From NCBI GenBank assembly GCA_031409855.1, contig JANNYA010000141.1:6906-70905 (forward strand): 64,000 nt of DNA. Reading direction: 5' to 3'. Shown in pieces: positions 1-64,000 of this stretch; the first letter of the stretch is position 1; every line of letters starts with the position of its first letter. A program made the translations under genes and the position numbers. Origin of the DNA: Rhodanobacteraceae bacterium. GTDB lineage: Bacteria; Pseudomonadota; Gammaproteobacteria; Xanthomonadales; SZUA-5. The notes beneath the pieces are model-generated. The model was not told the origin of the DNA. It saw only the letters and a program-made list of their open reading frames with translations, and searched no databases.

Positions 1-134
1 CCCCGCATTCGCGAGGATGACGAACAACTCCAGAGCAATAAAAAAGGCGCTTCGGCGCCTTTTTTATTGCTCAAATTGATTCGTGATTGGCGCTATTCCT
101 CAGCATTTGGTTCGTCATCCTCGCGAACGCGGGG
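1..134. repeat. Inverted pair of REP-like 24-nt elements (1-24 and 111-134) bracketing a terminator hairpin
   Basis: ccccgcattcgcgaggatgacgaa (1-24) is the reverse complement of ttcgtcatcctcgcgaacgcgggg (111-134) with one mismatch. The same motif family (gtcat + GC hairpin + ccag) recurs at 235-265 and 15263-15381. Confidence 0.7.
40..66. terminator. Bidirectional rho-independent terminator candidate
   Basis: Stem aggcgc (45-50), loop ttcg, stem gcgcct (55-60). An A-run lies upstream and a T-run downstream, so it could work on either strand. Confidence 0.6.
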
Positions 135-234
135 ATCCAGGGGCGGTTACGACAGCAATTGGTTAGTGCGAAGCTTGAGGAAACTAGAATTCAGGCTTTT
201 GAAACATCGCCGCAATCAGGCGCCTTTGCATTCA

Positions 235-265
235 CCCTGGATTCCCGCCTTCGCGGGAATGACGA
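235..265. repeat. REP-like hairpin element (ctgg-attcccgc-cttc-gcgggaat-gacga)
   Basis: Perfect 8-bp stem at 241-248 / 253-260. Its translation gives the WIPAFAGMT / LDSRLRGND peptides of the spurious ORFs 67-279 and 87-317. Confidence 0.7.
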
Positions 266-309
266 TTTCGTGTTGCTGAGGATTAGCGCTAATGAGGAAT
301 TGCTTTGGC

Positions 310-960
310 CTAACTGACGTATTGTTCCGCCAGTTTATTCAAATGCGCTCGCTCAGCTGGGCGCAAATACGGTGCCAACAGCATCATCACCAGATACGCA
401 CCACGCCCTAAATCGGCCTGATCGGTTTTTGCAGTGCTGATCGCTGGGCGTATGTGTTGAAAATTAAGCCAAAACGTCGCTGCCAGCAAAATGTGTTGGC
501 CAACCGCTTCAATTTCGTTTGGCGAGGCGGCCATCACGCCGGACTCGACCAAGCCTTTGCAAACGCCAACGATGCTTTCATGGCCGCGCTTGAGGATGCG
601 GCTGAAGTGCATCTTGAGCTTGCGATTACGGCTTAATAAATCGACCAAGTCCCGATAGACAAAACGGTAGTCCCAAATACATTCAAAAATAAGGTGCATT
701 TGTAGCCACAAATCTTCCAAATTCGCCACCCGCGTTTCCGGTGCGGTCAACGCCTTGTCCATACGCAGCTCAAAAGCCGTGAACAAATGCTCGACGATGT
801 CGTCTTTGTTGCGAAAGTGGTAGTACAAATTGCCGGGGCTAATTTCTAGTTCGTCGGCAATATGGTTGGTCGTAACGTTCGGTTCGCCTTGGGCGTTGAA
901 CATCTCCAAACTAATCGTCAGGATTCGATCACGCGTTTTAGTTGGCGCAGCAGCTGCCAT
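310..960 (-). CDS. TetR/AcrR-family transcriptional regulator
   Basis: 216-aa ORF. The N-terminal HTH (RDRILTISLEMFNAQGEPNVTTNHIADELEISPGNLYYHFRNKDDI) is typical of TetR_N. Confidence 0.85.
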   Translation of the reverse strand: MAAAAPTKTRDRILTISLEMFNAQGEPNVTTNHIADELEISPGNLYYHFRNKDDIVEHLFTAFELRMDKALTAPETRVANLEDLWLQMHLIFECIWDYRFVYRDLVDLLSRNRKLKMHFSRILKRGHESIVGVCKGLVESGVMAASPNEIEAVGQHILLAATFWLNFQHIRPAISTAKTDQADLGRGAYLVMMLLAPYLRPAERAHLNKLAEQYVS

Positions 961-1027
961 TTAAGCCCTCCCAGGCCGGTACGAATGGTTTGAAAAGCGA
1001 AACAAACTCAAGGCATTTGGCCAAGCA

Positions 1028-1291
1028 TCAGACTTTACCACCAAGACGTTTGACCAATTTGATGTAGTCCTCCATCGCTTTTTCAGCGGCGGTGCCTTTT
1101 AGCTTTTCCCAAGCTTCATATTTGGCAACGCCTTTAAAGTCAAAAAAACCTGGCTTCGCACCGGTCACATCCCCTTCGCTGCCCTGTTTATAAAGGCCGT
1201 ACAGACGCAAGAGCATGTCGTTTTCTGGCTTTTCAGGTAAAGTTTTTACCGCCTCGGCGGCGGTTTTGAATTGAGTTTCAAGCTCTGACAT
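1028..1291 (-). CDS. Acyl-CoA-binding protein (ACBP)
   Basis: 87 aa with the ACBP signature layout (KP..D.LL.LYGLYKQ...GD...KPG.FD.KG.AKYEAW). A strong AAGGAG RBS lies upstream of the ATG. Confidence 0.85.
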   Translation of the reverse strand: MSELETQFKTAAEAVKTLPEKPENDMLLRLYGLYKQGSEGDVTGAKPGFFDFKGVAKYEAWEKLKGTAAEKAMEDYIKLVKRLGGKV

Positions 1292-1385
1292 GGGGGGCTC
1301 CTTCTAGATAAATCGAAACGGTGAATGATTGATTAGTGTGATCACGCTGCCTAGTCATACTTATTAACATGCGCCTCTAAAGTTG

Positions 1386-1420
1386 GTCAAACACGAATTT
1401 TACAAAAATCTATGTTTGAC
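1386..1420. promoter_or_regulatory. Inverted repeat GTCAAACA-N19-TGTTTGAC in the ACBP/reductase divergent intergenic region (candidate operator)
   Basis: Perfect 8-bp arms at 1386-1393 and 1413-1420, between divergent genes next to a TetR gene. Whether anything binds here is not shown. Confidence 0.35.
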
Positions 1421-1461
1421 ACTTTTTGCTGGCCTTAAGCGCAATTCGACAGTGTGATTTT

Positions 1462-1477
1462 GCGAAAAACTTTTCGC
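1462..1477. promoter_or_regulatory. Palindrome GCGAAAA-AC-TTTTCGC (candidate operator)
   Basis: Perfect 7-bp arms in the same divergent promoter region. Confidence 0.3.
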
Positions 1478-1672
1478 ATCGAGCACATTAGTACTAGTCT
1501 CGAACCGCTAGTGCAGCTATCGTTAGGGCGAATGCTCTAAGCGCTGCCGGAAAGGCCTAAATGCAACATATTTTAGGACTTTGGGGGTACTTAGCTTCTT
1601 TGTCATCCAATTTTGGGGAAGTTTTTCAATGCGCGATCTTAAATCGAGCGATCTAAACAGGAGCTATCAATT

Positions 1673-3664
1673 ATGAGCTACTTCGTCACAGGTGCAACGG
1701 GCTTTATCGGGCGCTTCCTTATGGAAAAGTTGCTGGCGCGGCGCGGCACGGTCTATGTTTTGGCGCGTAAAGCCTCCAAAGCCAAAATCGAGGAGCTGAA
1801 AGAGCGCTTCCCTGAGCACGCGGCGCGTATCGTGCCGGTTTGGGGTGATCTGACCAAAGCCAAGCTGGGCATCAGCGCCGAGCAAATGGCGGAAATGAAG
1901 GGCAAGATCAAGCATTTATTTCACTTGGCAGCGATTTACGATTTATCTGCCGACGCTGCCAGCCAAGAAGCCGCAAATATTGATGGCACGCGCAACACCG
2001 TGGAATTTGCTGATGCGATCAAGGCGGGTATTTTTCATCACACCTCCTCAATCGCGGCGGCTGGCCTTTATTCGGGCATGTTTCGCGAAGATATGTTTGA
2101 AGAAGCGGAAAACCTAGATCACCCGTATTTTCGCACCAAGCATGATTCCGAAGGCATCGTGCGTAAAGAATGCACGCGCCCGTTTCGGATTTATCGCCCG
2201 GCGATGGTCGTCGGCCATTCAAAAACCGGTGAAATCGACAAGATCGACGGCCCGTATTATTTCTTCACTTTGTTGAAACGCATGCGGCAAATTTTGCCGC
2301 CGTGGATGCCGATGCTGGGCTTTGAAGGCGGGCGCATTAACGTGGTGCCAGTGGATTTTATCGTTGATGCGATGGACCATATCGCGCACGAAAAAGGCCT
2401 GGACGGCCAGTGTTTCCATTTAACTGACCCGGCGCCCAAGCGAGTTGGCGAGCTGTTGAACATCTTCGCCAATGCCGGACATGCGCCGAGCATGACGATG
2501 CGCATCGACGCACGCATTTTTAGCTTTATTCCGGGTGCCGTGCGCAACGCCATTGGCATGTTGCCGCCGGTGCGTCGCATTACCCATAACGTGCTGAAAA
2601 GCCTGGGTATTCCTGCGGATGTACTGAAATTCTTTAACTATCCGACCCGATTCGATTCGCGCGACACTGAGCGCGTATTGAAAGGTACCGGCATCAAAGT
2701 GCCAGCGCTTGAAACATATGCGTGGCGGCTTTGGGATTATTGGGAACGTCACCTTGATCCAGATCTTTTCATTGACCGCTCACTGACCGGGAAAGTGAAA
2801 AATCGCGTCGTTTTGATCACGGGTGGGTCGTCTGGTATAGGCCTGGCAAGCGCACACAAAATGGCGGCTGCGGGTGCGAAAGTATTAATTTGCGCACGAG
2901 GTGAGGACGATTTGGTCAAGGCCAAAGCCGAGATCGAAGCGGGTCAAAAGGGCGCGCAAGTATTTACCTACACCGCTGATTTGGCAGATATCGCCAGTTG
3001 CGATGCGCTGGTGCAGCAGATTACCGCCCAGCACGGTGGCGTCGATATTTTGGTAAACAACGCCGGGCGCTCAATTCGGCGTTCGATTGCACTCTCATAT
3101 GATCGCTTTCATGACTTTGAACGGACCATGCAGCTCAATTACTTTGGCAGCCTGCGTTTGATTATGGGCTTTTTGCCCGGCATGACTGCGAAACGCCGGG
3201 GCCATGTGATCAACATTAGCTCCATTGGTGTGCTCACCAATGCGCCGCGCTTTTCCGCCTATGTTGCTTCTAAAGCCGCGTTGGATGCGTTTAGCCGTTG
3301 CGCCGCGAGCGAATTTTCCGACAAAAACATCCATTTTACGATCATCAATATGCCGCTGGTGCGCACGCCGATGATTGGCCCAACCAAAATGTATGACAGC
3401 GTGCCGACTTTGAGCCCAGAAGAAGCTGCAGATTTGGTGGTGAAAGCCGTCATTGAGCGGCCACAACGCATCGCGACACGCACCGGTATCTTTGCCGAAA
3501 TGGCGCACTTGACGGTGCCGACGATGTATCAGGTGCTGATGAACACTGCGTTTAATCTGTTTCCTGATTCGGCCGCTGCAAAAGGCCAGAAGGCGAACTC
3601 GGAAGAACCGGCGAGTAGTGAACAAGTGGCGTTTGCCACGCTTATGCGCGGCGTGCATTGGTAA
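1673..3664 (+). CDS. Two-domain fatty acyl-CoA reductase (N-terminal NAD-dependent epimerase/reductase domain + C-terminal SDR), Marinobacter FAR (Maqu_2507)-type
   Basis: 663 aa. N-terminal Rossmann motif FVTGATGFIGRFL, C-terminal SDR motifs ITGGSSGIG and YVASKAAL (YxxxK). The protein looks colinear with the roughly 660-aa wax-ester-pathway FAR family as I recall it. AGGAG RBS. Confidence 0.85.
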   Translation: MSYFVTGATGFIGRFLMEKLLARRGTVYVLARKASKAKIEELKERFPEHAARIVPVWGDLTKAKLGISAEQMAEMKGKIKHLFHLAAIYDLSADAASQEAANIDGTRNTVEFADAIKAGIFHHTSSIAAAGLYSGMFREDMFEEAENLDHPYFRTKHDSEGIVRKECTRPFRIYRPAMVVGHSKTGEIDKIDGPYYFFTLLKRMRQILPPWMPMLGFEGGRINVVPVDFIVDAMDHIAHEKGLDGQCFHLTDPAPKRVGELLNIFANAGHAPSMTMRIDARIFSFIPGAVRNAIGMLPPVRRITHNVLKSLGIPADVLKFFNYPTRFDSRDTERVLKGTGIKVPALETYAWRLWDYWERHLDPDLFIDRSLTGKVKNRVVLITGGSSGIGLASAHKMAAAGAKVLICARGEDDLVKAKAEIEAGQKGAQVFTYTADLADIASCDALVQQITAQHGGVDILVNNAGRSIRRSIALSYDRFHDFERTMQLNYFGSLRLIMGFLPGMTAKRRGHVINISSIGVLTNAPRFSAYVASKAALDAFSRCAASEFSDKNIHFTIINMPLVRTPMIGPTKMYDSVPTLSPEEAADLVVKAVIERPQRIATRTGIFAEMAHLTVPTMYQVLMNTAFNLFPDSAAAKGQKANSEEPASSEQVAFATLMRGVHW

Positions 3665-3710
3665 TGCGTGGCACTGACGCCAAAAGGCAGACTTATCACT
3701 GAACAAATAG

Positions 3711-3735
3711 CCCGCGACAGCTTGACTGTCGCGGG
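3711..3735 (+). terminator. Perfect 10-bp stem-loop downstream of the reductase gene (possible terminator, no canonical U-tract)
   Basis: cccgcgacag-cttga-ctgtcgcggg. The nearest T-run is about 20 nt further on. Confidence 0.35.
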
Positions 3736-3843
3736 CCTGAGGCTTATCTTCCCGCCTCTTTTTCCATGTCAGCAGGTGTATCGGTAACGCCGATTGCGCC
3801 CAGCGAAGCATAGTTTCTTCAAAGTCCAAGCTCGGAGAGCCCT

Positions 3844-4110
3844 GTGGCCAATATCAAGTCGGCGAAAAAACGCGCCAAACAAGCAGTGAAGCGCAATGCG
3901 CACAACGTCGGCATGCGATCCATGATTCGTACCGCAATCAAGAACGTCGTCAAAGCCATCGACGCGAAAGACGTCGCTGCTGCGGAAGCGGCCTACAAGA
4001 TTGCTGTGCCGGTGTTAGATCGTAACGGGGACAAAGGTTATTTGAGCAAAAACAAGGCTGCGCGTCATAAGAGTCGTTTGACTGCAGCGATCCGTGGATT
4101 GGCTGCTTAG
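3844..4110 (+). CDS. rpsT: 30S ribosomal protein S20
   Basis: 88 aa, (M)[20 protein letters not shown] is the classic S20 N-terminus. GTG start with a GGAGAG RBS. Confidence 0.95.
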
Positions 4111-4135
4111 TAGTCTGGTTTTCAATTTAAGACCC

Positions 4136-4163
4136 AAAAACGCCGCTTTTTAGCGGCGTTTTT
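4136..4163 (+). terminator. Rho-independent terminator of rpsT
   Basis: aaaaacgccgc-ttttta-gcggcgttttt. Confidence 0.8.
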
Positions 4164-4274
4164 GCGATTCAAGAAGGGGTTTTGTTTGAATTTGTTAGTC
4201 AAAGTCAGTAACCTCTAGGTTTTACGTGTCAGCGATCGCTGAGACTTTCTTTTTCTGTTGCTGAGGATTCCATA

Positions 4275-5597
4275 ATGAAAAAAATAAACATATTAGTGTT
4301 AGCGCTTTTGGCAAATGTTGGTGCGGCCAATGCACAAACACTTAATTGCGCTGCGCTTAGCAACAGTGCTGAAGCAGAACCCTCGGGTTATGCCGAACAA
4401 TGCCTAAACGTTATTCCTAGCCCACGCGTCACCAACGCTGTCAATGCGCCGACCGACACCGGTTTTACTATTGATGTCCGTGGGCAAGCAGCGGTTCCGA
4501 CTCGTCTAGTTAACTCGCTTTACAGCTTTACTTTGAATGCGTTTCAGACGCAGGCTTTACGCGGTGTAACTCAGCCACAAATTTTCGGGATGGATTTCAA
4601 CGTTGCAAATACAACGTTGTTTGGCGTCACTGGCGCTGCAGCGGCTCCAAACCCGTCGACCTTGGGCACTATCGATCAGACCACGGGCGCGTTTACGGTC
4701 ATAGCACCAGTCACAGGATTGACAGCAGGTGATGGTATGTCCGGATTGACAATCAATCCGATCACTGGCGCTGCACTTTTGTCCGCAGTCGGTGGGACGC
4801 CAGCTTTATCGCGTCTTTACAGCTTAAACCTCACCACCGGCGTTGCGACGTTGATCGGTGGCATTACCGCACCGAGCGATCCGACCGGTACGGTAATGAT
4901 CGATATCGCATTGAATTGCCAAGGTGCGCTATTCGCCCACAATATCCTCGACGATTCTCTTTACAGTGTTAATGTTGCTACTGGCGCTGGAACCAAGTTT
5001 GCGACCCATGGCTTAGCGGCAAACTTTGCCCAAGGTATGGATTTCGACAATCAAAGTGGCGCGCTTTACGCCTATATCTACACAGGTGCGGGCACAAATC
5101 GCTTTGGCACGTTTGATTTGACGACCGGTGCATTCACATCGCTGGTTACGGACAACCCGCTTGGCGAATACGAGGGCGCAATTCCAACTGCTTGCCCAGC
5201 GGTAGGCGCACCAACCATTACCCCAGTCACACCCGCAGGTGCAGTGTCTTTCGTCTTGCCAGCATCACGTTCGTTCGTGTTTAACAACGCCGCCGCCGCA
5301 ACCGCGCCCGGTACGGTTTCTTGCGCAATTGCAGGCGCCGGTTTTAGCGTCACGCCAACAACCACGCAAACCATCGCCGCCGGCGCAAGTGCCACCTTCA
5401 CAGTAAGCGCAACGGCCGCAGGCACCGGAACATTGACCTGCACCATTCAAGGTGTGGCGCAACCGATTGTGTATAACTTGACCGCTGGCGCACCCGTTGT
5501 GCTGATTCCGACGCCGACGCTGAGCCTTTGGAGCACATTGGCGCTGCTAATGGGCTTGGGTTTGTTTGGCGCGCTCACGGTTCGTCGCTTTAGCTAG
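4275..5597 (+). CDS. Secreted repeat (beta-propeller-like) protein with Ig-like domain and IPTL-CTERM-type C-terminal sorting tail
   Basis: Signal peptide MKKINILVLALLANVGAANA. Recurrent LYS(F/L/V)..TG....(I/F)G-type repeats. C-terminus LIPTPTLSLWSTLALLMGLGLFGALTVRRFS (motif, TM helix, basic end). GAGGA RBS. Confidence 0.75.
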   Translation: MKKINILVLALLANVGAANAQTLNCAALSNSAEAEPSGYAEQCLNVIPSPRVTNAVNAPTDTGFTIDVRGQAAVPTRLVNSLYSFTLNAFQTQALRGVTQPQIFGMDFNVANTTLFGVTGAAAAPNPSTLGTIDQTTGAFTVIAPVTGLTAGDGMSGLTINPITGAALLSAVGGTPALSRLYSLNLTTGVATLIGGITAPSDPTGTVMIDIALNCQGALFAHNILDDSLYSVNVATGAGTKFATHGLAANFAQGMDFDNQSGALYAYIYTGAGTNRFGTFDLTTGAFTSLVTDNPLGEYEGAIPTACPAVGAPTITPVTPAGAVSFVLPASRSFVFNNAAAATAPGTVSCAIAGAGFSVTPTTTQTIAAGASATFTVSATAAGTGTLTCTIQGVAQPIVYNLTAGAPVVLIPTPTLSLWSTLALLMGLGLFGALTVRRFS

Positions 5598-5617
5598 TAT
5601 CGAGATGGCGTAACATT

Positions 5618-5648
5618 AAAAAAAAGCCCTCGAACTGAGGGCTTTTTT
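5618..5648 (+). terminator. Rho-independent terminator
   Basis: agccctc-gaact-gagggct followed by ttttt. Confidence 0.8.
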
Positions 5649-5765
5649 CTGCGTTCGTTATTCTATGGCCTACTCAAATCATATCTCAGCCCTCGCCAAC
5701 GGCTGCAGTAAATCGTCGCAGCGATTTGGCGCGGCAAAGCGGCGTTAGCCTGCTAGCATTCGCGC

Positions 5766-6308
5766 ATGAATCCCTCATCTAATTTAATTTTGATTGGCCC
5801 AATGGGCGCAGGTAAAAGCACCGTTGGGCGTAAGCTCAGCGCGCGTTTTGGCCTGCGGTTTATCGATCTAGATCACGAAATCGAGCGCGCCACCGGGGCC
5901 AGTGTGAATTTGATTTTTGAGATTGAGGGCGAACCCAATTTTCGTGATCGGGAAGCCAAGCTTTTGGACGCAGCCAGTCGCAACACCGGTGTACTGTTAG
6001 CCACTGGCGGCGGTGCGATTCTTCGCGCAGAAAATCGCAGCAAATTAATGGAGCGCGGCTACGTGGTGTACTTGGAAACCGATGTCGACACGCAATTGGA
6101 GCGTTTGAAACGTGATCGTGCGCGGCCGCTGTTGCGCACCGCTGATCCGCGCTCAAAATTGCTGGAACTGGCCGCCGCACGCAATGATTTATATCGCCAA
6201 ACGGCTGACCTAACCTGGCACAGTGGGCAAAATACCGCACGGAGCGCAGCCGAGAGCCTCGTGTATAACCTAAGACATCGCTGGCAACAGCTTTCCGAGG
6301 TAAGTTAA
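5766..6308 (+). CDS. aroK: Shikimate kinase
   Basis: 180 aa. P-loop LILIGPMGAGKSTVGRKLS. The stop overlaps the aroB ATG (TAATG). Confidence 0.9.
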   Translation: MNPSSNLILIGPMGAGKSTVGRKLSARFGLRFIDLDHEIERATGASVNLIFEIEGEPNFRDREAKLLDAASRNTGVLLATGGGAILRAENRSKLMERGYVVYLETDVDTQLERLKRDRARPLLRTADPRSKLLELAAARNDLYRQTADLTWHSGQNTARSAAESLVYNLRHRWQQLSEVS

Positions 6309-7438
6309 TGGCTACCCTTAATCCAAATTTCGCACCCAGTAATCGCGGCGTTACCTGCGTGCACGTGCCCTTAGGCAAACGCGCTTACACCGTAGAAATT
6401 GGCGAGCAACTACTGCGAAACGCCGCCGTTTCTGACGCCTGCCCAGGCAGGCAGGTCTTAGTGGTCAGCAATGAAGTGGTTGCGCCGCTGCATCTAGACC
6501 GCGTTTTGGTGCAGCTTACCGACAAAAAAGTCGAATGCTGTATTTTGCCGGACGGCGAAGAAACCAAAGGTTTTGCCAGCGCCGAACGCATTTTTCACCG
6601 TTTGGCCGCGATGCGGGCCAGCCGCGATGTCACTTTGGTGGCACTAGGCGGCGGCGTGATTGGTGATTTGACCGGTTTTGCCGCCTCACTTTGGATGCGC
6701 GGTGTGCCGTTCGTTCAGATTCCAACCAGCCTTTTGGCGATGGTGGATTCTTCCGTCGGTGGCAAAACTGCGGTGAATTTGCCCTCGGGCAAAAACTTAA
6801 TCGGCAGTTTTTGGCAGCCTAATGCCGTATTCGCCGATGTCGCGCTATTGCGCACCTTGCCGCAGCGTGAACTTTGCGCCGGTTTTGCTGAAGTCATTAA
6901 GTATGGCGCCATCGTTGACCCCACATTTTTTACGTGGCTCGAAACGCATGCGACTGAGCTCTTGGAACGCGATATGGACCTGCTTTTGGAAGCGGTGGCG
7001 CGCTCGGTGCAACACAAAGCCAATATCGTTGTGCGCGACGAACGTGAAACTGGCGATCGCATGCTGCTGAATTTCGGCCACACCTTTGGTCATGCTTTGG
7101 AAGTGGCGCACGCGTATCGCGGCATTTTGCACGGCGAAGCTGTCGCGATTGGTATGGCCTGCGCGGCACAGCTTTCGGCCGAGATCTACGGTGGCGATTT
7201 GGCGCGTGATTCAGCGCGGTTAGACGCGTTACTGACGCGTTTTGGCTTGCCCATTTCTACCCCGCTGCGGGCGCGGCCAGAGGATATGGCTTCGATCATG
7301 CGCCTAGACAAGAAAGTTTTGGATGGTCAATTGCGCTTGATTTTATGGCGCGGTATCGGTCAGGCGCGCGTGGATACCGCGCCCACCAGCAGTATCGAAA
7401 ATGTCTGGCGCAGCCGTATGCCAAACTTAATCGATTAG
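6308..7438 (+). CDS. aroB: 3-dehydroquinate synthase
   Basis: 376 aa. Motifs GGGVIGDLTGFAA, DSSVGGKT and NFGHTFGHA. Follows aroK in the canonical order. Confidence 0.9.
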   Translation: MATLNPNFAPSNRGVTCVHVPLGKRAYTVEIGEQLLRNAAVSDACPGRQVLVVSNEVVAPLHLDRVLVQLTDKKVECCILPDGEETKGFASAERIFHRLAAMRASRDVTLVALGGGVIGDLTGFAASLWMRGVPFVQIPTSLLAMVDSSVGGKTAVNLPSGKNLIGSFWQPNAVFADVALLRTLPQRELCAGFAEVIKYGAIVDPTFFTWLETHATELLERDMDLLLEAVARSVQHKANIVVRDERETGDRMLLNFGHTFGHALEVAHAYRGILHGEAVAIGMACAAQLSAEIYGGDLARDSARLDALLTRFGLPISTPLRARPEDMASIMRLDKKVLDGQLRLILWRGIGQARVDTAPTSSIENVWRSRMPNLID

Positions 7439-7483
7439 AACAAAATTAGAATAAAGACCGAGACTAGGCATGAGCAAAACTGT

Positions 7484-9583
7484 ATGAGTAAAGGCAAACA
7501 TAAAACTGACGAGAACACGGCCACGTTACTCAAAGATCCAGCGCTGTATCTAAACCGGGAGCTTAGCCAGCTTGAATTTAATGCTCGCGTTTTGGCGCAA
7601 GCAACCGATCCGCGCGTGCCGCTGCTGGAACGACTGCGCTATTTGTGTATCACCAGCGCGAATTTGGACGAATTCTTTGAGGTTCGCGTCGCCACTTTGC
7701 GTGAGCAATTGCGTGTAGGTGCGAATAAGCCAGGCCCTGATGGCATCGGTGCGGCTGAGCTTTTGGGGCAAATTCGCACGCGCGTGCAAACCTTGGTGAA
7801 AGCGCAATACGCCTGTTGGAACCAGGAATTGCTGCCTGCGCTTGAGCGCGAAGGCATTCGCTTTCTGCCGCGCGATACTTGGAACGCGAAGCAGCGCAAA
7901 TGGCTACACCACTATTTTATGCATGAGCTATTGCCGGTACTGAATCCGCATGGGCTAGATCCGGCGCACCCATTTCCGCGTATTTTGAATAAAACGCTGA
8001 ATTTTATTGTCTCGCTCAAAGGCACCGATGCGTTTGGGCGCGAAGGCAATATGGCGCTAGTGCGCGCGCCGCGATCCTTACCGCGCATTATTCGCTTGCC
8101 AAAAGAAGTCAGCGATGGCCCTTATGACTTCCTTTTTTTAGGTTCGGTGCTGCAGGCATTTTTAGACGAGCTATTTCCGGGCATGACGGTCAAAGGCGGC
8201 TATCCGTTTCGCGTCACCCGCGACGCGGAATTAGACGTTGATGAAGACGATATGGAAAACCTGGCCAGCGCGCTGCGTGAGGAGTTGCTCGAACGTCGCT
8301 TTGCGGAAGCGGTGCGCTTGGAAATCACGGATGCCTGCCCGAAAACCACAGCACAGTTTCTAGCCAGCGAATTTAAGCTGACCGAAAACGAGATTTTTCG
8401 CGCTAATGGCCCGGTCAATCTCAATCGGGTGATGGCTGTCTACGAGCAAATTGATCGGCCCGATTTGAAGTTCCCGCCGTTTTTGCCGAAAACGCCGGCA
8501 GTGCTTACCCAGTCAGGCACCATTTTTGACGCAATTAGTAAGGGTGATTTATTGCTGCATCATCCCTTCGAGTCGTTCAATCCGGTGCAGGAATTGGTGC
8601 GCCAAGCCAGCTTGGATCCGGGCGTGCTGGCGATCAAGCAAACGCTGTATCGCACTGGCCGGACCTCGCCGATGGTGAATCATTTGGTTGCCGCTGCACG
8701 CGCGGGCAAAGATGTGATGGTGGTGATCGAGCTACGCGCGCGCTTTGATGAGGAAGCGAACTTATCCTTAGCGGATCGTTTGCAAGAAGCGGGCGTGCAG
8801 GTTGTGCATGGCGTAGTCGGATATAAAACGCACGCCAAAATGCTGCTGGTGGTGCGCCGCGAAAACGGCTCGCTCAAGCGCTACGTGCACCTTTCCACCG
8901 GCAACTATCACGCGGGTACTGCTAGTGTTTACACCGATTTTGGCATGATGAGCTGCGACAAAGACTTGGGCGAGGATATGCACAAGCTGTTTCAACAGCT
9001 TTCTGGTTTAGGCCCCGTGATTCGCCTTAAGCGATTACTACAGTCACCGTTTAGCCTCTACCCAGGCTTGATCGAGCGCATCGGCAATGAGGCCGAATTG
9101 GCGCGCAAGGGCAAGCCGGGCCGGATCATTGCGAAAATGAATGCGCTGCAGGAAGTTGGGGTCATTCAAGCGCTGTATGAAGCGTCCATTGCCGGTGTGC
9201 AGATTGATCTGATTATTCGCGGCCAGTGCGTGCTGCGTCCGGGCCTGCCTGGGGTCAGTGAAAACATTCGTGTGCGCTCCATTGTTGGACGTTTTTTGGA
9301 GCATTCGCGCATCTATTATTTTGGTAATGATGGCAACCCGGAAACCTATCTTTCCAGCGCCGATTGGATGGACCGCAACTTGCTGCGCCGGATTGAAGTG
9401 GCGTTTCCGGTGCTCAACGTCGATTTGGCAAAGCGGGTGTTTAATGAAGGGCTAGAAAGCTATCTGGTTGATAACACCTTTGCCTGGCTGCTCAGCAGCA
9501 ACGGCAGCTATGCGCGGATCGATGCCGACGGGCAAATGCCGCATTCGGCGCAGGCGAATCTACTTGCCCGACTTTGCTTTTGA
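7484..9583 (+). CDS. ppk: Polyphosphate kinase 1
   Basis: 699 aa. YLNRELSQLEFNARVL N-terminus and two PLD-like modules (YKTHAKMLLV, GRFLEHSRIYYF). Confidence 0.9.
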   Translation: MSKGKHKTDENTATLLKDPALYLNRELSQLEFNARVLAQATDPRVPLLERLRYLCITSANLDEFFEVRVATLREQLRVGANKPGPDGIGAAELLGQIRTRVQTLVKAQYACWNQELLPALEREGIRFLPRDTWNAKQRKWLHHYFMHELLPVLNPHGLDPAHPFPRILNKTLNFIVSLKGTDAFGREGNMALVRAPRSLPRIIRLPKEVSDGPYDFLFLGSVLQAFLDELFPGMTVKGGYPFRVTRDAELDVDEDDMENLASALREELLERRFAEAVRLEITDACPKTTAQFLASEFKLTENEIFRANGPVNLNRVMAVYEQIDRPDLKFPPFLPKTPAVLTQSGTIFDAISKGDLLLHHPFESFNPVQELVRQASLDPGVLAIKQTLYRTGRTSPMVNHLVAAARAGKDVMVVIELRARFDEEANLSLADRLQEAGVQVVHGVVGYKTHAKMLLVVRRENGSLKRYVHLSTGNYHAGTASVYTDFGMMSCDKDLGEDMHKLFQQLSGLGPVIRLKRLLQSPFSLYPGLIERIGNEAELARKGKPGRIIAKMNALQEVGVIQALYEASIAGVQIDLIIRGQCVLRPGLPGVSENIRVRSIVGRFLEHSRIYYFGNDGNPETYLSSADWMDRNLLRRIEVAFPVLNVDLAKRVFNEGLESYLVDNTFAWLLSSNGSYARIDADGQMPHSAQANLLARLCF

Positions 9584-11142
9584 TGACTGCGCTAAAGCTT
9601 GAACAAGTCGGCGGGCCGCCCTTAAGCGCGCAAAGTATTCCGCTGGGTGCAAAGGTGCTGCTCGGGCGCGGTACCGATTGTCAGATATTGCTGCCTGATT
9701 CGGCCGTTTCCCGCCGTCACGCGTTGATCGAGCGGCGCGGCGAGCAGTACTGGCTCACCGATTTAGAAAGCCGAGGCGGCACGTTTATCAACGATTTGCG
9801 CTTAGACGCCAAGCTGGCCGTGCCGCTCGGCGAACATGATCGGATTCGTATCGGTGCCTGGCGTTTTCGCGTGCGCGCCAACAGCGCCGTGCCACGCACG
9901 CACGCTAGCAGTGGCTTGGGGCTGGGTACTAGCGCTGGCCTGACGCAAATTGGTGCACCGGTATTAGCCGCGCAAGCGCGTTTAGAGCTGCTGGTTGAAT
10001 TTGTTGCGGCCAGCGCCGATAAGCTCAGCCTGCAGGCACTCGCGTTGACATTGATGGACTTTGCCAGCCGCGCCAGTTTGGCGGTGCGCACAAGTATTTG
10101 GGCCGCAGATGAAGCCAGCCCGTTGTGCTATAGCCCGGATAATTTTCGTGCAACAGCACTCGTGGATGCCTTTGAGGCCTGTGCCCGGGGCGGCGTAGTG
10201 GTGGCGGAGTTACCGAGCAACAATAGTTTCAATAAATCCCTGCGCCAATCTGCCGCCGTGGTCGCGATTCGTATTGACGGCGAAGCGATTGCCTTTGTGC
10301 AGGCGGAATTTGCGCTGGCAAAGCCGAGCGATGAAGCCTTGGAATCGCTGCATGCCTTGGCACGTTTGGCGGGTTTTAGCGCCGGAAACATAGAGCGGCG
10401 CTCGGTGGAAAAGCGTATTGAGCGGCTCAGCGCTGACTTGGCGCAAGCGCACCAAGTGCAGCAAGCCATTTTGCCGCCCAGCTCGGGCACGTTTAGCGGC
10501 GTGAATTACGCCCTGCACGTCCACCCTGGGCGCGTGGTCGCGGGTGATTTGGTCGATATTTTTGCGATTAATGACGATCTATGCGCCTTCGTTTTGGGCG
10601 ACGTCAGTGGCGCAGGTTTCGGCGCCGCCGTACAAATGGCCGCCGCGCAAGCGTATTTGCACGCAGAATTGATGGAAACCCACGACCCAGCCGTTGCCGC
10701 AACCCGCTGCAACGCATTTTTGGCGCGCTTTGGCGGTGGCCGCTTTGTTACCGCCTGGATAGGTGTGCTAAACGCCAAAACCGGCGAAATGCGGGTGGTC
10801 GATGCTGGCCATGGGCACGCACGCATCGTGCGAAATAGCGCCACCGCGATCAGCACAGACGCGCCGACACTCATCGGCGCCATCCCGCTGGGCATCGACA
10901 CGCTCGCGGAATACGTCAGCGAAACCCTTACTCTAGCGCGCGGCGCGCGTTTGGTGCTCTACAGCGATGGGATCGCCGAACATCGCGGCCTGGATGGCAC
11001 AGATTTTTCTGCGCACCTGGATGCGATCCTAAAAGCAAGCGCCAATTGCGTCAGCGATGTCAGCGCCGTTATGAACGCGCTTGCGGTGCACGGTGGGCGC
11101 TTGCCGGATGATGATGCGACGATTTTGTCAGTAGGGCGGTGA
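9583..11142 (+). CDS. FHA-domain / PP2C (SpoIIE-type) serine-threonine phosphatase
   Basis: FHA motif GRGTDCQILLPDSAVSRRHALIERRGEQYWLTDLESRGGTFIN. C-terminal PP2C motifs GDLVDIF, VLGDVSGAGFGAA, DAGHGH, LYSDGIAE. The ATG at 9583 overlaps the ppk stop (TGATG). The track ORF starts at a TTG at 9574. Confidence 0.8.
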   Translation: MTALKLEQVGGPPLSAQSIPLGAKVLLGRGTDCQILLPDSAVSRRHALIERRGEQYWLTDLESRGGTFINDLRLDAKLAVPLGEHDRIRIGAWRFRVRANSAVPRTHASSGLGLGTSAGLTQIGAPVLAAQARLELLVEFVAASADKLSLQALALTLMDFASRASLAVRTSIWAADEASPLCYSPDNFRATALVDAFEACARGGVVVAELPSNNSFNKSLRQSAAVVAIRIDGEAIAFVQAEFALAKPSDEALESLHALARLAGFSAGNIERRSVEKRIERLSADLAQAHQVQQAILPPSSGTFSGVNYALHVHPGRVVAGDLVDIFAINDDLCAFVLGDVSGAGFGAAVQMAAAQAYLHAELMETHDPAVAATRCNAFLARFGGGRFVTAWIGVLNAKTGEMRVVDAGHGHARIVRNSATAISTDAPTLIGAIPLGIDTLAEYVSETLTLARGARLVLYSDGIAEHRGLDGTDFSAHLDAILKASANCVSDVSAVMNALAVHGGRLPDDDATILSVGR

Positions 11143-11171
11143 GGTTGCCCCTTTCTGTGCGCCTCGATGCG

Positions 11172-11191
11172 CGGATTAGCGCGCTAATCCG
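11172..11191. other. Perfect 20-bp palindrome cggattagcg/cgctaatccg between convergent genes
   Basis: Read directly from the sequence. It overlaps the stop codon of the 261-aa ORF. No U-tract on either strand, so it is not a canonical terminator. Confidence 0.4.
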
Positions 11192-11969
11192 AAAACTGAT
11201 GCGTGACTGTAGGCACGCTCGGGCCGGGGCATACCGAGGTGTAGCCTGACGCATGCTGCACCCCAAATGCTGGCAAATTGCAGTAGCGGACCGGCGAATC
11301 CAAGCCAATCAGGGCGCTACCTAAATAAAATTCTGCCGCAGCGGAACTGCCAAACCGATTGTAGAATTGAAAATTGTGGCATGCGCCAGCGCCTCTACGC
11401 GCACATACCTGAATCCGAATACTGCCGCGAGCTCCAAATTGATTGTCGCTATTTACACGCGTATCTAGCTCTAATGCCGCTGGTGACGAAAAATCTGAAG
11501 GTAATAGGGTACGGGTGTCATAAGTCGAAAATCTTACACCGTCCACCGAATAGTGATGCGAAGCGGTTAAGGTGTGTCCCGTTTCTAAATTGCCAATAAC
11601 GGTGAGCAAAACTTCACTCTGGTCGTCGCGTAGTTTTGTGTAATAACGTTGATGATTCGGCATTAAGGAAAGGGGGGAGATCTCATAATCCTCGGTTGCG
11701 GCGATACGCGCAAAGATCGCGGTTTTGCCATATAGCGGACTTAATGTTGTGCGAAAACCCTGACTGGTCAAAACTGAGGGCAAGTGTTGAATTAGGAATT
11801 CGCGTTGACCTTGATTAGTTCCGGCATTCATTTCGTCCGGTTTTGTGCAGGATTGCAGAATCGCATTCTGGGCAACTTGGTACACCCGGACGGCTGCGGA
11901 TGTCCAATCACAAACGTCGCCACTGTTCAAAGCTAAAAATGAACTCGTTAGGACCGCTGAAACCAGCAT
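11184..11969 (-). CDS. Hypothetical Cys-containing protein (no recognisable domain), last gene of the ECF-kinase operon
   Basis: 261-aa ORF with an AGGA RBS, 48 bp downstream of the kinase gene on the same strand. Visibly AT-richer than its neighbours. Hydrophobic N-terminus. Confidence 0.55.
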   Translation of the reverse strand: MLVSAVLTSSFLALNSGDVCDWTSAAVRVYQVAQNAILQSCTKPDEMNAGTNQGQREFLIQHLPSVLTSQGFRTTLSPLYGKTAIFARIAATEDYEISPLSLMPNHQRYYTKLRDDQSEVLLTVIGNLETGHTLTASHHYSVDGVRFSTYDTRTLLPSDFSSPAALELDTRVNSDNQFGARGSIRIQVCARRGAGACHNFQFYNRFGSSAAAEFYLGSALIGLDSPVRYCNLPAFGVQHASGYTSVCPGPSVPTVTHQFSD

Positions 11970-12017
11970 GAAAATTCCTGTTGTAAAATAAAAAGTGTGT
12001 TTATGATGCCAAAAAAA

Positions 12018-14504
12018 TCAATTGAACATCCGCTTGATTTCCGGGTCGTATTGAGCCACAGGCGCAATTAACGCCCGCCATCTGGCAGTTGATTGATCTT
12101 CACCCTGCGCCAAGGCAATCCAAATCGCTAGTTCCGGTGTTACGTCAGTAGTTTGAAGTTTGGGAATGAGCGCCTGAATTCGGGCATTAAATTCGTCGCG
12201 CTGTGAATTCAGGTAGTCGTCGCGCGCTAACGCGACCGACGCTAGAATCGAATGCTCGCTGATTTCTCCAACCGTCGCAGCCAATAGACGCTTACGTCCT
12301 TCAGGTGCCAGGACACCACGTTTTGCCTGACAAATCCCAATATTAAATGCGAGAAAATGAAAGCGCGGATCCTCTGGTTTAAAGAGTTTATGCGCAAGAG
12401 CTAATATGGCATCAAACTCGGCTTCAGCCTGTTCAAACTGTCCATTGCGCATCATTCCAGCCGCGTATAGATTGCGGTAGGCCAGAACGTTCGGGTTATC
12501 TTGACCAAACACCACCAACGCGGACTGATAGGCTAGTGTGGTTTGCTTAAGCTCCTCTTTTCTATCGCCAGATCGATTCGCAATTCTGCCCAGCGCAGAA
12601 TGTAAAAACGGGCGATCAATGGCTTCAAAGTCGTTTCTGGCAAGGCGATTCGTGACTAATTCCAGCGCTTGTGGTTCCATCTTTAATTGCGTGAGCGCTG
12701 CGATCCGAAGTCGAAACAAAGGCATATCGAGTTCCCGTCCGTCAGTAAAGCGCAGTACGTCATTAAAATTGCTATTTAGGTTCGCTAGCCGGGCGCGCAG
12801 ATTGAGCAAGTGAACGCGTTGGGACGCATCAAAAAGCGTCTGCTTTATTCGCTCAGCCTGGGAAATTCGTTTCACCAACAGATTAAGCTCTTGTTCAATC
12901 TGCGCGATCTCCCCACCCATCAAAATACATTGCAATTGCTGTTGTGGTGTTAACTTAATTTCTTTCTCGATTTGCTCCAAAAGCGGCCCGGCTTTATCAG
13001 TTTTGCCCAAACTGATTAAACCCTCGACCAATGCAATTAGAATGGGCGCGGTCGACTGATCAAACTTTTGCCGTGCTTTAATCTCGGTAAAACTAGCATC
13101 AATCACCACACTCAAGCCTTTGTCGCCGCGCTCGCGCGCCAGCGGGTCGGCGCGTTTGAAGACGTCAATTAGGAAGCTATTGACCGACTCTGCTGCGACA
13201 CGCGCTTCATCGGCGGTGATTTTGGCTGCTTCGGCGCGCTTTTGTTGTTCCTGTGCTACTGCGTTGGCGCGTTGTAACTCATTGCCGCGCAAGCCCAGCA
13301 ACACGGTCAGCGCCAATAAACTCGCCAGCGCTAGCCCAGAAATACTCGCCGCCAACCAGTGCCGACGTAAAAATTTCATCGTGCGATAGCGTCGGCCTTG
13401 GCCCGCGGCCTTGACTGGGCGGTGTTCTAGAAAGGCTTGGATATCCTCATCAAATTCGCGCGCTGACGCGTAGCGTTCGCTCGGCAGTTTGCGCAATGCA
13501 TGCAGCACAATACGATCTAAATCACCGGCTAAATTCGCGCTGAGTTTGGCAATGCTGGCAGCATTGCGATTGCTTGCGGCGCTGGCGTCGATATTGCGGC
13601 TGGGCAACGTCGGCGTTTTCTCAACAATAAAGCTTTGCAGCTGGGCCGGGGTTTTTAGCTCGCGGCTAATCAGTGGCGCGCCGCTCAGCAGCTCATATAA
13701 CAAACCGCCGAGCGCATAGACATCGGTGCCGACGCAAACAGAGCTGCCTAATAATTGCTCAGGCGCGGTCGCGTACAGGGAGAAAAACCGCTGCTGCGTC
13801 AAGGTATGTGGTGCGTGTCGATCTAGGCTTTTGGCGATGCCAAAATCTAGCAGTTTGACGATACCTGCTGAATCGACTAGGACATTGTCCGGCTTGATAT
13901 CTCGGTGCACGATGAAATAGTCATGTGCATATTGCACCGCAGCAATAACTTGGCGAAATAGCGCCAGCCGCGCGTTGATGCTCAGCTGATGTTGATCACA
14001 ATACTCTGTGATCGGCAACCCTTCGACTAATTCCATTGCGATCCACGGGCGGCCATCGGTGGCAACCCCGGCATCCAGCAAACGTGCAATATTTGGGTGC
14101 ACCAATTTCAGTAAGGTGCGCTGTTCCAGGGCAAAGCGCGCCTGCGCTTCGGTGCTCATGTCTTCGAGCTTGAGTATTTTTAGTGCCAACGGCTGCTTAT
14201 TGCCCGCCACATCGCGCTCGGCGCGCCACACTTCCCCCATGCCGCCTTGGCCGAGCAAACCCAACAGTCGGTAGGCGCCGATTTGCGCGCGTGCCTGCAC
14301 GGTTTGTACAATCGCCAAATTAAGCTGGTCGCCTAGTTGCGTTTCAAGGGCATCGGGCGTGTTGGCACTGGCCGCATCTTGCGCTAACAAGCGCGTTAGC
14401 TGCGCGGCTAAAGTCGAGTCCAGCGCCTGTATTTCTGCCAGTTTCTGCGCGCGCTGTGCGCTGTCCAACTCAACTAAAAGATCAAACCACTCGATTTTTG
14501 TCAT
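12018..14504 (-). CDS. Ser/Thr protein kinase (Hanks type) with one TM helix and a C-terminal TPR-like domain
   Basis: 828 aa. Motifs GQGGMGEVW, ALKIL, HRDIKPDNVLV, DFGIAK, APE. TM helix WLAASISGLALASLLALTVLLGL. The helical repeat C-terminus is probably periplasmic. Confidence 0.85.
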   Translation of the reverse strand: MTKIEWFDLLVELDSAQRAQKLAEIQALDSTLAAQLTRLLAQDAASANTPDALETQLGDQLNLAIVQTVQARAQIGAYRLLGLLGQGGMGEVWRAERDVAGNKQPLALKILKLEDMSTEAQARFALEQRTLLKLVHPNIARLLDAGVATDGRPWIAMELVEGLPITEYCDQHQLSINARLALFRQVIAAVQYAHDYFIVHRDIKPDNVLVDSAGIVKLLDFGIAKSLDRHAPHTLTQQRFFSLYATAPEQLLGSSVCVGTDVYALGGLLYELLSGAPLISRELKTPAQLQSFIVEKTPTLPSRNIDASAASNRNAASIAKLSANLAGDLDRIVLHALRKLPSERYASAREFDEDIQAFLEHRPVKAAGQGRRYRTMKFLRRHWLAASISGLALASLLALTVLLGLRGNELQRANAVAQEQQKRAEAAKITADEARVAAESVNSFLIDVFKRADPLARERGDKGLSVVIDASFTEIKARQKFDQSTAPILIALVEGLISLGKTDKAGPLLEQIEKEIKLTPQQQLQCILMGGEIAQIEQELNLLVKRISQAERIKQTLFDASQRVHLLNLRARLANLNSNFNDVLRFTDGRELDMPLFRLRIAALTQLKMEPQALELVTNRLARNDFEAIDRPFLHSALGRIANRSGDRKEELKQTTLAYQSALVVFGQDNPNVLAYRNLYAAGMMRNGQFEQAEAEFDAILALAHKLFKPEDPRFHFLAFNIGICQAKRGVLAPEGRKRLLAATVGEISEHSILASVALARDDYLNSQRDEFNARIQALIPKLQTTDVTPELAIWIALAQGEDQSTARWRALIAPVAQYDPEIKRMFN

Positions 14505-14510
14505 GCGTTT

Positions 14511-15113
14511 TTAGCCTGCGGCCAGCATCGGATCGGAATTTGGTGGGCGCGCGCCTAAGCGCTCGGCTAAAAATGCGCGGGCATAGCGCCAAATCCGGTC
14601 TGCGGTCGCGGTGCTAACCTCCATCGCATCCGCCGCTTGGCGCGTCGACATGCCCATAAAATAGCGCAGCTCGACCAGCGTGGCATAGCGCTTTTGTTCT
14701 TGCTCCAGCTCCACTAACGCCGCATCAAGTGCCAGCCAGTCTAGTTTGTCTGCCGGGTTGTCATTCCCCGCTTCAGACTCGGCAAATTCCAGCGCAACAA
14801 ACATCACGTCCGAGCCACGCTTTTGCGCTTGGTTCGCACGAATGTGATCAACAATCAGAAAGCGAATCATGCGCGCCGCCAAGGCATAGAAGTGTTTCGT
14901 GCTTTCCGCGTCTAGCCCAGCACCCTCGCGCATTTGCATCAACACATCATTGGCAAGCTCAGTCGGGCGCAAGGTAAATTGCTTGGCCTGGCGCAACTGC
15001 CGTCCGGCGATTTCTTTCATCGCCGGATACACCATTTTCAACAACTTTTCTTCCGCGCCCTCCGTGCCGGTGCGCCAATCATTGATTAACTGTGTGATTG
15101 GCTTTAGCGCCAT
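14511..15113 (-). CDS. ECF-type sigma-70 factor of the kinase-associated class (TIGR02999/ECF43-like)
   Basis: N-terminus ITQLINDWRTGTEGAEEKLLKMVYPAMKEIAGRQL and region-4 HTH MSTRQAADAMEVSTATADRIWRYARAFL. Its stop lies 6 bp upstream of the kinase start. ATG at 15113 is preferred; the track's alternative is a GTG at 15140. Confidence 0.8.
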   Translation of the reverse strand: MALKPITQLINDWRTGTEGAEEKLLKMVYPAMKEIAGRQLRQAKQFTLRPTELANDVLMQMREGAGLDAESTKHFYALAARMIRFLIVDHIRANQAQKRGSDVMFVALEFAESEAGNDNPADKLDWLALDAALVELEQEQKRYATLVELRYFMGMSTRQAADAMEVSTATADRIWRYARAFLAERLGARPPNSDPMLAAG

Positions 15114-15262
15114 TGCTAGCCCCGCCTGAATATAGGTCACGGCAGTTTACGCGTAAATGTTGACGACAGCGGGATCGCAGCGCGCAAGCGCGCGATTCAA
15201 ACTGAAGGGTAATCTCGGGAGTTTTCGCTGATTCGAGTTTAGTGGGGCGACGGCGCACTGAG

Positions 15263-15381
15263 TTCGTCATTCCCGCGTGCTTTTAGCGGGAATCCAGCGA
15301 GCTTGTTCTGGCGTTGCACCATTGCAATTCGCTGTACCTTGCGCGGGCTGGATCCCCGACTAAAACATTCGGGGATGACGA
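15263..15381. repeat. Inverted pair of REP-like hairpin elements (15263-15297 and 15348-15381)
   Basis: ttcgtcattcccgc-gtgctttta-gcgggaatccag and ctggatccccga-ctaaaacat-tcggggatgacga. Same family as 111-143 and 235-265. Confidence 0.7.
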
Positions 15382-15912
15382 TTCATCAGTTTGAATGGCG
15401 ACCAGCGCGCAGTGAGGTGTGATTCAAACTGATGTAATGAGGTAAACGTTTTTCGTTACGCCGAACTGTGTTCGGCAAGCAATCTGCTAAGAAGGTGGTG
15501 GGCTACTCAATTCTGACCCTGCAAGAGGCGTCAGCGCCAAAAAAGAAATGTTCCCAACAAATTCAATCTCTTATTGCGTGTAAATAAGCACGAAACAAAT
15601 TGAAAGCCCAGCTGCACTCAAGGCTCACACAATAAAATTAGTGTGACGTGTTTGCCGACATTTTTTATATCTGCCGCCAATTCCAGTCACACAAGGCGTG
15701 TTCGTTGGCAGCTGTGAAATTCCATGTTGCGTAATTGTCAACTGTGTCGTGATGGGCGAGCGAATTTTCAAGTGCTGTCAAACTCGATGTGACAATAGTT
15801 CTAAGAGTTGGCTGCCTTAACGTTTGCAATACAAATTACCCTTCGGGCTCGCGCGCAAACTCTGGATTCTGCCGCGCGTTTTTTAAAAACCTAACGGCAT
15901 GGGGAAGTTTGA

Positions 15913-18900
15913 ATGCGTATTAATTTGGCTAGATCAACGAAATTGTCTAGGCTTTTTGCCATCGGCCTTTTTCTAATTACCGCCCTAGGCTTCACGCATG
16001 GTGCGTTTGCGCAGCAGACTTTCACTAAAGCATTAATCGGTTCGGCGGGCCCTTATCAAACCGGGCAGAGCGTTACTTATCGCTTGCAGGGTTCGTGCAA
16101 TAACTTAATTACCGGGTGCGGCGCGCTGTCCATCACTGACACTTTGCCTGCGGGCTTGGTGCTTGGCGCATGTCCGACCTCAAGTTTCTTCGGCGGCGCG
16201 AACGGCTCAATCGTTTGCGGTGCAGGTACGATCACCTTAAATCGCAACGTGTATGCCGGTGGCGATTCTTACTCGATTGATGTGATTGTTCGGGTTGATC
16301 CAAGCATCACCGTTGCCACCAGCGGCATCGTCAACACGGCGACCGCGACGATTGCCGGGCCCATTAATACGCCGTCATCTGCCGCTCCGATTTCAGTCGC
16401 CGCGCCGACACCGCAATATCAGGTGCGCAAACAGCGCATTGACCCGAATACCGGTTTAGCCATTGCGCCGGGCACGGCGGTTACTTATCGGGTGCAGCTG
16501 TGTTCGTTGACCGGCACGGGCAATATGCCGATCAATAGCGCGACCTTGACGGATACCTTGCCGTCCACGACGCCTGCGCTGAGTGCTGCGAGCGTGGAAG
16601 TATTGGGTGGCGGTACTTTGGCGTTTCCCGATATTAGCTGGGTTATTCCAGCCGGCGATTTGACCACGCTGCATACCGGTACCGGCTGCGTCAGTCGCTC
16701 GTTTGTGGTGCGCTACCCGGCTGGCATCGCTATTGGCTCTGTAGTAACGAACACGATTAATGGCACGGTCACGCCGGTTGCGGGCGCAGCGCCAGTTTTG
16801 GGCGTCGGTACGCGTGTTGACACCATTGGTGCGCCAGTGCCCGCAGGTACTTCCAGTAAATCCGCGCCCGATGTCGCCCCCGGTACCGGTGATATCGTTT
16901 TTAGTATCAACGCGAATACCAATGGCGCAAATACGCGCGTCCCCAGCTTTGAAGTGGTGGATCGCCTGCCGGCAATACCCTTGGCGACCGGCCTGACCTT
17001 TGCTTCAGTTAGCAGCGGGCAGTGGAATTCCCCCACCGAAGGCAGCGTCACCAGCGACGTGCGCGCCACTATTCAATACACCACCGCCGCCGTGATGGCG
17101 GGCGTTTGCGATTTCACTATTGGCGTGCCCATTGCGACCAACATGGTCAGCCCAGGCGTGGCCGCCGTCTTTGCCGTGCCAGGCGTCATTCCAGCAAACG
17201 CCACCTGCATACGGTGGCAGTTTAGCGATGCGGGTGCTGGCGGCCCGAATACGCCGCGCAATTGGGCCTTCACGACCGCGCCGCAAGTGCGCTACAGCGT
17301 CAATGCGGCAACCGTGGTGCCACCGGGCACGGTGCAAAACTGCACCAACACCACCTTCACGGGCGCAGCCACGCCGCGTCCAGAGCAGTGTGTGAATGCG
17401 CGCGTTGAGCTTGCAACACCTTCGGTTGCGCCTGCGAAAAGCTTCAACCCAGCGACGACGTCACCCGGTGGCACGTTGGATATCACCATGAGCGCGAGCC
17501 ACGTCGCAAATGATTCCACTGCGCCATTGACCGGCATTATTTTGTCCGATTGGCTGCCGGTGCAGTTGGAGTTCGTTAGCTTTATTAGCTCCACCCCAGG
17601 TGGACAAGTGCTGCAAGTGACGCCGAACTTTGGCAGCACCGGCCGCACTTTGGTACGCGTGAGCTATCCGGCGCTATCCGTGCCGATCGGCAATGCCGGG
17701 CCGTCTGCCACTTTCCGGGTGCGCGTGCGTGAAGGCGTGTTGAGCAATCCAGCCTATGTCAATGATATGGCGGTGTTTATTGCGCCAGGGTCGTCAGGCG
17801 CATTTACTTGCCCGAACAACACACCGCCAATCGTGGATGTGAATGATCTGAACAATGACGGCAGCGCCACCGACTTACGCTGCTCAACAACCGCCAATTT
17901 TGCCGTCACTGATGCGTTTGTGTTGGGCGGGGAAAAATGGATTGAAGGCGATACAACTTTGCCAAATGTGGACGACCCAATTTTGGCGCCGATTGTTGCC
18001 GACAACACCAACTGCCCAGATTACGACAGCAATTTCGGTGGCCCAGCGTCGAACTTCACGCGTCTACCCTGCGTTGCGCAAACCCCGCACGGCGGCGCGT
18101 TCCGCTATAAATTGCGCCTGGCAAATGCGGGTAATCGTTTGCTGGAAGAATATGTCGCTTATGACACGATTCCTTTCATTGGCGATGTCGGTGTGGGTCA
18201 GCCTTTGTCCACCCAGCAGCGCGAAACCCGTTGGGTGCCAACGCTTGATGGCCCGATTACAGCTGCTGTGGTGGTGCCGCCGTTGATTCAGATTTTGTAT
18301 GCGCCGGGCACCTTCACAACGTATGCCGCTGACGCGCGCGTACAAGTGGAATACACGACCGATGGCAATTTCTGCCGCGGTGAAGTGCGAACCACCGATT
18401 TCGCACCCGCAGCCGTCGGCACACCGGCATTGATCAATTCCTATCCCGCAGGTTGCAACACCGCAGCGGTGTTTTCCACGACCGCACCGACGCCGATCAG
18501 CCTGACGCGCGGTTTCCGCATTCGTGCGTTCTCAACGTTGACGGCACCCGCCAGCACCATTGATTGGGTGCCTGGCACCTATATTGAGGTGAATATGCCG
18601 CTGCGCGCACCGGCTGTGGGTGCACCGCCCAGTTATGTCGGCGGCATCGCACCCAATGTTATTGCCAACGCTGGATTTTATAACCCCGCGTGGAACAGCT
18701 TCGCGCACCGCGTGTTCCGCGCTGCTGCTGTGGCAAATACCGATCTATTGCCAACCGCCGAGCCACCGAAAGTAGGCATCGTGTTGCCTGAGCGCTATCG
18801 TTTGGGTAACTTGGTGTGGTTGGACAATGGCGCTGGCAACGCGAGTTTGCGTAACAACGGCCTAGCCGATGTCAACGAGCCAGGAATCAATGGCGTCAAT

Positions 18901-21900
18901 GTGCGTCTGTGTCGCGATACCGATGGCACTGCGGGTGCTTCGGCGGGCGATACCGTGGTCGGCAACGTGCTGACCGCAACGCTTGGCGCTGAGCTGGGTA
19001 AATATCAATTCAACGATTTGGTACCTGCTGCTAACTATTATTTGGCGATCACCGATGCCGCGAATCAAGCGGTACTGAGCGGAATACGTTCCACTCTATT
19101 TGATGAGTTATTGCCGAATACCGATGCTGATAATACCGATAACGGCATAGGCATCAATGGCGCAGGCTTAGTTACGGCCTGCGGCGCGGGCGCGACCGGC
19201 TCGATCGTTTCCGGCTTAGTCACGTTGGGGCCAGTGAGTGCCACCGCAGTGGCACCAGAACCTACAAACGAAGTGCTACGAATTGGTGGTGTGGATGATG
19301 ATGCAGATGTGTTGTTCTTCGATCCAGCCTCAAACTTCAGCGTCGACTTTGGCTTTATTGAGCAAACTGATTTAGGCGACTTGCCTGACGCTGCAGCGGG
19401 AGTGGGCGCGGGCAATTATCAAACCTTGTTGGCAGATGGTGGTGCGGTACACCCAATATTAAACGCCACGCGTTTGGGCGCGACGGTGGACGCCGAACTC
19501 AATGGGCAACCGAACGTTGCCGCTGATTTGGATGACACGACCGGTGTGCCGGACGATGAAAATGGTGTTGCAGTGGCTGATTTGACTCAGTTTGAAACCA
19601 TCGCCGCACCGGTCGCTGTGACTTATACCGCAGCCAATGCGAGCCGAATTTGCGGCTTTATTGACTACAACAACGACGGCGCTTTCACCGGTGTTGAATT
19701 GGCACAGGCGGATGTTTTAGCCGGTGCCAGCACCGTAACGTTGAACTTTGGCCCTGTGCCCGCAGCAAGTGCAGGCAATCGCTATGCGCGTTTCCGCATT
19801 AGTTCCGGTGCAGCGGCCTGTTTGGCGTCCGGCTCAGCACTCGATGGCGAAGTCGAAGATTATGTCGTGCAAGTATTTAATGCCGCAGATTTTGGTGATT
19901 TACCGGATACCGCAGTCGGCAACTCGACCGGTAACTACAACACCACGCGCCTAGACAATGGTGCTGGGCACGTGCTGCGCGATGGCTTGCGTATGGGTGC
20001 TTGTAATGATGCGGAAACGAATGGTCAGCCATTGATCGGCGCGAATGGTGATGACACCGCCGCAGGTGTAATCACACAAGGTACCTGTGCACTAGCGAAC
20101 GACGACGAAGATGGCATCAATATCGCTGATTTGATCACCAACGTCGGCAACCCGGCAGTGGTGCGCGTCACCGCCACCAATACGGTTGGCGTGCCCGCGC
20201 AAATTTGCGGCTTCTATGACTTCAACGCCGATGGCGATTTTGCTGACGCAGGTGAATTGGCCGCCGCCGTGCCGGTGCCGACCGGCAGCAATGGTGTGGT
20301 GTTCAACGTTAGCTTTGGCACCGTGCCGGTAACCGCCGCGCCGAGCAGCTATGCGCGCTTTCGTTTGTCCTCAACAATTGCCGCGTGTGCGCCAACGGGG
20401 TTGTTGACCGACGGTGAAGTCGAAGACTATGTCGCAGGCTTAAATATTGTTGATCGCGGCGATTTGCCGGACACCGGCCCAGGTGTTGGCATCGGTAACT
20501 ACCGCACTTTGATTGCGGACGGCGGCGCATCGCATCCAATCATCAGCACCTTGTTCATGGGCGCGGTTAATGACGGTGAAGCCGATGGTCAACCGAATGC
20601 AACCGCCGCCGGTGATGATGTTGCGGGCGTCGATGATGAAGACGGCGTGGACGTATCGACGCTGCAGTTTATTGTCGGCCAGCCGCGCACGGTGGCAGTG
20701 CGCGCCACCAACACCAGCGGCGCTGATGCGCGCTTGTGCGGCTTTGTCGATTTCAACGGTGACGGTCAGTTTGCTGTAGGCACTGAAACGGCCTCGGCTA
20801 CGGTGCCGACCGGCAGCAACAACGCGTTGTTTAATCTGGCTTACACCAAGCCGCTGAACTCGCCTTCCGGGAACACCTACGCACGCTTCCGCCTAAGTTC
20901 CGACGTGGCGGGTGCTTGCGCCGATGCCGGCCCTGCCAGCAACGGTGAAGTCGAAGATTATGTCGCCGGTTTGCGCCGCATTGACTTGGGTGATTTGCCT
21001 GATACCGCAGCAGGTACTGCAGCCGTGAACTACAACACGCTGGTATCTGACAACGGTGCGCAGCACGATATCGTCACCGGTTTGTTCATGGGGGTGTTGG
21101 TTGACAACGAAGCCGACGGTCAACCGAATGCCACCGCCGATGGCGATGACACCACCGGCACTACCGATGACGAAGACGGCATCAACGCGGCAGATTTAAC
21201 GATTAACGTTGGTAACACCGCAACCGTGCGTGCCACCGCGACCAATACCACGGGCGGCGCTGCGCAAATATGTGGCTTTGTCGACTTCAATGCCGATGGC
21301 GATTTCTTGGATGTGGGTGAAAGTGCACCGGCGGTATCGGTGCCGACCGGCAGCACGGGCGTCGTATTCCCGCTCAGCTTTGGCTCGGTGGCACCGACAG
21401 CGGCGACGGTTAGCTATGCCCGGTTCCGCATTTCCAACACCATCGCGGCTTGCTCATCCTTGGGCGCTTTGGCAACCGGCGAAGTGGAAGATTACCGCGT
21501 CACGCTCAACAGTTCAGATCGCGGCGATTTGCCGGATACCGGTGCTGGCGTGGGCGTGGGCAATTACCGCACCCTGCTTGCCGATGGCGGTCCATCACAT
21601 CCGATCGTGACGGGTTTGCGCATGGGCACATTGAATGACGGCGAAGGCGATGGCCAGCAAGATGCCGCCGCCAACGGCGATGACGCAGCAGGCGTGGATG
21701 ACGAAGACGGCGTCGACATTACGACATTGCAATTCATTGTCGGGCAACCGAGAGTGGTCAATGTCACCGCGACCAATACCACCGCAAGCGCCGCACGAAT
21801 CTGTGCCTTCATTGACTTCAACCGCGATGGCGCGTTTACGCCTGGCACTGAAGTTCAAGAAGTAGCTGTGCCCGCCGCAAGTAATAACGTCGTGTTCGCG

Positions 21901-24102
21901 TTGAACTTTACCAAGCCGCTGAGTTCACCCTCGGGCAATACCTACGCGCGCTTCCGTTTGAGTACGGATATCGCTGGTGCCTGTGCTGATGGCGGTGTCG
22001 CGACGAACGGTGAAGTCGAAGACTACGTTGCTGGTTTGCGCCGCATCGACTTGGGCGATTTGCCTGATACCGGCGCCGGGGTTGGTGTCGGGAACTACAG
22101 CACTTTGGTGGCCAATTTGGGTGCGCAACACGATATCGTGCCGGGTTTGTTTATGGGCGCATCGGTTGACAATGAAGCGGATGGTCAACCGAACGCGACT
22201 GCCTTAGGCGATGACAGTACCGGCATTCCTGACGACGAAGATGGCGTCAATATTGCTGATTTGACCAATGTGCAAGCGTTGGCGGTCACCAATGTGCGCG
22301 TCACGGCAACGAATACAACAACAGCGGCAGCGAAAATTTGCGGCTTTGTTGATTTCAACGCCGATGGTGACTTCCTTGACGTCGGTGAAAGTGCGACGCA
22401 AGCGGTACCCGTGGCAAGCAACAATGCCGTCGTTACCCTAGCTTTTGGTGCAGTCGTACCGAGCGGTCCACGTAGCTCTTACGCACGCTATCGCATCAGT
22501 ACGTCTACCGCTGCCTGCAGCGCAGACGGCGCGCTGGTGGATGGCGAAGTCGAAGATTATGTCGTCAGCTTCCAAGAATATGACTTTGGCGATTTGCCAG
22601 ACGCAGCAGCGGGCACAGGCATCGGCAATTATCAAACCCTGTTTGGCGACAATGGCGCGGCGCACGGCATTATTGCGGGCCTGCGTATCGGTGCGGTGGA
22701 AGACGCTGAACTCGTCGGCCAACCGAATATTGCCGCGACCGGTGATGACAATGTCGGCACCCCCGATGATGAAGACGGTGTCACTGTGCGGCCGCAATAT
22801 TTCGCGGGCAGCCCAAGCACCACGCCAGCAGTCGTGACCAACACGACCGGCCGAGCCGCAACGTTATGTGGATTTATCGACTGGAACGGTGATGGCGACT
22901 TTGGCGATGCCAATGAAGCCGCGACCTTAGCTGTTCCGACCGCTAGCACCAATGTGTCGCTGTTACTTAATTTTGGCGTCGTGCCGGTGGGTGGCGCGGG
23001 TTCGACCTATGGCCGCTTCCGCTTATCGACGGTGCCGGGCTGTGTGGCCGGTGGTTTAGTGGCGGACGGTGAAGTCGAGGATTACGCGATCTCAGTCGGC
23101 ATCGGCGCGATGAGCTTGGGTAATTTGGTTTGGGAAGATTTGAACAACAATGGTGTGGTCAACGCAGGCGAGCCGGGCATTGTTGGCGTGCCGGTGAACT
23201 TGTTCATTGACGCTGATAACAATGGTGTGCCAGATGGTGCGGCGATTCAAACGCAAAACACCAATGGTACGGGCAACTATTTGTTCATCAATCTGCGTCC
23301 AAATACCTATCTGGTAGAAATCACGCCACCGGTGCAGTACACCGTTTCGACCGGTACCGGGCGTCGGTATTTGCCGCTTGGGCCGTATGAGCCTGCACCG
23401 GATCCTGATAACGATCTCAATAATGACGACAACGGCACCATCAATGCAGTCGTAAACTATCGTTCCTTTCCGGTGACTCTAGTCGCAAAAAGCGAGCCGA
23501 TTGATGACGGTGACAGTGATTTTGATTCCAATCTGAGTGTCGACTTTGGTTTGTTGACTAACTTCGATTTGGCTTTGCGTAAAACCTTGGCGGTGGGCCA
23601 ACCGGTGAATGTTTCCGGTGGCAATGTGCGCTTCACCATCACTGTGTTTAATCAGGGCTCCATTACTGCGGCCAATATTCAAGTGACCGACACCATTCCA
23701 AGTGGTTTGGCACTAAATGATCCGACGTGGACAATGGTGGGCGCAAATCAAGCGCGCCGCACGATTGCCGGGCCGCTGGCGCCTGGCGCGAGTATTCAGC
23801 TAGACATCGTGATGAGTGTTAACGGCTCGTCGGGATTGCTTATCAATACCGCCGAAATTTCAGAGGCTACGGACGGCGCAGGTAACCCACGAATCGACAA
23901 GGATTCCGATCCCGACGGTAATCCTGGTAACGATGGCAATCCGATTGATGATGAAACCGGCAATGGTGGCAACGATGAAGATGACGCGGATTTTGCCCAA
24001 GTCGTCATAAACATTGCCGTCCCCGCACTAAGCCCGTTTGCATTAATGCTGCTAATGCTTGGCATGGTTTGGATGAGCCGTCGGCGTATAGGCGCTGCCT
24101 GA
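15913..24102 (+). CDS. Giant secreted surface/adhesin-like protein: DUF11-like repeats, SdrD-B-like domains, seven GEVED-type repeats, IPTL-CTERM-like tail
   Basis: 2729 aa. Signal peptide ...FLITALGFTHGAFAQQ. Two LGNLVW.D.N.NG....EPG..GV.V.L domains (nt about 18790-19060 and 23110-23340). Seven ...GEVEDY units. DLALRKT...V.F.ITV.N.G...A..I.V.D.IP (DUF11-like). C-terminus IAVPALSPFALMLLMLGMVWMSRRRIGAA. Confidence 0.85.
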   Translation: MRINLARSTKLSRLFAIGLFLITALGFTHGAFAQQTFTKALIGSAGPYQTGQSVTYRLQGSCNNLITGCGALSITDTLPAGLVLGACPTSSFFGGANGSIVCGAGTITLNRNVYAGGDSYSIDVIVRVDPSITVATSGIVNTATATIAGPINTPSSAAPISVAAPTPQYQVRKQRIDPNTGLAIAPGTAVTYRVQLCSLTGTGNMPINSATLTDTLPSTTPALSAASVEVLGGGTLAFPDISWVIPAGDLTTLHTGTGCVSRSFVVRYPAGIAIGSVVTNTINGTVTPVAGAAPVLGVGTRVDTIGAPVPAGTSSKSAPDVAPGTGDIVFSINANTNGANTRVPSFEVVDRLPAIPLATGLTFASVSSGQWNSPTEGSVTSDVRATIQYTTAAVMAGVCDFTIGVPIATNMVSPGVAAVFAVPGVIPANATCIRWQFSDAGAGGPNTPRNWAFTTAPQVRYSVNAATVVPPGTVQNCTNTTFTGAATPRPEQCVNARVELATPSVAPAKSFNPATTSPGGTLDITMSASHVANDSTAPLTGIILSDWLPVQLEFVSFISSTPGGQVLQVTPNFGSTGRTLVRVSYPALSVPIGNAGPSATFRVRVREGVLSNPAYVNDMAVFIAPGSSGAFTCPNNTPPIVDVNDLNNDGSATDLRCSTTANFAVTDAFVLGGEKWIEGDTTLPNVDDPILAPIVADNTNCPDYDSNFGGPASNFTRLPCVAQTPHGGAFRYKLRLANAGNRLLEEYVAYDTIPFIGDVGVGQPLSTQQRETRWVPTLDGPITAAVVVPPLIQILYAPGTFTTYAADARVQVEYTTDGNFCRGEVRTTDFAPAAVGTPALINSYPAGCNTAAVFSTTAPTPISLTRGFRIRAFSTLTAPASTIDWVPGTYIEVNMPLRAPAVGAPPSYVGGIAPNVIANAGFYNPAWNSFAHRVFRAAAVANTDLLPTAEPPKVGIVLPERYRLGNLVWLDNGAGNASLRNNGLADVNEPGINGVNVRLCRDTDGTAGASAGDTVVGNVLTATLGAELGKYQFNDLVPAANYYLAITDAANQAVLSGIRSTLFDELLPNTDADNTDNGIGINGAGLVTACGAGATGSIVSGLVTLGPVSATAVAPEPTNEVLRIGGVDDDADVLFFDPASNFSVDFGFIEQTDLGDLPDAAAGVGAGNYQTLLADGGAVHPILNATRLGATVDAELNGQPNVAADLDDTTGVPDDENGVAVADLTQFETIAAPVAVTYTAANASRICGFIDYNNDGAFTGVELAQADVLAGASTVTLNFGPVPAASAGNRYARFRISSGAAACLASGSALDGEVEDYVVQVFNAADFGDLPDTAVGNSTGNYNTTRLDNGAGHVLRDGLRMGACNDAETNGQPLIGANGDDTAAGVITQGTCALANDDEDGINIADLITNVGNPAVVRVTATNTVGVPAQICGFYDFNADGDFADAGELAAAVPVPTGSNGVVFNVSFGTVPVTAAPSSYARFRLSSTIAACAPTGLLTDGEVEDYVAGLNIVDRGDLPDTGPGVGIGNYRTLIADGGASHPIISTLFMGAVNDGEADGQPNATAAGDDVAGVDDEDGVDVSTLQFIVGQPRTVAVRATNTSGADARLCGFVDFNGDGQFAVGTETASATVPTGSNNALFNLAYTKPLNSPSGNTYARFRLSSDVAGACADAGPASNGEVEDYVAGLRRIDLGDLPDTAAGTAAVNYNTLVSDNGAQHDIVTGLFMGVLVDNEADGQPNATADGDDTTGTTDDEDGINAADLTINVGNTATVRATATNTTGGAAQICGFVDFNADGDFLDVGESAPAVSVPTGSTGVVFPLSFGSVAPTAATVSYARFRISNTIAACSSLGALATGEVEDYRVTLNSSDRGDLPDTGAGVGVGNYRTLLADGGPSHPIVTGLRMGTLNDGEGDGQQDAAANGDDAAGVDDEDGVDITTLQFIVGQPRVVNVTATNTTASAARICAFIDFNRDGAFTPGTEVQEVAVPAASNNVVFALNFTKPLSSPSGNTYARFRLSTDIAGACADGGVATNGEVEDYVAGLRRIDLGDLPDTGAGVGVGNYSTLVANLGAQHDIVPGLFMGASVDNEADGQPNATALGDDSTGIPDDEDGVNIADLTNVQALAVTNVRVTATNTTTAAAKICGFVDFNADGDFLDVGESATQAVPVASNNAVVTLAFGAVVPSGPRSSYARYRISTSTAACSADGALVDGEVEDYVVSFQEYDFGDLPDAAAGTGIGNYQTLFGDNGAAHGIIAGLRIGAVEDAELVGQPNIAATGDDNVGTPDDEDGVTVRPQYFAGSPSTTPAVVTNTTGRAATLCGFIDWNGDGDFGDANEAATLAVPTASTNVSLLLNFGVVPVGGAGSTYGRFRLSTVPGCVAGGLVADGEVEDYAISVGIGAMSLGNLVWEDLNNNGVVNAGEPGIVGVPVNLFIDADNNGVPDGAAIQTQNTNGTGNYLFINLRPNTYLVEITPPVQYTVSTGTGRRYLPLGPYEPAPDPDNDLNNDDNGTINAVVNYRSFPVTLVAKSEPIDDGDSDFDSNLSVDFGLLTNFDLALRKTLAVGQPVNVSGGNVRFTITVFNQGSITAANIQVTDTIPSGLALNDPTWTMVGANQARRTIAGPLAPGASIQLDIVMSVNGSSGLLINTAEISEATDGAGNPRIDKDSDPDGNPGNDGNPIDDETGNGGNDEDDADFAQVVINIAVPALSPFALMLLMLGMVWMSRRRIGAA
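19369..23085 (+). repeat. Intragenic tandem array of 7 units (504-564 bp, 168-188 aa), each starting D(L/F/R)GDLPD and ending GEVEDY; units 3+4 and 5+6 form a 1065-bp higher-order repeat
   Basis: Unit starts read at 19369, 19888, 20452, 20983, 21517, 22048 and 22582. Block 20452-21516 is colinear with block 21517-22581. Confidence 0.85.
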
Positions 24103-24117
24103 TCAATAAGCTCAAGT

Positions 24118-24147
24118 GAAAAAACGGCCTTCGGGCCGTTTTTTTTG
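24118..24147 (+). terminator. Rho-independent terminator of the adhesin gene
   Basis: acggcc-ttcg-ggccgt followed by tttttttt. Confidence 0.85.
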
Positions 24148-24193
24148 CCGCTGGGATTTTGTCGACAGCACTCCGTTTATTAGCGCCTATGAC

Positions 24194-25366
24194 TTAGACC
24201 GCAAAGTCTGACAATCCGACCGCTTGAATATTTGTGCTAAGCGGAAATGCATTCGCAGTGCGACATAACACCTGAGCGCGCCGCACGTGAGGCTCGCCTA
24301 ATTCGGTCATCACTGATTTGAGCGCACGAATGTCGCGCTGGTCGGGGTGTTCGCGCCATTTGGCTTCAAAAAGCTCAAAGCTACCGGCACGATCCACCAT
24401 AAAGTCCACTTCCTTGTTGCGATCACGCCAGAACATTAAATCCGAGCCACCATATTTTAGCGTTTGCGCACGCCTTAGCTCGCTGTGGCAGAGCGTCTCC
24501 CAAAAGGCACCAATGAGCGGTGTGGTTTCGAAATCGTTGGCACTGCGTACACCACACAAAAAGGCTGCGAGCCCAACATCACTAAAATAGGCTTTGGGCA
24601 TTTTTACCAAGCGCTTTGTGGCGTTGTTAAACCAGGGCTCGAGTAAGTGAATCACCCCGGCTGCTTTTAGGGCGCTGAGCCATTGCCCAATCGTGGATGT
24701 TGCAACACCGACATCGCGCGCCAGTTCGGTTTGGTTCAATAAATTGGCCCCGCGTAGGGCTAAAGCACGCATAAAGCGCTCGTAGTCACGCAGCTGAGTT
24801 ACCAAAAGCAGTTGCCGTAAATCGCGCTCTAAAAAAGTTGCGACGTAACTTTGCATCCACGCTGCGGGGGCAAGCGCAGGATTGGCATAGAGCTCTGGAA
24901 ATCCGCCCCGCTGCAAGCGTTCGTGTATGGGCATATTCGGCGCTACGCGATCAATTTCAATTTGGGTCAGGCCCTCAATTTCAATAATCTGTACCCGGCC
25001 TGCGAGCGAATCTGAAACCGATTGCATCAGCCCGAATCTTTGTGAGCCCGACAAAATAAACTGCCCCGGCTTGCGATCAGCGTCAATGGCGAATTTCAGA
25101 TGCCGGAACAGCCCAGGCGCGTATTGCACCTCATCAATAATCACGGGTGCCGGATGCGCGCGCAAAAAGGCTTCGGGGTCATTTTCTGCTTGTGCTGCGG
25201 CTGATGGCAAGTCAAGTGAAACGTAGTGGTGTTCAGGAAAGGTATTACGCGCAAGCGCGGTCTTTCCAGTCTGACGTATGCCAGTGAGCACAAGCGCCGG
25301 GCGCATCGCCGCAACTTGTTGTAAATACAAAGAAATATCACGAGAAATCCACATCCTGCAAATCAT
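24194..25366 (-). CDS. AAA+ ATPase of the AAA_14 / DUF4143 type
   Basis: 390 aa. Walker A LTGIRQTGKTAL and Walker-B-like VIIDEVQ. The C-terminal part has a wHTH-like stretch (LNQTELARDVGVATSTIGQWL) and a DUF4143-like end, as I remember this family. Confidence 0.7.
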   Translation of the reverse strand: MICRMWISRDISLYLQQVAAMRPALVLTGIRQTGKTALARNTFPEHHYVSLDLPSAAAQAENDPEAFLRAHPAPVIIDEVQYAPGLFRHLKFAIDADRKPGQFILSGSQRFGLMQSVSDSLAGRVQIIEIEGLTQIEIDRVAPNMPIHERLQRGGFPELYANPALAPAAWMQSYVATFLERDLRQLLLVTQLRDYERFMRALALRGANLLNQTELARDVGVATSTIGQWLSALKAAGVIHLLEPWFNNATKRLVKMPKAYFSDVGLAAFLCGVRSANDFETTPLIGAFWETLCHSELRRAQTLKYGGSDLMFWRDRNKEVDFMVDRAGSFELFEAKWREHPDQRDIRALKSVMTELGEPHVRRAQVLCRTANAFPLSTNIQAVGLSDFAV

Positions 25367-25475
25367 ACGCTTGCGTCGAACGATTTGCAGTATTTAAATT
25401 TCACGTGTTAATTATCGTTGTATAACAACCGCTTATATCGTAATAAGATCACCGTATTGAGGCACTGTTAAATGT

Positions 25476-26759
25476 TCACTCACTCAACAAAGACTCTGCG
25501 ATCACCTGCGTTCCTATTAACTCCACACGAATCGCGGCGACCGCGCGGCGCGCTTTTTCGCGCGCGCTAAATAAGCTGTCGCCGCGCGCTAAAGCCACAC
25601 CTAAGCGGCGCTTGCCGGACACACTGGGCTTGCCGAACAGGCGTAAATCAGTGTCGGGCTCGCTAAGTGCGCGATTGATTCCGTAAAACGTCGGTGCGTG
25701 GCCTTCGCCTTCGGCTAACAGGGCTGCAGACGCACTTGCGCCGAGCTGACGAATCGCTGGGATCGGCAGGCCAACAATGGCGCGCATGTGCAAATCGAAC
25801 TGCGATAAGTCTTGTGAGATGAGTGTCACTAGGCCAGTGTCGTGCGGGCGCGGTGACACTTCGGAGAACAGCACTTCATCACCGCGCACGAATAGCTCAA
25901 CGCCAAATACGCCTGCGCCGCCTAAATTGTCGGTGATCGCTTTTGCGATGTCCTGAGCGCGGTTGAGTGCCAGTGCGCTCATCGGTTGGGGCTGCCAAGA
26001 CTCGCGATAGTCGCCGTCCTCTTGGAAATGCCCGATCGGCTCACAAAAATGGGTGCCGCCGACGTGGCGAATAGTCAACAGCGTAATCTCAAAATCAAAC
26101 GGTACAAATGCCTCGACGATCACGCGTGCCGCTGCGTTTGTGCTGGCGCGCCCGCCGGATTGCGCGTAGTCCCACGCGGGATCAATTTGCGCCGCAGTGC
26201 GCACCACGCTTTGGCCCTTGCCGGAGCTACTCATCAGCGGCTTGACTACGCAGGGCAGGGCGAGCCTAGCAATGGCCGCATGAAATTCTGCTTGCGTATC
26301 GACAAACTCAAATTTTGAGGTCGCCAGCCCTAAGGTATCCGCCGCCAAGCGCCGTATCCCTTCGCGATCCATCGTTAGCTGCGCCGCCCGTGCGGTTGGC
26401 ACGACGCGAAGCACGCGGCCATCCGGCCAGATGTGGCCTTCGAGCGCAAGCAAAGTTTGTGTGTGGATCGCCTCGATTTCCGGCACCACCCAATCGGGCT
26501 GCTCAGTTTCAATCACTGCGCGTAAGCTTGTCGCATCCAACATACTAATGACATGCGCGCGATGGGCAACGTGCATCGCGGGTGCGCCGTCGTAACGATC
26601 AACAGCGATCACTTCAAACCCTAAACGTTGCGCTGCGATGGTTAGTTCTTTGCCAAGCTCACCTGCACCGAGCAACATGATTTTTTGCGCGCTGGCTGTT
26701 TGCGCGGTGCCAAAGGCATCACCGGCCGGTGTATTAGCAAATTCTTGGTTAGCGGGCAT
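25476..26759 (-). CDS. purT: Formate-dependent phosphoribosylglycinamide formyltransferase (GAR transformylase 2)
   Basis: Colinear with E. coli PurT: [69 protein letters not shown]...[12 protein letters not shown] at 26759 chosen. The track's 26822 start adds an unlikely extension. Confidence 0.9.
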
Positions 26760-26906
26760 GGGTGCATCCTTGCAAATAGTTTTCGGTGGGTGAGCGACGC
26801 TTGATGCGTTTTGGCGACGCAAAAGGAACGGCTAAAACTGCGATCAGCAAAAAATCATACTTGGTGGCGTATCTATATAGCCAGTTTTCTTATTCGCTAA
26901 GCGCAC

Positions 26907-27263
26907 ATGCCGATTGCTTTAAACCTTCAGCAATACTTTTTAAAAGTTCGCGCTGCAACTGACTTTTGGCACCTGCGCACCGTATTCTTTGGCGTTTTAA
27001 TGTTAACGCTTCCGCATTTTGGGTTTGCAGAACAAGAACAAGCCAAACAAAATTCTTCCGCGCCCGCATCACCCGCGTTACAGTCGTTAACGTTAGAACA
27101 GGCAGTGAAGCGCGTAACGCGGCAAAGTGGGGGTAAGATACTATCAGCCCGACGAATTCAGACTCGGAAGGGGCCAATGTTCAGAATTAAAGTTCTTACT
27201 CGCACTGGGCGCGTTCGCGTGGTACAAATTGCAGAGTTTGAGCCACCATCAGTTTCTAAATGA
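26907..27263 (+). CDS. PepSY-domain protein (small periplasmic, upstream of the two-component system)
   Basis: Hydrophobic leader VFFGVLMLTLPHFGFA, then LTLEQAVKRVTRQSGGKILSARRIQTRKGPMFRIKVLTRTGRVRVVQI, a PepSY-like pattern. The start codon is uncertain. Confidence 0.6.
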   Translation: MPIALNLQQYFLKVRAATDFWHLRTVFFGVLMLTLPHFGFAEQEQAKQNSSAPASPALQSLTLEQAVKRVTRQSGGKILSARRIQTRKGPMFRIKVLTRTGRVRVVQIAEFEPPSVSK

Positions 27264-27360
27264 TTCATTTTGCAAAAGCAAAAAACGTTCCAAATTGATT
27301 CGTTTTGCAAAAGCAAAACACATTCCTAATTGATTCGTTTTGCATCAGCAAAACAAATGA
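27261..27360. promoter_or_regulatory. Three tandem 35-bp repeats, each containing the palindrome TTTTGC-N4-GCAAAA, immediately upstream of the response-regulator gene
   Basis: Units: 27261-27295 tgattcattttgcaaaagcaaaaaacgttccaaat; 27296-27330 tgattcgttttgcaaaagcaaaacacattcctaat; 27331-27360 tgattcgttttgcatcagcaaaacaaatga. The array starts at the PepSY stop codon and ends 14 nt before the RR ATG. Confidence 0.6.
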
Positions 27361-27374
27361 CCAAAGGTGAGTAA

Positions 27375-28055
27375 ATGCGCGTACTAATCGTCGAAGATGA
27401 AGCCCCACTCCGGGAAACGCTTGCAGCACGGATGCAGCGCGAAGGTTTTGCGGTAGATACCGCGTGCGATGGCGAAGAAGCCATTTACATGGGGCGCGAA
27501 GTCCCGTTCGATATCGTGATCGTCGATCTAGGGTTGCCGAGGATGTCGGGCATCGAAGTCGTCAAAAAATTACGCGAGTTGCAAAAACGCTATCCGATCT
27601 TAATTTTGACCGCGCGTTCGAGCTGGCAAGATAAAGTTGAGGGCCTGAAAAGCGGCGCTGACGATTACTTGGTCAAGCCCTTCCACATTGAAGAGCTGCT
27701 GGCCCGTGTCAATGCCTTGGTGCGTCGCTCCGCAGGCTGGAGCAAGCCCGTGTTGGAATGCGGCCCGGTGGCGATGGATACCACCGCGCAAACGGTTTCA
27801 ATCAATGCGCAAGTGATTGATCTAACCAGTTACGAATACAAAGTGCTTGAATATTTAATGCTGCACGCCGGTGAGTTAGTCAGCAAAGGCGATTTGACCG
27901 AGCATATTTACGAGCAAGATTTTGACCGTGACAGCAATGTCATCGAAGTTTTCATCGGTCGCTTGCGTAAAAAGCTCGATAATGATGGCACTTTAAAGCC
28001 AATCGAAACCGTGCGTGGGCGCGGCTACCGCTTTGCGATCCCGCGAACGCCATAG
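27375..28055 (+). CDS. OmpR/PhoB-family response regulator
   Basis: 226 aa. Receiver MRVLIVEDE...IVIVDLGLPRMSG...KP, and winged helix LT..EYKVLEYLM...RDSNVIEVFIGRLRKKL...ETVRGRGYRF. AAGGTGAG RBS. Confidence 0.9.
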   Translation: MRVLIVEDEAPLRETLAARMQREGFAVDTACDGEEAIYMGREVPFDIVIVDLGLPRMSGIEVVKKLRELQKRYPILILTARSSWQDKVEGLKSGADDYLVKPFHIEELLARVNALVRRSAGWSKPVLECGPVAMDTTAQTVSINAQVIDLTSYEYKVLEYLMLHAGELVSKGDLTEHIYEQDFDRDSNVIEVFIGRLRKKLDNDGTLKPIETVRGRGYRFAIPRTP

Positions 28056-28096
28056 TTTGCGACTCGCTAGCCTGGCCGTAAAAGAAACATAACTCC

Positions 28097-29599
28097 ATGG
28101 CGTCGACGGCTCAGGAATCCGGCTCAGGCACGGAGCGTTCGGCGTCAGAGCAAGCATCAGACAAAGCAACAGCGGGCCGGGCGAAAGCGCCGGCCCGCAG
28201 TTTTTTGAGTGCCCGCACGCCGGCGATCACCACGCGGCTTATTTTGGCGAGTGCCTTGGCGCTATCAGCTTTTCTAACGCTGACCGGCTGGGCGCTGGAT
28301 CGCGCTTTCGAGCGTAGTGCGGTCAAAGCGATCCAATTACGCTTGCAGGGGTACTTCTATTCCTTACTGCAAGAAAGCGACGTCAACGTAAAAGGCAAGC
28401 TATTGCTGTCTGATCGTATGCCACAAGCCGATTTTGATCGCCCTGCCTCTGGCTTGTATGCGGGTGTGCGTGGCCCGGATTTCTATTGGCTATCCCCGAG
28501 TGCGCTGGGCCGCGATATGCCATTTACTGAAGCGCTAACGCCGGGGGAGTTTTCCTTCAACGGCCCAGTGGCGACCGAAGCGATTGGCAATATTTACGTC
28601 TTTAGTTCGGGTGTTACCTTCGAAGACGATGCGCCGAACAAGCCTGTCAACGCTGTGCCTGCGCCGACATACACGTTTTTTGTCGCCGAAACTGAGAGCT
28701 CTTTGCTTAAGCAAAAGGCCGCATTTCGCAGCACACTTACCCGTTATTTGGGTGGCTTTGGGCTGTTGCTGCTATTTGTGCAAGGCTTCTTGCTGCGCAT
28801 GAGCCTAAATCCGTTGCGTCATGTTGCAAAAGAATTGGCTGAGGTTGAACGCGGTACCGCTGAGGAATTGATTGGCCCGTATCCTTCTGAACTTGCCGGC
28901 CTAACCAGCAGCTTAAATCGCGTGATTGGTGCGGAGCGCGACAACTTGAAACGCTACCGCAACACGCTCGGTGATTTGGCGCACAGCCTTAAAACGCCGC
29001 TGGCGGTGATGCGCGGCTTACTCGATAGCGAACCAGAAAAACCGCAATTGATCGCCGGCACGGAAGAGCAAATTCGGCGTATGAATGAAATTGTCGCCTA
29101 TCAATTGGCGCGCGCGGCTTCCAGTGGACACAAGACCTTCGCCGCACCCATGGCTATCGATAAAAACGCCGAAGAAATCGTGCAAAGTTTGGAAAAAGTC
29201 TATGCCGTGAAAGGCGTGCTGTGCGAGTTTGAATTGGATGAAGCCGCACGTTTCCACGGCGAATTAGGCGACGTAATGGAGGTGTTGGGCAATCTTTTAG
29301 ACAACGGCTTCAAATGGGCAAAGTCGCGCGTGGTGTTGACCACCCGCCAAATCGGCAACGCCAAATCGCGCCGCATGGGCTTAGAAATTTGCGTCGAAGA
29401 TGATGGCCCCGGCATTCCCGAAGCCAAAATGGACGATATGCTCAAACGCGGCGTACGCGGCGACGAACGCGTGCACGGCCACGGCATCGGCCTTTCGACG
29501 GTTAGCAATGTGATGGAAAGCTATCAAGGCCAGCTCAACATTGATCGCTCGCCTGAGCTGGGTGGGGCCAGGTTTAGTGCGGTGTTTCCGCCGCTTTAG
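28097..29599 (+). CDS. Sensor histidine kinase (two TM helices, periplasmic domain, HisKA + HATPase_c)
   Basis: 500 aa. H-box LGDLAHSLKTPLAV, N-box LGNLLDNGFKWA, G1 VEDDGPGIP, G2 GHGIGLS. Confidence 0.85.
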   Translation: MASTAQESGSGTERSASEQASDKATAGRAKAPARSFLSARTPAITTRLILASALALSAFLTLTGWALDRAFERSAVKAIQLRLQGYFYSLLQESDVNVKGKLLLSDRMPQADFDRPASGLYAGVRGPDFYWLSPSALGRDMPFTEALTPGEFSFNGPVATEAIGNIYVFSSGVTFEDDAPNKPVNAVPAPTYTFFVAETESSLLKQKAAFRSTLTRYLGGFGLLLLFVQGFLLRMSLNPLRHVAKELAEVERGTAEELIGPYPSELAGLTSSLNRVIGAERDNLKRYRNTLGDLAHSLKTPLAVMRGLLDSEPEKPQLIAGTEEQIRRMNEIVAYQLARAASSGHKTFAAPMAIDKNAEEIVQSLEKVYAVKGVLCEFELDEAARFHGELGDVMEVLGNLLDNGFKWAKSRVVLTTRQIGNAKSRRMGLEICVEDDGPGIPEAKMDDMLKRGVRGDERVHGHGIGLSTVSNVMESYQGQLNIDRSPELGGARFSAVFPPL

Positions 29600-29691
29600 C
29601 TGAGCGATTTGGGGTCAGTTCCCGCCGCTGTCTTTAACCCCCAAATTCACGCTGTGAAAGAAAAACTATCCATGCTCGGTCTAGCACTGTT

Positions 29692-30267
29692 ATGAACCCG
29701 AACCCCCGTCAGCTGGCCTTTGACGCCCTTGTGCGCCGATTGAGCCCGGAACTTTATCGCTTCGCCTATTGGCTTTGTAAAAGCCGGGCGTTGGCGCAGG
29801 ATATTTTGCAGGAATGCTATTTGCGCGCTTGGCGCTCGTCGGAGGATTTGCGCGATGTCAACAGCGCCAAAGCCTGGATGATGACAATCCTGCGGCGCGA
29901 ATTTTTGCGTACCTTTGAGCGCAAGCAGTTTGATTTGACCGATTTGGAGGATGTCTCTATCGCCGATACGGTATCCCCAAGTTTGGAGGCGCAAAGCGAG
30001 TCGAATCTATTGCGCCAAATGATTGGCAAATTGGACACGAAATATCGTGTGCCGCTTGTACTGCAGGTCATGGGTGGCCTAAGCGGGGCGGAGATTGCCG
30101 CTGAGCTGGGTATGCAGGAAGCCACCGTCAACACGCATTTATTTCGCGCCCGCGAACAACTTAAAGCCATGGTTGATGCGCCTGTTGCCGGGGCCGCAAA
30201 AGACACCATAACTCAACACAGCAACACCGTAAACATTGGAGCCGCGCGTGAACACCGCCGAATTTGA
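29692..30267 (+). CDS. ECF (RpoE-like) sigma-70 family factor
   Basis: 191 aa. Region 2 LYRFAYWLCKSRALAQDILQECYLRAW and region 4 YRVPLVLQVMGGLSGAEIAAELGMQEATVNTHLFRAREQL. Confidence 0.85.
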   Translation: MNPNPRQLAFDALVRRLSPELYRFAYWLCKSRALAQDILQECYLRAWRSSEDLRDVNSAKAWMMTILRREFLRTFERKQFDLTDLEDVSIADTVSPSLEAQSESNLLRQMIGKLDTKYRVPLVLQVMGGLSGAEIAAELGMQEATVNTHLFRAREQLKAMVDAPVAGAAKDTITQHSNTVNIGAAREHRRI

Positions 30268-31024
30268 ATTACTTTTGGGCACTGACCCACGCCAAGCCGG
30301 GCGCAAAGCAGAGGCCAAAGCGCTGCAGCAAACGGGCGAGTGCATGGATGCCGAGCTGCGCTTGGCGCGCGCGCTGAAATTTGAGCACACGCTCGATCAG
30401 GCGTTTGAGATCGAGTTGCCCGACGTGCTGCAGGCCAAGCTTTTCGCGATTGCGCGGGCCGATGTGGCCGTGGCACCCAGCAATGGCACCCATGGTGTTT
30501 GGCGCTCGCGCCGATGGTTAGCGCTCGCGGCGGGCGTTTCGATGTTTGCGGTTGCGGCATTTGTCGGCTATCAAGGCAGAGCACAGCCGCTCAATGCGCG
30601 GCTTGCAGAGCACTGCAATGAGCACATGACGCACGAACCCTTTGCGGTAACGCGCCGAACGGTGGTGCCAAATGACTTAGTTGAGCGCATGTTTGCAATG
30701 AATGGCTTTGCCACGACAGCGCCAGACGGCCGCGCGTTGACCGCCGTCTTGGGCGAGGTCAATTACCTATCGCCCTGTAGCGTAGTCGGCAAAACTGGGA
30801 TGCATTTAGTGGTGCAAACCGCCGCCGGCCCAGTCACAGTGCTGGTCATGCCAGACGCTGCCAACGAAGGTGCAAGCGAAGTGCGTATCAACAGTGCCCT
30901 GATTCGGATTTCACCGCTGTCAAGCGGACAGAATTCGCGTGGTGCGATTGCGTTCGTGGCGGAATCGAGCGTGTCGGTGGATGCGGTTGAGGCGCGGTTT
31001 TTGCAAGCCTTGGGTGCGGTTTAG
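30236..31024 (+). CDS. Putative membrane anti-sigma factor (DUF3379-like)
   Basis: Overlaps the sigma-gene end (TTG at 30236 or GTG at 30248). N-terminal helix, a single TM helix (WLALAAGVSMFAVAAFVGY) and a periplasmic C-domain. Position and layout match anti-sigma partners. Confidence 0.55.
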   Translation: MEPRVNTAEFELLLGTDPRQAGRKAEAKALQQTGECMDAELRLARALKFEHTLDQAFEIELPDVLQAKLFAIARADVAVAPSNGTHGVWRSRRWLALAAGVSMFAVAAFVGYQGRAQPLNARLAEHCNEHMTHEPFAVTRRTVVPNDLVERMFAMNGFATTAPDGRALTAVLGEVNYLSPCSVVGKTGMHLVVQTAAGPVTVLVMPDAANEGASEVRINSALIRISPLSSGQNSRGAIAFVAESSVSVDAVEARFLQALGAV

Positions 31025-31033
31025 CGGAAAAAA

Positions 31034-33490
31034 CTATTGTAATTGCACGCTGGCGATATCCATTTCATCGTTCAGCGATACGGGCACGATCAAGCTCTGA
31101 TGGGCTAAATCCAACGCGAAAGCGCCGGCTGGCATTTTTCGGATCTTACGGTCTGTTTTTGCACGGAGATCGAAAACACGCAGTTCGTTCGTGGGGGCGG
31201 TATCGGTGGCATAGTAAACAAGCCCTTGCGCGACCCGCCAATGCCAAAACCCGCGCGGTTTAAACTGTTCTAGCCTGGGTGCTTCGGTGCCGTCGGATAA
31301 ACGTTCAAACAAAGTTCTATTTCCCACCCGCGTAAAATACAGCTTGCCTGTGCTTTGATCTATTTGAAAGCTGGCCGCATTTTCTAGCGTCCAAAGTAGC
31401 CGCCATGGTCGCGTTGCGCTATTGCTGGCGATCAGTGCGGATGCCGAGCCGCCGATTTCGCTTTCCTCTAGTTTGGGCTGCCATTTTTGCAGCCGCCGTT
31501 GCCCGCGACTGCTGCTCAAAATCACGATCGCGTCAGCATCATAATTTGCTCGAATGATCAAACCTAAGCCCGAGGGCACGGTGATGACCCGCGTTCGACT
31601 GCGGTCTAATTCAAACTCGAAAAGTTGACTGTCCAGGCTGGCAGGCGCCAATGCCGAGTACAGCAACCGTGCGCTACTGGGATGCCAACTCATCGCGCCA
31701 AAACTAGCAGGGAATTGTGTGATCGCGCGTGGTTGCAAGGTGCCGGGTTGTCCGCCACGCCCAGCTAGCCACACTTGGCCGATGCCACCGCGCGAACTTA
31801 GGAAAGCAATCCACTCGCCGCTCGGACTAACGCTGGGCGGGCCATCTGAGCTGGTGCTCGGGAACAGCCGCACGCCAGCGCGCGCATCTTTTAGGCCAAA
31901 CTCGAATAAACCGATTTGCTCTGTGGCGACCGAGAAAACAACTTTTCCGTTAGCCGAAACACTGGGAGTTTGACCCAACACGCCGAGCGCAAGTGCGGTT
32001 TGTTTTTCGCGCAGTAGGGTCAAATCGTACTCACCCTCTGAAGCAATTGCCGCAACAATGCCGAGGCTGTCTGGCAACCATGCAAACCCCGCGGTCGCTG
32101 TCGCCAAGTTGGCGAGCGGACGCAAATTCTGACCAGCGCTGTCACTGATGTAGAGGGTTGAATCCGAGCCCACCCCTCGGCGAAAAGCGAGCAACTGCCC
32201 ATTCGGTGATCGCTGCGGATGCCAGTTGAACGCGCCACCGGAAACCAGTGTTAATGATTTCCCGCTGTCGAGCTGATAGCTGACGATGCCCATCGCAATC
32301 GGCGCGTCTTTTTCCGAAGGCTGACGCTGTGCAAAAAGCAGTTCATTTTGCGTAGGCCAGTCAAAGGGCAGCATCATCCCCTCGGGGCAATCCATGAGCT
32401 TGCGCGATTCGCTGCCCAAAATGCGCTGCGCAATGATTTCGCATTGCTCATGCACGTCTGCGTCGCTTTGGGCACTTTGGCTGGCGGCATTAATGTTAGG
32501 CGGGGAGGCTAGGGCACGCAGTCGCACATAAGCGATTTCTAAGCCGTCTGCTGAAAAATGGGGATTGATCTCGCTGGCGTTGTGCGTTTGTGCGCTGTCG
32601 GCGGTCAAGCGCTGGGCGTTTGCCGTTGCCAAGTCGCGTACCCAAACACGGTTGTGCCCTTCGACTTCGGTGCTATAGGCCAGCCATGCGCCGTTGCTGG
32701 AGATCACTGGATTGCGCTCCGCGCCGGGCGTGCTGGACAGCTGCCGATAGGATTTCTTGATTTGACTTAGTTTGTCGGAATTGGCCGCAACGATTGTGCG
32801 CAGCGCTAGTTCTGCTGTGCCTTGTGCGGTGCGCTCGGCGTTGTGGGTTGACTGATTTCCATACAAGCCAAGGAAAACTGCGCAAGCGATTATCACCACC
32901 AGCAAGGAAACAGCGAACACGCGCTTACTCAACGGCGCGAAATTTCCAATTTTTGCGGGCGCTGGCCATTGCGCCACGAGTAATTCAGGCTTGGGCTCAC
33001 GCGTTTCCACGATAGCAACTGCGCCCTCTGGCGTGGCTATTGCTGGCTCCGAAACCTCACTCCAAATCGGCTGTTTGAGCAAGCGGTAGCCAATTTTTGG
33101 CACGGTCTCAATGTAATTCGGCGCCTTTTGATCGTCCTGAAACGCTTTGCGCAACTCTTTGATGGCCTGCGTCAAAACTTCTGGCGTTGGACAGGTGTTG
33201 GGCCATACTGCTTCCAAGAGTTCGTCGCGCGCGATGGTTTCACCGGATCGCAGCGCTAGTTCCAACAAAACGCTCATTGTTTTTGGCGTTAGCCGGCGTG
33301 CTTCGCCAGCGTTATCGGCAATCAGCTTTAACGCACCCACATCGACTTGATAGGCACCGAGGCGTAATGTTTGGCCTCGGTGCGAACGCAATTCCGCTAG
33401 ACCGGAAGTCTTTTGGCCGACAACACTGTTTCGGCTAACACCCACGCTATTGGGCTGCAAGGTTTTTTGAGGTGTGGGCGTTTCATGCAT
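31034..33490 (-). CDS. Membrane-anchored transcriptional regulator: CadC/OmpR-type winged-helix N-terminus + TM helix + TolB-like (PD40) beta-propeller
   Basis: 818 aa. LTPKTMSVLLELALRSGETIARDELLEAVWPNT......LTQAIKELRKAF....YIETVPKIGYRL. TM helix VFAVSLLVVIIACAVFLGL. Repeated S.DG..(I/L)A(Y/F) motifs typical of PD40 repeats. Confidence 0.75.
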   Translation of the reverse strand: MHETPTPQKTLQPNSVGVSRNSVVGQKTSGLAELRSHRGQTLRLGAYQVDVGALKLIADNAGEARRLTPKTMSVLLELALRSGETIARDELLEAVWPNTCPTPEVLTQAIKELRKAFQDDQKAPNYIETVPKIGYRLLKQPIWSEVSEPAIATPEGAVAIVETREPKPELLVAQWPAPAKIGNFAPLSKRVFAVSLLVVIIACAVFLGLYGNQSTHNAERTAQGTAELALRTIVAANSDKLSQIKKSYRQLSSTPGAERNPVISSNGAWLAYSTEVEGHNRVWVRDLATANAQRLTADSAQTHNASEINPHFSADGLEIAYVRLRALASPPNINAASQSAQSDADVHEQCEIIAQRILGSESRKLMDCPEGMMLPFDWPTQNELLFAQRQPSEKDAPIAMGIVSYQLDSGKSLTLVSGGAFNWHPQRSPNGQLLAFRRGVGSDSTLYISDSAGQNLRPLANLATATAGFAWLPDSLGIVAAIASEGEYDLTLLREKQTALALGVLGQTPSVSANGKVVFSVATEQIGLFEFGLKDARAGVRLFPSTSSDGPPSVSPSGEWIAFLSSRGGIGQVWLAGRGGQPGTLQPRAITQFPASFGAMSWHPSSARLLYSALAPASLDSQLFEFELDRSRTRVITVPSGLGLIIRANYDADAIVILSSSRGQRRLQKWQPKLEESEIGGSASALIASNSATRPWRLLWTLENAASFQIDQSTGKLYFTRVGNRTLFERLSDGTEAPRLEQFKPRGFWHWRVAQGLVYYATDTAPTNELRVFDLRAKTDRKIRKMPAGAFALDLAHQSLIVPVSLNDEMDIASVQLQ

Positions 33491-33581
33491 GTGCTGCGTT
33501 TCTCTATTGGAACAAGTGCTTAGCTGATACGCGGGGGGAGCTTATGAAGTACTACTTGTTTCGAGCGCAACAAATACGAAG

Positions 33582-33815
33582 TTATTCGTTTTTAAGTGTG
33601 ATTGGAAGTGCCGGGCTTGATGGACTTCTCGCGCGATAGTCACCGCGAAAATCCAATCGCCAGCCCGTGCCTTGCTTCGATTCCATAGTTTGCACGACGC
33701 TGCCATCGGCTTGCGCGGCGAAGCGCATTCGCGCAGGTTTTGAAGGGGGAATAGCGGGGGGTGTCGCTACCGAAACGGCGGTAATTGCCATCGAAAACAC
33801 TAGGTAAGGCGGCAT
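33582..33815 (-). CDS. Possible small (77 aa) secreted protein
   Basis: AGGAG lies 9 nt upstream of the ATG. Hydrophobic N-terminus. Lies just after the receptor terminator and upstream of the CadC-like gene. No recognisable domain, and a competing ORF exists in another frame. Confidence 0.3.
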   Translation of the reverse strand: MPPYLVFSMAITAVSVATPPAIPPSKPARMRFAAQADGSVVQTMESKQGTGWRLDFRGDYRARSPSSPALPITLKNE

Positions 33816-33829
33816 GACGCTGCACTCCT

Positions 33830-33858
33830 GAAAAGTGCGCCGAATAATTTCGGCGCAC
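33830..33858 (-). terminator. Rho-independent terminator of the TonB-dependent receptor gene
   Basis: On the minus strand: gtgcgccgaa-atta-ttcggcgcac followed by tttt. Confidence 0.75.
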
Positions 33859-33880
33859 GGCTAAGGCTAGTCAATTGCGG

Positions 33881-36769
33881 CTAGAACTTCTGGGTGTAGC
33901 GCAAATAGTAGAAACTGCCTGGGATATCGTAAGACGGATCAAAGCTATTGCCAAATGCAGCTGGCGCTAAGGGTGGGTCTTTGCGAAACAGATTGTTACC
34001 GCCAATCGCGATGCTGGCTTGCCAAGGCAGCTCGTACCCGACTTGCCCATCGAAATAGGTGACGGCGCCGATGCGATGTTCAGGTGCCGCGTTGCCATCG
34101 CCATCGGTGCGTGCGCCATCCGAACAGGCGAGCCCAACAATGCCTGCCTCGACACTTGTGCAGGTATCATCCACGCTTGAGAAAAAGCGTGCACCAAGGC
34201 GGGCGTTCCAATTGCCGCTGTTCCAGCGCAAATCCAATTTTGAACGTACGCGCCAAGTGACGACAAAATTTGCGGTGTCAGCTTCACCGACCAAGTTGTC
34301 GGGCGGCCCGGCACCGGGGACTTCTTGCACGTAATCCGACAGATAGGTGGTGTCCCAAGCCAAACTGAAACGACCAAAGTCCAGTTCTGGCAGCGCATAG
34401 TTAAGCCCTAAATCAAAACCACGCACGTCCGTTGTGCCGATATTGGTTGCGGTATCGAAAAAGCTAATAATTTCGCCGCTGGCTGCGCGCGTGATTTGTT
34501 GGCACAACGCCGGGTTTTGGACTGTCTGGACATAGCACTGATCCAAAATAAACTGCGCGCCCAAGCCGCCGACAATCGAGTTTTCAACGTTAACCCGCCA
34601 AAAATCCAGGGTGGTATTGAGTCCTTCAATGTATGCGGGGCTATAGACTAGGCCAATCGATTGGCTGGTTGAGGTTTCGGGCTGCAAATTCGCGTTGCTG
34701 CCGCCGGTGACTCGTTGCTGTGGGCCAGAAAAAATGTAGCTGCCGTTCGCAGGCACACCGGTGGCGACGCAGCGGCGCTGCGTTTCTGGATCTTGCGCAG
34801 TTAGCCGCGAACAGGGGTCGTTGATGTTGGGAAAGCCATCCGCCTGGCCGCCAAATAAGTTGCTGATGTCCGGGGCGCGAAAGCCTTCAGCAAAACTTGC
34901 GCGTACTACAACTTCATCGTTTGGCTGATAGCGTATGCCGGCTTTCAAATTGGTGGTGTCGCCAAAGGTTGAATAATCCGAAGTGCGCCCCGCAAGGGAA
35001 AGCTCCAGGCCTTTTGCGAACGGTTGATCCGCTAATATCGGCACGCGGAACTCGGCATACGCTTCATCAACGTCGTAGCCGCCATTGGTCGGCAGGCGTG
35101 CGTTCAAGCCGCCCAGTAAGCCTTGCGCGGCAAATGCATCTGGGGAATCAAAGCCACTTTCCTTGCGTGTTTCAACGCCCACCGCCATGCCCAAAATGCC
35201 CGCCGGTAATTCGAGCAAATCGCCGGTTAAATTCGCATACAAGTATTCCTGGCGGGTTTGGAATAGATCGTGCGCGGTAATGCTGATGTTGTTAAGCATG
35301 GCTTGAGTGACTGAGCCTGGGCCCTGGGTTAGGTTTAGCGGTAAGCAGCCCGCGATCACCGCATTCGGGGTGCCACAAAATGCCACGCCAGCGGCATCTC
35401 TAAACGATGGCCCGACTGCCGCACGTACAGCGGCCAAATTTACTGCGCCATTGACATTATTCACCGAATCCGAACGCGTAAAAACATAGCCCACGTCCCA
35501 GGTGTAGTATTTTTCACTCAAATCAAAGGCACCGCTGAGGCCAAATAGCGCGCGAAAGGTCGTCACATCACGCGCCGTGCTGCGCCCGCCGGTTTCGACT
35601 AAGCGTCGGCGCACGCGGGTAATGTCGCTGCCAAAAGGGTTGAAAACGCTGTCACGGCTGATGCCAAATGCCGCGCCGGCACCTGCACCGCCATTGCTTT
35701 GAAATGCCAGCGGCGTCGAGGCGAGCAAGGTCTCGTTCGACTCAAAGCTATAAAGCACCTCTGATACTGCAGTAATCTCATCGCTTACTTCGTAGCGACC
35801 GGAGCCGAAAATGCTGTAGCGACTAAATGGCGTCTGGAGAAAATTTTCCGGCGCAAAATTGTAGCCGTCGACGCGGTCATTGAAGGGCTTGAAGTCGCTC
35901 GGCGCGGTGCCGGGGCGGCCCGGAATTAACGTGACGCGTCCCCGTCCTGCCGCATCAAATTGACCAAAGGGGGACGTCGGTGACGCACCTGCAGCGGCGT
36001 CTTGCGGGTTAAAACCAAAGGCAGGTACTCGCGAAATTTCACGATCCCCCGCGCCAATGATTTTTTGCTCGACATAAGAGGCATTAATAAAAACCGAGCC
36101 ACGATCACTGCGCGCGCCCATGGTCAACCCAGCGCTGCTGGTTTCACCATCGCCTTCGCTGGTTTGGCCGGTGGTGACTTCTAATTCAGTGCCGTCAAAA
36201 TCCGAGCGCAAGATAATGTTCACTACGCCCGCAATTGCATCCGAGCCATACACCGCTGAGGCGCCGTCTTTAAGAACTTCGATACGTTCCACCGCTGACA
36301 ACGGCACACTGTTTAGATTGACGCCGCCATCGAGTGAGCCGGCGCTGCCAATCCAGCGTCGACCGTTCACCAATACCAGTGTACGCGCTGAACCCAAAGA
36401 ACGTAAATTGACGCGTGTTTCGCCGGTGCCTGCGTTGTTACGCTGGGTGTTGAGGGTGGCGCCGCCTGCAGCAATATCTTGCAAGTAGTCACCAATCGTC
36501 GGCACGCCGGTAGCGGCCAAATCTTCACGCGTAATCGTCAAAACTGGCTGTGCGGTTTCCGCGTCGACACTGCGAATCCGCGAACCGGTCACCACGACCG
36601 CGCCGAGTTCGTCCTCGGTGGCGTCCGCAGCAGGCGTGGGAGTTTGCGCAAGCGCCGCCAGCGGATTTGCAAATAGCAGTGCGCTCAGCGCAGCACTAAT
36701 CGCGCCGCTCAGCGCCTTTTCACGCGATTGCCGTGGGTGCCTCGGCAGTGCAGTGGGGGAATGAATCAT
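33881..36769 (-). CDS. TonB-dependent outer-membrane receptor
   Basis: Signal peptide ...ALLFANPLAALAQ. Plug motifs VVVTGSRI, RIEVLKDGASAVYGSDAIAGVVNI. C-terminal ...YYLRYTQKF. ATG at 36769 with an AGGAAA RBS is preferred over the track start at 36829. Confidence 0.9.
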   Translation of the reverse strand: MIHSPTALPRHPRQSREKALSGAISAALSALLFANPLAALAQTPTPAADATEDELGAVVVTGSRIRSVDAETAQPVLTITREDLAATGVPTIGDYLQDIAAGGATLNTQRNNAGTGETRVNLRSLGSARTLVLVNGRRWIGSAGSLDGGVNLNSVPLSAVERIEVLKDGASAVYGSDAIAGVVNIILRSDFDGTELEVTTGQTSEGDGETSSAGLTMGARSDRGSVFINASYVEQKIIGAGDREISRVPAFGFNPQDAAAGASPTSPFGQFDAAGRGRVTLIPGRPGTAPSDFKPFNDRVDGYNFAPENFLQTPFSRYSIFGSGRYEVSDEITAVSEVLYSFESNETLLASTPLAFQSNGGAGAGAAFGISRDSVFNPFGSDITRVRRRLVETGGRSTARDVTTFRALFGLSGAFDLSEKYYTWDVGYVFTRSDSVNNVNGAVNLAAVRAAVGPSFRDAAGVAFCGTPNAVIAGCLPLNLTQGPGSVTQAMLNNISITAHDLFQTRQEYLYANLTGDLLELPAGILGMAVGVETRKESGFDSPDAFAAQGLLGGLNARLPTNGGYDVDEAYAEFRVPILADQPFAKGLELSLAGRTSDYSTFGDTTNLKAGIRYQPNDEVVVRASFAEGFRAPDISNLFGGQADGFPNINDPCSRLTAQDPETQRRCVATGVPANGSYIFSGPQQRVTGGSNANLQPETSTSQSIGLVYSPAYIEGLNTTLDFWRVNVENSIVGGLGAQFILDQCYVQTVQNPALCQQITRAASGEIISFFDTATNIGTTDVRGFDLGLNYALPELDFGRFSLAWDTTYLSDYVQEVPGAGPPDNLVGEADTANFVVTWRVRSKLDLRWNSGNWNARLGARFFSSVDDTCTSVEAGIVGLACSDGARTDGDGNAAPEHRIGAVTYFDGQVGYELPWQASIAIGGNNLFRKDPPLAPAAFGNSFDPSYDIPGSFYYLRYTQKF

Positions 36770-36818
36770 GATGTTTTCCTTCATTGGAGGACCTGCGGGC
36801 ACGAGCTGTGCGCCGCTG

Positions 36819-36835
36819 TGCCAAAACATTTGGCA
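36819..36835. promoter_or_regulatory. Palindrome TGCCAAA-ACA-TTTGGCA in the receptor/AraC divergent region
   Basis: Perfect 7-bp arms, 50-66 nt upstream of the receptor ATG. Candidate operator only. Confidence 0.3.
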
Positions 36836-37107
36836 GTGTCACCACAGTAAAGGCAGTGCCAAACCCCGGGCGTGGCGAAAAGTGCGCGAAGGTGTGGCGA
36901 ATAGCGGGAATGACAACGTGCAGTTTGAGCGGGTGCTTGCGCCTGCTTAATCACCCTGGGCCGTGCTGAAACACTGGTGAAAGCCATATGTGGCGCATGT
37001 GAATCAACATTTCACCGAAATTTCATAGGCAATTTCATCGCTTTTTCAGGACGCCTGCGGCCCCGCCCGCCAAAGCTAGCGCTCAATTGAACGCAAGAGG
37101 TGGGTTT

Positions 37108-38100
37108 ATGGAATTTTCAATACATGCGTTGCGCGCTGGACTAGAGCCGATGCCAGATCTAACCGGCCTACGTTTTGCCTATGCACTGGGTCGGGCACCG
37201 CTCGTTTTCGCGGGGCAGGGCACGCTGGTTTTAGCGCTGCGACAGCCGCTAAAAATAAAACTGGGCGAACAAGAATGGCTAATTCCAAAATTTGGCGCTT
37301 ATTTCATACCGCCAGAGGAGCGCAATCGCCGTGCGCCATTGAGTGGCGATTGTTTAGGTGCTGAATTCCCCATGATTGAGGCGCAAGCACCGATTTGTAT
37401 TCAGGCGCAAAGTGCGGGCCCTTGGCTGATGATTTCAGCGTCAGAGGTTACCTGGCGCGTACTTAGCACCGAGTTGAAGCGTATGGGCGCATCCAGTTCC
37501 CAGCCGGTTGCCGGGCTTTGGCCGAATGCGGGCACCCTAGCGCGCTGGACGCTACAAAAAATTCGCCGCACCCGCCAGATCAATCAAAGCGTGGGCAACA
37601 GCGCTGCAATAATACGGTCAACGCTGGAACCGATTGCGTTGTTTGAGCTGGCGCAGGCGATGCAAACGACGCTTGCCAGCTTTGGCCCCTTGGTTGAACG
37701 CTGCCCGGGGCGCTGGACAAATCAAAAGCTGCAAGTATTTCGCCGCCTCATGCGGGTACGGCAATTTATCGATTTGCGCTGCACGGATAGCTTGCCAATC
37801 GAAAAATTGGCGAGCATGGCAAATTATTCACGCTCGCACTTTATGACCATATTTCGTGAGGTATTTGGCGAAACGCCACACAATCAACTGTTGGAGCGGC
37901 GCTTGAAATTTGCCCAGCGCATGCTGGGGCAACATGGCTACTCGGTGCAAGAAACCACGCTTGCCGCCGGTTTTGAAGACCGCTCATCGTTCTCAAAGTT
38001 GTTTCGGCGTCGCTTTGGTGTGACTGCGCTGGCGACCCGGCAAGCCGCAGTAAGTGGGCAAGCGAGCGGCGCCGCTTGGGGGCGGTTCGTATTGCTTTGA
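37108..38100 (+). CDS. AraC/XylS-family transcriptional regulator
   Basis: C-terminal double HTH (LASMANYSRSHFMTIFREVFGETPHNQLLERRLKFAQRML....VQETTLAAGFEDRSSFSKLFRRRFG). ATG at 37108 has an AGAGGTGGG RBS. The track start at 37087 is a TTG. Confidence 0.85.
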   Translation: MEFSIHALRAGLEPMPDLTGLRFAYALGRAPLVFAGQGTLVLALRQPLKIKLGEQEWLIPKFGAYFIPPEERNRRAPLSGDCLGAEFPMIEAQAPICIQAQSAGPWLMISASEVTWRVLSTELKRMGASSSQPVAGLWPNAGTLARWTLQKIRRTRQINQSVGNSAAIIRSTLEPIALFELAQAMQTTLASFGPLVERCPGRWTNQKLQVFRRLMRVRQFIDLRCTDSLPIEKLASMANYSRSHFMTIFREVFGETPHNQLLERRLKFAQRMLGQHGYSVQETTLAAGFEDRSSFSKLFRRRFGVTALATRQAAVSGQASGAAWGRFVLL

Positions 38101-38147
38101 GGATGCTCGCTCGCGCGGGCCGAAAAAATTGCGCTACGCATAAATTC

Positions 38148-38786
38148 TCAACCCCGCAATAACGCCACAACTCGTGCCTGAGCCCGACTCGAATACACCA
38201 ATTGCGTATGCGAAAGATTCAATCGTTCGTGATGCGTTAGCCAAGCTGCCTGGGTTTCTTCGATTCCGACCGAGCCATCGTTCTCGGCGTTAAAACGCGC
38301 GAGCAATTTGCCGCCGCCTAAGCTGCGGGTGCCGGCTATTACGCTGACTTTGATCGTTTCCGGCAAATCCAGCCGAACGCCCTTTAGCAAGGGCGCGCTG
38401 GCATGCCCGAGCATGGTTTTGAAGGGCGTGCGCTGCATTTTTCTGATGACCGCAGAGCCATTAATCGGCGTGCCTAAGCAAACGACGTGCCCGGCGCAAA
38501 GCTCGGGCCGTCGCTGAATGAGATCCAGCACCAGCAAGCCGCCCATGGAGTGCGCAACAAAGTGGCACGGTGCGCCTATGCGTTGTTCAATCAAGCGCGC
38601 GAGTCCGTCCTGATTTTGCTGATAGCCCACCAAGGCACTGGAATAGTGATAGCGATAACAGCGGAAATTGGCACGCACGAGTGCGTTTTTTAGCGGCCGC
38701 ATTTGCCATGCGCCCATCCACAAACCATGCACGATCACGACCGGCGCGCCTGAGCTGACCGCATCGCTAGCAGCAAAATCGCTCAT
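38148..38786 (-). CDS. Alpha/beta-fold hydrolase (esterase/lipase-like)
   Basis: 212 aa. VVIVHGLWMG and nucleophile elbow AHSMGG. Its start overlaps the upstream amidohydrolase stop by 4 nt (ATGA). Confidence 0.7.
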   Translation of the reverse strand: MSDFAASDAVSSGAPVVIVHGLWMGAWQMRPLKNALVRANFRCYRYHYSSALVGYQQNQDGLARLIEQRIGAPCHFVAHSMGGLLVLDLIQRRPELCAGHVVCLGTPINGSAVIRKMQRTPFKTMLGHASAPLLKGVRLDLPETIKVSVIAGTRSLGGGKLLARFNAENDGSVGIEETQAAWLTHHERLNLSHTQLVYSSRAQARVVALLRG

Positions 38787-40105
38787 TTAGCGGCACACAC
38801 GTCACCGTTTTTGCTGCCATAGCGCCCTTGATAGCGTTCGCACAGCGCGGTGTGGCGGCTGTCCAGGGGCGTGTCGACGCCCGCAATAAAAATACGTTTG
38901 ATCGGGCTGGTGATTTCTAATACGTCGCCGCGCACCAAAATCAAATTGGCATCTTTGCCGACATCGATACTGCCTAAGCGATCAGACACGCCTAAAATTT
39001 CTGCGGCGCTCAGGGTAATCGCGCGCAATGCTTGCTCAGGGGGCAGGCCAAAGGCGGCAGCCTGTGCCGCCACGTACGCCAGATTTTTTTCCAAGCTTGA
39101 ATCCATGCCGCTGGCATCGGTGGCAATCGCGATTTTGACGCCAGCGGCGTTGAGCTTGCCGGCGGCGGCATAAATGACGTCGTAACCTTCGCTGCGCCGC
39201 AGTGGCAGATTGAACGGCGAGCCTAAAATTAGGCTGACTTTTGCGGCTTTTAGCTCGTCTGCCATACGCCACGCATCAGTAGCACCGACCAAGGTCAACT
39301 TGAGCTTATATTTCGCCGCGAACGCGAGCGCGCCGCGAATTTGCGTAAGTTCCTCCACATGGATAAAGAGGGGCAGTTCACCGTTAATTACCGGCAGCAG
39401 CGCTTTCAGACGTAGATCTTGCGTTGCCGCAGGCGTGCCGGCTTTGGCCCGGTAAGCAATCGCTTCATCAAAGCTCGCCATTAAAATACGTAAATTCTCG
39501 CTCGCGGCCTTGCGCGCTTGTTCAATGGCGGGCTTGGGCAACCAATCGGGCATGCGGGTGCTGGGCCAGTAAATGTGCATCGCCACACTCGGCTTGAGCG
39601 TCATTTCCTCGTAATTCCAGCCGCTCAAATTGATCAATGCCGACTGTCCGGCGATTAAATCCCCACGCGGCACACTCAAAGCAGTAAGCACGCCACCAGC
39701 GCGCGCGACCGGAATCAAATCACTGTCAGCATGCAGCGCAATTTGGGCAAGCGCGTTCGGATTAACCGCGCCGACTTCAGCGGTATCGATAGTCGCGCGC
39801 ACGGCGGCTATTTCAATCAAGCCCAGCGATGAATTGGCGCTAATCAAGCCGGGATAGAGCCGCAAGCCGGTGGCATCTATGCGCATGGCGCTGCCCGCTT
39901 GCGCTAATGCCTCTGCGCCTATGGCTTTGATTTTGCCGCCGTCAATCAGCACGGCGGTATCTGGCAACACCGCACGACTTACCGGATAGACATCTGCGTG
40001 TTCAATCAAAGTCGCTGCAAACGCGCTTTGCGCCGCGCCGACTACGCCCAAAAATGTGGCTACTTTGAGCGCCAAGATCATTCGTTTCATTGGATAGGTA
40101 CTCAT
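38783..40105 (-). CDS. Periplasmic amidohydrolase-family protein (small partner; metal-binding HxH apparently degenerate)
   Basis: Signal peptide KRMILALKVATFLGVVGAAQSAFA. Amidohydrolase-like layout, but the position equivalent to PG.(I/V)D.H.H reads YPGLISANSS. The start is ambiguous (40105, 40090 or 40126). Confidence 0.7.
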   Translation of the reverse strand: MSTYPMKRMILALKVATFLGVVGAAQSAFAATLIEHADVYPVSRAVLPDTAVLIDGGKIKAIGAEALAQAGSAMRIDATGLRLYPGLISANSSLGLIEIAAVRATIDTAEVGAVNPNALAQIALHADSDLIPVARAGGVLTALSVPRGDLIAGQSALINLSGWNYEEMTLKPSVAMHIYWPSTRMPDWLPKPAIEQARKAASENLRILMASFDEAIAYRAKAGTPAATQDLRLKALLPVINGELPLFIHVEELTQIRGALAFAAKYKLKLTLVGATDAWRMADELKAAKVSLILGSPFNLPLRRSEGYDVIYAAAGKLNAAGVKIAIATDASGMDSSLEKNLAYVAAQAAAFGLPPEQALRAITLSAAEILGVSDRLGSIDVGKDANLILVRGDVLEITSPIKRIFIAGVDTPLDSRHTALCERYQGRYGSKNGDVCAAK

Positions 40106-40107
40106 GG

Positions 40108-43100
40108 TTATTCGCCGTCGGTGCAAAAATGGCTTGCTTCACCATTATGGTAAAGCCCGCGTTTTGCCATCCAAATGCTGGGCCAGTGTTTGGTGCTATG
40201 CCACTGCAGCGCGACGTTGAGGCGCACGGGGCCAGCTGGCTTTTGCGCCGGGGCCATCGCTGCGGCTAAGCGCTCGGGCAAAGCCGCTTGTATAAGTGCG
40301 GCGCGCGCGCTGTCAACACGCGCTTGCTCTGCTTGATCCGCACTCCGATCAAAATAAACTCGACCGTCAATCCATACGGTATCTACACGCGCCATCGTCG
40401 AGAGTGGCGCATGGTTCCACAGCACCAAATCCGCCGATTTTCCGACTTCTATCGAACCCACTTCGGCATCAATTTGCAGCTGCTTTGCCGGGTTTAGCGT
40501 CACTAATTGCAGCGCTTCGGTTTCGCTCAAATTGCCGTAGCGCACCGCCTTTGCCGCTTCGGTATTTAAGCGCCGCCCTAGGTCTTGGCTATCGGAATTC
40601 AAGCTAACGTTGACACCTTGGCGCAGCATCATCGCAGCGTTGTTGGGAATGCCATCAATCACTTCCACCTTGAACGCCCACCAGTCGGCAAAAGTGGACG
40701 CGCCTGCGCCTACTTGATTGATTTCTTTGGCAACTTTGTAACCCTCAAGCACATGTTGATAGGCACCAATTTTGAAGCCGAATTCTGCGCTCAACCTCGC
40801 AAACATCAGAATTTCGTCAGCGCGATAGCTGTGTACATGCACCAAGCGCCTGCCTTGCAAAATTTCCAGCAGCGGCTCCAAACGCAAATCGCGTCTAGTC
40901 GAGGCATCGGCTTTGAGCGCCGCACCGTAAGCGCGCGCTTGCGTGAATTGGGCGCGAATGACCGCCTCGACACCCATGCGCGATTGTGGATAGCGGGTGA
41001 CGTTGGCATCGCCCCAGTTTGACTGCTTTGGGTTTTCGCCCAGCGCAAATTTGATCGTCGGTATCACGCCGGCAAATTTCAGCGCCTGCGCGCCAACACC
41101 CCAACGATGCTTGATGATCTGCGCTTGCCCACCGATCGGATTCGCCGAGCCATGCAGAACCTGCGAGGTCGTGGTGCCGCCGGCCAATTCGCGATAGATA
41201 TTGATGTCAGTGGGGTCAATAATATCGCCGACGCGCACCTCGGACGTGACTGCGTGCGAGCCTTCATTGACGTTACCGCTGGCGGCAATATGGCTGTGCG
41301 CATCAACAATGCCTGGCGTCAAATGCCGCCCCGTGCCGTCAATCACCTGCGCGTTGGCGGGGGCTTTAAGCGCCGCACCGATGGCCTTGATTCGACCATT
41401 TTCGATCAACACATCGACATTCGCCTCGGGCGCAGCTTTGCCGGTAATCCATGCGGTGACATTTTTGATTAGTACCGATGTTTGTGGCGCTAACTCGGCG
41501 CGGCCAAATTCACCGGCGGGATAGCGCCAAGCGCTCGGCAAACTTGGCACGGGCGCAATTTCTTGCGGTTTGGCATCCGCATCCGCAACTAAATCACCGA
41601 TGCGAACCAAACTAATCGGATGGGACACGCCCGCCGCATCTAACCATCGGCCACTCAGCCGTGCGTCTTTATCGCCTGCCTCACTCAGCGTCAAATCCAT
41701 GCTGAGTGCCGCATTCTCAGGCGCAGCATTGAGCGCAGCCACCGCCGTTTTTGGGAACTGCAGCAACACCCGTGCGCCATCGCGCGTTAGCGCTATTTTT
41801 GCCGCTTCGGCTTTGGTCTTGTCAGTGGCATTTTCGGCAAGCGGGTACGAAGCACTATCAGAGGCAATGATTAGCTCCTGCGCGTTTTTCGTGCCTGCCG
41901 TGAAACGCCAGCGGCCTTCGAGCGTGGCGGCGTCGAGCGGCACAATGACCTCGCGGCTGCCATCGACCCACATCTCATAAATTTTTGCTTTCTCATCAGT
42001 CAAAAAGTTGTCGTCGCTAATGCTGAAGCTAGCCAGCGCCCCAGCTTTGAGCGTACCCATTTGCGGCATGCCAATCATCGAAGCAGGTACATCAGTCAAG
42101 GCGGCTAAAGCGCTGGTTTCGCTCAAGCCGTAACGAATCGCTTTGCGCAAATTCGGCGCAAAATTGGCTTCAGGCGTTTCCATGCCAAACGCGCTCAAAG
42201 CAAAGCGAAATTTTTTCTCACTTAAGATGCGGGGGTTAAACGGCGCATATTGCCAATGCTCAAGCTCCGCTAACGAGACATCCAACGCCTTTTCTGGGTC
42301 ATCAATCTCAGGTGCGACAGGAAAGTTCAGCGGCAGCACGAGCGGCGTCGCTAAATTGAGGTTTTTCACGACGCGGTATTCAGCGCCGGAGCCCACCGAA
42401 ATGAGCTTGAGTTTGTTTTCGTCAGCCAAGGCCTGGGCGCGCGCCAAATCGAGCTCATTGCGCGCAAATAGCATCAGTGGCTGCTGCGCTAACGCTGCGG
42501 GCGTCAACGCATCGAGTGCGCGATTCGCTTCGGGCCGCTCTAGATCTTGACCTTGAGCGATCTGGGCCAGGCGTTGATGCTGCCAACGTGCGTCAATAAA
42601 TGCCTGGCGTAGCAGCGCGATTGCGCCCATATAGCTGGTCGGGTAGCTGCCAGAGAAATCGAAAATCTGATCAATTGCGGCATCGCTGGTAACCTCACTG
42701 GCGATCAAATTTTGCTGGGCGCTCGCCTTGGCGCGCAAGGAAACCAGCGCGCTTGAGCCGCGCAATAAGCCATCCGCGCCGTGGCTAAGCACGTAGCCAA
42801 AGCCCAGTTTACGTAAGGCGCTGAGCTTAGCCTCATCAAACTTTAACGCCGCAGCGACGCTGCGCTCCGGGCAAATCATCTTGTTCCAATGGCCGCCCGC
42901 TTGCGCCACGGCGGGTGCTTCGCCGCCTGGCCCAGGCGGTGCCTCAGGCGGCACAAAGCCGATATTGCTGCTTGATGCACAAGCAAACGCCGGATCACTG
43001 ACCGCCGTGCTCGCCAAATCAATAAACGCAGGCCGGATCGTTTTGCCCATCACATCAATCACTGCCGCACCGGCGGGCGGCGCACGCCCAGCGGGCAAAA

Positions 43101-43302
43101 CTTCACGCACTCGCCCTGCGTCAATCACCAAAGTTGCATCCTTGCGGATGTCCGTAGCACTCACGTAAATCCGTGCATTGGTCAGCGCATACAGCCGCTG
43201 TGGCGCGTGGCTGATCTCGATTTCAGGGCGGGTGGAAACTTGTGCGATAGCCTGCTGACACAGCAAAGCCAGTGCGGCGGCAACGGGTAAACGGGTGAGC
43301 AT
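40108..43302 (-). CDS. Large periplasmic amidohydrolase-family protein (about 1060 aa)
   Basis: Signal peptide MLTRLPVAAALALLCQQAIAQ. Canonical TPGIVDAHSHIA metal motif in the C-terminal half, and a second degenerate amidohydrolase-like N-terminal half. ATG at 43302 is preferred over 43371. Confidence 0.75.
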   Translation of the reverse strand: MLTRLPVAAALALLCQQAIAQVSTRPEIEISHAPQRLYALTNARIYVSATDIRKDATLVIDAGRVREVLPAGRAPPAGAAVIDVMGKTIRPAFIDLASTAVSDPAFACASSSNIGFVPPEAPPGPGGEAPAVAQAGGHWNKMICPERSVAAALKFDEAKLSALRKLGFGYVLSHGADGLLRGSSALVSLRAKASAQQNLIASEVTSDAAIDQIFDFSGSYPTSYMGAIALLRQAFIDARWQHQRLAQIAQGQDLERPEANRALDALTPAALAQQPLMLFARNELDLARAQALADENKLKLISVGSGAEYRVVKNLNLATPLVLPLNFPVAPEIDDPEKALDVSLAELEHWQYAPFNPRILSEKKFRFALSAFGMETPEANFAPNLRKAIRYGLSETSALAALTDVPASMIGMPQMGTLKAGALASFSISDDNFLTDEKAKIYEMWVDGSREVIVPLDAATLEGRWRFTAGTKNAQELIIASDSASYPLAENATDKTKAEAAKIALTRDGARVLLQFPKTAVAALNAAPENAALSMDLTLSEAGDKDARLSGRWLDAAGVSHPISLVRIGDLVADADAKPQEIAPVPSLPSAWRYPAGEFGRAELAPQTSVLIKNVTAWITGKAAPEANVDVLIENGRIKAIGAALKAPANAQVIDGTGRHLTPGIVDAHSHIAASGNVNEGSHAVTSEVRVGDIIDPTDINIYRELAGGTTTSQVLHGSANPIGGQAQIIKHRWGVGAQALKFAGVIPTIKFALGENPKQSNWGDANVTRYPQSRMGVEAVIRAQFTQARAYGAALKADASTRRDLRLEPLLEILQGRRLVHVHSYRADEILMFARLSAEFGFKIGAYQHVLEGYKVAKEINQVGAGASTFADWWAFKVEVIDGIPNNAAMMLRQGVNVSLNSDSQDLGRRLNTEAAKAVRYGNLSETEALQLVTLNPAKQLQIDAEVGSIEVGKSADLVLWNHAPLSTMARVDTVWIDGRVYFDRSADQAEQARVDSARAALIQAALPERLAAAMAPAQKPAGPVRLNVALQWHSTKHWPSIWMAKRGLYHNGEASHFCTDGE

Positions 43303-43410
43303 AGAGTGCAGCCATAGAATGCGCGGTGGAGCGCAAGCATGCATCGCCATGGCGTATTCTCGCCCTGCCAAAAGTCACGGTGATGCGTGACTTTTTGCAA
43401 GTTGTAAATG

Positions 43411-43438
43411 CAGAAAAGGGCCGCTAGGGCCCTTCTGC
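43411..43438 (-). terminator. Terminator candidate downstream of the acyl-CoA dehydrogenase gene
   Basis: Minus strand: aagggcc-ctagc-ggccctt followed by ttctgcattt. Confidence 0.5.
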
Positions 43439-43482
43439 TGAAACTTCAAAAATTGATTAGTCGGCCAATGTTGCCGCCCAAA

Positions 43483-44682
43483 CTAAAACGCATTGAGCCC
43501 AGTAATTTCCCGCCCAACCACTAATTTGTGCACGGTTTCAGTGCCTTCATAGGTAATGACTGATTCCAAATTATTCATATGGCGAATGGGGCAGTATTCG
43601 GTGGTAATTCCAGCGCCGCCAAGTAAATCGCGCGCATCGCGGGCAATTTCAATCGCCATGCGGCAGTTATTCCATTTCGCCATGCTGACTTGCGTCGGCT
43701 GCATTTTGCCAGCGTCTTTTAAGCGACCTAGCTGCAAACTCATTAACTGCGCCAAGGTAATTTGACGCGCCATTTCCGCCAAGCGCATTTGTACCGACTG
43801 GGTTGCCGCCAACGGCCGATTGAAAATAATGCGGGTTTTGGTGTTGTCCAGCACTTCCCGATAACAGGCAATTGCCGCACCAATCGGGCCCCAAGTGATG
43901 CCATAGCGCGCTTGCGTCAAACACGAAAGCGGGCCGCGCAAACCTTTGACATTCGGTAGACGATTACTTTCCGGCACGCGCACATTGTCAAAATACAGCT
44001 CTGAGGTAATCGAGGCGCGCAAACTCATTTTGCGATGAATATCTTTGGTCTCAAAGCCTTTCATACCGCGCTCAACTAAAAAGCCGTTGATGCCCTCTTC
44101 GGTCATCGCCCAAACAATGGCAACGTTGGCGATGCCGCCGTTGGTAATCCACATTTTGCTGCCGTTGAGGATCCAATCGCCGGTGGCGGCATCTTTTTTG
44201 GCATGCGTTTTCATATTGCCTGGATCGGAACCACCGTGCGGCTCAGTCAAACCAAAGCAGCCAATAATTTCGCCCTTCGCCATACCCGGCAGGAAGCGCT
44301 GCTTTTGCTCTTGTGAGCCAAAAGTATAAATCGGATACATGCACAAGCTTGATTGCACCGAAACAAAGCTGCGTATGCCGGAATCGCCCCGCTCTAATTC
44401 CTGGCAAATCAAACCGTAACTGACCGCGTTCATGCCGGCACAGCCATAGCCTTCGAGGCTGGAGCCCAGCAAGCCTAGCTCGGCGATTTCTGGCACCAGT
44501 TCTTTGGGAAAGCGCGAATTATCAAAGCACTCGCCAATAATCGGCAGCACGCGTTCATCGGTAAAGCGGGCAACGGTGTCTTGTACCATGCGTTCTTCGT
44601 CGCTCAACATCGAACGGATGTCATACAAATCTTCAGAATGCAGCTGGATGTGGGCGGTTTTGCCCTTGTTTGAATCGCTCAT
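43483..44682 (-). CDS. gcdH: Acyl-CoA dehydrogenase, glutaryl-CoA dehydrogenase-like
   Basis: 399 aa. GCFGLTEPHGGSDPG, WITNG and the C-terminal YEGT..VH.L..GR.ITG pattern, typical of GCDH as I recall it. The symbol is tentative. Confidence 0.75.
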   Translation of the reverse strand: MSDSNKGKTAHIQLHSEDLYDIRSMLSDEERMVQDTVARFTDERVLPIIGECFDNSRFPKELVPEIAELGLLGSSLEGYGCAGMNAVSYGLICQELERGDSGIRSFVSVQSSLCMYPIYTFGSQEQKQRFLPGMAKGEIIGCFGLTEPHGGSDPGNMKTHAKKDAATGDWILNGSKMWITNGGIANVAIVWAMTEEGINGFLVERGMKGFETKDIHRKMSLRASITSELYFDNVRVPESNRLPNVKGLRGPLSCLTQARYGITWGPIGAAIACYREVLDNTKTRIIFNRPLAATQSVQMRLAEMARQITLAQLMSLQLGRLKDAGKMQPTQVSMAKWNNCRMAIEIARDARDLLGGAGITTEYCPIRHMNNLESVITYEGTETVHKLVVGREITGLNAF

Positions 44683-44848
44683 AATGCGGTGCTCGATGCT
44701 TGGGGTGGCGTGATTCTAAACTCGAGGCGTGCAGTCGTGATGAACTTAGCGTAAGCGCTGACAAAGTCGTGCCCAAAGGCAAAATTGCGAAGCCACAAAA
44801 CCAAATTCGGCGCACACAGCGGTTGAGGCATTGGAAAGTCCCTGCCCT

Positions 44849-45406
44849 CTACAACTCCTTCAATGCGCTACGCGCCGCCAATAAATATTGCACAGCAGAC
44901 CAGAGCGTCAGAATTGCCGCAATAACCAAGCATATTTCACCAATCGCGCGAATCGGCAGGGTCAAAAAGTCATCTTTGTATAAAAGCATGCCAAGTGCCA
45001 CCATTTGTGCGATGGTTTTTATTTTTCCGGTGAGTGCGACTTTGACGCGCGCGCGCTTGCCGATTTCGGCCATCCATTCGCGCAAGGCAGAAATGCTAAT
45101 CTCGCGACCGATGATGATGGCACCAATTGCTGCCAACCACGGCTCAGGCGTGGCTTGCACCAATAAAATTAAGACCGTTGAAACCATTAATTTGTCGGCG
45201 ACTGGGTCTAAGAAGGCACCGAAGGAGCTTTCCATATTATATTTTCTGGCCAGATAGCCATCAAGCCAATCAGTCAGTGCCGCTGCTATAAATATGAATG
45301 CGGCAATGTTGTTGTGATACTTGATGCCACTGTAGAAAACGCCGACAAGTACCGGAATTAGGGCAATGCGAAGCAGCGTTAAGAGGTTGGCGATATTGAG
45401 CGTCAT
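44849..45406 (-). CDS. pgsA: CDP-diacylglycerol--glycerol-3-phosphate 3-phosphatidyltransferase
   Basis: CDP-alcohol phosphatidyltransferase motif DWLDGYLARKYNMESSFGAFLDPVADK. N-terminus MTLNIANLLTLLRI is typical. ATG at 45406 is preferred over 45445. Confidence 0.9.
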   Translation of the reverse strand: MTLNIANLLTLLRIALIPVLVGVFYSGIKYHNNIAAFIFIAAALTDWLDGYLARKYNMESSFGAFLDPVADKLMVSTVLILLVQATPEPWLAAIGAIIIGREISISALREWMAEIGKRARVKVALTGKIKTIAQMVALGMLLYKDDFLTLPIRAIGEICLVIAAILTLWSAVQYLLAARSALKEL

Positions 45407-45519
45407 CCCCGGAGTGTACCCTGCGGGGAATCTGCGGCGCATCAACTTCGACGGCGCATCAACTTCGGCTTGGCGAATGCTTCGAGTTGACCAAGGCTTC
45501 GGTTTAATGGGGTGCAGCG

Positions 45520-46524
45520 TTATTGCGGACGTTCGGCATCAAAACGAATCGCAGTGCCGCCTTGAACTGGGCCGGTGCGCGCGCTGTTATGTATGTATAG
45601 CGTGACATTTTCGCGCACGATGATTGAGCCGCGTATTGTCACGCCAGCACCGATAGTTACCGTCGTGCGTGGGTTTTCATTGCATCCTACGTTGAACCAA
45701 CCACCACACTGGCTACTGCGTATTTCCAGGGCACCGTCGATGCGGGTATTGCCAGATAAATCCACGCGCCCGCTGCGGGTCAAAATATTGGCTTCGACCA
45801 CGGTATTATTTAGCAGCACGTCACCCGAGCCGGTGTCGATATGGCGCGTAATAACCGCGCCGTTGGCCTTCACCGAGCCCGAGCCCGTATCAATAATCCC
45901 GACGACGCGTGCGCCGCTTCCTAGCGTCACGCTGCCTGAGCCGGTGTCGATACCCTGACTTTGCGCCTGTGCGGCTAAGTTGACACTGCCCGAGCCCGTA
46001 TCAATAGCGCCGCTGATCGCGCGATCACTCAGTGCAACGCTGCCCGAACCGGTGTCAATATCACTGCAACGGCCACCGGGCCCTATGGAAACTCGACCGC
46101 TGCCGGTATCGATGACGCCAGCGCTTGCGCCTGCACCCAAAGTAACGTCACCCGAGGCAACATCAATACGCCCTAACACGCGTGCATTGCGGCCCAAAGT
46201 GACATTGCCGCTGGCGGTATCAACCGAATCGGCCTGCGCACGCTCGGCTAAAAATACGTCGCCGCTTGCGGTATCAATCACGGTGGCGCGGGCGTCTGTT
46301 TCTAGCAATACATCGCCGCTTGTGCTGTCCGCGCCACCCGCCTTAACGCCTGCGGGCACCAAAATATTATCGCTGGTGGTGTCGCCGTTGCCACCGTTGT
46401 TAAGCACGAGCGAATTAGCATTAGCGCTGCTGACACACGCCGAACTAAGCGCTAAAACGCCACTAAATAGGGCAACGCGGCTGAATCTGCGTGAATTTTC
46501 ATGCGTAGCAGTATTTTTTGACAT
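45520..46524 (-). CDS. Secreted repeat protein with about 10 tandem 18-19-aa (I/V)DT(G/A)SG(S/D/N)V units (beta-helix-like; DUF4097/bactofilin-like pattern)
   Basis: Signal peptide ...VALFSGVLALSSACVSSANA, GAGGAAG RBS. Repeats VIDTASGDVFL, VDTASGNVTL, IDVASGDVTL and IDTGSGSV x4. The DNA shows a 54-57-bp periodicity at 45830-46330. Confidence 0.7.
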   Translation of the reverse strand: MSKNTATHENSRRFSRVALFSGVLALSSACVSSANANSLVLNNGGNGDTTSDNILVPAGVKAGGADSTSGDVLLETDARATVIDTASGDVFLAERAQADSVDTASGNVTLGRNARVLGRIDVASGDVTLGAGASAGVIDTGSGRVSIGPGGRCSDIDTGSGSVALSDRAISGAIDTGSGSVNLAAQAQSQGIDTGSGSVTLGSGARVVGIIDTGSGSVKANGAVITRHIDTGSGDVLLNNTVVEANILTRSGRVDLSGNTRIDGALEIRSSQCGGWFNVGCNENPRTTVTIGAGVTIRGSIIVRENVTLYIHNSARTGPVQGGTAIRFDAERPQ

Positions 46525-46696
46525 GATGCTTCCTCAAATGGATCGATTCGCTGTTTTAGCGTCGGATATTGAGTCAATGCAAATGATGTGCCACGCGCAG
46601 TGGCCTTTGAATGGGGCGCTTTTTGGTGCTTTTGGATCGTTTTTGGCACGTTAGCGTGACGTCTATTCGCGCCATTGGGACGTGCACTCTCAGTTT

Positions 46697-47794
46697 TTAA
46701 ACAGATAAGTCGCTAGCGCAACGTATAAATTCTTGAATGACTTGATCACCAGTCGATTGCGCAAGCACCAAGCTTGGGAAGCGGGCGCGAATTTGATCCG
46801 TTAGGCGCTTTAGTTTGTGGCTGTTCAAAGTTTTGCCTAAACCAAATACATCGCGGCCCACGTCGGATACAAAGCGATGCAGCTTGAAAAAATACAGCTC
46901 TTGACCGTCGGTCAAGAACTCAATGACGTGTTGCCCAGAGTCGGGTTGCGTTAAATCCCGGCCGTTGCGCATTTCGCGTTCACGCACCAAACGTACTGCG
47001 CTATCCACCAGTGCCATAAACGGCTCGCCGACATTGGCGGTGTCTAGATCGGCGGAAACCAAAATGAGGCGCGCGCGACGACGCAGGATCGGGTCATTCA
47101 AATAGTCCGGGTGTGCGGCAATGAACGCGCGTGCCAGCGAGGACGATAGCGAACCGCCGGAGGTGATTACTGCCGGGCTATTGATTGCAATCGCATTTCC
47201 CGAGTGCGGCGGATGAATTCTGCCGTGCTCGGGGCTTTCCGGACGCGCATCAAAGGTGCTGCCAGCAATCATCCAGGCCAAAGTATCAAAAAACTCCGCG
47301 TGTTCGGACTGGCTAAAGCCAGAGGCACGCAAAATTCGGTGCGTTTCGGCAATGCTGGCGCGTTCATTCGCGCCGACACCGTCTTTATAGTCTAATTTTT
47401 CCCGTTGCCGCAGGTCATGGCAGTTGGAAAACAGCGCGAGCAGCAGCCACTCTTGTGCCTCAAGCCCGCGCCAGCCCAGCTGTAAACGTGTGCGCGCCAA
47501 GCGCCCGTTCAGTAATTCAAGTGCGTGCTCTTCATTGTGGTAGGTGTGAACGTCATCGCCCCAGCTGCCGTGACGGCTAGCCATGCGCACAAAACTCAAT
47601 CCCAAGGCATCTTGGGTGTGTTGCAGTAACGGCGCAAAGCTGGCGCCAAAAAACTTTAGAAATGAGGCACCCACCGTCGCCATGACCGGCGGTAAATCTG
47701 GCCGTCGCTCGCGTAGCAATGCATGTGCAGCCGCCACCGAAGCGTGTGCCAGCTCACAGGCATCCGGTTCAAAATGAGCGAAGTGAAAATCCAT
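46697..47794 (-). CDS. Conserved-looking hypothetical protein with possible HD-type metal-dependent phosphohydrolase motifs
   Basis: Contains YHNEEHALE ... CHDLRQ ... D (an H...HD...D order). Start uncertain: ATG at 47794 (MDFHFAHF) versus 47869. Confidence 0.45.
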   Translation of the reverse strand: MDFHFAHFEPDACELAHASVAAAHALLRERRPDLPPVMATVGASFLKFFGASFAPLLQHTQDALGLSFVRMASRHGSWGDDVHTYHNEEHALELLNGRLARTRLQLGWRGLEAQEWLLLALFSNCHDLRQREKLDYKDGVGANERASIAETHRILRASGFSQSEHAEFFDTLAWMIAGSTFDARPESPEHGRIHPPHSGNAIAINSPAVITSGGSLSSSLARAFIAAHPDYLNDPILRRRARLILVSADLDTANVGEPFMALVDSAVRLVREREMRNGRDLTQPDSGQHVIEFLTDGQELYFFKLHRFVSDVGRDVFGLGKTLNSHKLKRLTDQIRARFPSLVLAQSTGDQVIQEFIRCASDLSV

Positions 47795-47903
47795 GCAAGC
47801 GGGCTTGGTCGACGTAAGTTGTGTTGAGTATAGAGAGGCAGCTCGCTTGCGGCGAGCGCTATCACACAAATTTGATAGCGATTAGCGCACCCAAAGCGCT
47901 CAG

Positions 47904-47934
47904 AAACAAAAAAGCGACGGGTTAGCGTCGCTTT
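47904..47934 (-). terminator. Rho-independent terminator of the outer-membrane protein gene
   Basis: Minus strand: aaagcgacg-ctaac-cgtcgcttt followed by tttg. Confidence 0.75.
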
Positions 47935-47984
47935 CGTGGTTATTGCTTAGTTTTTAGCGTTCGTTCTAAGGCTGTAACTCGAAC

Positions 47985-48701
47985 TTAAAAAGTTGTCGCC
48001 ATCGAGAAGACAAACTGGTTGTCGTTGGTTTCACCATAGATGCCTTCAAATGCACCGTTGGTGTCGACATAAGTTAACCCGACTGTCAATGGACCAAAGG
48101 CGCGACTGACGCCGACCGACTTATCAACAATACCGCCACCAAATGCAACTGGGTCATCCAGGTCATAATAGCCAACCGAAGCCGCCACGGTGTACTCTTC
48201 AGCAATGACAATGCTGTAGCCTAGGTTGTAATAAATTCCAGTTTCGTCCGTAGCAAAGACATCGTTGGAATAGCCAATCAGGCCGCTGAAGCCTTTGTAA
48301 ACCAACTTTCCGGTCAGCTCTGTATAGGCAAGTGGAATGTCTTCACCGGGATAATTGAAACGCACCAGCTGTACGTCAGCGGTCAAATCTTCCGCCAATT
48401 CGCCTGTCCAGCCCGCGTAAAGATCGATTTCTAAGTTTGCGCCCGCAGTGCCACCGAAGTCGACGTTCGAGCCCGAAATGCCAAGATACACGCCGGAATC
48501 GCTGTAATAGGTGAAAGCGCCCTGTAAAGCAGGGTCATTCAAATTCTGTGAAATGCCGCGAAACCGATAGTCGCTGACGAATGTCAGTGTGGCAACGAAT
48601 GGGGATTTCGCTTCTTCTTGCTCGCTGTCTTGAGCGAACGCACCGTTCGCAAAGAAACCGAGCATTGCTGCAACTGCCGCTGATAGGAGTTTTGCTTTCA
48701 T
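47985..48701 (-). CDS. Small beta-barrel outer-membrane protein (TIGR02001 / TorF-like family)
   Basis: Signal peptide MKAKLLSAAVAAMLGFFANGAFA. SDYRFRGISQ motif. Alternating beta-strand pattern with a C-terminal ...SMATTF. Confidence 0.75.
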   Translation of the reverse strand: MKAKLLSAAVAAMLGFFANGAFAQDSEQEEAKSPFVATLTFVSDYRFRGISQNLNDPALQGAFTYYSDSGVYLGISGSNVDFGGTAGANLEIDLYAGWTGELAEDLTADVQLVRFNYPGEDIPLAYTELTGKLVYKGFSGLIGYSNDVFATDETGIYYNLGYSIVIAEEYTVAASVGYYDLDDPVAFGGGIVDKSVGVSRAFGPLTVGLTYVDTNGAFEGIYGETNDNQFVFSMATTF

Positions 48702-48891
48702 TTGTTTCCCTTGTCTGAACTGGTGGTGTTGGCTGATTGTGAACCAACAAACTGCGTTTGACTACTCTAGTGAGGCTTTGAATCGTGCACATGTGTGATT
48801 CTTAATGCTGAACGCAGATAGGTGCTGACACCCAGCGCTGTGGCCCGTAACATTGCGCCAATTTAAATTGCGATCACAGCGGGCATAAGCC

Positions 48892-50841
48892 ATGACTACA
48901 CCCACAATTCCGGGCTATCGGATCGTTAGAGCATTGTCTGAGGCGAATCGCGCGAACGTTTATCTTGCCGAGCAACAATCTTTACAGCGTTTGGTGGCCC
49001 TTAAAGTCTTGAGCTTTGCGATGAGCGATAACGAAGCCTCCAGGCGGCGCGTGATCGAGGAAGGTAAAGCCGCAGCAAGGCTGACGCATCCAAATTTACT
49101 CAGCGTATTTGACATTGGCGAGGCCGATGGCCGCCCCTACATCGCGACCGAATACGTTTCCGGCGGCACGATGCGTGATCGCTTGAGCAATGGCGCGCTT
49201 GAGATCGACAAGGTGCTGTCGATTGCGCGTGACCTTGTGACCGGCTTAAAATTTTTGCATAGCCAAGGTTTTTTACATCGCGATATCAAGCCTACCAATG
49301 TTTTTTTTAGGGAAGACGGCACCGCATTGCTGGGTGAGGCGGGTGTCGCACGTGCGGTGAGTGGAAAAACGCCTGAAAATGAGCAGGTCGCTTTTGGTAG
49401 CCCACACTATATGAGCCCAGAACGCGCGCAGGCCCTACCTTCCGACGGTCGCTCTGATCAATACAGCCTAGCGGTAGTGATTTGGGAAGCGTTGACCGGC
49501 AAGCCGCCGTTCGACGCGGATGATCCATTTCAGGTGGCGATTAAACATATCAGCGAAGCGGTACCCGCGTTGCCGCTGGCGTTAGCGGTGATGCAGCCGA
49601 TTCTGGGCCGTTGCTTAGCCAAGCAAGCTGAGCAGCGTTTTACCAATGCTGCTGAGCTACTCAATGCAATTGAGCAACTGATCGCGGCACGCGTGGCGAG
49701 CGGCCAAACGCCAAGTACGAAAGCGGCGAGCAACCCAGCGCCGCTTGCGCAAAAGCCGCTGCAGTCACATACAGCGGTGTCACCAACAGCGGCGGCAGAT
49801 ATGAGCGCGCCGACGGCGATTATGCGCGTCGATATACTGCCGCCGAATAGCCCTGGGCGTGATGATTTAGCCGTTACCTTATTGGGCAATGCCACCCAGC
49901 CAGTTGCCGTCGTGCCCGAGCGCCAAGCTGCTGCCAAACCACCCGCGATGGGTGAAACAGCCGTTATGCCGGTTCTGGATGCGCGCAATTTAGCTACGCC
50001 AGGGCAGAGCGCCGGTTCGGCGACCGCGATCGTGGTACCCGTGCCCGAGCGGCGCGTTGTTGCAGCACCGGCCATTCCGCCTGCGACTGTGGTCGGGCAG
50101 CGGGCGATCACGCCCGAGCAATTGGCAGCAAAAGCGTCTGCGCCGATGCCTGCCTCAGCGGCGACAATGGTGAGCCCGGCTTATGCGCCGCCCGCACCAT
50201 TTACGCCGCCCGCAGCCGCTCCCGGTAATTATGCCGCCCCGGCACCCTTTGCTCCGGCACCCTTCGCCCCGCCGCAGCCAAATGCCGCACCCTTGATGCA
50301 AGCGCCCGTGCCGCGTGTCGATGTGAAACGTTCCGGCGCTGCTGGCTGGCTGATTTGGATTGGCGTGCTGGGGCTACTGTGTGCCGGTGCCGCCACTTGG
50401 TGGGTACTTAAAGGCAGTAAAGAGCAACCGCAAAATATAGCACCGACGCCCGGAGCAGGGCAGGTTGGTGATGCTGGTGCATCAGCGTCCGCGCGCGAAA
50501 CCCCGGTGCAACCACCACAAGCCGGTGTGGCTGGTGACGTTGGCAGCTTAGATGCCCTTTCAGCAAAAGCGAGTGCGGCGTTTGCAGCCGGGGATTTTGT
50601 TTCGCCAGTCGGTGAGTGCGCCGCATTTTATTACCAGCAAATTTTGGCGCAAACCCCGGACGATGCCTTTGCGCGCGCGCGCTTGCAAGAAACCGGCGAT
50701 GGCGCGGAAGCGCAGATTCGTGCTGCGCTGCAAGCCGGCACGCAAAGCACGGCGCGCGCGTACTTGGATAATGCGTTAGTTTATTTCGCGGATCGCGAGA
50801 GTTTCAAAAGGTTAAAAGCAGAGTTTGACGCGCAATCGTGA
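48892..50841 (+). CDS. Ser/Thr protein kinase-like protein with Pro/Ala-rich linker, TM helix and extracytoplasmic C-terminal domain
   Basis: Motifs VALKVL, HRDIKPTNVFF, SPHYMSPER. EAG (nt 49336-49344) stands where DFG is expected. TM helix WLIWIGVLGLLCAGAATWWVL. Confidence 0.8.
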   Translation: MTTPTIPGYRIVRALSEANRANVYLAEQQSLQRLVALKVLSFAMSDNEASRRRVIEEGKAAARLTHPNLLSVFDIGEADGRPYIATEYVSGGTMRDRLSNGALEIDKVLSIARDLVTGLKFLHSQGFLHRDIKPTNVFFREDGTALLGEAGVARAVSGKTPENEQVAFGSPHYMSPERAQALPSDGRSDQYSLAVVIWEALTGKPPFDADDPFQVAIKHISEAVPALPLALAVMQPILGRCLAKQAEQRFTNAAELLNAIEQLIAARVASGQTPSTKAASNPAPLAQKPLQSHTAVSPTAAADMSAPTAIMRVDILPPNSPGRDDLAVTLLGNATQPVAVVPERQAAAKPPAMGETAVMPVLDARNLATPGQSAGSATAIVVPVPERRVVAAPAIPPATVVGQRAITPEQLAAKASAPMPASAATMVSPAYAPPAPFTPPAAAPGNYAAPAPFAPAPFAPPQPNAAPLMQAPVPRVDVKRSGAAGWLIWIGVLGLLCAGAATWWVLKGSKEQPQNIAPTPGAGQVGDAGASASARETPVQPPQAGVAGDVGSLDALSAKASAAFAAGDFVSPVGECAAFYYQQILAQTPDDAFARARLQETGDGAEAQIRAALQAGTQSTARAYLDNALVYFADRESFKRLKAEFDAQS

Positions 50842-50905
50842 GTTCAAATCATCGGCTAAAGACACGCTGCAGCCTGAACTTGACTTGCTGGGTTGCTGCG
50901 CCCTG

Positions 50906-51370
50906 TCAAATCTCGCTGCCATCTTTTTTCGAAAAGCCACCGCCGCCCGAGTAGCGCCCGGCATTGAATTTCATATCAATATCGGAATATTCGCCCGAGT
51001 CCAAATCACTGCGCGAGCCCACGACCAATAAAATCACATCGGCATCGCTGCGGTTTTGCATACAGTGGCCATCTTTTATGCCAGCGGCAAATCCAGCGCT
51101 TTCGCCAGCGCGCAGCGTGATTTCGCCGGCGTCAGTTAACAGCACGACGACGCCGGAAATTACAAACACAAACTCGTCTTCATGGCTGTGCCAATGGCGT
51201 TGGCTGGACCAAACGCCGGGTGGCAGACGCACCCGATTGACGCCAAATTGGGTGAGGCCCGTCACATCCCCCAGCACTGTCCATTCGCGGTCGCGGCAGG
51301 GAATATCGAAAGGCGGCGGATAGCGCGTGCCGCGTCGTTGCTCGGCTTTCGTCTCATCAATTTTGCCCAT
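50906..51370 (-). CDS. Cupin-domain protein
   Basis: 154 aa from the ATG at 51370. Cupin motif SQRHWHSHEDEFVFVISG....G. The track's longer ORF extends into the REP elements. Confidence 0.75.
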   Translation of the reverse strand: MGKIDETKAEQRRGTRYPPPFDIPCRDREWTVLGDVTGLTQFGVNRVRLPPGVWSSQRHWHSHEDEFVFVISGVVVLLTDAGEITLRAGESAGFAAGIKDGHCMQNRSDADVILLVVGSRSDLDSGEYSDIDMKFNAGRYSGGGGFSKKDGSEI

Positions 51371-51423
51371 CGGTTCGTTTCCCAGTTTGGTCGCGCGGCA
51401 GAGTTTAGCGGGATTCTGGGCAA

Positions 51424-51883
51424 GTCTCGCGGCAAATAAATCCGGCGATGAGCGACACGACCAATAAGCCTCTCCATGAACCTCGCGGAAAAATGCATCG
51501 TCATTGCGAACGCAGTGAAGCAATCTCGTCGTTTAAAGCTAGATTGCTTCGCTACGCTCTCTCCATGAACTAAAACTGTAAGTTATTGATTTATATAGAA
51601 GGCGCGTTTCGAACAACCTCGTCATTGCGAACGAAGTGAAGCAATCTCAACGCGGCAAGACTAAAAGACGAGATTGCTTCGCTGCGCTCGCAAAGACGAG
51701 GTTCATGGTCTCTCAACAGCCGCTTTGTGGCTGAAAACTCGCAAAGACGAAGTTCATGGTCTCGGGGCAGCCGCTTTGTGGTTGAAAAAACGCGATGAGC
51801 GACACGGCAGAAAAGTCTCGCGATGAGCGACACGGCAGATAAGTCTCGCGATGAGCGACACGGCAAATAAGTCTCGCGATGCC
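51424..51883. repeat. Nest of at least three repeat families in the cupin/ppsA intergenic region
   Basis: Hairpin elements at 51499-51560 and 51617-51701 (32-nt arms cctcgtcattgcgaacgaagtgaagcaatctc / gagattgcttcgctgcgctcgcaaagacgagg). A 51-bp direct repeat x2 (51687-51737, 51738-51788). A 28-bp tandem repeat cgcgatgagcgacacggcagaNaagtct x3.3 (51791-51883), with a degenerate copy at 51424-51460. Confidence 0.8.
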
Positions 51884-51961
51884 AAAGTGTGACCGATAGC
51901 TTGTTTAGTCCAATTTAGATTTGCATTATCCGCGCTATCTTTTAGAGCGCATGGATTCGCA

Positions 51962-54337
51962 ATGAGCAACCCTTATATTCTTTGGTTAGAGCAACTTCGC
52001 TTGAGCGATTTGCCGCAAGTGGGCGGAAAAAATGCGTCCTTGGGCGAAATGATCGGCAATTTATCGGCGCTTGGTGTTTCCGTGCCGGGCGGATTCGCCA
52101 CCACCGCCAGCGGCTTTCGTGAGTTTGTTGAATTCAATCAAATCAAAGAACGCATTTACGCGCGCTTGGCGGCGCTGAATATCGATGATGTCAACGCCCT
52201 GGTCGCCGCTGGCGCAGAAATTCGCGGCTGGGTGCACGCGGCGCAGTTTCCGGCGGCTTTTGAGGCCGAAATTCGCCGTGCTTATGCGCAATTAGAGCTG
52301 AAAACGGGCTTGGCAAACCCCGCCGTCGCGGTGCGCTCCTCAGCGACTGCAGAAGATTTGCCGGACGCGTCATTCGCGGGTCAACAAGAAACCTTTTTAA
52401 ACGTGACCGGCGCCGATTCGGTGTTGGCGCGGATCAAGGAAGTTTTCGCCTCGCTTTATAATGACCGCGCGATTAGCTATCGCGTGCATCATGGTTTTAA
52501 GCACGAAGATGTATTTTTGTCAGCCGGTATCCAGCAAATGGTGCGCTCAGATTTAGCCACCTCGGGCGTGGCGTTTACGCTGGATACCGAATCGGGCTTT
52601 ACCGATGTGGTGTTTATTACCGCGAGCTATGGTTTGGGCGAAATGGTGGTGCAGGGCGCGGTAAACCCTGACGAATATATTGTCTACAAACCGGCGCTGC
52701 GCGCGGCTAAACGTGCGCTGATTCGTCGGGTTTTAGGCAGCAAGCAAACGCGCATGGTGTATTCGGATAAACCCGGCGAGCGCGTGCGGGTCGAGCCGGT
52801 GCCGCTCGCCGATCAGAATCAGTTTTGTATGACCGAGGTGGAATGCGCGGAATTGGCGCGCCAAGCGCTGACGATTGAGCAGCATTACGGCCGCCCAATG
52901 GACATCGAATGGGCTAAAGATGGCTTGAGCGGCAAGCTTTACATCGTGCAGGCGCGGCCAGAAACGGTGAAATCGCGGCAGAATGCCACCGAAGTTGAGA
53001 AATTTCACCTGCGCGAAAAAGGTGAGCTATTGGTGCAGGGCAGGGCGATTGGGCAAAAAATTGGTGCGGGCCCGGCGCGTGTGGTCAAAGGCACGGCACA
53101 AATGGATTTGGTGCAGGCGGGCGATGTGTTGGTAACGGATATGACCGACCCAGATTGGGAACCGGTGATGAAACGCGCCTCGGCGATCGTGACCAATCGC
53201 GGTGGCCGCACCTGCCACGCCGCGATCATTGCGCGCGAATTGGGTATTCCGGCGATTGTGGGCTGTGGCGACGCGACGTTAAAAATCGCAGCGGGCGCGC
53301 AGGTCACAGTGTCATGCGCGGAGGGCGATACTGGCAATGTCTATGCGGGCGCACTAAAATTTGAGCGCCTGACCGCGAATTTGGGTGATATGCCACCGGC
53401 ACCTCTCAAAATTATGATGAACGTCGCACACCCAGAGCGCGCGTTTGAGTTCGGCCAGCTGCCCAATGCCGGTGTCGGTTTGGCGCGCCTGGAGATGATT
53501 ATCAACAGCCACATTGGCGTACACCCGAAAGCGCTGCTGGAATATGATCAGCAAGACGCAGTCGTCAAAGCGCAGATTGATGCGCGCATCCAGGGCTATG
53601 CCAGCCCGGTCGATTTTTATGTGGATCGCTTGGCCGAAGGCATGGCAATGATCGCTGCAGCATTTGCGCCGAACCCGGTGATCGTGCGTCTAAGCGATTT
53701 TAAGAGCAATGAATACGCCGAACTGATTGGCGGCAAACGCTACGAGCCAGAAGAACACAATCCCATGATCGGTTTTAGAGGCGCATCGCGCTATGTCGAC
53801 AATCGCTTTAAAGACTGTTTCGCGCTGGAATGCCGCGCGATGAAACGCGTGCGCGAAGAAATGGGCTTGACCAATGTCTGGGCAATGATTCCGTTTGTGC
53901 GCACCGTTGGCGAAGCCGAAAAAGTGATCGAAACCTTGGCCGAATTTGGCCTCAAGCGCGGCGAACAGGGCTTGAAAGTCATCATGATGTGCGAAGTGCC
54001 GAGCAACGCGATTTTGGCGGAAGAATTTTTAGCCCACTTCGACGGCTTTTCCATTGGCAGCAATGATTTAACCCAACTTACCCTCGGCCTGGACCGCGAT
54101 TCCGATATCGTCGCCCACCTGTTTGATGAGCGCGACCCAGCGGTCAAAAAACTGCTGTCGATGGCGATTAGTGCGGCTAAGAAAATGGGCAAATACATCG
54201 GCATCTGCGGCCAAGGGCCGTCCGATCACCCGGATTTGGCGCAGTGGCTATTGGCGCAAGGTATCGAAAGTATTTCCTTGACGCCCGATACCGTGGTGGA
54301 GACTTGGTTGCTGTTGGCGCGCTCGAAAGCGGCGTAA
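51962..54337 (+). CDS. ppsA: Phosphoenolpyruvate synthase
   Basis: 791 aa. [13 protein letters not shown]-grasp N-terminus, phosphohistidine motif [25 protein letters not shown]-terminal PEP-utilising domain. Confidence 0.95.
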
Positions 54338-54363
54338 ACTTCTCGACTAGGCGAGAGAAAATT

Positions 54364-55572
54364 ATGATAAAAAAATTGTTTGTTGATGGCTACAAGACCC
54401 TCGTCGATTTCACATTTGAGCCTGAGAGAGTGACATTACTCGCTGGTGGGAATGGTGCTGGAAAGTCCAGCGTGTTCGAGGTGATTGATTCCCTGCGGCG
54501 GTTTATCGTTTTTGGTGAAAAGGTTTCAGAAATTTTTCCAGCAAGCGTATTTACTCGCACGCAGCTGTTTTTGAATAGAGCATCTGAACAATTTGGAATT
54601 ACCCTCAACAGCTACGGCCCATGCCTTGAGTTGCGCATAGAAATTGGAGTTGTACTAAATCATGCACATTACAAATACGACTTGTTGTTGCACCGAAAAA
54701 TTTACGGGCAGACGGAACTACTTGCTGAAAAACTGAGCGTTGCGAATATCGCTGACCCTGATTCCGCTGTTGTGTTGTGCAACTTTGAAACCTCGCCGAG
54801 TGAACACGGTGGAACAAACGTCCAAGGTGAAAATAAACTCCAGACCGTCTTCGATGTCGCGGGCAATCTGAAAGCATCAATTCCTTCTGGGAGGGCGCGC
54901 TCTTTTCTGTCGGAGCTTCAGGAGAATGACTGGTCTTTACCGCACATCGTTTTTCGCGAAGCACTTAAGCGCACCGCCATACTCAAACCAGATGTCACGC
55001 GCATGGTCGGTGTGTCGCAAGCAGAAAGTGAGTGGCTAAAGCGGGATTGCAGCAATTTTGCAGATTGGTATCGCGGTTGGGTTGCTCGCTTCCCTGAACG
55101 TGCGCACCAGATGTCGCAACTTTTAAAATCAGCCATGCCTGGATTCAATGAGCTTCGAGTTTTGCCAGCGGGTGAACATCGACTACTGCAAGTAGAGTTC
55201 AATCACAGTGATAATTTGCTAAGTGAGTTTAGGCTTGAAGAGTTATCGGAAGGCCAGCGCATGATGATCTTACTTGCCGCATTGGCGCAGTCGAAAGAGT
55301 TTGACGTGCTTTTGTTGGATGAGCCAGACAATTTTGTTGCACCGGGCGAAGTTGGGCCGTTTCTCAACGCGCTGGTCAGTGATTTTGAAGGTTCAGCATC
55401 GCAAAAACAGCTGATCGTTATTTCGCATCATCCGCGTTCTATCGATCGGCTTGCAAGTTGGAGCGCTATTTTGTTTTCAGTTCGTGCAGGTCTCACTCAA
55501 ATCGCTCTCCTGAAAGATATTGATCTTGACGGTGTGCCTTTATCGGAAGCGATGCTTGATCAAGTGGTTTGA
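54364..55572 (+). CDS. ABC/SMC-type (AAA_21/AAA_15-like) ATPase, candidate defence-system NTPase
   Basis: 402 aa from the ATG at 54364 (GAGAG RBS). The track's 54244 start would overlap ppsA. Walker A GGNGAGKSS (54445-54471), signature-like LSEGQR (55243-55260), Walker B VLLLDE (55306-55323), H-loop-like VISHH. AT-richer than the flanks. Confidence 0.75.
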   Translation: MIKKLFVDGYKTLVDFTFEPERVTLLAGGNGAGKSSVFEVIDSLRRFIVFGEKVSEIFPASVFTRTQLFLNRASEQFGITLNSYGPCLELRIEIGVVLNHAHYKYDLLLHRKIYGQTELLAEKLSVANIADPDSAVVLCNFETSPSEHGGTNVQGENKLQTVFDVAGNLKASIPSGRARSFLSELQENDWSLPHIVFREALKRTAILKPDVTRMVGVSQAESEWLKRDCSNFADWYRGWVARFPERAHQMSQLLKSAMPGFNELRVLPAGEHRLLQVEFNHSDNLLSEFRLEELSEGQRMMILLAALAQSKEFDVLLLDEPDNFVAPGEVGPFLNALVSDFEGSASQKQLIVISHHPRSIDRLASWSAILFSVRAGLTQIALLKDIDLDGVPLSEAMLDQVV

Positions 55573-55611
55573 GTCCGTTTTTCAGCCTTCGGCTCGGGAG
55601 TCTGCCCCACC

Positions 55612-56142
55612 GTGATAGATCGTGTTTACTTGCTTTGTGAAGATCAATTGCATGAGCGGTTTTTGCGTCAGTGGTTGGCGCATAGGAAAGTTAAGGTTGT
55701 GAACGCCGAAGTTGCCCCTGCTGGCAAGAATTCCGCGTCCGCGTTCGTGCGAAAGCAATTTTTAGCTTTTGTCGTAAAGGCGAAGTCGAAGGCGTACCAA
55801 GAAAAGCTCGGATTTATAGTGGTTATTGATGGCGACAACCTGGGGGTTCGGCGCAAATTGGAGCTGCAAAAACAGTTAAATGATGCTGAGCTCATGCTTG
55901 CGTATGAAAAACGTGTTGTTATTTTGGTACCCAGTTGGTCCATAGATACCTGGATCGATGCGATATGCGGAGCGGACGCAGTTGAATCCACCAAGGTCAC
56001 GGATCAAATTAAACGCAGTATTGACGACGAAATGATCCGTCGTGCGACCCTCGACTTTGACTCGTATCGTCGGGCCTTACCCGCACATTTGCCGGCAATG
56101 TTGGACGCGCAGCTTGAGCTTAGAAAACTTGATTTGGCTTGA
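55612..56142 (+). CDS. Small TOPRIM-like protein (E...DxD; RloB/DUF4276/DUF4435-like pattern), putative effector partner of the ATPase
   Basis: 176 aa, GTG start with GGGAG 11 nt upstream. VYLLCED (E10/D11, nt 55639-55644), IVVIDGDN (D73/D75, nt 55828-55836), then VILVPSWSIDTWI. 39 bp downstream of the ATPase gene. Confidence 0.6.
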   Translation: MIDRVYLLCEDQLHERFLRQWLAHRKVKVVNAEVAPAGKNSASAFVRKQFLAFVVKAKSKAYQEKLGFIVVIDGDNLGVRRKLELQKQLNDAELMLAYEKRVVILVPSWSIDTWIDAICGADAVESTKVTDQIKRSIDDEMIRRATLDFDSYRRALPAHLPAMLDAQLELRKLDLA

Positions 56143-56281
56143 ATTAGTGCGAAAATTATCCACTAAGGCCGGTTTAAAACGATCACCTGGACTTGGCGCA
56201 ATGGCCTGCGGCAAGTGCCGTAGAGTGCCCAGAACGCGGCGGGCATGCTATGGTTAGTTTGCCCAAACTCACCCAAATCCA

Positions 56282-59200
56282 ATGCTCAGTGCACCGCACA
56301 TGAATCTGGCTGGTTTTACGATTCGAAATGTCATTTATGCGGTCGATGAAACCATCGTGGCGCGGGCTGACACGCAGCGTGGCGAGCGGGTGGTGCTGAA
56401 GTATCAAGACACGCACCGCCCGGCCCCTGAGCTACTGGCGCGCTGGCGTCATGAACACGCGATCCTCAGCTCAATTGACTCGAAATGGGTGATCAAGACG
56501 CTTGGGCTGAAGCAGTTCGAGCGCAATTTAGTGTTGGTGCTGGAAGATTTTGGCTCGACCAATCTTGCGCAGCTGATCGCGCAGCAGCCGCTTGATTTAG
56601 CCGAGCGGCTCGCCATTGCGATCCAGTTTGCTTCAGCGCTGGCGGATGTGCACGCGCATGGCTTAATTCATGGCGATATCGCGCCGAAAAATGTGCTGGT
56701 CGAAGTGTCGACGATGCGGGTAAAACTCTGCGATTTCGGGCTTTCAAGCCGCTTGGATCACGAGCAAAAGCTTGGCTATGACAATTTTTTGCGCGGCACT
56801 TTGGAATATATGTCGCCTGAGCAAACCGGGCGTACCAACCTGGATGTGGATTACCGCAGCGATCTTTATTCGCTCGGAATTAGCCTGTACGAGCTGTTTT
56901 CGGGGCGCAAGCCGTTCCACTCGAACGACCCGATGACGCTGCTGCACGCGCAGATCGCCATCATGCCAGTGCCGCTGCACCGGCTTGATCCGTTGATTCC
57001 GGAGCCGATTTCTGAGCTGGTGCAAAAGCTACTGGCAAAGTCCCCAGACGAGCGCTATCAAAGCAGTTTTGGGCTGATTCGAGATTTAACGCAGTGCAAC
57101 CAGCAATGGCAGCGCGGTCAGCGTATTGCGCCGTTTGCATTGGCGCAGGCCGACGTGCCCGAGCGATTTTGCATCGCACAAAAACTTTATGGTCGTGGTT
57201 CCGAAAGCGCGCTGATTTTGGCGGCGTTTGAGCGGGTAACGGCGGGCCACGCGGAGCTGCTGTTGATCAGTGGCTACTCAGGTATTGGCAAGAGTGCGCT
57301 GGTCAGTGAGCTGCATCAGCCGATTATTGCTGAGCGCGGCTATTTGATTCGCGGTAAATGTGATCAGTATTCGCGTAACCAGCCCTATTCGGCGCTGATT
57401 CAGGCGTTTCAACAGCTGGTGCGGCAATTGGCTACCGAGGGCGAAGAGCGGCGTGGCTATTGGAAAGCAGAATTAAGCGCCTGTTTGGGTGAGCACGCAG
57501 GCGCTGTGGTTGAAATTATTCCGAACTTGGCGCTACTCATTGGTACGCCTGCCGCATTGGCCCCCTTACCAGCGGCGGAAAAAGAGAACCGCTTTCACAT
57601 CGCATTTGCCCAGTTTGTCAAAGCCCTTGCAAGTAGCAGCCACCCGTTGTTGCTGTTTTTGGATGATTTGCAGTGGGCTGATGCGCCAACGCTCAAGTTG
57701 TTACAACACATACTTCAGGACGGCAGCGAGCGTTGTGTGTTGATCGTGGGTGCTTTTCGCGACAATGAAGTCGACGAAACGCATGGTTTAAGCCTGTGTA
57801 TCGCCGCCATTGAGCGCGCAAACGGCCGGGTAGAGCGGCTGCAATTGCGCAATTTAGAGCCCGCCCATGTTGCCAGCTTGGTGGCGGATACGCTGCATTG
57901 CAGTGAAGCTACCGTAGCGCCCTTGGCGGCACTGTGCTTTGAGAAGACGCGGGGTAACCCGTTTTTTCTGGGGCAACTGTTGCGCATGCTGCATGAACAG
58001 GGTGATATCCACTACCAGCGTTCTGAGGGGGTTTGGCACTGGAATATCGAGCATATTCGCCAGCGCGGTATCACCGAAAACGTAGTGGAATTAATGTTGG
58101 ATAAGGTGCGCTTACTGGCACCGTTGACGCAAAAATTCCTAGCGTCGGCGGCACACCTAGGCGGCAGCTTTGATATGCGCCAGCTCATGGCGGTGTGCGC
58201 GCAAGACGCCGTGACTGCTGCGGCGGTGCTTTGGCCTGCGCTGCAGAGCGGGCTGGTGTTGCCGCTCAATGAGCAATACAAATTTTCCGATAGCCCAGAG
58301 CAGTTAGAACAGGCGCGCTATCGCTTCTTGCATGATCGTGTGCAGCAAGCGGCTTACCAACTTACTCCGGCAAGCGAGCTTCAAGATTTGCAGTTGCGTT
58401 GCGGACGTTTGTTGCTCGCTGCCAGCTCCAGCCTAGAGCAGGATGAGCGCTTGTTTATCATTTTGCACGCCTTAAACAGCGCAGTGGCGCTGATTGACGA
58501 TCCGGCTGAACGTGCGCAGCTTTTGGCGCTGAATTTGCGCGCCGGTATGAAGGCGAAATCGGCCTCGGCATTCCCGACGGCGGTGAGCTTATTGCGCCAA
58601 GCTAAGGCGCTGCTTGTGCTCGATGCGTGGATGCAGCAGCCGGATGAGTGTTTGGTGCTGTATTGCGAACTGGCTGAGGCTGAGTATCTTTCCGGCAATT
58701 TCGAGCAGGCAGAGGCGCTGTACCCTGAAGGCATTGCTGCCAGCGATAGCGTGATCGCAAAAGTAACGCTGTGCTTAGTGCAGGTCGATCAATATCATAT
58801 TCAGGGGCGCTTTGCGGATTCGTACCCGGTACTGAATTTTGCGCTCGAACTTTTGGGCGGCAGCTTTCCTGCAACGGAGGAACAAGCGGGATTCGCATTT
58901 GTCGAGGAATTTGCGCGCACTGAGGCGCTACTGGCGCAACAGGATAAGGCGCAGTTACTCAGTGCGCCGGAGATGACGCAGGCACAACATCTGCTGGAAA
59001 TGCGCATCTATTTTGGCCTGTCGTATTCAACCTATCAAACCGGGCGCTTTAACGCTTTTGTCGTTGACGCCTGCCGCATGGTGCAAGCCACGCTGCGCAA
59101 TGGTCAGGGGGATTTGAGCTGTATCGCTTACGTAGCCTATGTCACCGCGATGTCGGCGGCAAAGCGGCCATACGCCTTGTGTTTTGAGATGGGAAAGTTG

Positions 59201-61342
59201 GCCCTCACTTTGGCCGAGCAGCGGGAAAATCGCTATTTCCGTTTGACGGTGTATCAATATTTCTCGTCGTTTTATCAGCACTGGGGCGAGCCGCTGAGTA
59301 ACACGCTGTTTTATCTAGATCGGGGCGTGGAACTTGGGCAGTCCGGCATCAATCCGCTCGCGGCGGGCTATTGCACGCTACTCGGCTCGGTCAACCGTTT
59401 TGTGCTGGGCACAACGCTTGATGTCTTGCAGCTTGAATGCGAACGCGGCTGCAAGTTTTTGCAACAAAGTCATCAACCGAATACCGAAAATATGCTGCGC
59501 TACGGCGTGTTGCAGCCGCTTTTGGCATTGCGTGGCAACCGTTCCGATGCCACAGATGGCTTAAGCGCGGCAGAATTTTTTAACGGCGACTATCAGAGCC
59601 CGTCGATCCCACTGGCGCTGCATCTAAGCGCCACATTGCGGCATAGCTATTTACTGGGCGATGGCGAACAGTGGCGGCTTAGCTCAGGCGGGCTCGGCAT
59701 CATCGGCATGTGTCTGCCCGATAGCCCGTCCTTGGTTGATGCGATGTTTTATACCGCGCTCGGCTTGCTGAGAAGTGAGCTAAACGATACCACTGACATG
59801 AGTTCGAACTGCGCGGCTGTTGCAGGCTACCTGACGAATTTTCAGCTTTGGGCGCTGGGGTGTAGTGATAATTTTCGCCACAAAGCCGTGCTTATTGAGG
59901 CTGAACTCGCGCGTGCACGCGATGATGATTCGGCGGCGATGGATTTATATGCGCAAGCCATTGATGCTGCTGGCGAAGCCGGGTATTGCGTGGGCGAAGC
60001 GTTGGCGAATGAACTCTATGCGCGTTTTTGGTTGGCGCGCAAACAAAAGCAGCTGGCGAATAATTTTATCAGAGATGCCTATTACCACTATCGCCGCTGG
60101 GGCGCTGACGTCAAATGCCGCCAGCTCGAAACGCAGTGGCCGGGTATTTCCTTCCGCGTACTCGAACGTCAGCAGCATGGCGCGTCGCAGCAAACGCGCT
60201 CGTATCGCAGCGGCTCTGAGCATTCCGATCAACTGGATCTGCATTCCTTGCTAAAAGCCAATCAGGTGCTGGCAAAAGAAATTCAGCTGGATTCTTTGCT
60301 GCAAAAAATGCTGGGGGTTCTGCTGGAAAATGCCGGTGCCGAACATGGCTTTATTGTGCTCGTCGACGATGATGCAATGATTGTCGAAGTCTCCGGTGGC
60401 GTGTCAGACGGGCATCGATTTGATGCGAAATTGATTCGCCGCCCACTATTGGAGCTGACGCATTGCGAGCGTCCCGTGCTGCCGTCAGCCATCATCGAAT
60501 ACGTCGTACTGACGCGCACCACGCTGCTATTGAACAACCCCGCGCTGGATCAGCGCTTTTCCAATAGCCGCTATCTGATTCAACGTCAGCCCAAGTCCGT
60601 GCTGTGCTTGCCGGTCAATGCCCAGGGCAAACTGGTGGCGCTGGTGTATTTAGAAAATAACTTGATGGAAAGCGTGTTTACCGCTAAGCATCAGCTGACG
60701 TTAGAACTGCTCAGTTCGCAGGCCGCGATTTCTTTGGTGAATGCGCGTTTGTACGAAAGCCTGGAACTAAAAGTGCTGCAACGTACGGAAGAATTGCGCC
60801 AAATGAGCATGAAAGATGGCCTAACTGGCATTGCGAACCGGCGCTCTTTTGATGAGCGGTTAGCCGTTGAGCTGCGCCGTGGCCAGCGCAGCCAAGCACC
60901 GCTGTCCTTGCTGATGATTGATATTGATCACTTCAAACAATTTAATGATCACTATGGGCATTTTGAGGGCGACGGCTGTATCCGCGCAGTCGCTATGCTG
61001 CTGAATTCCGTCGTCAGCCGCGCCAGCGATTTAGTGGCGCGCTATGGCGGCGAAGAGTTTGCGATCTTGCTGACCGACACGGATGCGAACGCCGCAGTGC
61101 TGGTCGCGAATGCCTGCCTGAATGCGATGCTCGAGCTAGCCATCGCGCACGCAGGCTCACCCATCGGCGGGCACGTCAGCCTGAGCATTGGCATTTGCAC
61201 CCTGACTGTGACCGGCGATGTGGCTAGCGAAACCATAATCACGCAAGCGGATCAAGCGCTTTACCAAGCCAAACGCACAGGCCGCAATCGCTACTGTCAA
61301 TATCTAGCGCCAGAAAGTGTGGAAACCGTGGTGGTCGCTTAG
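56282..61342 (+). CDS. Multidomain signalling protein: Ser/Thr kinase + AAA_16/STAND-like NTPase + TPR-like region + GAF + GGDEF diguanylate cyclase
   Basis: 1686 aa. Kinase motifs VVLKY, HGDIAPKNVLV, DFGLSS, SPEQ. P-loop ISGYSGIGKSALV with LLFLDDLQWAD. GAF about aa 1330-1480. GGDEF RYGGEEF (61046-61060) with RxxD-like upstream context. Confidence 0.85.
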   Translation: MLSAPHMNLAGFTIRNVIYAVDETIVARADTQRGERVVLKYQDTHRPAPELLARWRHEHAILSSIDSKWVIKTLGLKQFERNLVLVLEDFGSTNLAQLIAQQPLDLAERLAIAIQFASALADVHAHGLIHGDIAPKNVLVEVSTMRVKLCDFGLSSRLDHEQKLGYDNFLRGTLEYMSPEQTGRTNLDVDYRSDLYSLGISLYELFSGRKPFHSNDPMTLLHAQIAIMPVPLHRLDPLIPEPISELVQKLLAKSPDERYQSSFGLIRDLTQCNQQWQRGQRIAPFALAQADVPERFCIAQKLYGRGSESALILAAFERVTAGHAELLLISGYSGIGKSALVSELHQPIIAERGYLIRGKCDQYSRNQPYSALIQAFQQLVRQLATEGEERRGYWKAELSACLGEHAGAVVEIIPNLALLIGTPAALAPLPAAEKENRFHIAFAQFVKALASSSHPLLLFLDDLQWADAPTLKLLQHILQDGSERCVLIVGAFRDNEVDETHGLSLCIAAIERANGRVERLQLRNLEPAHVASLVADTLHCSEATVAPLAALCFEKTRGNPFFLGQLLRMLHEQGDIHYQRSEGVWHWNIEHIRQRGITENVVELMLDKVRLLAPLTQKFLASAAHLGGSFDMRQLMAVCAQDAVTAAAVLWPALQSGLVLPLNEQYKFSDSPEQLEQARYRFLHDRVQQAAYQLTPASELQDLQLRCGRLLLAASSSLEQDERLFIILHALNSAVALIDDPAERAQLLALNLRAGMKAKSASAFPTAVSLLRQAKALLVLDAWMQQPDECLVLYCELAEAEYLSGNFEQAEALYPEGIAASDSVIAKVTLCLVQVDQYHIQGRFADSYPVLNFALELLGGSFPATEEQAGFAFVEEFARTEALLAQQDKAQLLSAPEMTQAQHLLEMRIYFGLSYSTYQTGRFNAFVVDACRMVQATLRNGQGDLSCIAYVAYVTAMSAAKRPYALCFEMGKLALTLAEQRENRYFRLTVYQYFSSFYQHWGEPLSNTLFYLDRGVELGQSGINPLAAGYCTLLGSVNRFVLGTTLDVLQLECERGCKFLQQSHQPNTENMLRYGVLQPLLALRGNRSDATDGLSAAEFFNGDYQSPSIPLALHLSATLRHSYLLGDGEQWRLSSGGLGIIGMCLPDSPSLVDAMFYTALGLLRSELNDTTDMSSNCAAVAGYLTNFQLWALGCSDNFRHKAVLIEAELARARDDDSAAMDLYAQAIDAAGEAGYCVGEALANELYARFWLARKQKQLANNFIRDAYYHYRRWGADVKCRQLETQWPGISFRVLERQQHGASQQTRSYRSGSEHSDQLDLHSLLKANQVLAKEIQLDSLLQKMLGVLLENAGAEHGFIVLVDDDAMIVEVSGGVSDGHRFDAKLIRRPLLELTHCERPVLPSAIIEYVVLTRTTLLLNNPALDQRFSNSRYLIQRQPKSVLCLPVNAQGKLVALVYLENNLMESVFTAKHQLTLELLSSQAAISLVNARLYESLELKVLQRTEELRQMSMKDGLTGIANRRSFDERLAVELRRGQRSQAPLSLLMIDIDHFKQFNDHYGHFEGDGCIRAVAMLLNSVVSRASDLVARYGGEEFAILLTDTDANAAVLVANACLNAMLELAIAHAGSPIGGHVSLSIGICTLTVTGDVASETIITQADQALYQAKRTGRNRYCQYLAPESVETVVVA

Positions 61343-61619
61343 TCAGAAGTCTGTCGTAGCAGTACGGCAAACAATTTTTAGGCCCAAATTCTCGGACTAG
61401 CTCGCTAGCGCATATCCATACACACTTTAAGGCATGCCAAATGTCAAAGCCAGCGTCGAATATAGACTTGCCCAAATCGCGGTAGTCGCAGTCATGGTCT
61501 TGCTCGCTGGGGCTTGGGTGCTTGTGGCGCGGGGCTGATTAGCGCGGTTTGCGCGTGCGGCCAAGGCCGCGCTCGATACGCTATGCTCAGCGGCCCAATA
61601 AATATTGAGCACTCCGAGT

Positions 61620-63668
61620 ATGAAATCTGTGGTTTTCGCGGCCCTGATATTGGCCCATGTGCACGCGGCTGCGATCGTCGGCAATGAACAGCTCAAGTCC
61701 GTTGACGCCTCAGTTCCAGCGGCAATGCAGCCTATGGACATTTTTAAGCTGGAATGGGCCAGCGCCCCAGCTATTTCAGCGGATGGCAAAAAAATAGTGT
61801 TTGTGCGCAATGACTTAGACGCCATGAAAGACGCGCGCCGCAGTGCGCTTTGGATTATGGACCGCAGTGGCGGGGATTTAGAGCCGCTTTCCAATGGCGG
61901 CAGCAATGAAAGCGCTCCGCAGTTTTCACCGGATGGCAAAAGGGTTGCGTTTAAATCCGGCGGACAAATTTTCATTCGCTTTCTAGACTCCGGGCGCGAG
62001 CTAGCGCTGACCTCTGAAATTCAGGGCATCGATCAGTTTGCGTTTTCCCCAGACGGCAAATCGCTGGCTTTTTCAATGCGCGTCGCCGCTTCAAAAGCCA
62101 AGGCCGCTGAGCTACCCACGCCGCCCGAAGGCGCAGAATGGGCCAAGCCAGTCAGCGTGATTGAGCGCTTGGCCTACCGGGCCGACGGCGAAGGTATTTT
62201 CGAGCCGCATTTCCGGCATGTTTTTTTAGTGCCCGCTTTGGGCGGCAGCCCGCGTCAAGTCACTACAGGCGATTTCAATTACGGCGGTTTTACTTTTGCC
62301 GACAACTACACCCTGATTGTTTCCGGAAATCGTGAAGAGGATGCCGAATACCAGCCGCTGCAGAGTGATCTTTTTGAGCTAAATATAAAATCAGGCGCTT
62401 TGAAACGCCTGACTGATCGCGTTGGCCCGGACGAAGAACCCAACGTCAGTCCTGACGGGCGCTATATCGCCTACGTGGGTTTCACGGATCGCGAACAGTT
62501 CTATCAAGTGCGTATGCTTTCAGTTTTGGATCGAAAAACAGGCGTCAGCACGGTGTTGACGAAAGATTTGGATCGTGATGTCGCCGCGCCCAGTTTTGAC
62601 GGCAGCGGCAAAGCGATCTATTTCCAATTTGATGATCAAGGCGATAGCAAAGTTGGCACGATTGCCCGCTCGGGCGGCAAGGTCACTAGCTTAGCGGCTG
62701 ATTTAGGTGGCGCGGATATTGGCCGCCCCTATGGTGCGGGCAGCATGGCCGTTGGGCGCACGGGTGATGTTGTCTACACACAAGGCACCGCGCAGCGCCC
62801 AGCCGAGGTGGCACTGATCGCGCATAAATCTTCGTCCAGTCGTATTTTGACGGATTTAAATTCCGACACCGAAATCGAGCTCAAGGCGCAGCCGGTTGAA
62901 GAAATATGGCTCAAATCAAGTTTCGACCAACAGGCGATTCAAGCCTGGATCATGCGTCCACCTGGTTTTGATGCGTCGAAAAAATATCCGCTGCTTTTGG
63001 AGATTCACGGGGGTCCGGTGGCAAATTATGGCCCGCGTTTTGCCGTTGAAACCCAGCTTTACGCTGCGCAGGGCTATATCGTTGTCTATGCGAACCCGCG
63101 CGGCAGCGATTCCTATGGCGAAAAGTTCGGCAATTTGATTCACCACGATTATCCAAATCATGATTTTGACGATTTGATGAGCGTGACGGACGCCGTGATT
63201 GCCAAAGGTGGCGTGGACGAGCGCAATTTGTTTGTCACCGGCGGAAGTGGCGGCGGCGTGCTAACTGCTTGGATCGTTGGAAAAACGGCGCGGTTTCGTG
63301 CGGCAGTTGTGGCAAAGCCTGTGATCAATTGGATGAGCTTTGCGCTCACCAGTGATGGCGGCGCCTACTATTCGCGCTACTGGTTTCCCGGTGTGCCTTG
63401 GGTACACGCGGAAAACTATTTAAAGCGCAGCCCGCTGATGTCCGTTGGCAATGTAAAAACGCCAACGATGCTGATTACCGGTGAAGCCGACTATCGCACG
63501 CCTATTTCTGAAACCGAGCAGTATTTTACCGCCTTAAAGCTAAGCAAAGTGCCGACCCAAATGGTGCGTATTCCTGGTGCCAGCCACACGATTAACGCGC
63601 GCCCGAGTAATTTATTGGCGCAAGTGCTGAATACTGTGGCTTGGTTTGAGCGATTTCGAGTGCATTGA
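61620..63668 (+). CDS. S9-family serine peptidase (prolyl oligopeptidase / acylaminoacyl-peptidase type) with N-terminal PD40 propeller
   Basis: Signal peptide MKSVVFAALILAHVHA. Repeated SPDGK..AF motifs. Nucleophile elbow TGGSGGG, then GEADYRTP and PGASHT (Asp/His candidates). The ATG at 61620 is preferred over the TTG at 61605. Confidence 0.85.
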   Translation: MKSVVFAALILAHVHAAAIVGNEQLKSVDASVPAAMQPMDIFKLEWASAPAISADGKKIVFVRNDLDAMKDARRSALWIMDRSGGDLEPLSNGGSNESAPQFSPDGKRVAFKSGGQIFIRFLDSGRELALTSEIQGIDQFAFSPDGKSLAFSMRVAASKAKAAELPTPPEGAEWAKPVSVIERLAYRADGEGIFEPHFRHVFLVPALGGSPRQVTTGDFNYGGFTFADNYTLIVSGNREEDAEYQPLQSDLFELNIKSGALKRLTDRVGPDEEPNVSPDGRYIAYVGFTDREQFYQVRMLSVLDRKTGVSTVLTKDLDRDVAAPSFDGSGKAIYFQFDDQGDSKVGTIARSGGKVTSLAADLGGADIGRPYGAGSMAVGRTGDVVYTQGTAQRPAEVALIAHKSSSSRILTDLNSDTEIELKAQPVEEIWLKSSFDQQAIQAWIMRPPGFDASKKYPLLLEIHGGPVANYGPRFAVETQLYAAQGYIVVYANPRGSDSYGEKFGNLIHHDYPNHDFDDLMSVTDAVIAKGGVDERNLFVTGGSGGGVLTAWIVGKTARFRAAVVAKPVINWMSFALTSDGGAYYSRYWFPGVPWVHAENYLKRSPLMSVGNVKTPTMLITGEADYRTPISETEQYFTALKLSKVPTQMVRIPGASHTINARPSNLLAQVLNTVAWFERFRVH

Positions 63669-64000
63669 TGCGTTTACATCACCTAGCGCGCATCACCCTT
63701 ATTGTGCCGGAGCTTGAGTTGGCGATTGTTGAGCATCGCCAAGGCATCAGCCGTGCGCACATCACACGCTTTGACGTGCCCGAGGCGCGCGCAATGGCCT
63801 TAGGCGTATCAGTTGCGGGCGCGCGGGCAGCATTGATTGCGGCATCGGACGCGGCTGTGCAGTTTGAGTTGATTGAACAGCCTGATGCGAATCTCGCCGC
63901 GCAGCGATTAGGCTGGGCCGGGTTTGAGCGCAAGCAAAATTCAGTCAGTGTGCTGGTCAATTGTGCGGATAGCGCGGTGTCGGCAGCGTTTTATCTGGGC
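63668..64000 (+). CDS. 5' part of an ORF running off the window (possible VOC/glyoxalase-like protein)
   Basis: The ATG overlaps the peptidase stop (TGATG). The frame stays open for 111 codons to the window end: MRLHHLARITLIVPELELAIVEHRQGIS.... It is not in the ORF track because it has no stop. The family assignment is weak. Confidence 0.45.
   Translation, partial: MRLHHLARITLIVPELELAIVEHRQGISRAHITRFDVPEARAMALGVSVAGARAALIAASDAAVQFELIEQPDANLAAQRLGWAGFERKQNSVSVLVNCADSAVSAAFYLG

Follow-up and report, generated by a model that had tools for sequence, protein, structure and literature searches.

The systems that most resemble the two-gene cassette described here join an ABC ATPase to a TOPRIM protein. 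HEC-01, the PADLOC Hma-embedded candidate 01, comprises the ABC ATPase HEC-01A and the small TOPRIM protein HEC-01B. In PARIS, the ABC ATPase AriA sequesters the DUF4435 TOPRIM nuclease AriB, which is freed by a trigger and cleaves tRNA. AbiL (AbiLi ATPase and RloB-like TOPRIM protein AbiLii) and RloA/RloB are two-gene abortive-infection pairs of an ATPase and a small TOPRIM-like protein, MADS contains Mad3 and Mad4 (the latter equivalent to DUF4276), and class 1 OLD and Gabija GajA follow the same ABC ATPase plus TOPRIM logic with both domains fused in one polypeptide. PARIS behaves as a type II toxin–antitoxin (TA) pair (PMC13064643), OLD-type ABC plus TOPRIM modules have been described as BREX backup effectors (PMC12839542), and HEC-01, when tested in E. 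coli, protected against no phage tried (bioRxiv 10.1101/2024.01.29.577857). A TOPRIM fold has been assigned to HEC-01B, DUF4276/Mad4, RloB and AbiLii (bioRxiv 10.1101/2024.01.29.577857; PMC12065111; PMC13064643).

Here we analysed a 64,000-nt stretch of Rhodanobacteraceae DNA (the window), in which a cassette of two genes is flanked by ppsA upstream and a giant kinase/GGDEF gene downstream:

54338–54363, + strand: 26-nt spacer between the ppsA stop (54337) and the ATPase start
54364–55572, + strand: ABC ATPase gene (AAA_21 type), ATG to TGA, 402 aa
55573–55611, + strand: 39-nt intergenic spacer between the ATPase gene and the small gene
55612–56142, + strand: gene of a stand-alone TOPRIM-like protein, GTG to TGA, 176 aa
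56143–56281, + strand: 139-nt spacer between the small gene and the kinase/GGDEF gene, with no terminator-like site

Both open reading frames and the 26-nt and 39-nt spacers lie where an earlier note on this DNA had placed them, and all motifs that it quoted are present in the two translations. The ATG of the ATPase gene is backed by the N-termini of homologues and immediately preceded, within the 26-nt spacer, by the purine-rich GAGAGAAA; GGGAG at 55596–55600 lies 11 nt before the GTG of the small gene. No terminator or promoter-like site is present on the + strand of the 26-nt spacer, and the 53900–56600 interval contains no + strand terminator-like site at all, consistent with the claim that none precedes the cassette. 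Because the 139-nt spacer also lacks such a site, read-through into the kinase/GGDEF gene is possible. A search for flanking repeats gave no meaningful ones, as had been reported for direct repeats, and neither a tRNA gene nor an Rfam match was found at the locus. The AT-richness pointed out earlier was borne out: with a GC content of 0.479 (window mean 0.547, s.d. 0.024; 0.2nd percentile of sliding windows), the cassette is the most AT-rich stretch of its length in the window. Among the 32 long open reading frames, the ATPase gene has the lowest GC3 (0.459). With this outlying GC and GC3, and with flanks in its nearest relatives that differ from those in the window, the cassette is horizontally acquired. 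Near the kinase gene, neither ppsA, nor the cassette, nor the downstream peptidase was found in any of the 23 closest loci (80 fetched with the kinase as anchor); because ppsA and the kinase gene are not neighbours in any of the related genomes retrieved, these offer no empty junction for comparison. Positions 54309–56392, both junctions included, recur in an independent assembly (L165) at 99.7% identity, so the locus is not a misassembly.

The first protein carries the complete set of ABC motifs:

Walker A: ATPase residues G28–S35, GGNGAGKSS, with K34
ABC signature: ATPase residues L293–R299, LSEGQR
Walker B/D-loop: ATPase residues V315–N323, VLLLDEPD, with E320
H-loop: VISHH of the ATPase, with H355

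Walker A, the signature, the Walker B Glu and the H-loop His occur in this order and are invariant in eight homologues. Between Walker A and the signature, residues ~89–174 are predicted to form β-strands, with no coiled coil, and two lineage-specific, low-confidence insertions occupy residues ~66–84 and ~140–160. With Pfam AAA_21 (PF13304) the protein scored 50.5 bits (cutoff 27; E 4e-13), and Foldseek searches with its AF2 model (pLDDT 85) retrieved Rad50/SMC heads at E 1e-13 (TMq ~0.5), together with retron/Septu PtuA and OLD 6p74 among the matches listed. These results identify it as an ABC ATPase of the AAA_21 type with a Rad50/SMC/OLD-like head, in agreement with the grouping proposed earlier. 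Its best PADLOC match was mad3 (2e-18); HEC-01A followed with models PDLC04184 (E 1.3e-17) and PDLC04178, the latter aligned over nearly its full length (residues 2–383 on positions 9–356 of 399; E 5.7e-17), at scores no better than that of mad3. AbiLi (1e-15), AriA (2e-14), GajA and PtuA models also matched, so that four of the relatives named in the earlier note are, with mad3 and HEC-01A, the best defence-library matches. The top NCBIfam match, MADS3 (NF047739), scored 38 bits (cutoff 420). For the ATPases of the family, matches to HEC-01A, mad3, AbiLi and AriA had E values between about 1e-15 and 1e-26.

The second protein has the following elements:

β1: small-protein residues 4–9, followed by E10–D11 (VYLLCED)
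β3: small-protein residues 66–71, followed by D73-G-D75 (IVVIDGDN)
β4: small-protein residues 102–105, followed by P107-SWSI-D112-T113-W114 (PSWSIDTWI)
Helical C-terminal region: small-protein residues 131–173

Its AF2 model (pLDDT 96.4) has a β-α-β-α-β-α-β-α secondary structure with acidic residues at the strand ends, including two TOPRIM features, a Glu that ends β1 (E10) and a DxD after β3 (D73/D75). At the level of secondary structure, this succession fits the TOPRIM fold, a sheet of four parallel strands (order 2-1-3-4) between helices. In an alignment of 127 family members, D73, D75, P107 and W114 are invariant, and conservation reaches 90% or more at E10, D11, E/D112 and T113; E10 is invariant in the 21 closest relatives. 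The acidic triad E10/D73/D75 is thus conserved among homologues, as the earlier note had anticipated. The order of TOPRIM elements that it described stands in the model (β1-Glu, β3-DxD, β4), but no solved structure matched the fold significantly. Foldseek searches of PDB and BFVD gave no match at E ≤ 1e-3, and no OLD, GajA, AriB or RNase M5 chain was among the 50 matches listed. The best PDB matches were CheY/flavodoxin-like (KdpE, LuxO-type, CheY; probability 0.5–0.7) and non-significant (E at least 8e-3, TM about 0.3–0.45), and the highest-probability BFVD match, a viral ‘RloB-like protein’, was equally non-significant (E 2e-2, TMq 0.46). Searching PDB sequences with the family profile revealed no solved relative, and phmmer with the TOPRIM region of P2 Old found nothing in PDB. 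In hhalign, the family profile aligned to P2 Old with 0.6% probability, against 4% for a CheY control. The best segment on P2 Old in this non-significant alignment was its TOPRIM β1-Glu motif.

Links between the small protein and described families emerged mainly at the level of the family. The window protein itself matched no Pfam or NCBIfam model (DUF4276, PF14103, not even at E ≤ 1), and its only PADLOC match was HEC-01B PDLC04196 (E 1.2e-3). Among the 127 members, Pfam searches at E < 0.01 gave 18 matches, 17 of them to DUF3226, DUF4276 or RloB, which bears out the proposed relation to TOPRIM-like families; DUF4276 was matched by eight members (best 4e-4) and RloB by one (2.6e-3). With PADLOC models, the five commonest HEC-01B models matched 20, 18, 16, 13 and 10 members, mad4 matched nine and AbiLii one (9.7e-3), and the remaining matches were to PDC-M38B/M31B/M25B and a single Orf5. 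No member matched DUF4435 or AriB in Pfam or PADLOC. Family consensus sequences aligned colinearly with HEC-01B (residues 7–111 on positions 2–102 of 204; E 2.4e-7) and, from β1 to β4, with mad4 (3e-5); one consensus faintly matched the GajA TOPRIM region (7e-3), and in Pfam the consensus sequences matched DUF3226 only (4e-3), with no match to DUF4276. HEC-01B E values of 1e-6 to 1e-7 were reached by consensus sequences only, and two mainstream family B proteins (from loci L095 and L151) had no HEC-01B match at 1e-5. Taken as sequence evidence, these matches link the small protein remotely but consistently to the TOPRIM-like families HEC-01B, Mad4/DUF4276, RloB/AbiLii and DUF3226. We therefore call the protein TOPRIM-like, an assignment drawn from motifs, topology and remote HMM links.

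The family comprises 858 clusters at 50% identity and 1149 at 90%; nearly all members are stand-alone proteins of 140–206 aa (~180 aa), frequent in Cyanobacteria, Chloroflexi and Planctomycetes. To gather metagenome loci, a degenerate DNA pattern encoding PTWSIETW was used; 15 of the 76 loci obtained proved to be chance matches. In all 55 loci with upstream sequence (49/49 after leaving out identical loci), the gene immediately upstream, on the same strand, encodes a related ATPase, and it often overlaps the small gene (by 8–14 nt in independent gene calls). The synteny on which the earlier proposal depended thus holds, and conservation in 55/55 informative loci places their adjacency beyond chance. 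An expected location in defence islands was found for some relatives: the pair is embedded in BREX in L095 (PglX-[pair]-BrxU-like-PglZ-BrxL) and L131 (BrxB-BrxC-[pair]), adjoins a DruE-like helicase in L151 and occurs as Uma2-[pair]-SACS-DarT-Macro in Scytonema PCC 7110. The window copy and the relatives closest to it do not lie in such islands, and no defence context was seen around them; most members, these included, have housekeeping neighbours. VapC/PIN toxin genes adjoin the pair in some loci. In four loci a ~610-aa amidase gene immediately precedes the pair. It was rejected as a candidate third component because it goes with His_Phos_1, looks inherited from a common ancestor of related genomes and does not occur in the window. 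Viral contigs, phage records and plasmid records yielded no member of the family: tblastn gave no match on plasmids, whether the query was the small protein, a cyanobacterial member or the family consensus, and the consensus had no match on phages. One plasmid-borne ATPase relative, from Dolichospermum, is followed by an open reading frame of only 51 aa.

Set against the described systems, the window pair shares with HEC-01 a two-gene layout, an ATPase of ~360–400 aa with a partner of ~175–220 aa, and an ABC head with a β-sheet Insert 1 and no coiled coil; HEC-01A is the best near-full-length PADLOC match of the window ATPase, and some members of the window family, too, lie inside methylation-based defence loci. 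The relationship is remote: gene A matches HEC-01A over most of its length, gene B has no confident HEC-01B match, HEC-01A matches the family ATPases (1e-17 to 1e-26) no better than do mad3, PDC-M25A, AbiLi and AriA, and the window copy lies outside Hma or any defence locus. Mad3 gives the top PADLOC and NCBIfam matches of the ATPase and Mad4 is reached through family members and consensus sequences, whereas the NF047739 score is far below its cutoff, Pfam DUF4276 misses the window protein, and the flanking genes are ppsA and the kinase gene and not a methyltransferase or other MADS genes. PARIS is the best mechanistic model, and AriA models match the ATPase, but AriA has coiled-coil inserts building a hexameric scaffold where the window ATPase has a β-rich insert, and AriB is a ~35-kDa protein with a DUF4435 dimerization region that no family member matches. 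AbiLi likewise matches the ATPase, whereas B-component matches to AbiLii and RloB are marginal (E ~0.003–0.01, one member each) and the RloB fold match is non-significant. Unlike OLD and GajA, which match on the ATPase side, the window encodes the two parts in separate genes; no GajB-like helicase adjoins them, and a resemblance between the small protein and the OLD TOPRIM has no statistical support in Foldseek, hhalign or phmmer. On these comparisons the pair is best placed in a divergent, unmodelled family of a known class, that of ABC ATPases combined with TOPRIM proteins, with HEC-01 as the nearest described system. The earlier suggestion that it might be undescribed thus survives at the level of the family and not of the architecture, which is catalogued in HEC-01, Mad3/Mad4, AbiL and PARIS, and the description ‘unusually small’ must be dropped, HEC-01B models being 174–219 positions long. 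The family is unnamed, widespread and a sister to known candidate anti-phage modules.

By analogy with these systems, we consider it probable (roughly 0.6) that the cassette is a horizontally acquired operon of an ABC ATPase and a translationally linked, stand-alone TOPRIM-like putative nuclease, metal-dependent in kind, that would act by a PARIS/AbiL/Mad3–Mad4/HEC-01-like mechanism. For the window pair we infer complex formation, a trigger, nuclease activity, a target and an anti-phage phenotype as follows. The ATPase would bind the small putative nuclease and keep it inactive; an invasion signal, such as a phage protein or an anti-restriction factor, might be sensed through the variable insert of the ATPase and alter its nucleotide state or assembly, which would free or activate the putative nuclease. 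Its target, tRNA or DNA of the host or of the invader, would then be cut through the acidic site E10/D73/D75 plus D112, and this cutting would stop phage replication.

A compositionally foreign, tight and often overlapping gene pair in unrelated chromosomal contexts, with VapC/PIN toxins nearby in some loci, could also be a selfish TA-like addiction module, in which the small nuclease would be the toxin and the ATPase the antitoxin, and which would persist after horizontal transfer for its own maintenance, with no sensing of phage. PARIS itself acts as a type II TA pair (PMC13064643) and HEC-01 did not defend (bioRxiv 10.1101/2024.01.29.577857), but plasmids and phages, in which such modules are typically enriched, yielded no copy, the position inside BREX operons is the pattern used in defence-gene discovery, and TA and abortive-infection roles can coexist; we regard this account as rather unlikely. 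The BREX embedding of family members speaks for the idea that the pair is an accessory backup effector that acts only alongside a system based on methylation (BREX, Hma or MADS-like) and that the window copy is an inactive orphan. The presence of HEC-01 in Hma systems and its inactivity when tested alone, the OLD-type backup effectors of BREX (PMC12839542) and the mad3 match of the window ATPase agree with it. In most family loci examined, however, and in the window as well, the neighbourhood lacks BREX, MADS and Hma genes, and since both window genes are nevertheless intact with all motifs, autonomous function is favoured and this account appears improbable.

Another alternative concerns the nature of the small protein. 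It might be a Mg2+-binding receiver-like or otherwise non-catalytic regulator of the ATPase, or the two genes a RecF/RecR-like DNA-binding repair or housekeeping pair: the top PDB matches are receiver and flavodoxin-like domains, receivers also have acidic residues after β1 and β3 and S/T after β4, in hhalign the CheY control did at least as well as P2 Old, and many family neighbourhoods are housekeeping. Yet none of the receiver-type structural matches is significant, no family member or consensus matches Pfam Response_reg or RecR, the model has four strands and not five and lacks the β5 lysine, matches converge on HEC-01B, Mad4, DUF4276, RloB, AbiLii and the GajA TOPRIM, and the partner groups with ATPases that are paired to nucleases, all of which makes a regulatory or repair role quite doubtful. 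Still more speculative, and very improbable in our estimate, is that the protein is not a TOPRIM nuclease and instead represents a novel Mg2+-binding receiver-like or otherwise enzymatically novel α/β domain; this would explain why a pLDDT 96 model resembles no solved structure and, if true, would mean that the strictly coupled ABC ATPase pair defines a new effector chemistry within BREX and similar defence loci.

Should the pair prove active, a widespread family of more than 1000 clusters at 90% identity would join the ABC-ATPase plus TOPRIM immune modules. The concept being already established by PARIS, AbiL, OLD, Gabija and HEC-01, the gain would be incremental. The family is not confidently covered by any model in Pfam, NCBIfam or PADLOC v2, so that current annotation with those resources would miss the pair. 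Its compact size, with an ATPase free of coiled coil and a candidate nuclease of ~180 aa, would make an active pair a tractable minimal model with which the gating of TOPRIM effectors by ABC ATPases could be addressed.

The two open reading frames (ORFs) and the sequence motifs described in the earlier note were all found in the window, forming a co-directional cassette between ppsA and a kinase/GGDEF gene:

54364–55572, + strand: 402-aa ATPase ORF (ATG to TGA), starting 26 nt past the ppsA stop
55612–56142, + strand: 176-aa small ORF (GTG to TGA), after a 39-nt spacer, with GGGAG 11 nt ahead of the start

An independently assembled contig matched positions 54309–56392, including both junctions, at 99.7% identity. 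The AT-richness ascribed to the cassette was borne out, as its GC content was 0.479 versus a window mean of 0.547 (sd 0.024), placing it at the 0.2nd percentile of sliding windows of equal length, and GC3 of the ATPase gene was the lowest among the 32 long ORFs of the window. Searches at the cassette for a terminator-like site on the + strand, significant flanking repeats, a tRNA gene or an Rfam match came back negative, and we saw no mobility gene or repeat marking its insertion. In the nearest relatives the pair was kept and its surroundings differed, with imelysin or di-haem oxidoreductase genes adjoining; because of these differing flanks and the composition, the sequence supports horizontal acquisition of the cassette. 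Composition sets apart a second ORF of the window, one of 261 aa without a Pfam match (11184–11969, − strand; GC 0.496, GC3 0.481), which is possibly another horizontally acquired gene; a very large ORF (2729 aa) occupies 15913–24102 on the + strand.

The kinase gene was 87–90% identical to its counterpart in one Rhodanobacteraceae MAG and approximately 65–80% identical to copies from further Lysobacterales MAGs within the set of closest loci; of the 23 loci closest to the window, not one had ppsA near this gene. In the closest relative, from a Rhodanobacteraceae MAG (L009:178–4165), several adjoining ORF fragments directly 5′ of the orthologous kinase gene look, by eye from their translations, as though a restriction-type (ResIII-like) helicase gene has been broken up; after them come a protein of 381 aa that has a SEC-C motif and an acidic tail, and one of 269 aa without a Pfam match. 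The region upstream of the kinase gene may be a variable spot that gathers foreign or defence genes.

The small protein matched no Pfam or NCBIfam model, and its sole PADLOC match was HEC-01B (E = 1.2e-3), the small TOPRIM protein of Hma-embedded candidate 01 (HEC-01). A word-indexed search returned five relatives only; an exhaustive profile search returned 858 clusters at 50% identity (E ≤ 1e-3; 238 at E ≤ 1e-10), nearly all of 140–206 aa, and running the family profile through another indexed search yielded 1149 clusters at 90% identity, many from Cyanobacteria, Chloroflexi and Planctomycetes and virtually all named 'hypothetical protein' and without a Pfam domain. In a 127-member alignment, D73, D75, P107 and W114 (window numbering) were invariant and E10, D11, G40, R81, E/D112, T113, E125 and E169 were at least 90% conserved, which removes poor conservation of E10, D73 and D75 as a ground for refuting the proposal. 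Window positions 55930–56142 share 83% nucleotide identity with the P0002-type cassette (L001:354–566 and L002:815–1027), confined to the final 213 nt of this gene. Protein identity to that cassette was 67% overall, with the C-terminal 40 residues of the small protein almost identical; this suggests either that the helical tail is strongly constrained or that recombination has produced a mosaic.

The pairing of the two genes recurred in other genomes. Searching with a degenerate DNA pattern that encodes PTWSIETW gave 76 metagenome loci, 61 of which encoded a family member, and no viral contigs. Upstream sequence of 150 nt or more was available for 55 loci (49 of them non-identical), and every one of these had a related ATPase gene directly upstream on the same strand; independent gene calls gave pair overlaps of 8–14 nt. 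ATPases just approximately 30% identical likewise had an overlapping 180–185-aa partner bearing the same three motifs. No member of the small-protein family turned up in plasmid or phage records. On the Dolichospermum plasmid pDol_DET69_01 (L168:8001–9309), a family-type ATPase 27% identical to that of the window is followed by a 51-aa hypothetical ORF only, amid VapC toxins, reverse transcriptases and an HNH gene; this ATPase without an approximately 180-aa partner may be a decayed copy. Four loci (L094, L112, L115 and L126), which also contain His_Phos_1 genes, have an approximately 600–611-aa amidase-domain protein immediately 5′ of the pair, probably reflecting shared ancestry of related genomes, not a third component.

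The ATPase matched AAA_21 above threshold (50.5 bits versus a Pfam cutoff of 27). Its top PADLOC matches were mad3 of MADS (2e-18) and several models of HEC-01A, the ABC ATPase of HEC-01 (1e-17, one spanning residues 2–383), followed by AbiLi, AriA, PDC-M25A/M07A, GajA and PtuA; against NCBIfam MADS3 it scored 38 bits, far below the cutoff of 420. All ABC catalytic residues were invariant across its seven retrievable homologs. The AlphaFold model (pLDDT 85, pTM 0.86) predicted an ABC head in which the Walker A-to-signature region forms beta strands, not coiled coil, with two low-confidence, window-specific insertions. By Foldseek, the model matched the heads of Rad50 and SMC proteins (E 1e-13); PtuA from retrons and Septu, and OLD 6p74, came lower down the list, and a PDB sequence profile search gave an equally generic picture. 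Compared with the closest homolog (P0008, 358 aa), the extra segments are residues ~66–84 and 140–160, of low pLDDT and within the insert region, which is thought to set trigger specificity in related systems.

The AlphaFold model of the small protein (127-member alignment; pLDDT 96.4, pTM 0.91) has the order β1(4–9)-α-β2(28–34)-α-β3(66–71)-α-α-β4(102–105)-α and then a helical tail, with E10/D11 after β1, D73/D75 after β3 and P-x-W-S-I-[ED]-T-W after β4; this predicted order of strands and acidic residues fits the TOPRIM arrangement. A rival explanation makes the protein a non-nuclease, receiver-like partner of the ATPase. Foldseek found nothing significant in the PDB (best E 8e-3), the top matches being CheY/flavodoxin-like folds at TM ~0.3, nor in BFVD, where the highest probability (0.96, TMq 0.46) went to an 'RloB-like protein' and a few topoisomerases were listed; by sequence, the family profile found no relative among solved structures. 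With hhalign, phage P2 Old (probability 0.6%) did no better than the CheY control (4%), and the sole alignment on Old fell on the TOPRIM β1 motif (Old 394 VLLVEG, inside Pfam OLD-like_TOPRIM 389–455). When the 127 members were scanned singly, 17 of 18 Pfam matches at E < 0.01 were DUF3226, DUF4276 or RloB, and the PADLOC matches, one Orf5 exception aside, were B components from systems that have an ATPase partner (HEC-01B, mad4, PDC-M38B/M31B/M25B and AbiLii). Family consensus sequences aligned colinearly with HEC-01B from β1 to β4 (E up to 2.4e-7) and matched mad4 (3e-5) and, within GajA, its TOPRIM region (7e-3). HEC-01B, DUF4276/Mad4, RloB and AbiLii have been classed in the literature as TOPRIM proteins that share these E and DxD residues (bioRxiv 10.1101/2024.01.29.577857; PMC12065111; PMC13064643). 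Because the Pfam and PADLOC matches, the consensus matches and these published assignments are consistent, 'TOPRIM-like' is the best reading: the assignment is based on motifs, predicted topology and transitive remote homology, and no solved TOPRIM was matched significantly.

The pair shares the architecture of HEC-01, so the 'possibly undescribed' module was a correctly read locus of a kind already catalogued. Compared with PARIS, AbiL, MADS, class 1 OLD and Gabija, the pair belonged to none. Mainstream family ATPases matched HEC-01A at 1e-20 to 1e-26 only and scored similarly against mad3, PDC-M25A, AbiLi and AriA, and the two mainstream partners scanned had no PADLOC match at 1e-5; for these reasons the family, judged by sequence, is outside existing models, and the pair is best placed in the ABC-ATPase plus TOPRIM class, as a divergent sister family of HEC-01 that lacks a model. 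A second rival holds that the pair is a dependent backup effector requiring a methylation system. OLD-type ABC ATPases paired with TOPRIM proteins have been described as backup effectors inside BREX (PMC12839542). One family pair (L095) was flanked by PglX, then a BrxU-like gene, PglZ and BrxL; others followed BrxB–BrxC (L131) or a DruE-like helicase (L151), and the 111 neighbouring proteins of family loci were mostly housekeeping. The L095 locus (1633–13466; also L106 and L153, with L145 similar) is a type I BREX locus with two modules embedded between PglX and PglZ, the pair and, after it, a protein of 723 aa that matches HEC-05 (BrxU/GmrSD-like) models. The third rival is a selfish toxin–antitoxin module; HEC-01, which was found embedded in Hma systems and whose partner is described as TOPRIM-like, did not protect E. 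coli from the phages tested (bioRxiv 10.1101/2024.01.29.577857). The pair of Scytonema hofmannii PCC 7110 (L170) lay between a Uma2 gene and a SACS–DarT–Macro cluster; 3′ of the pair (11718–20552) are a small opposite-strand ORF and then 855-aa SACS-family, 1954-aa DarT-domain and Macro-domain proteins, an unusually large DarTG-like arrangement.

Past sequence, conservation, fold prediction, pairing and context, what we infer by analogy to be the likeliest mechanism, with a probability of roughly 0.6, is PARIS-type gating: the ATPase would keep the small, metal-dependent putative nuclease inactive, an invasion signal would release or activate it, and its cleavage of nucleic acid would abort the infection.
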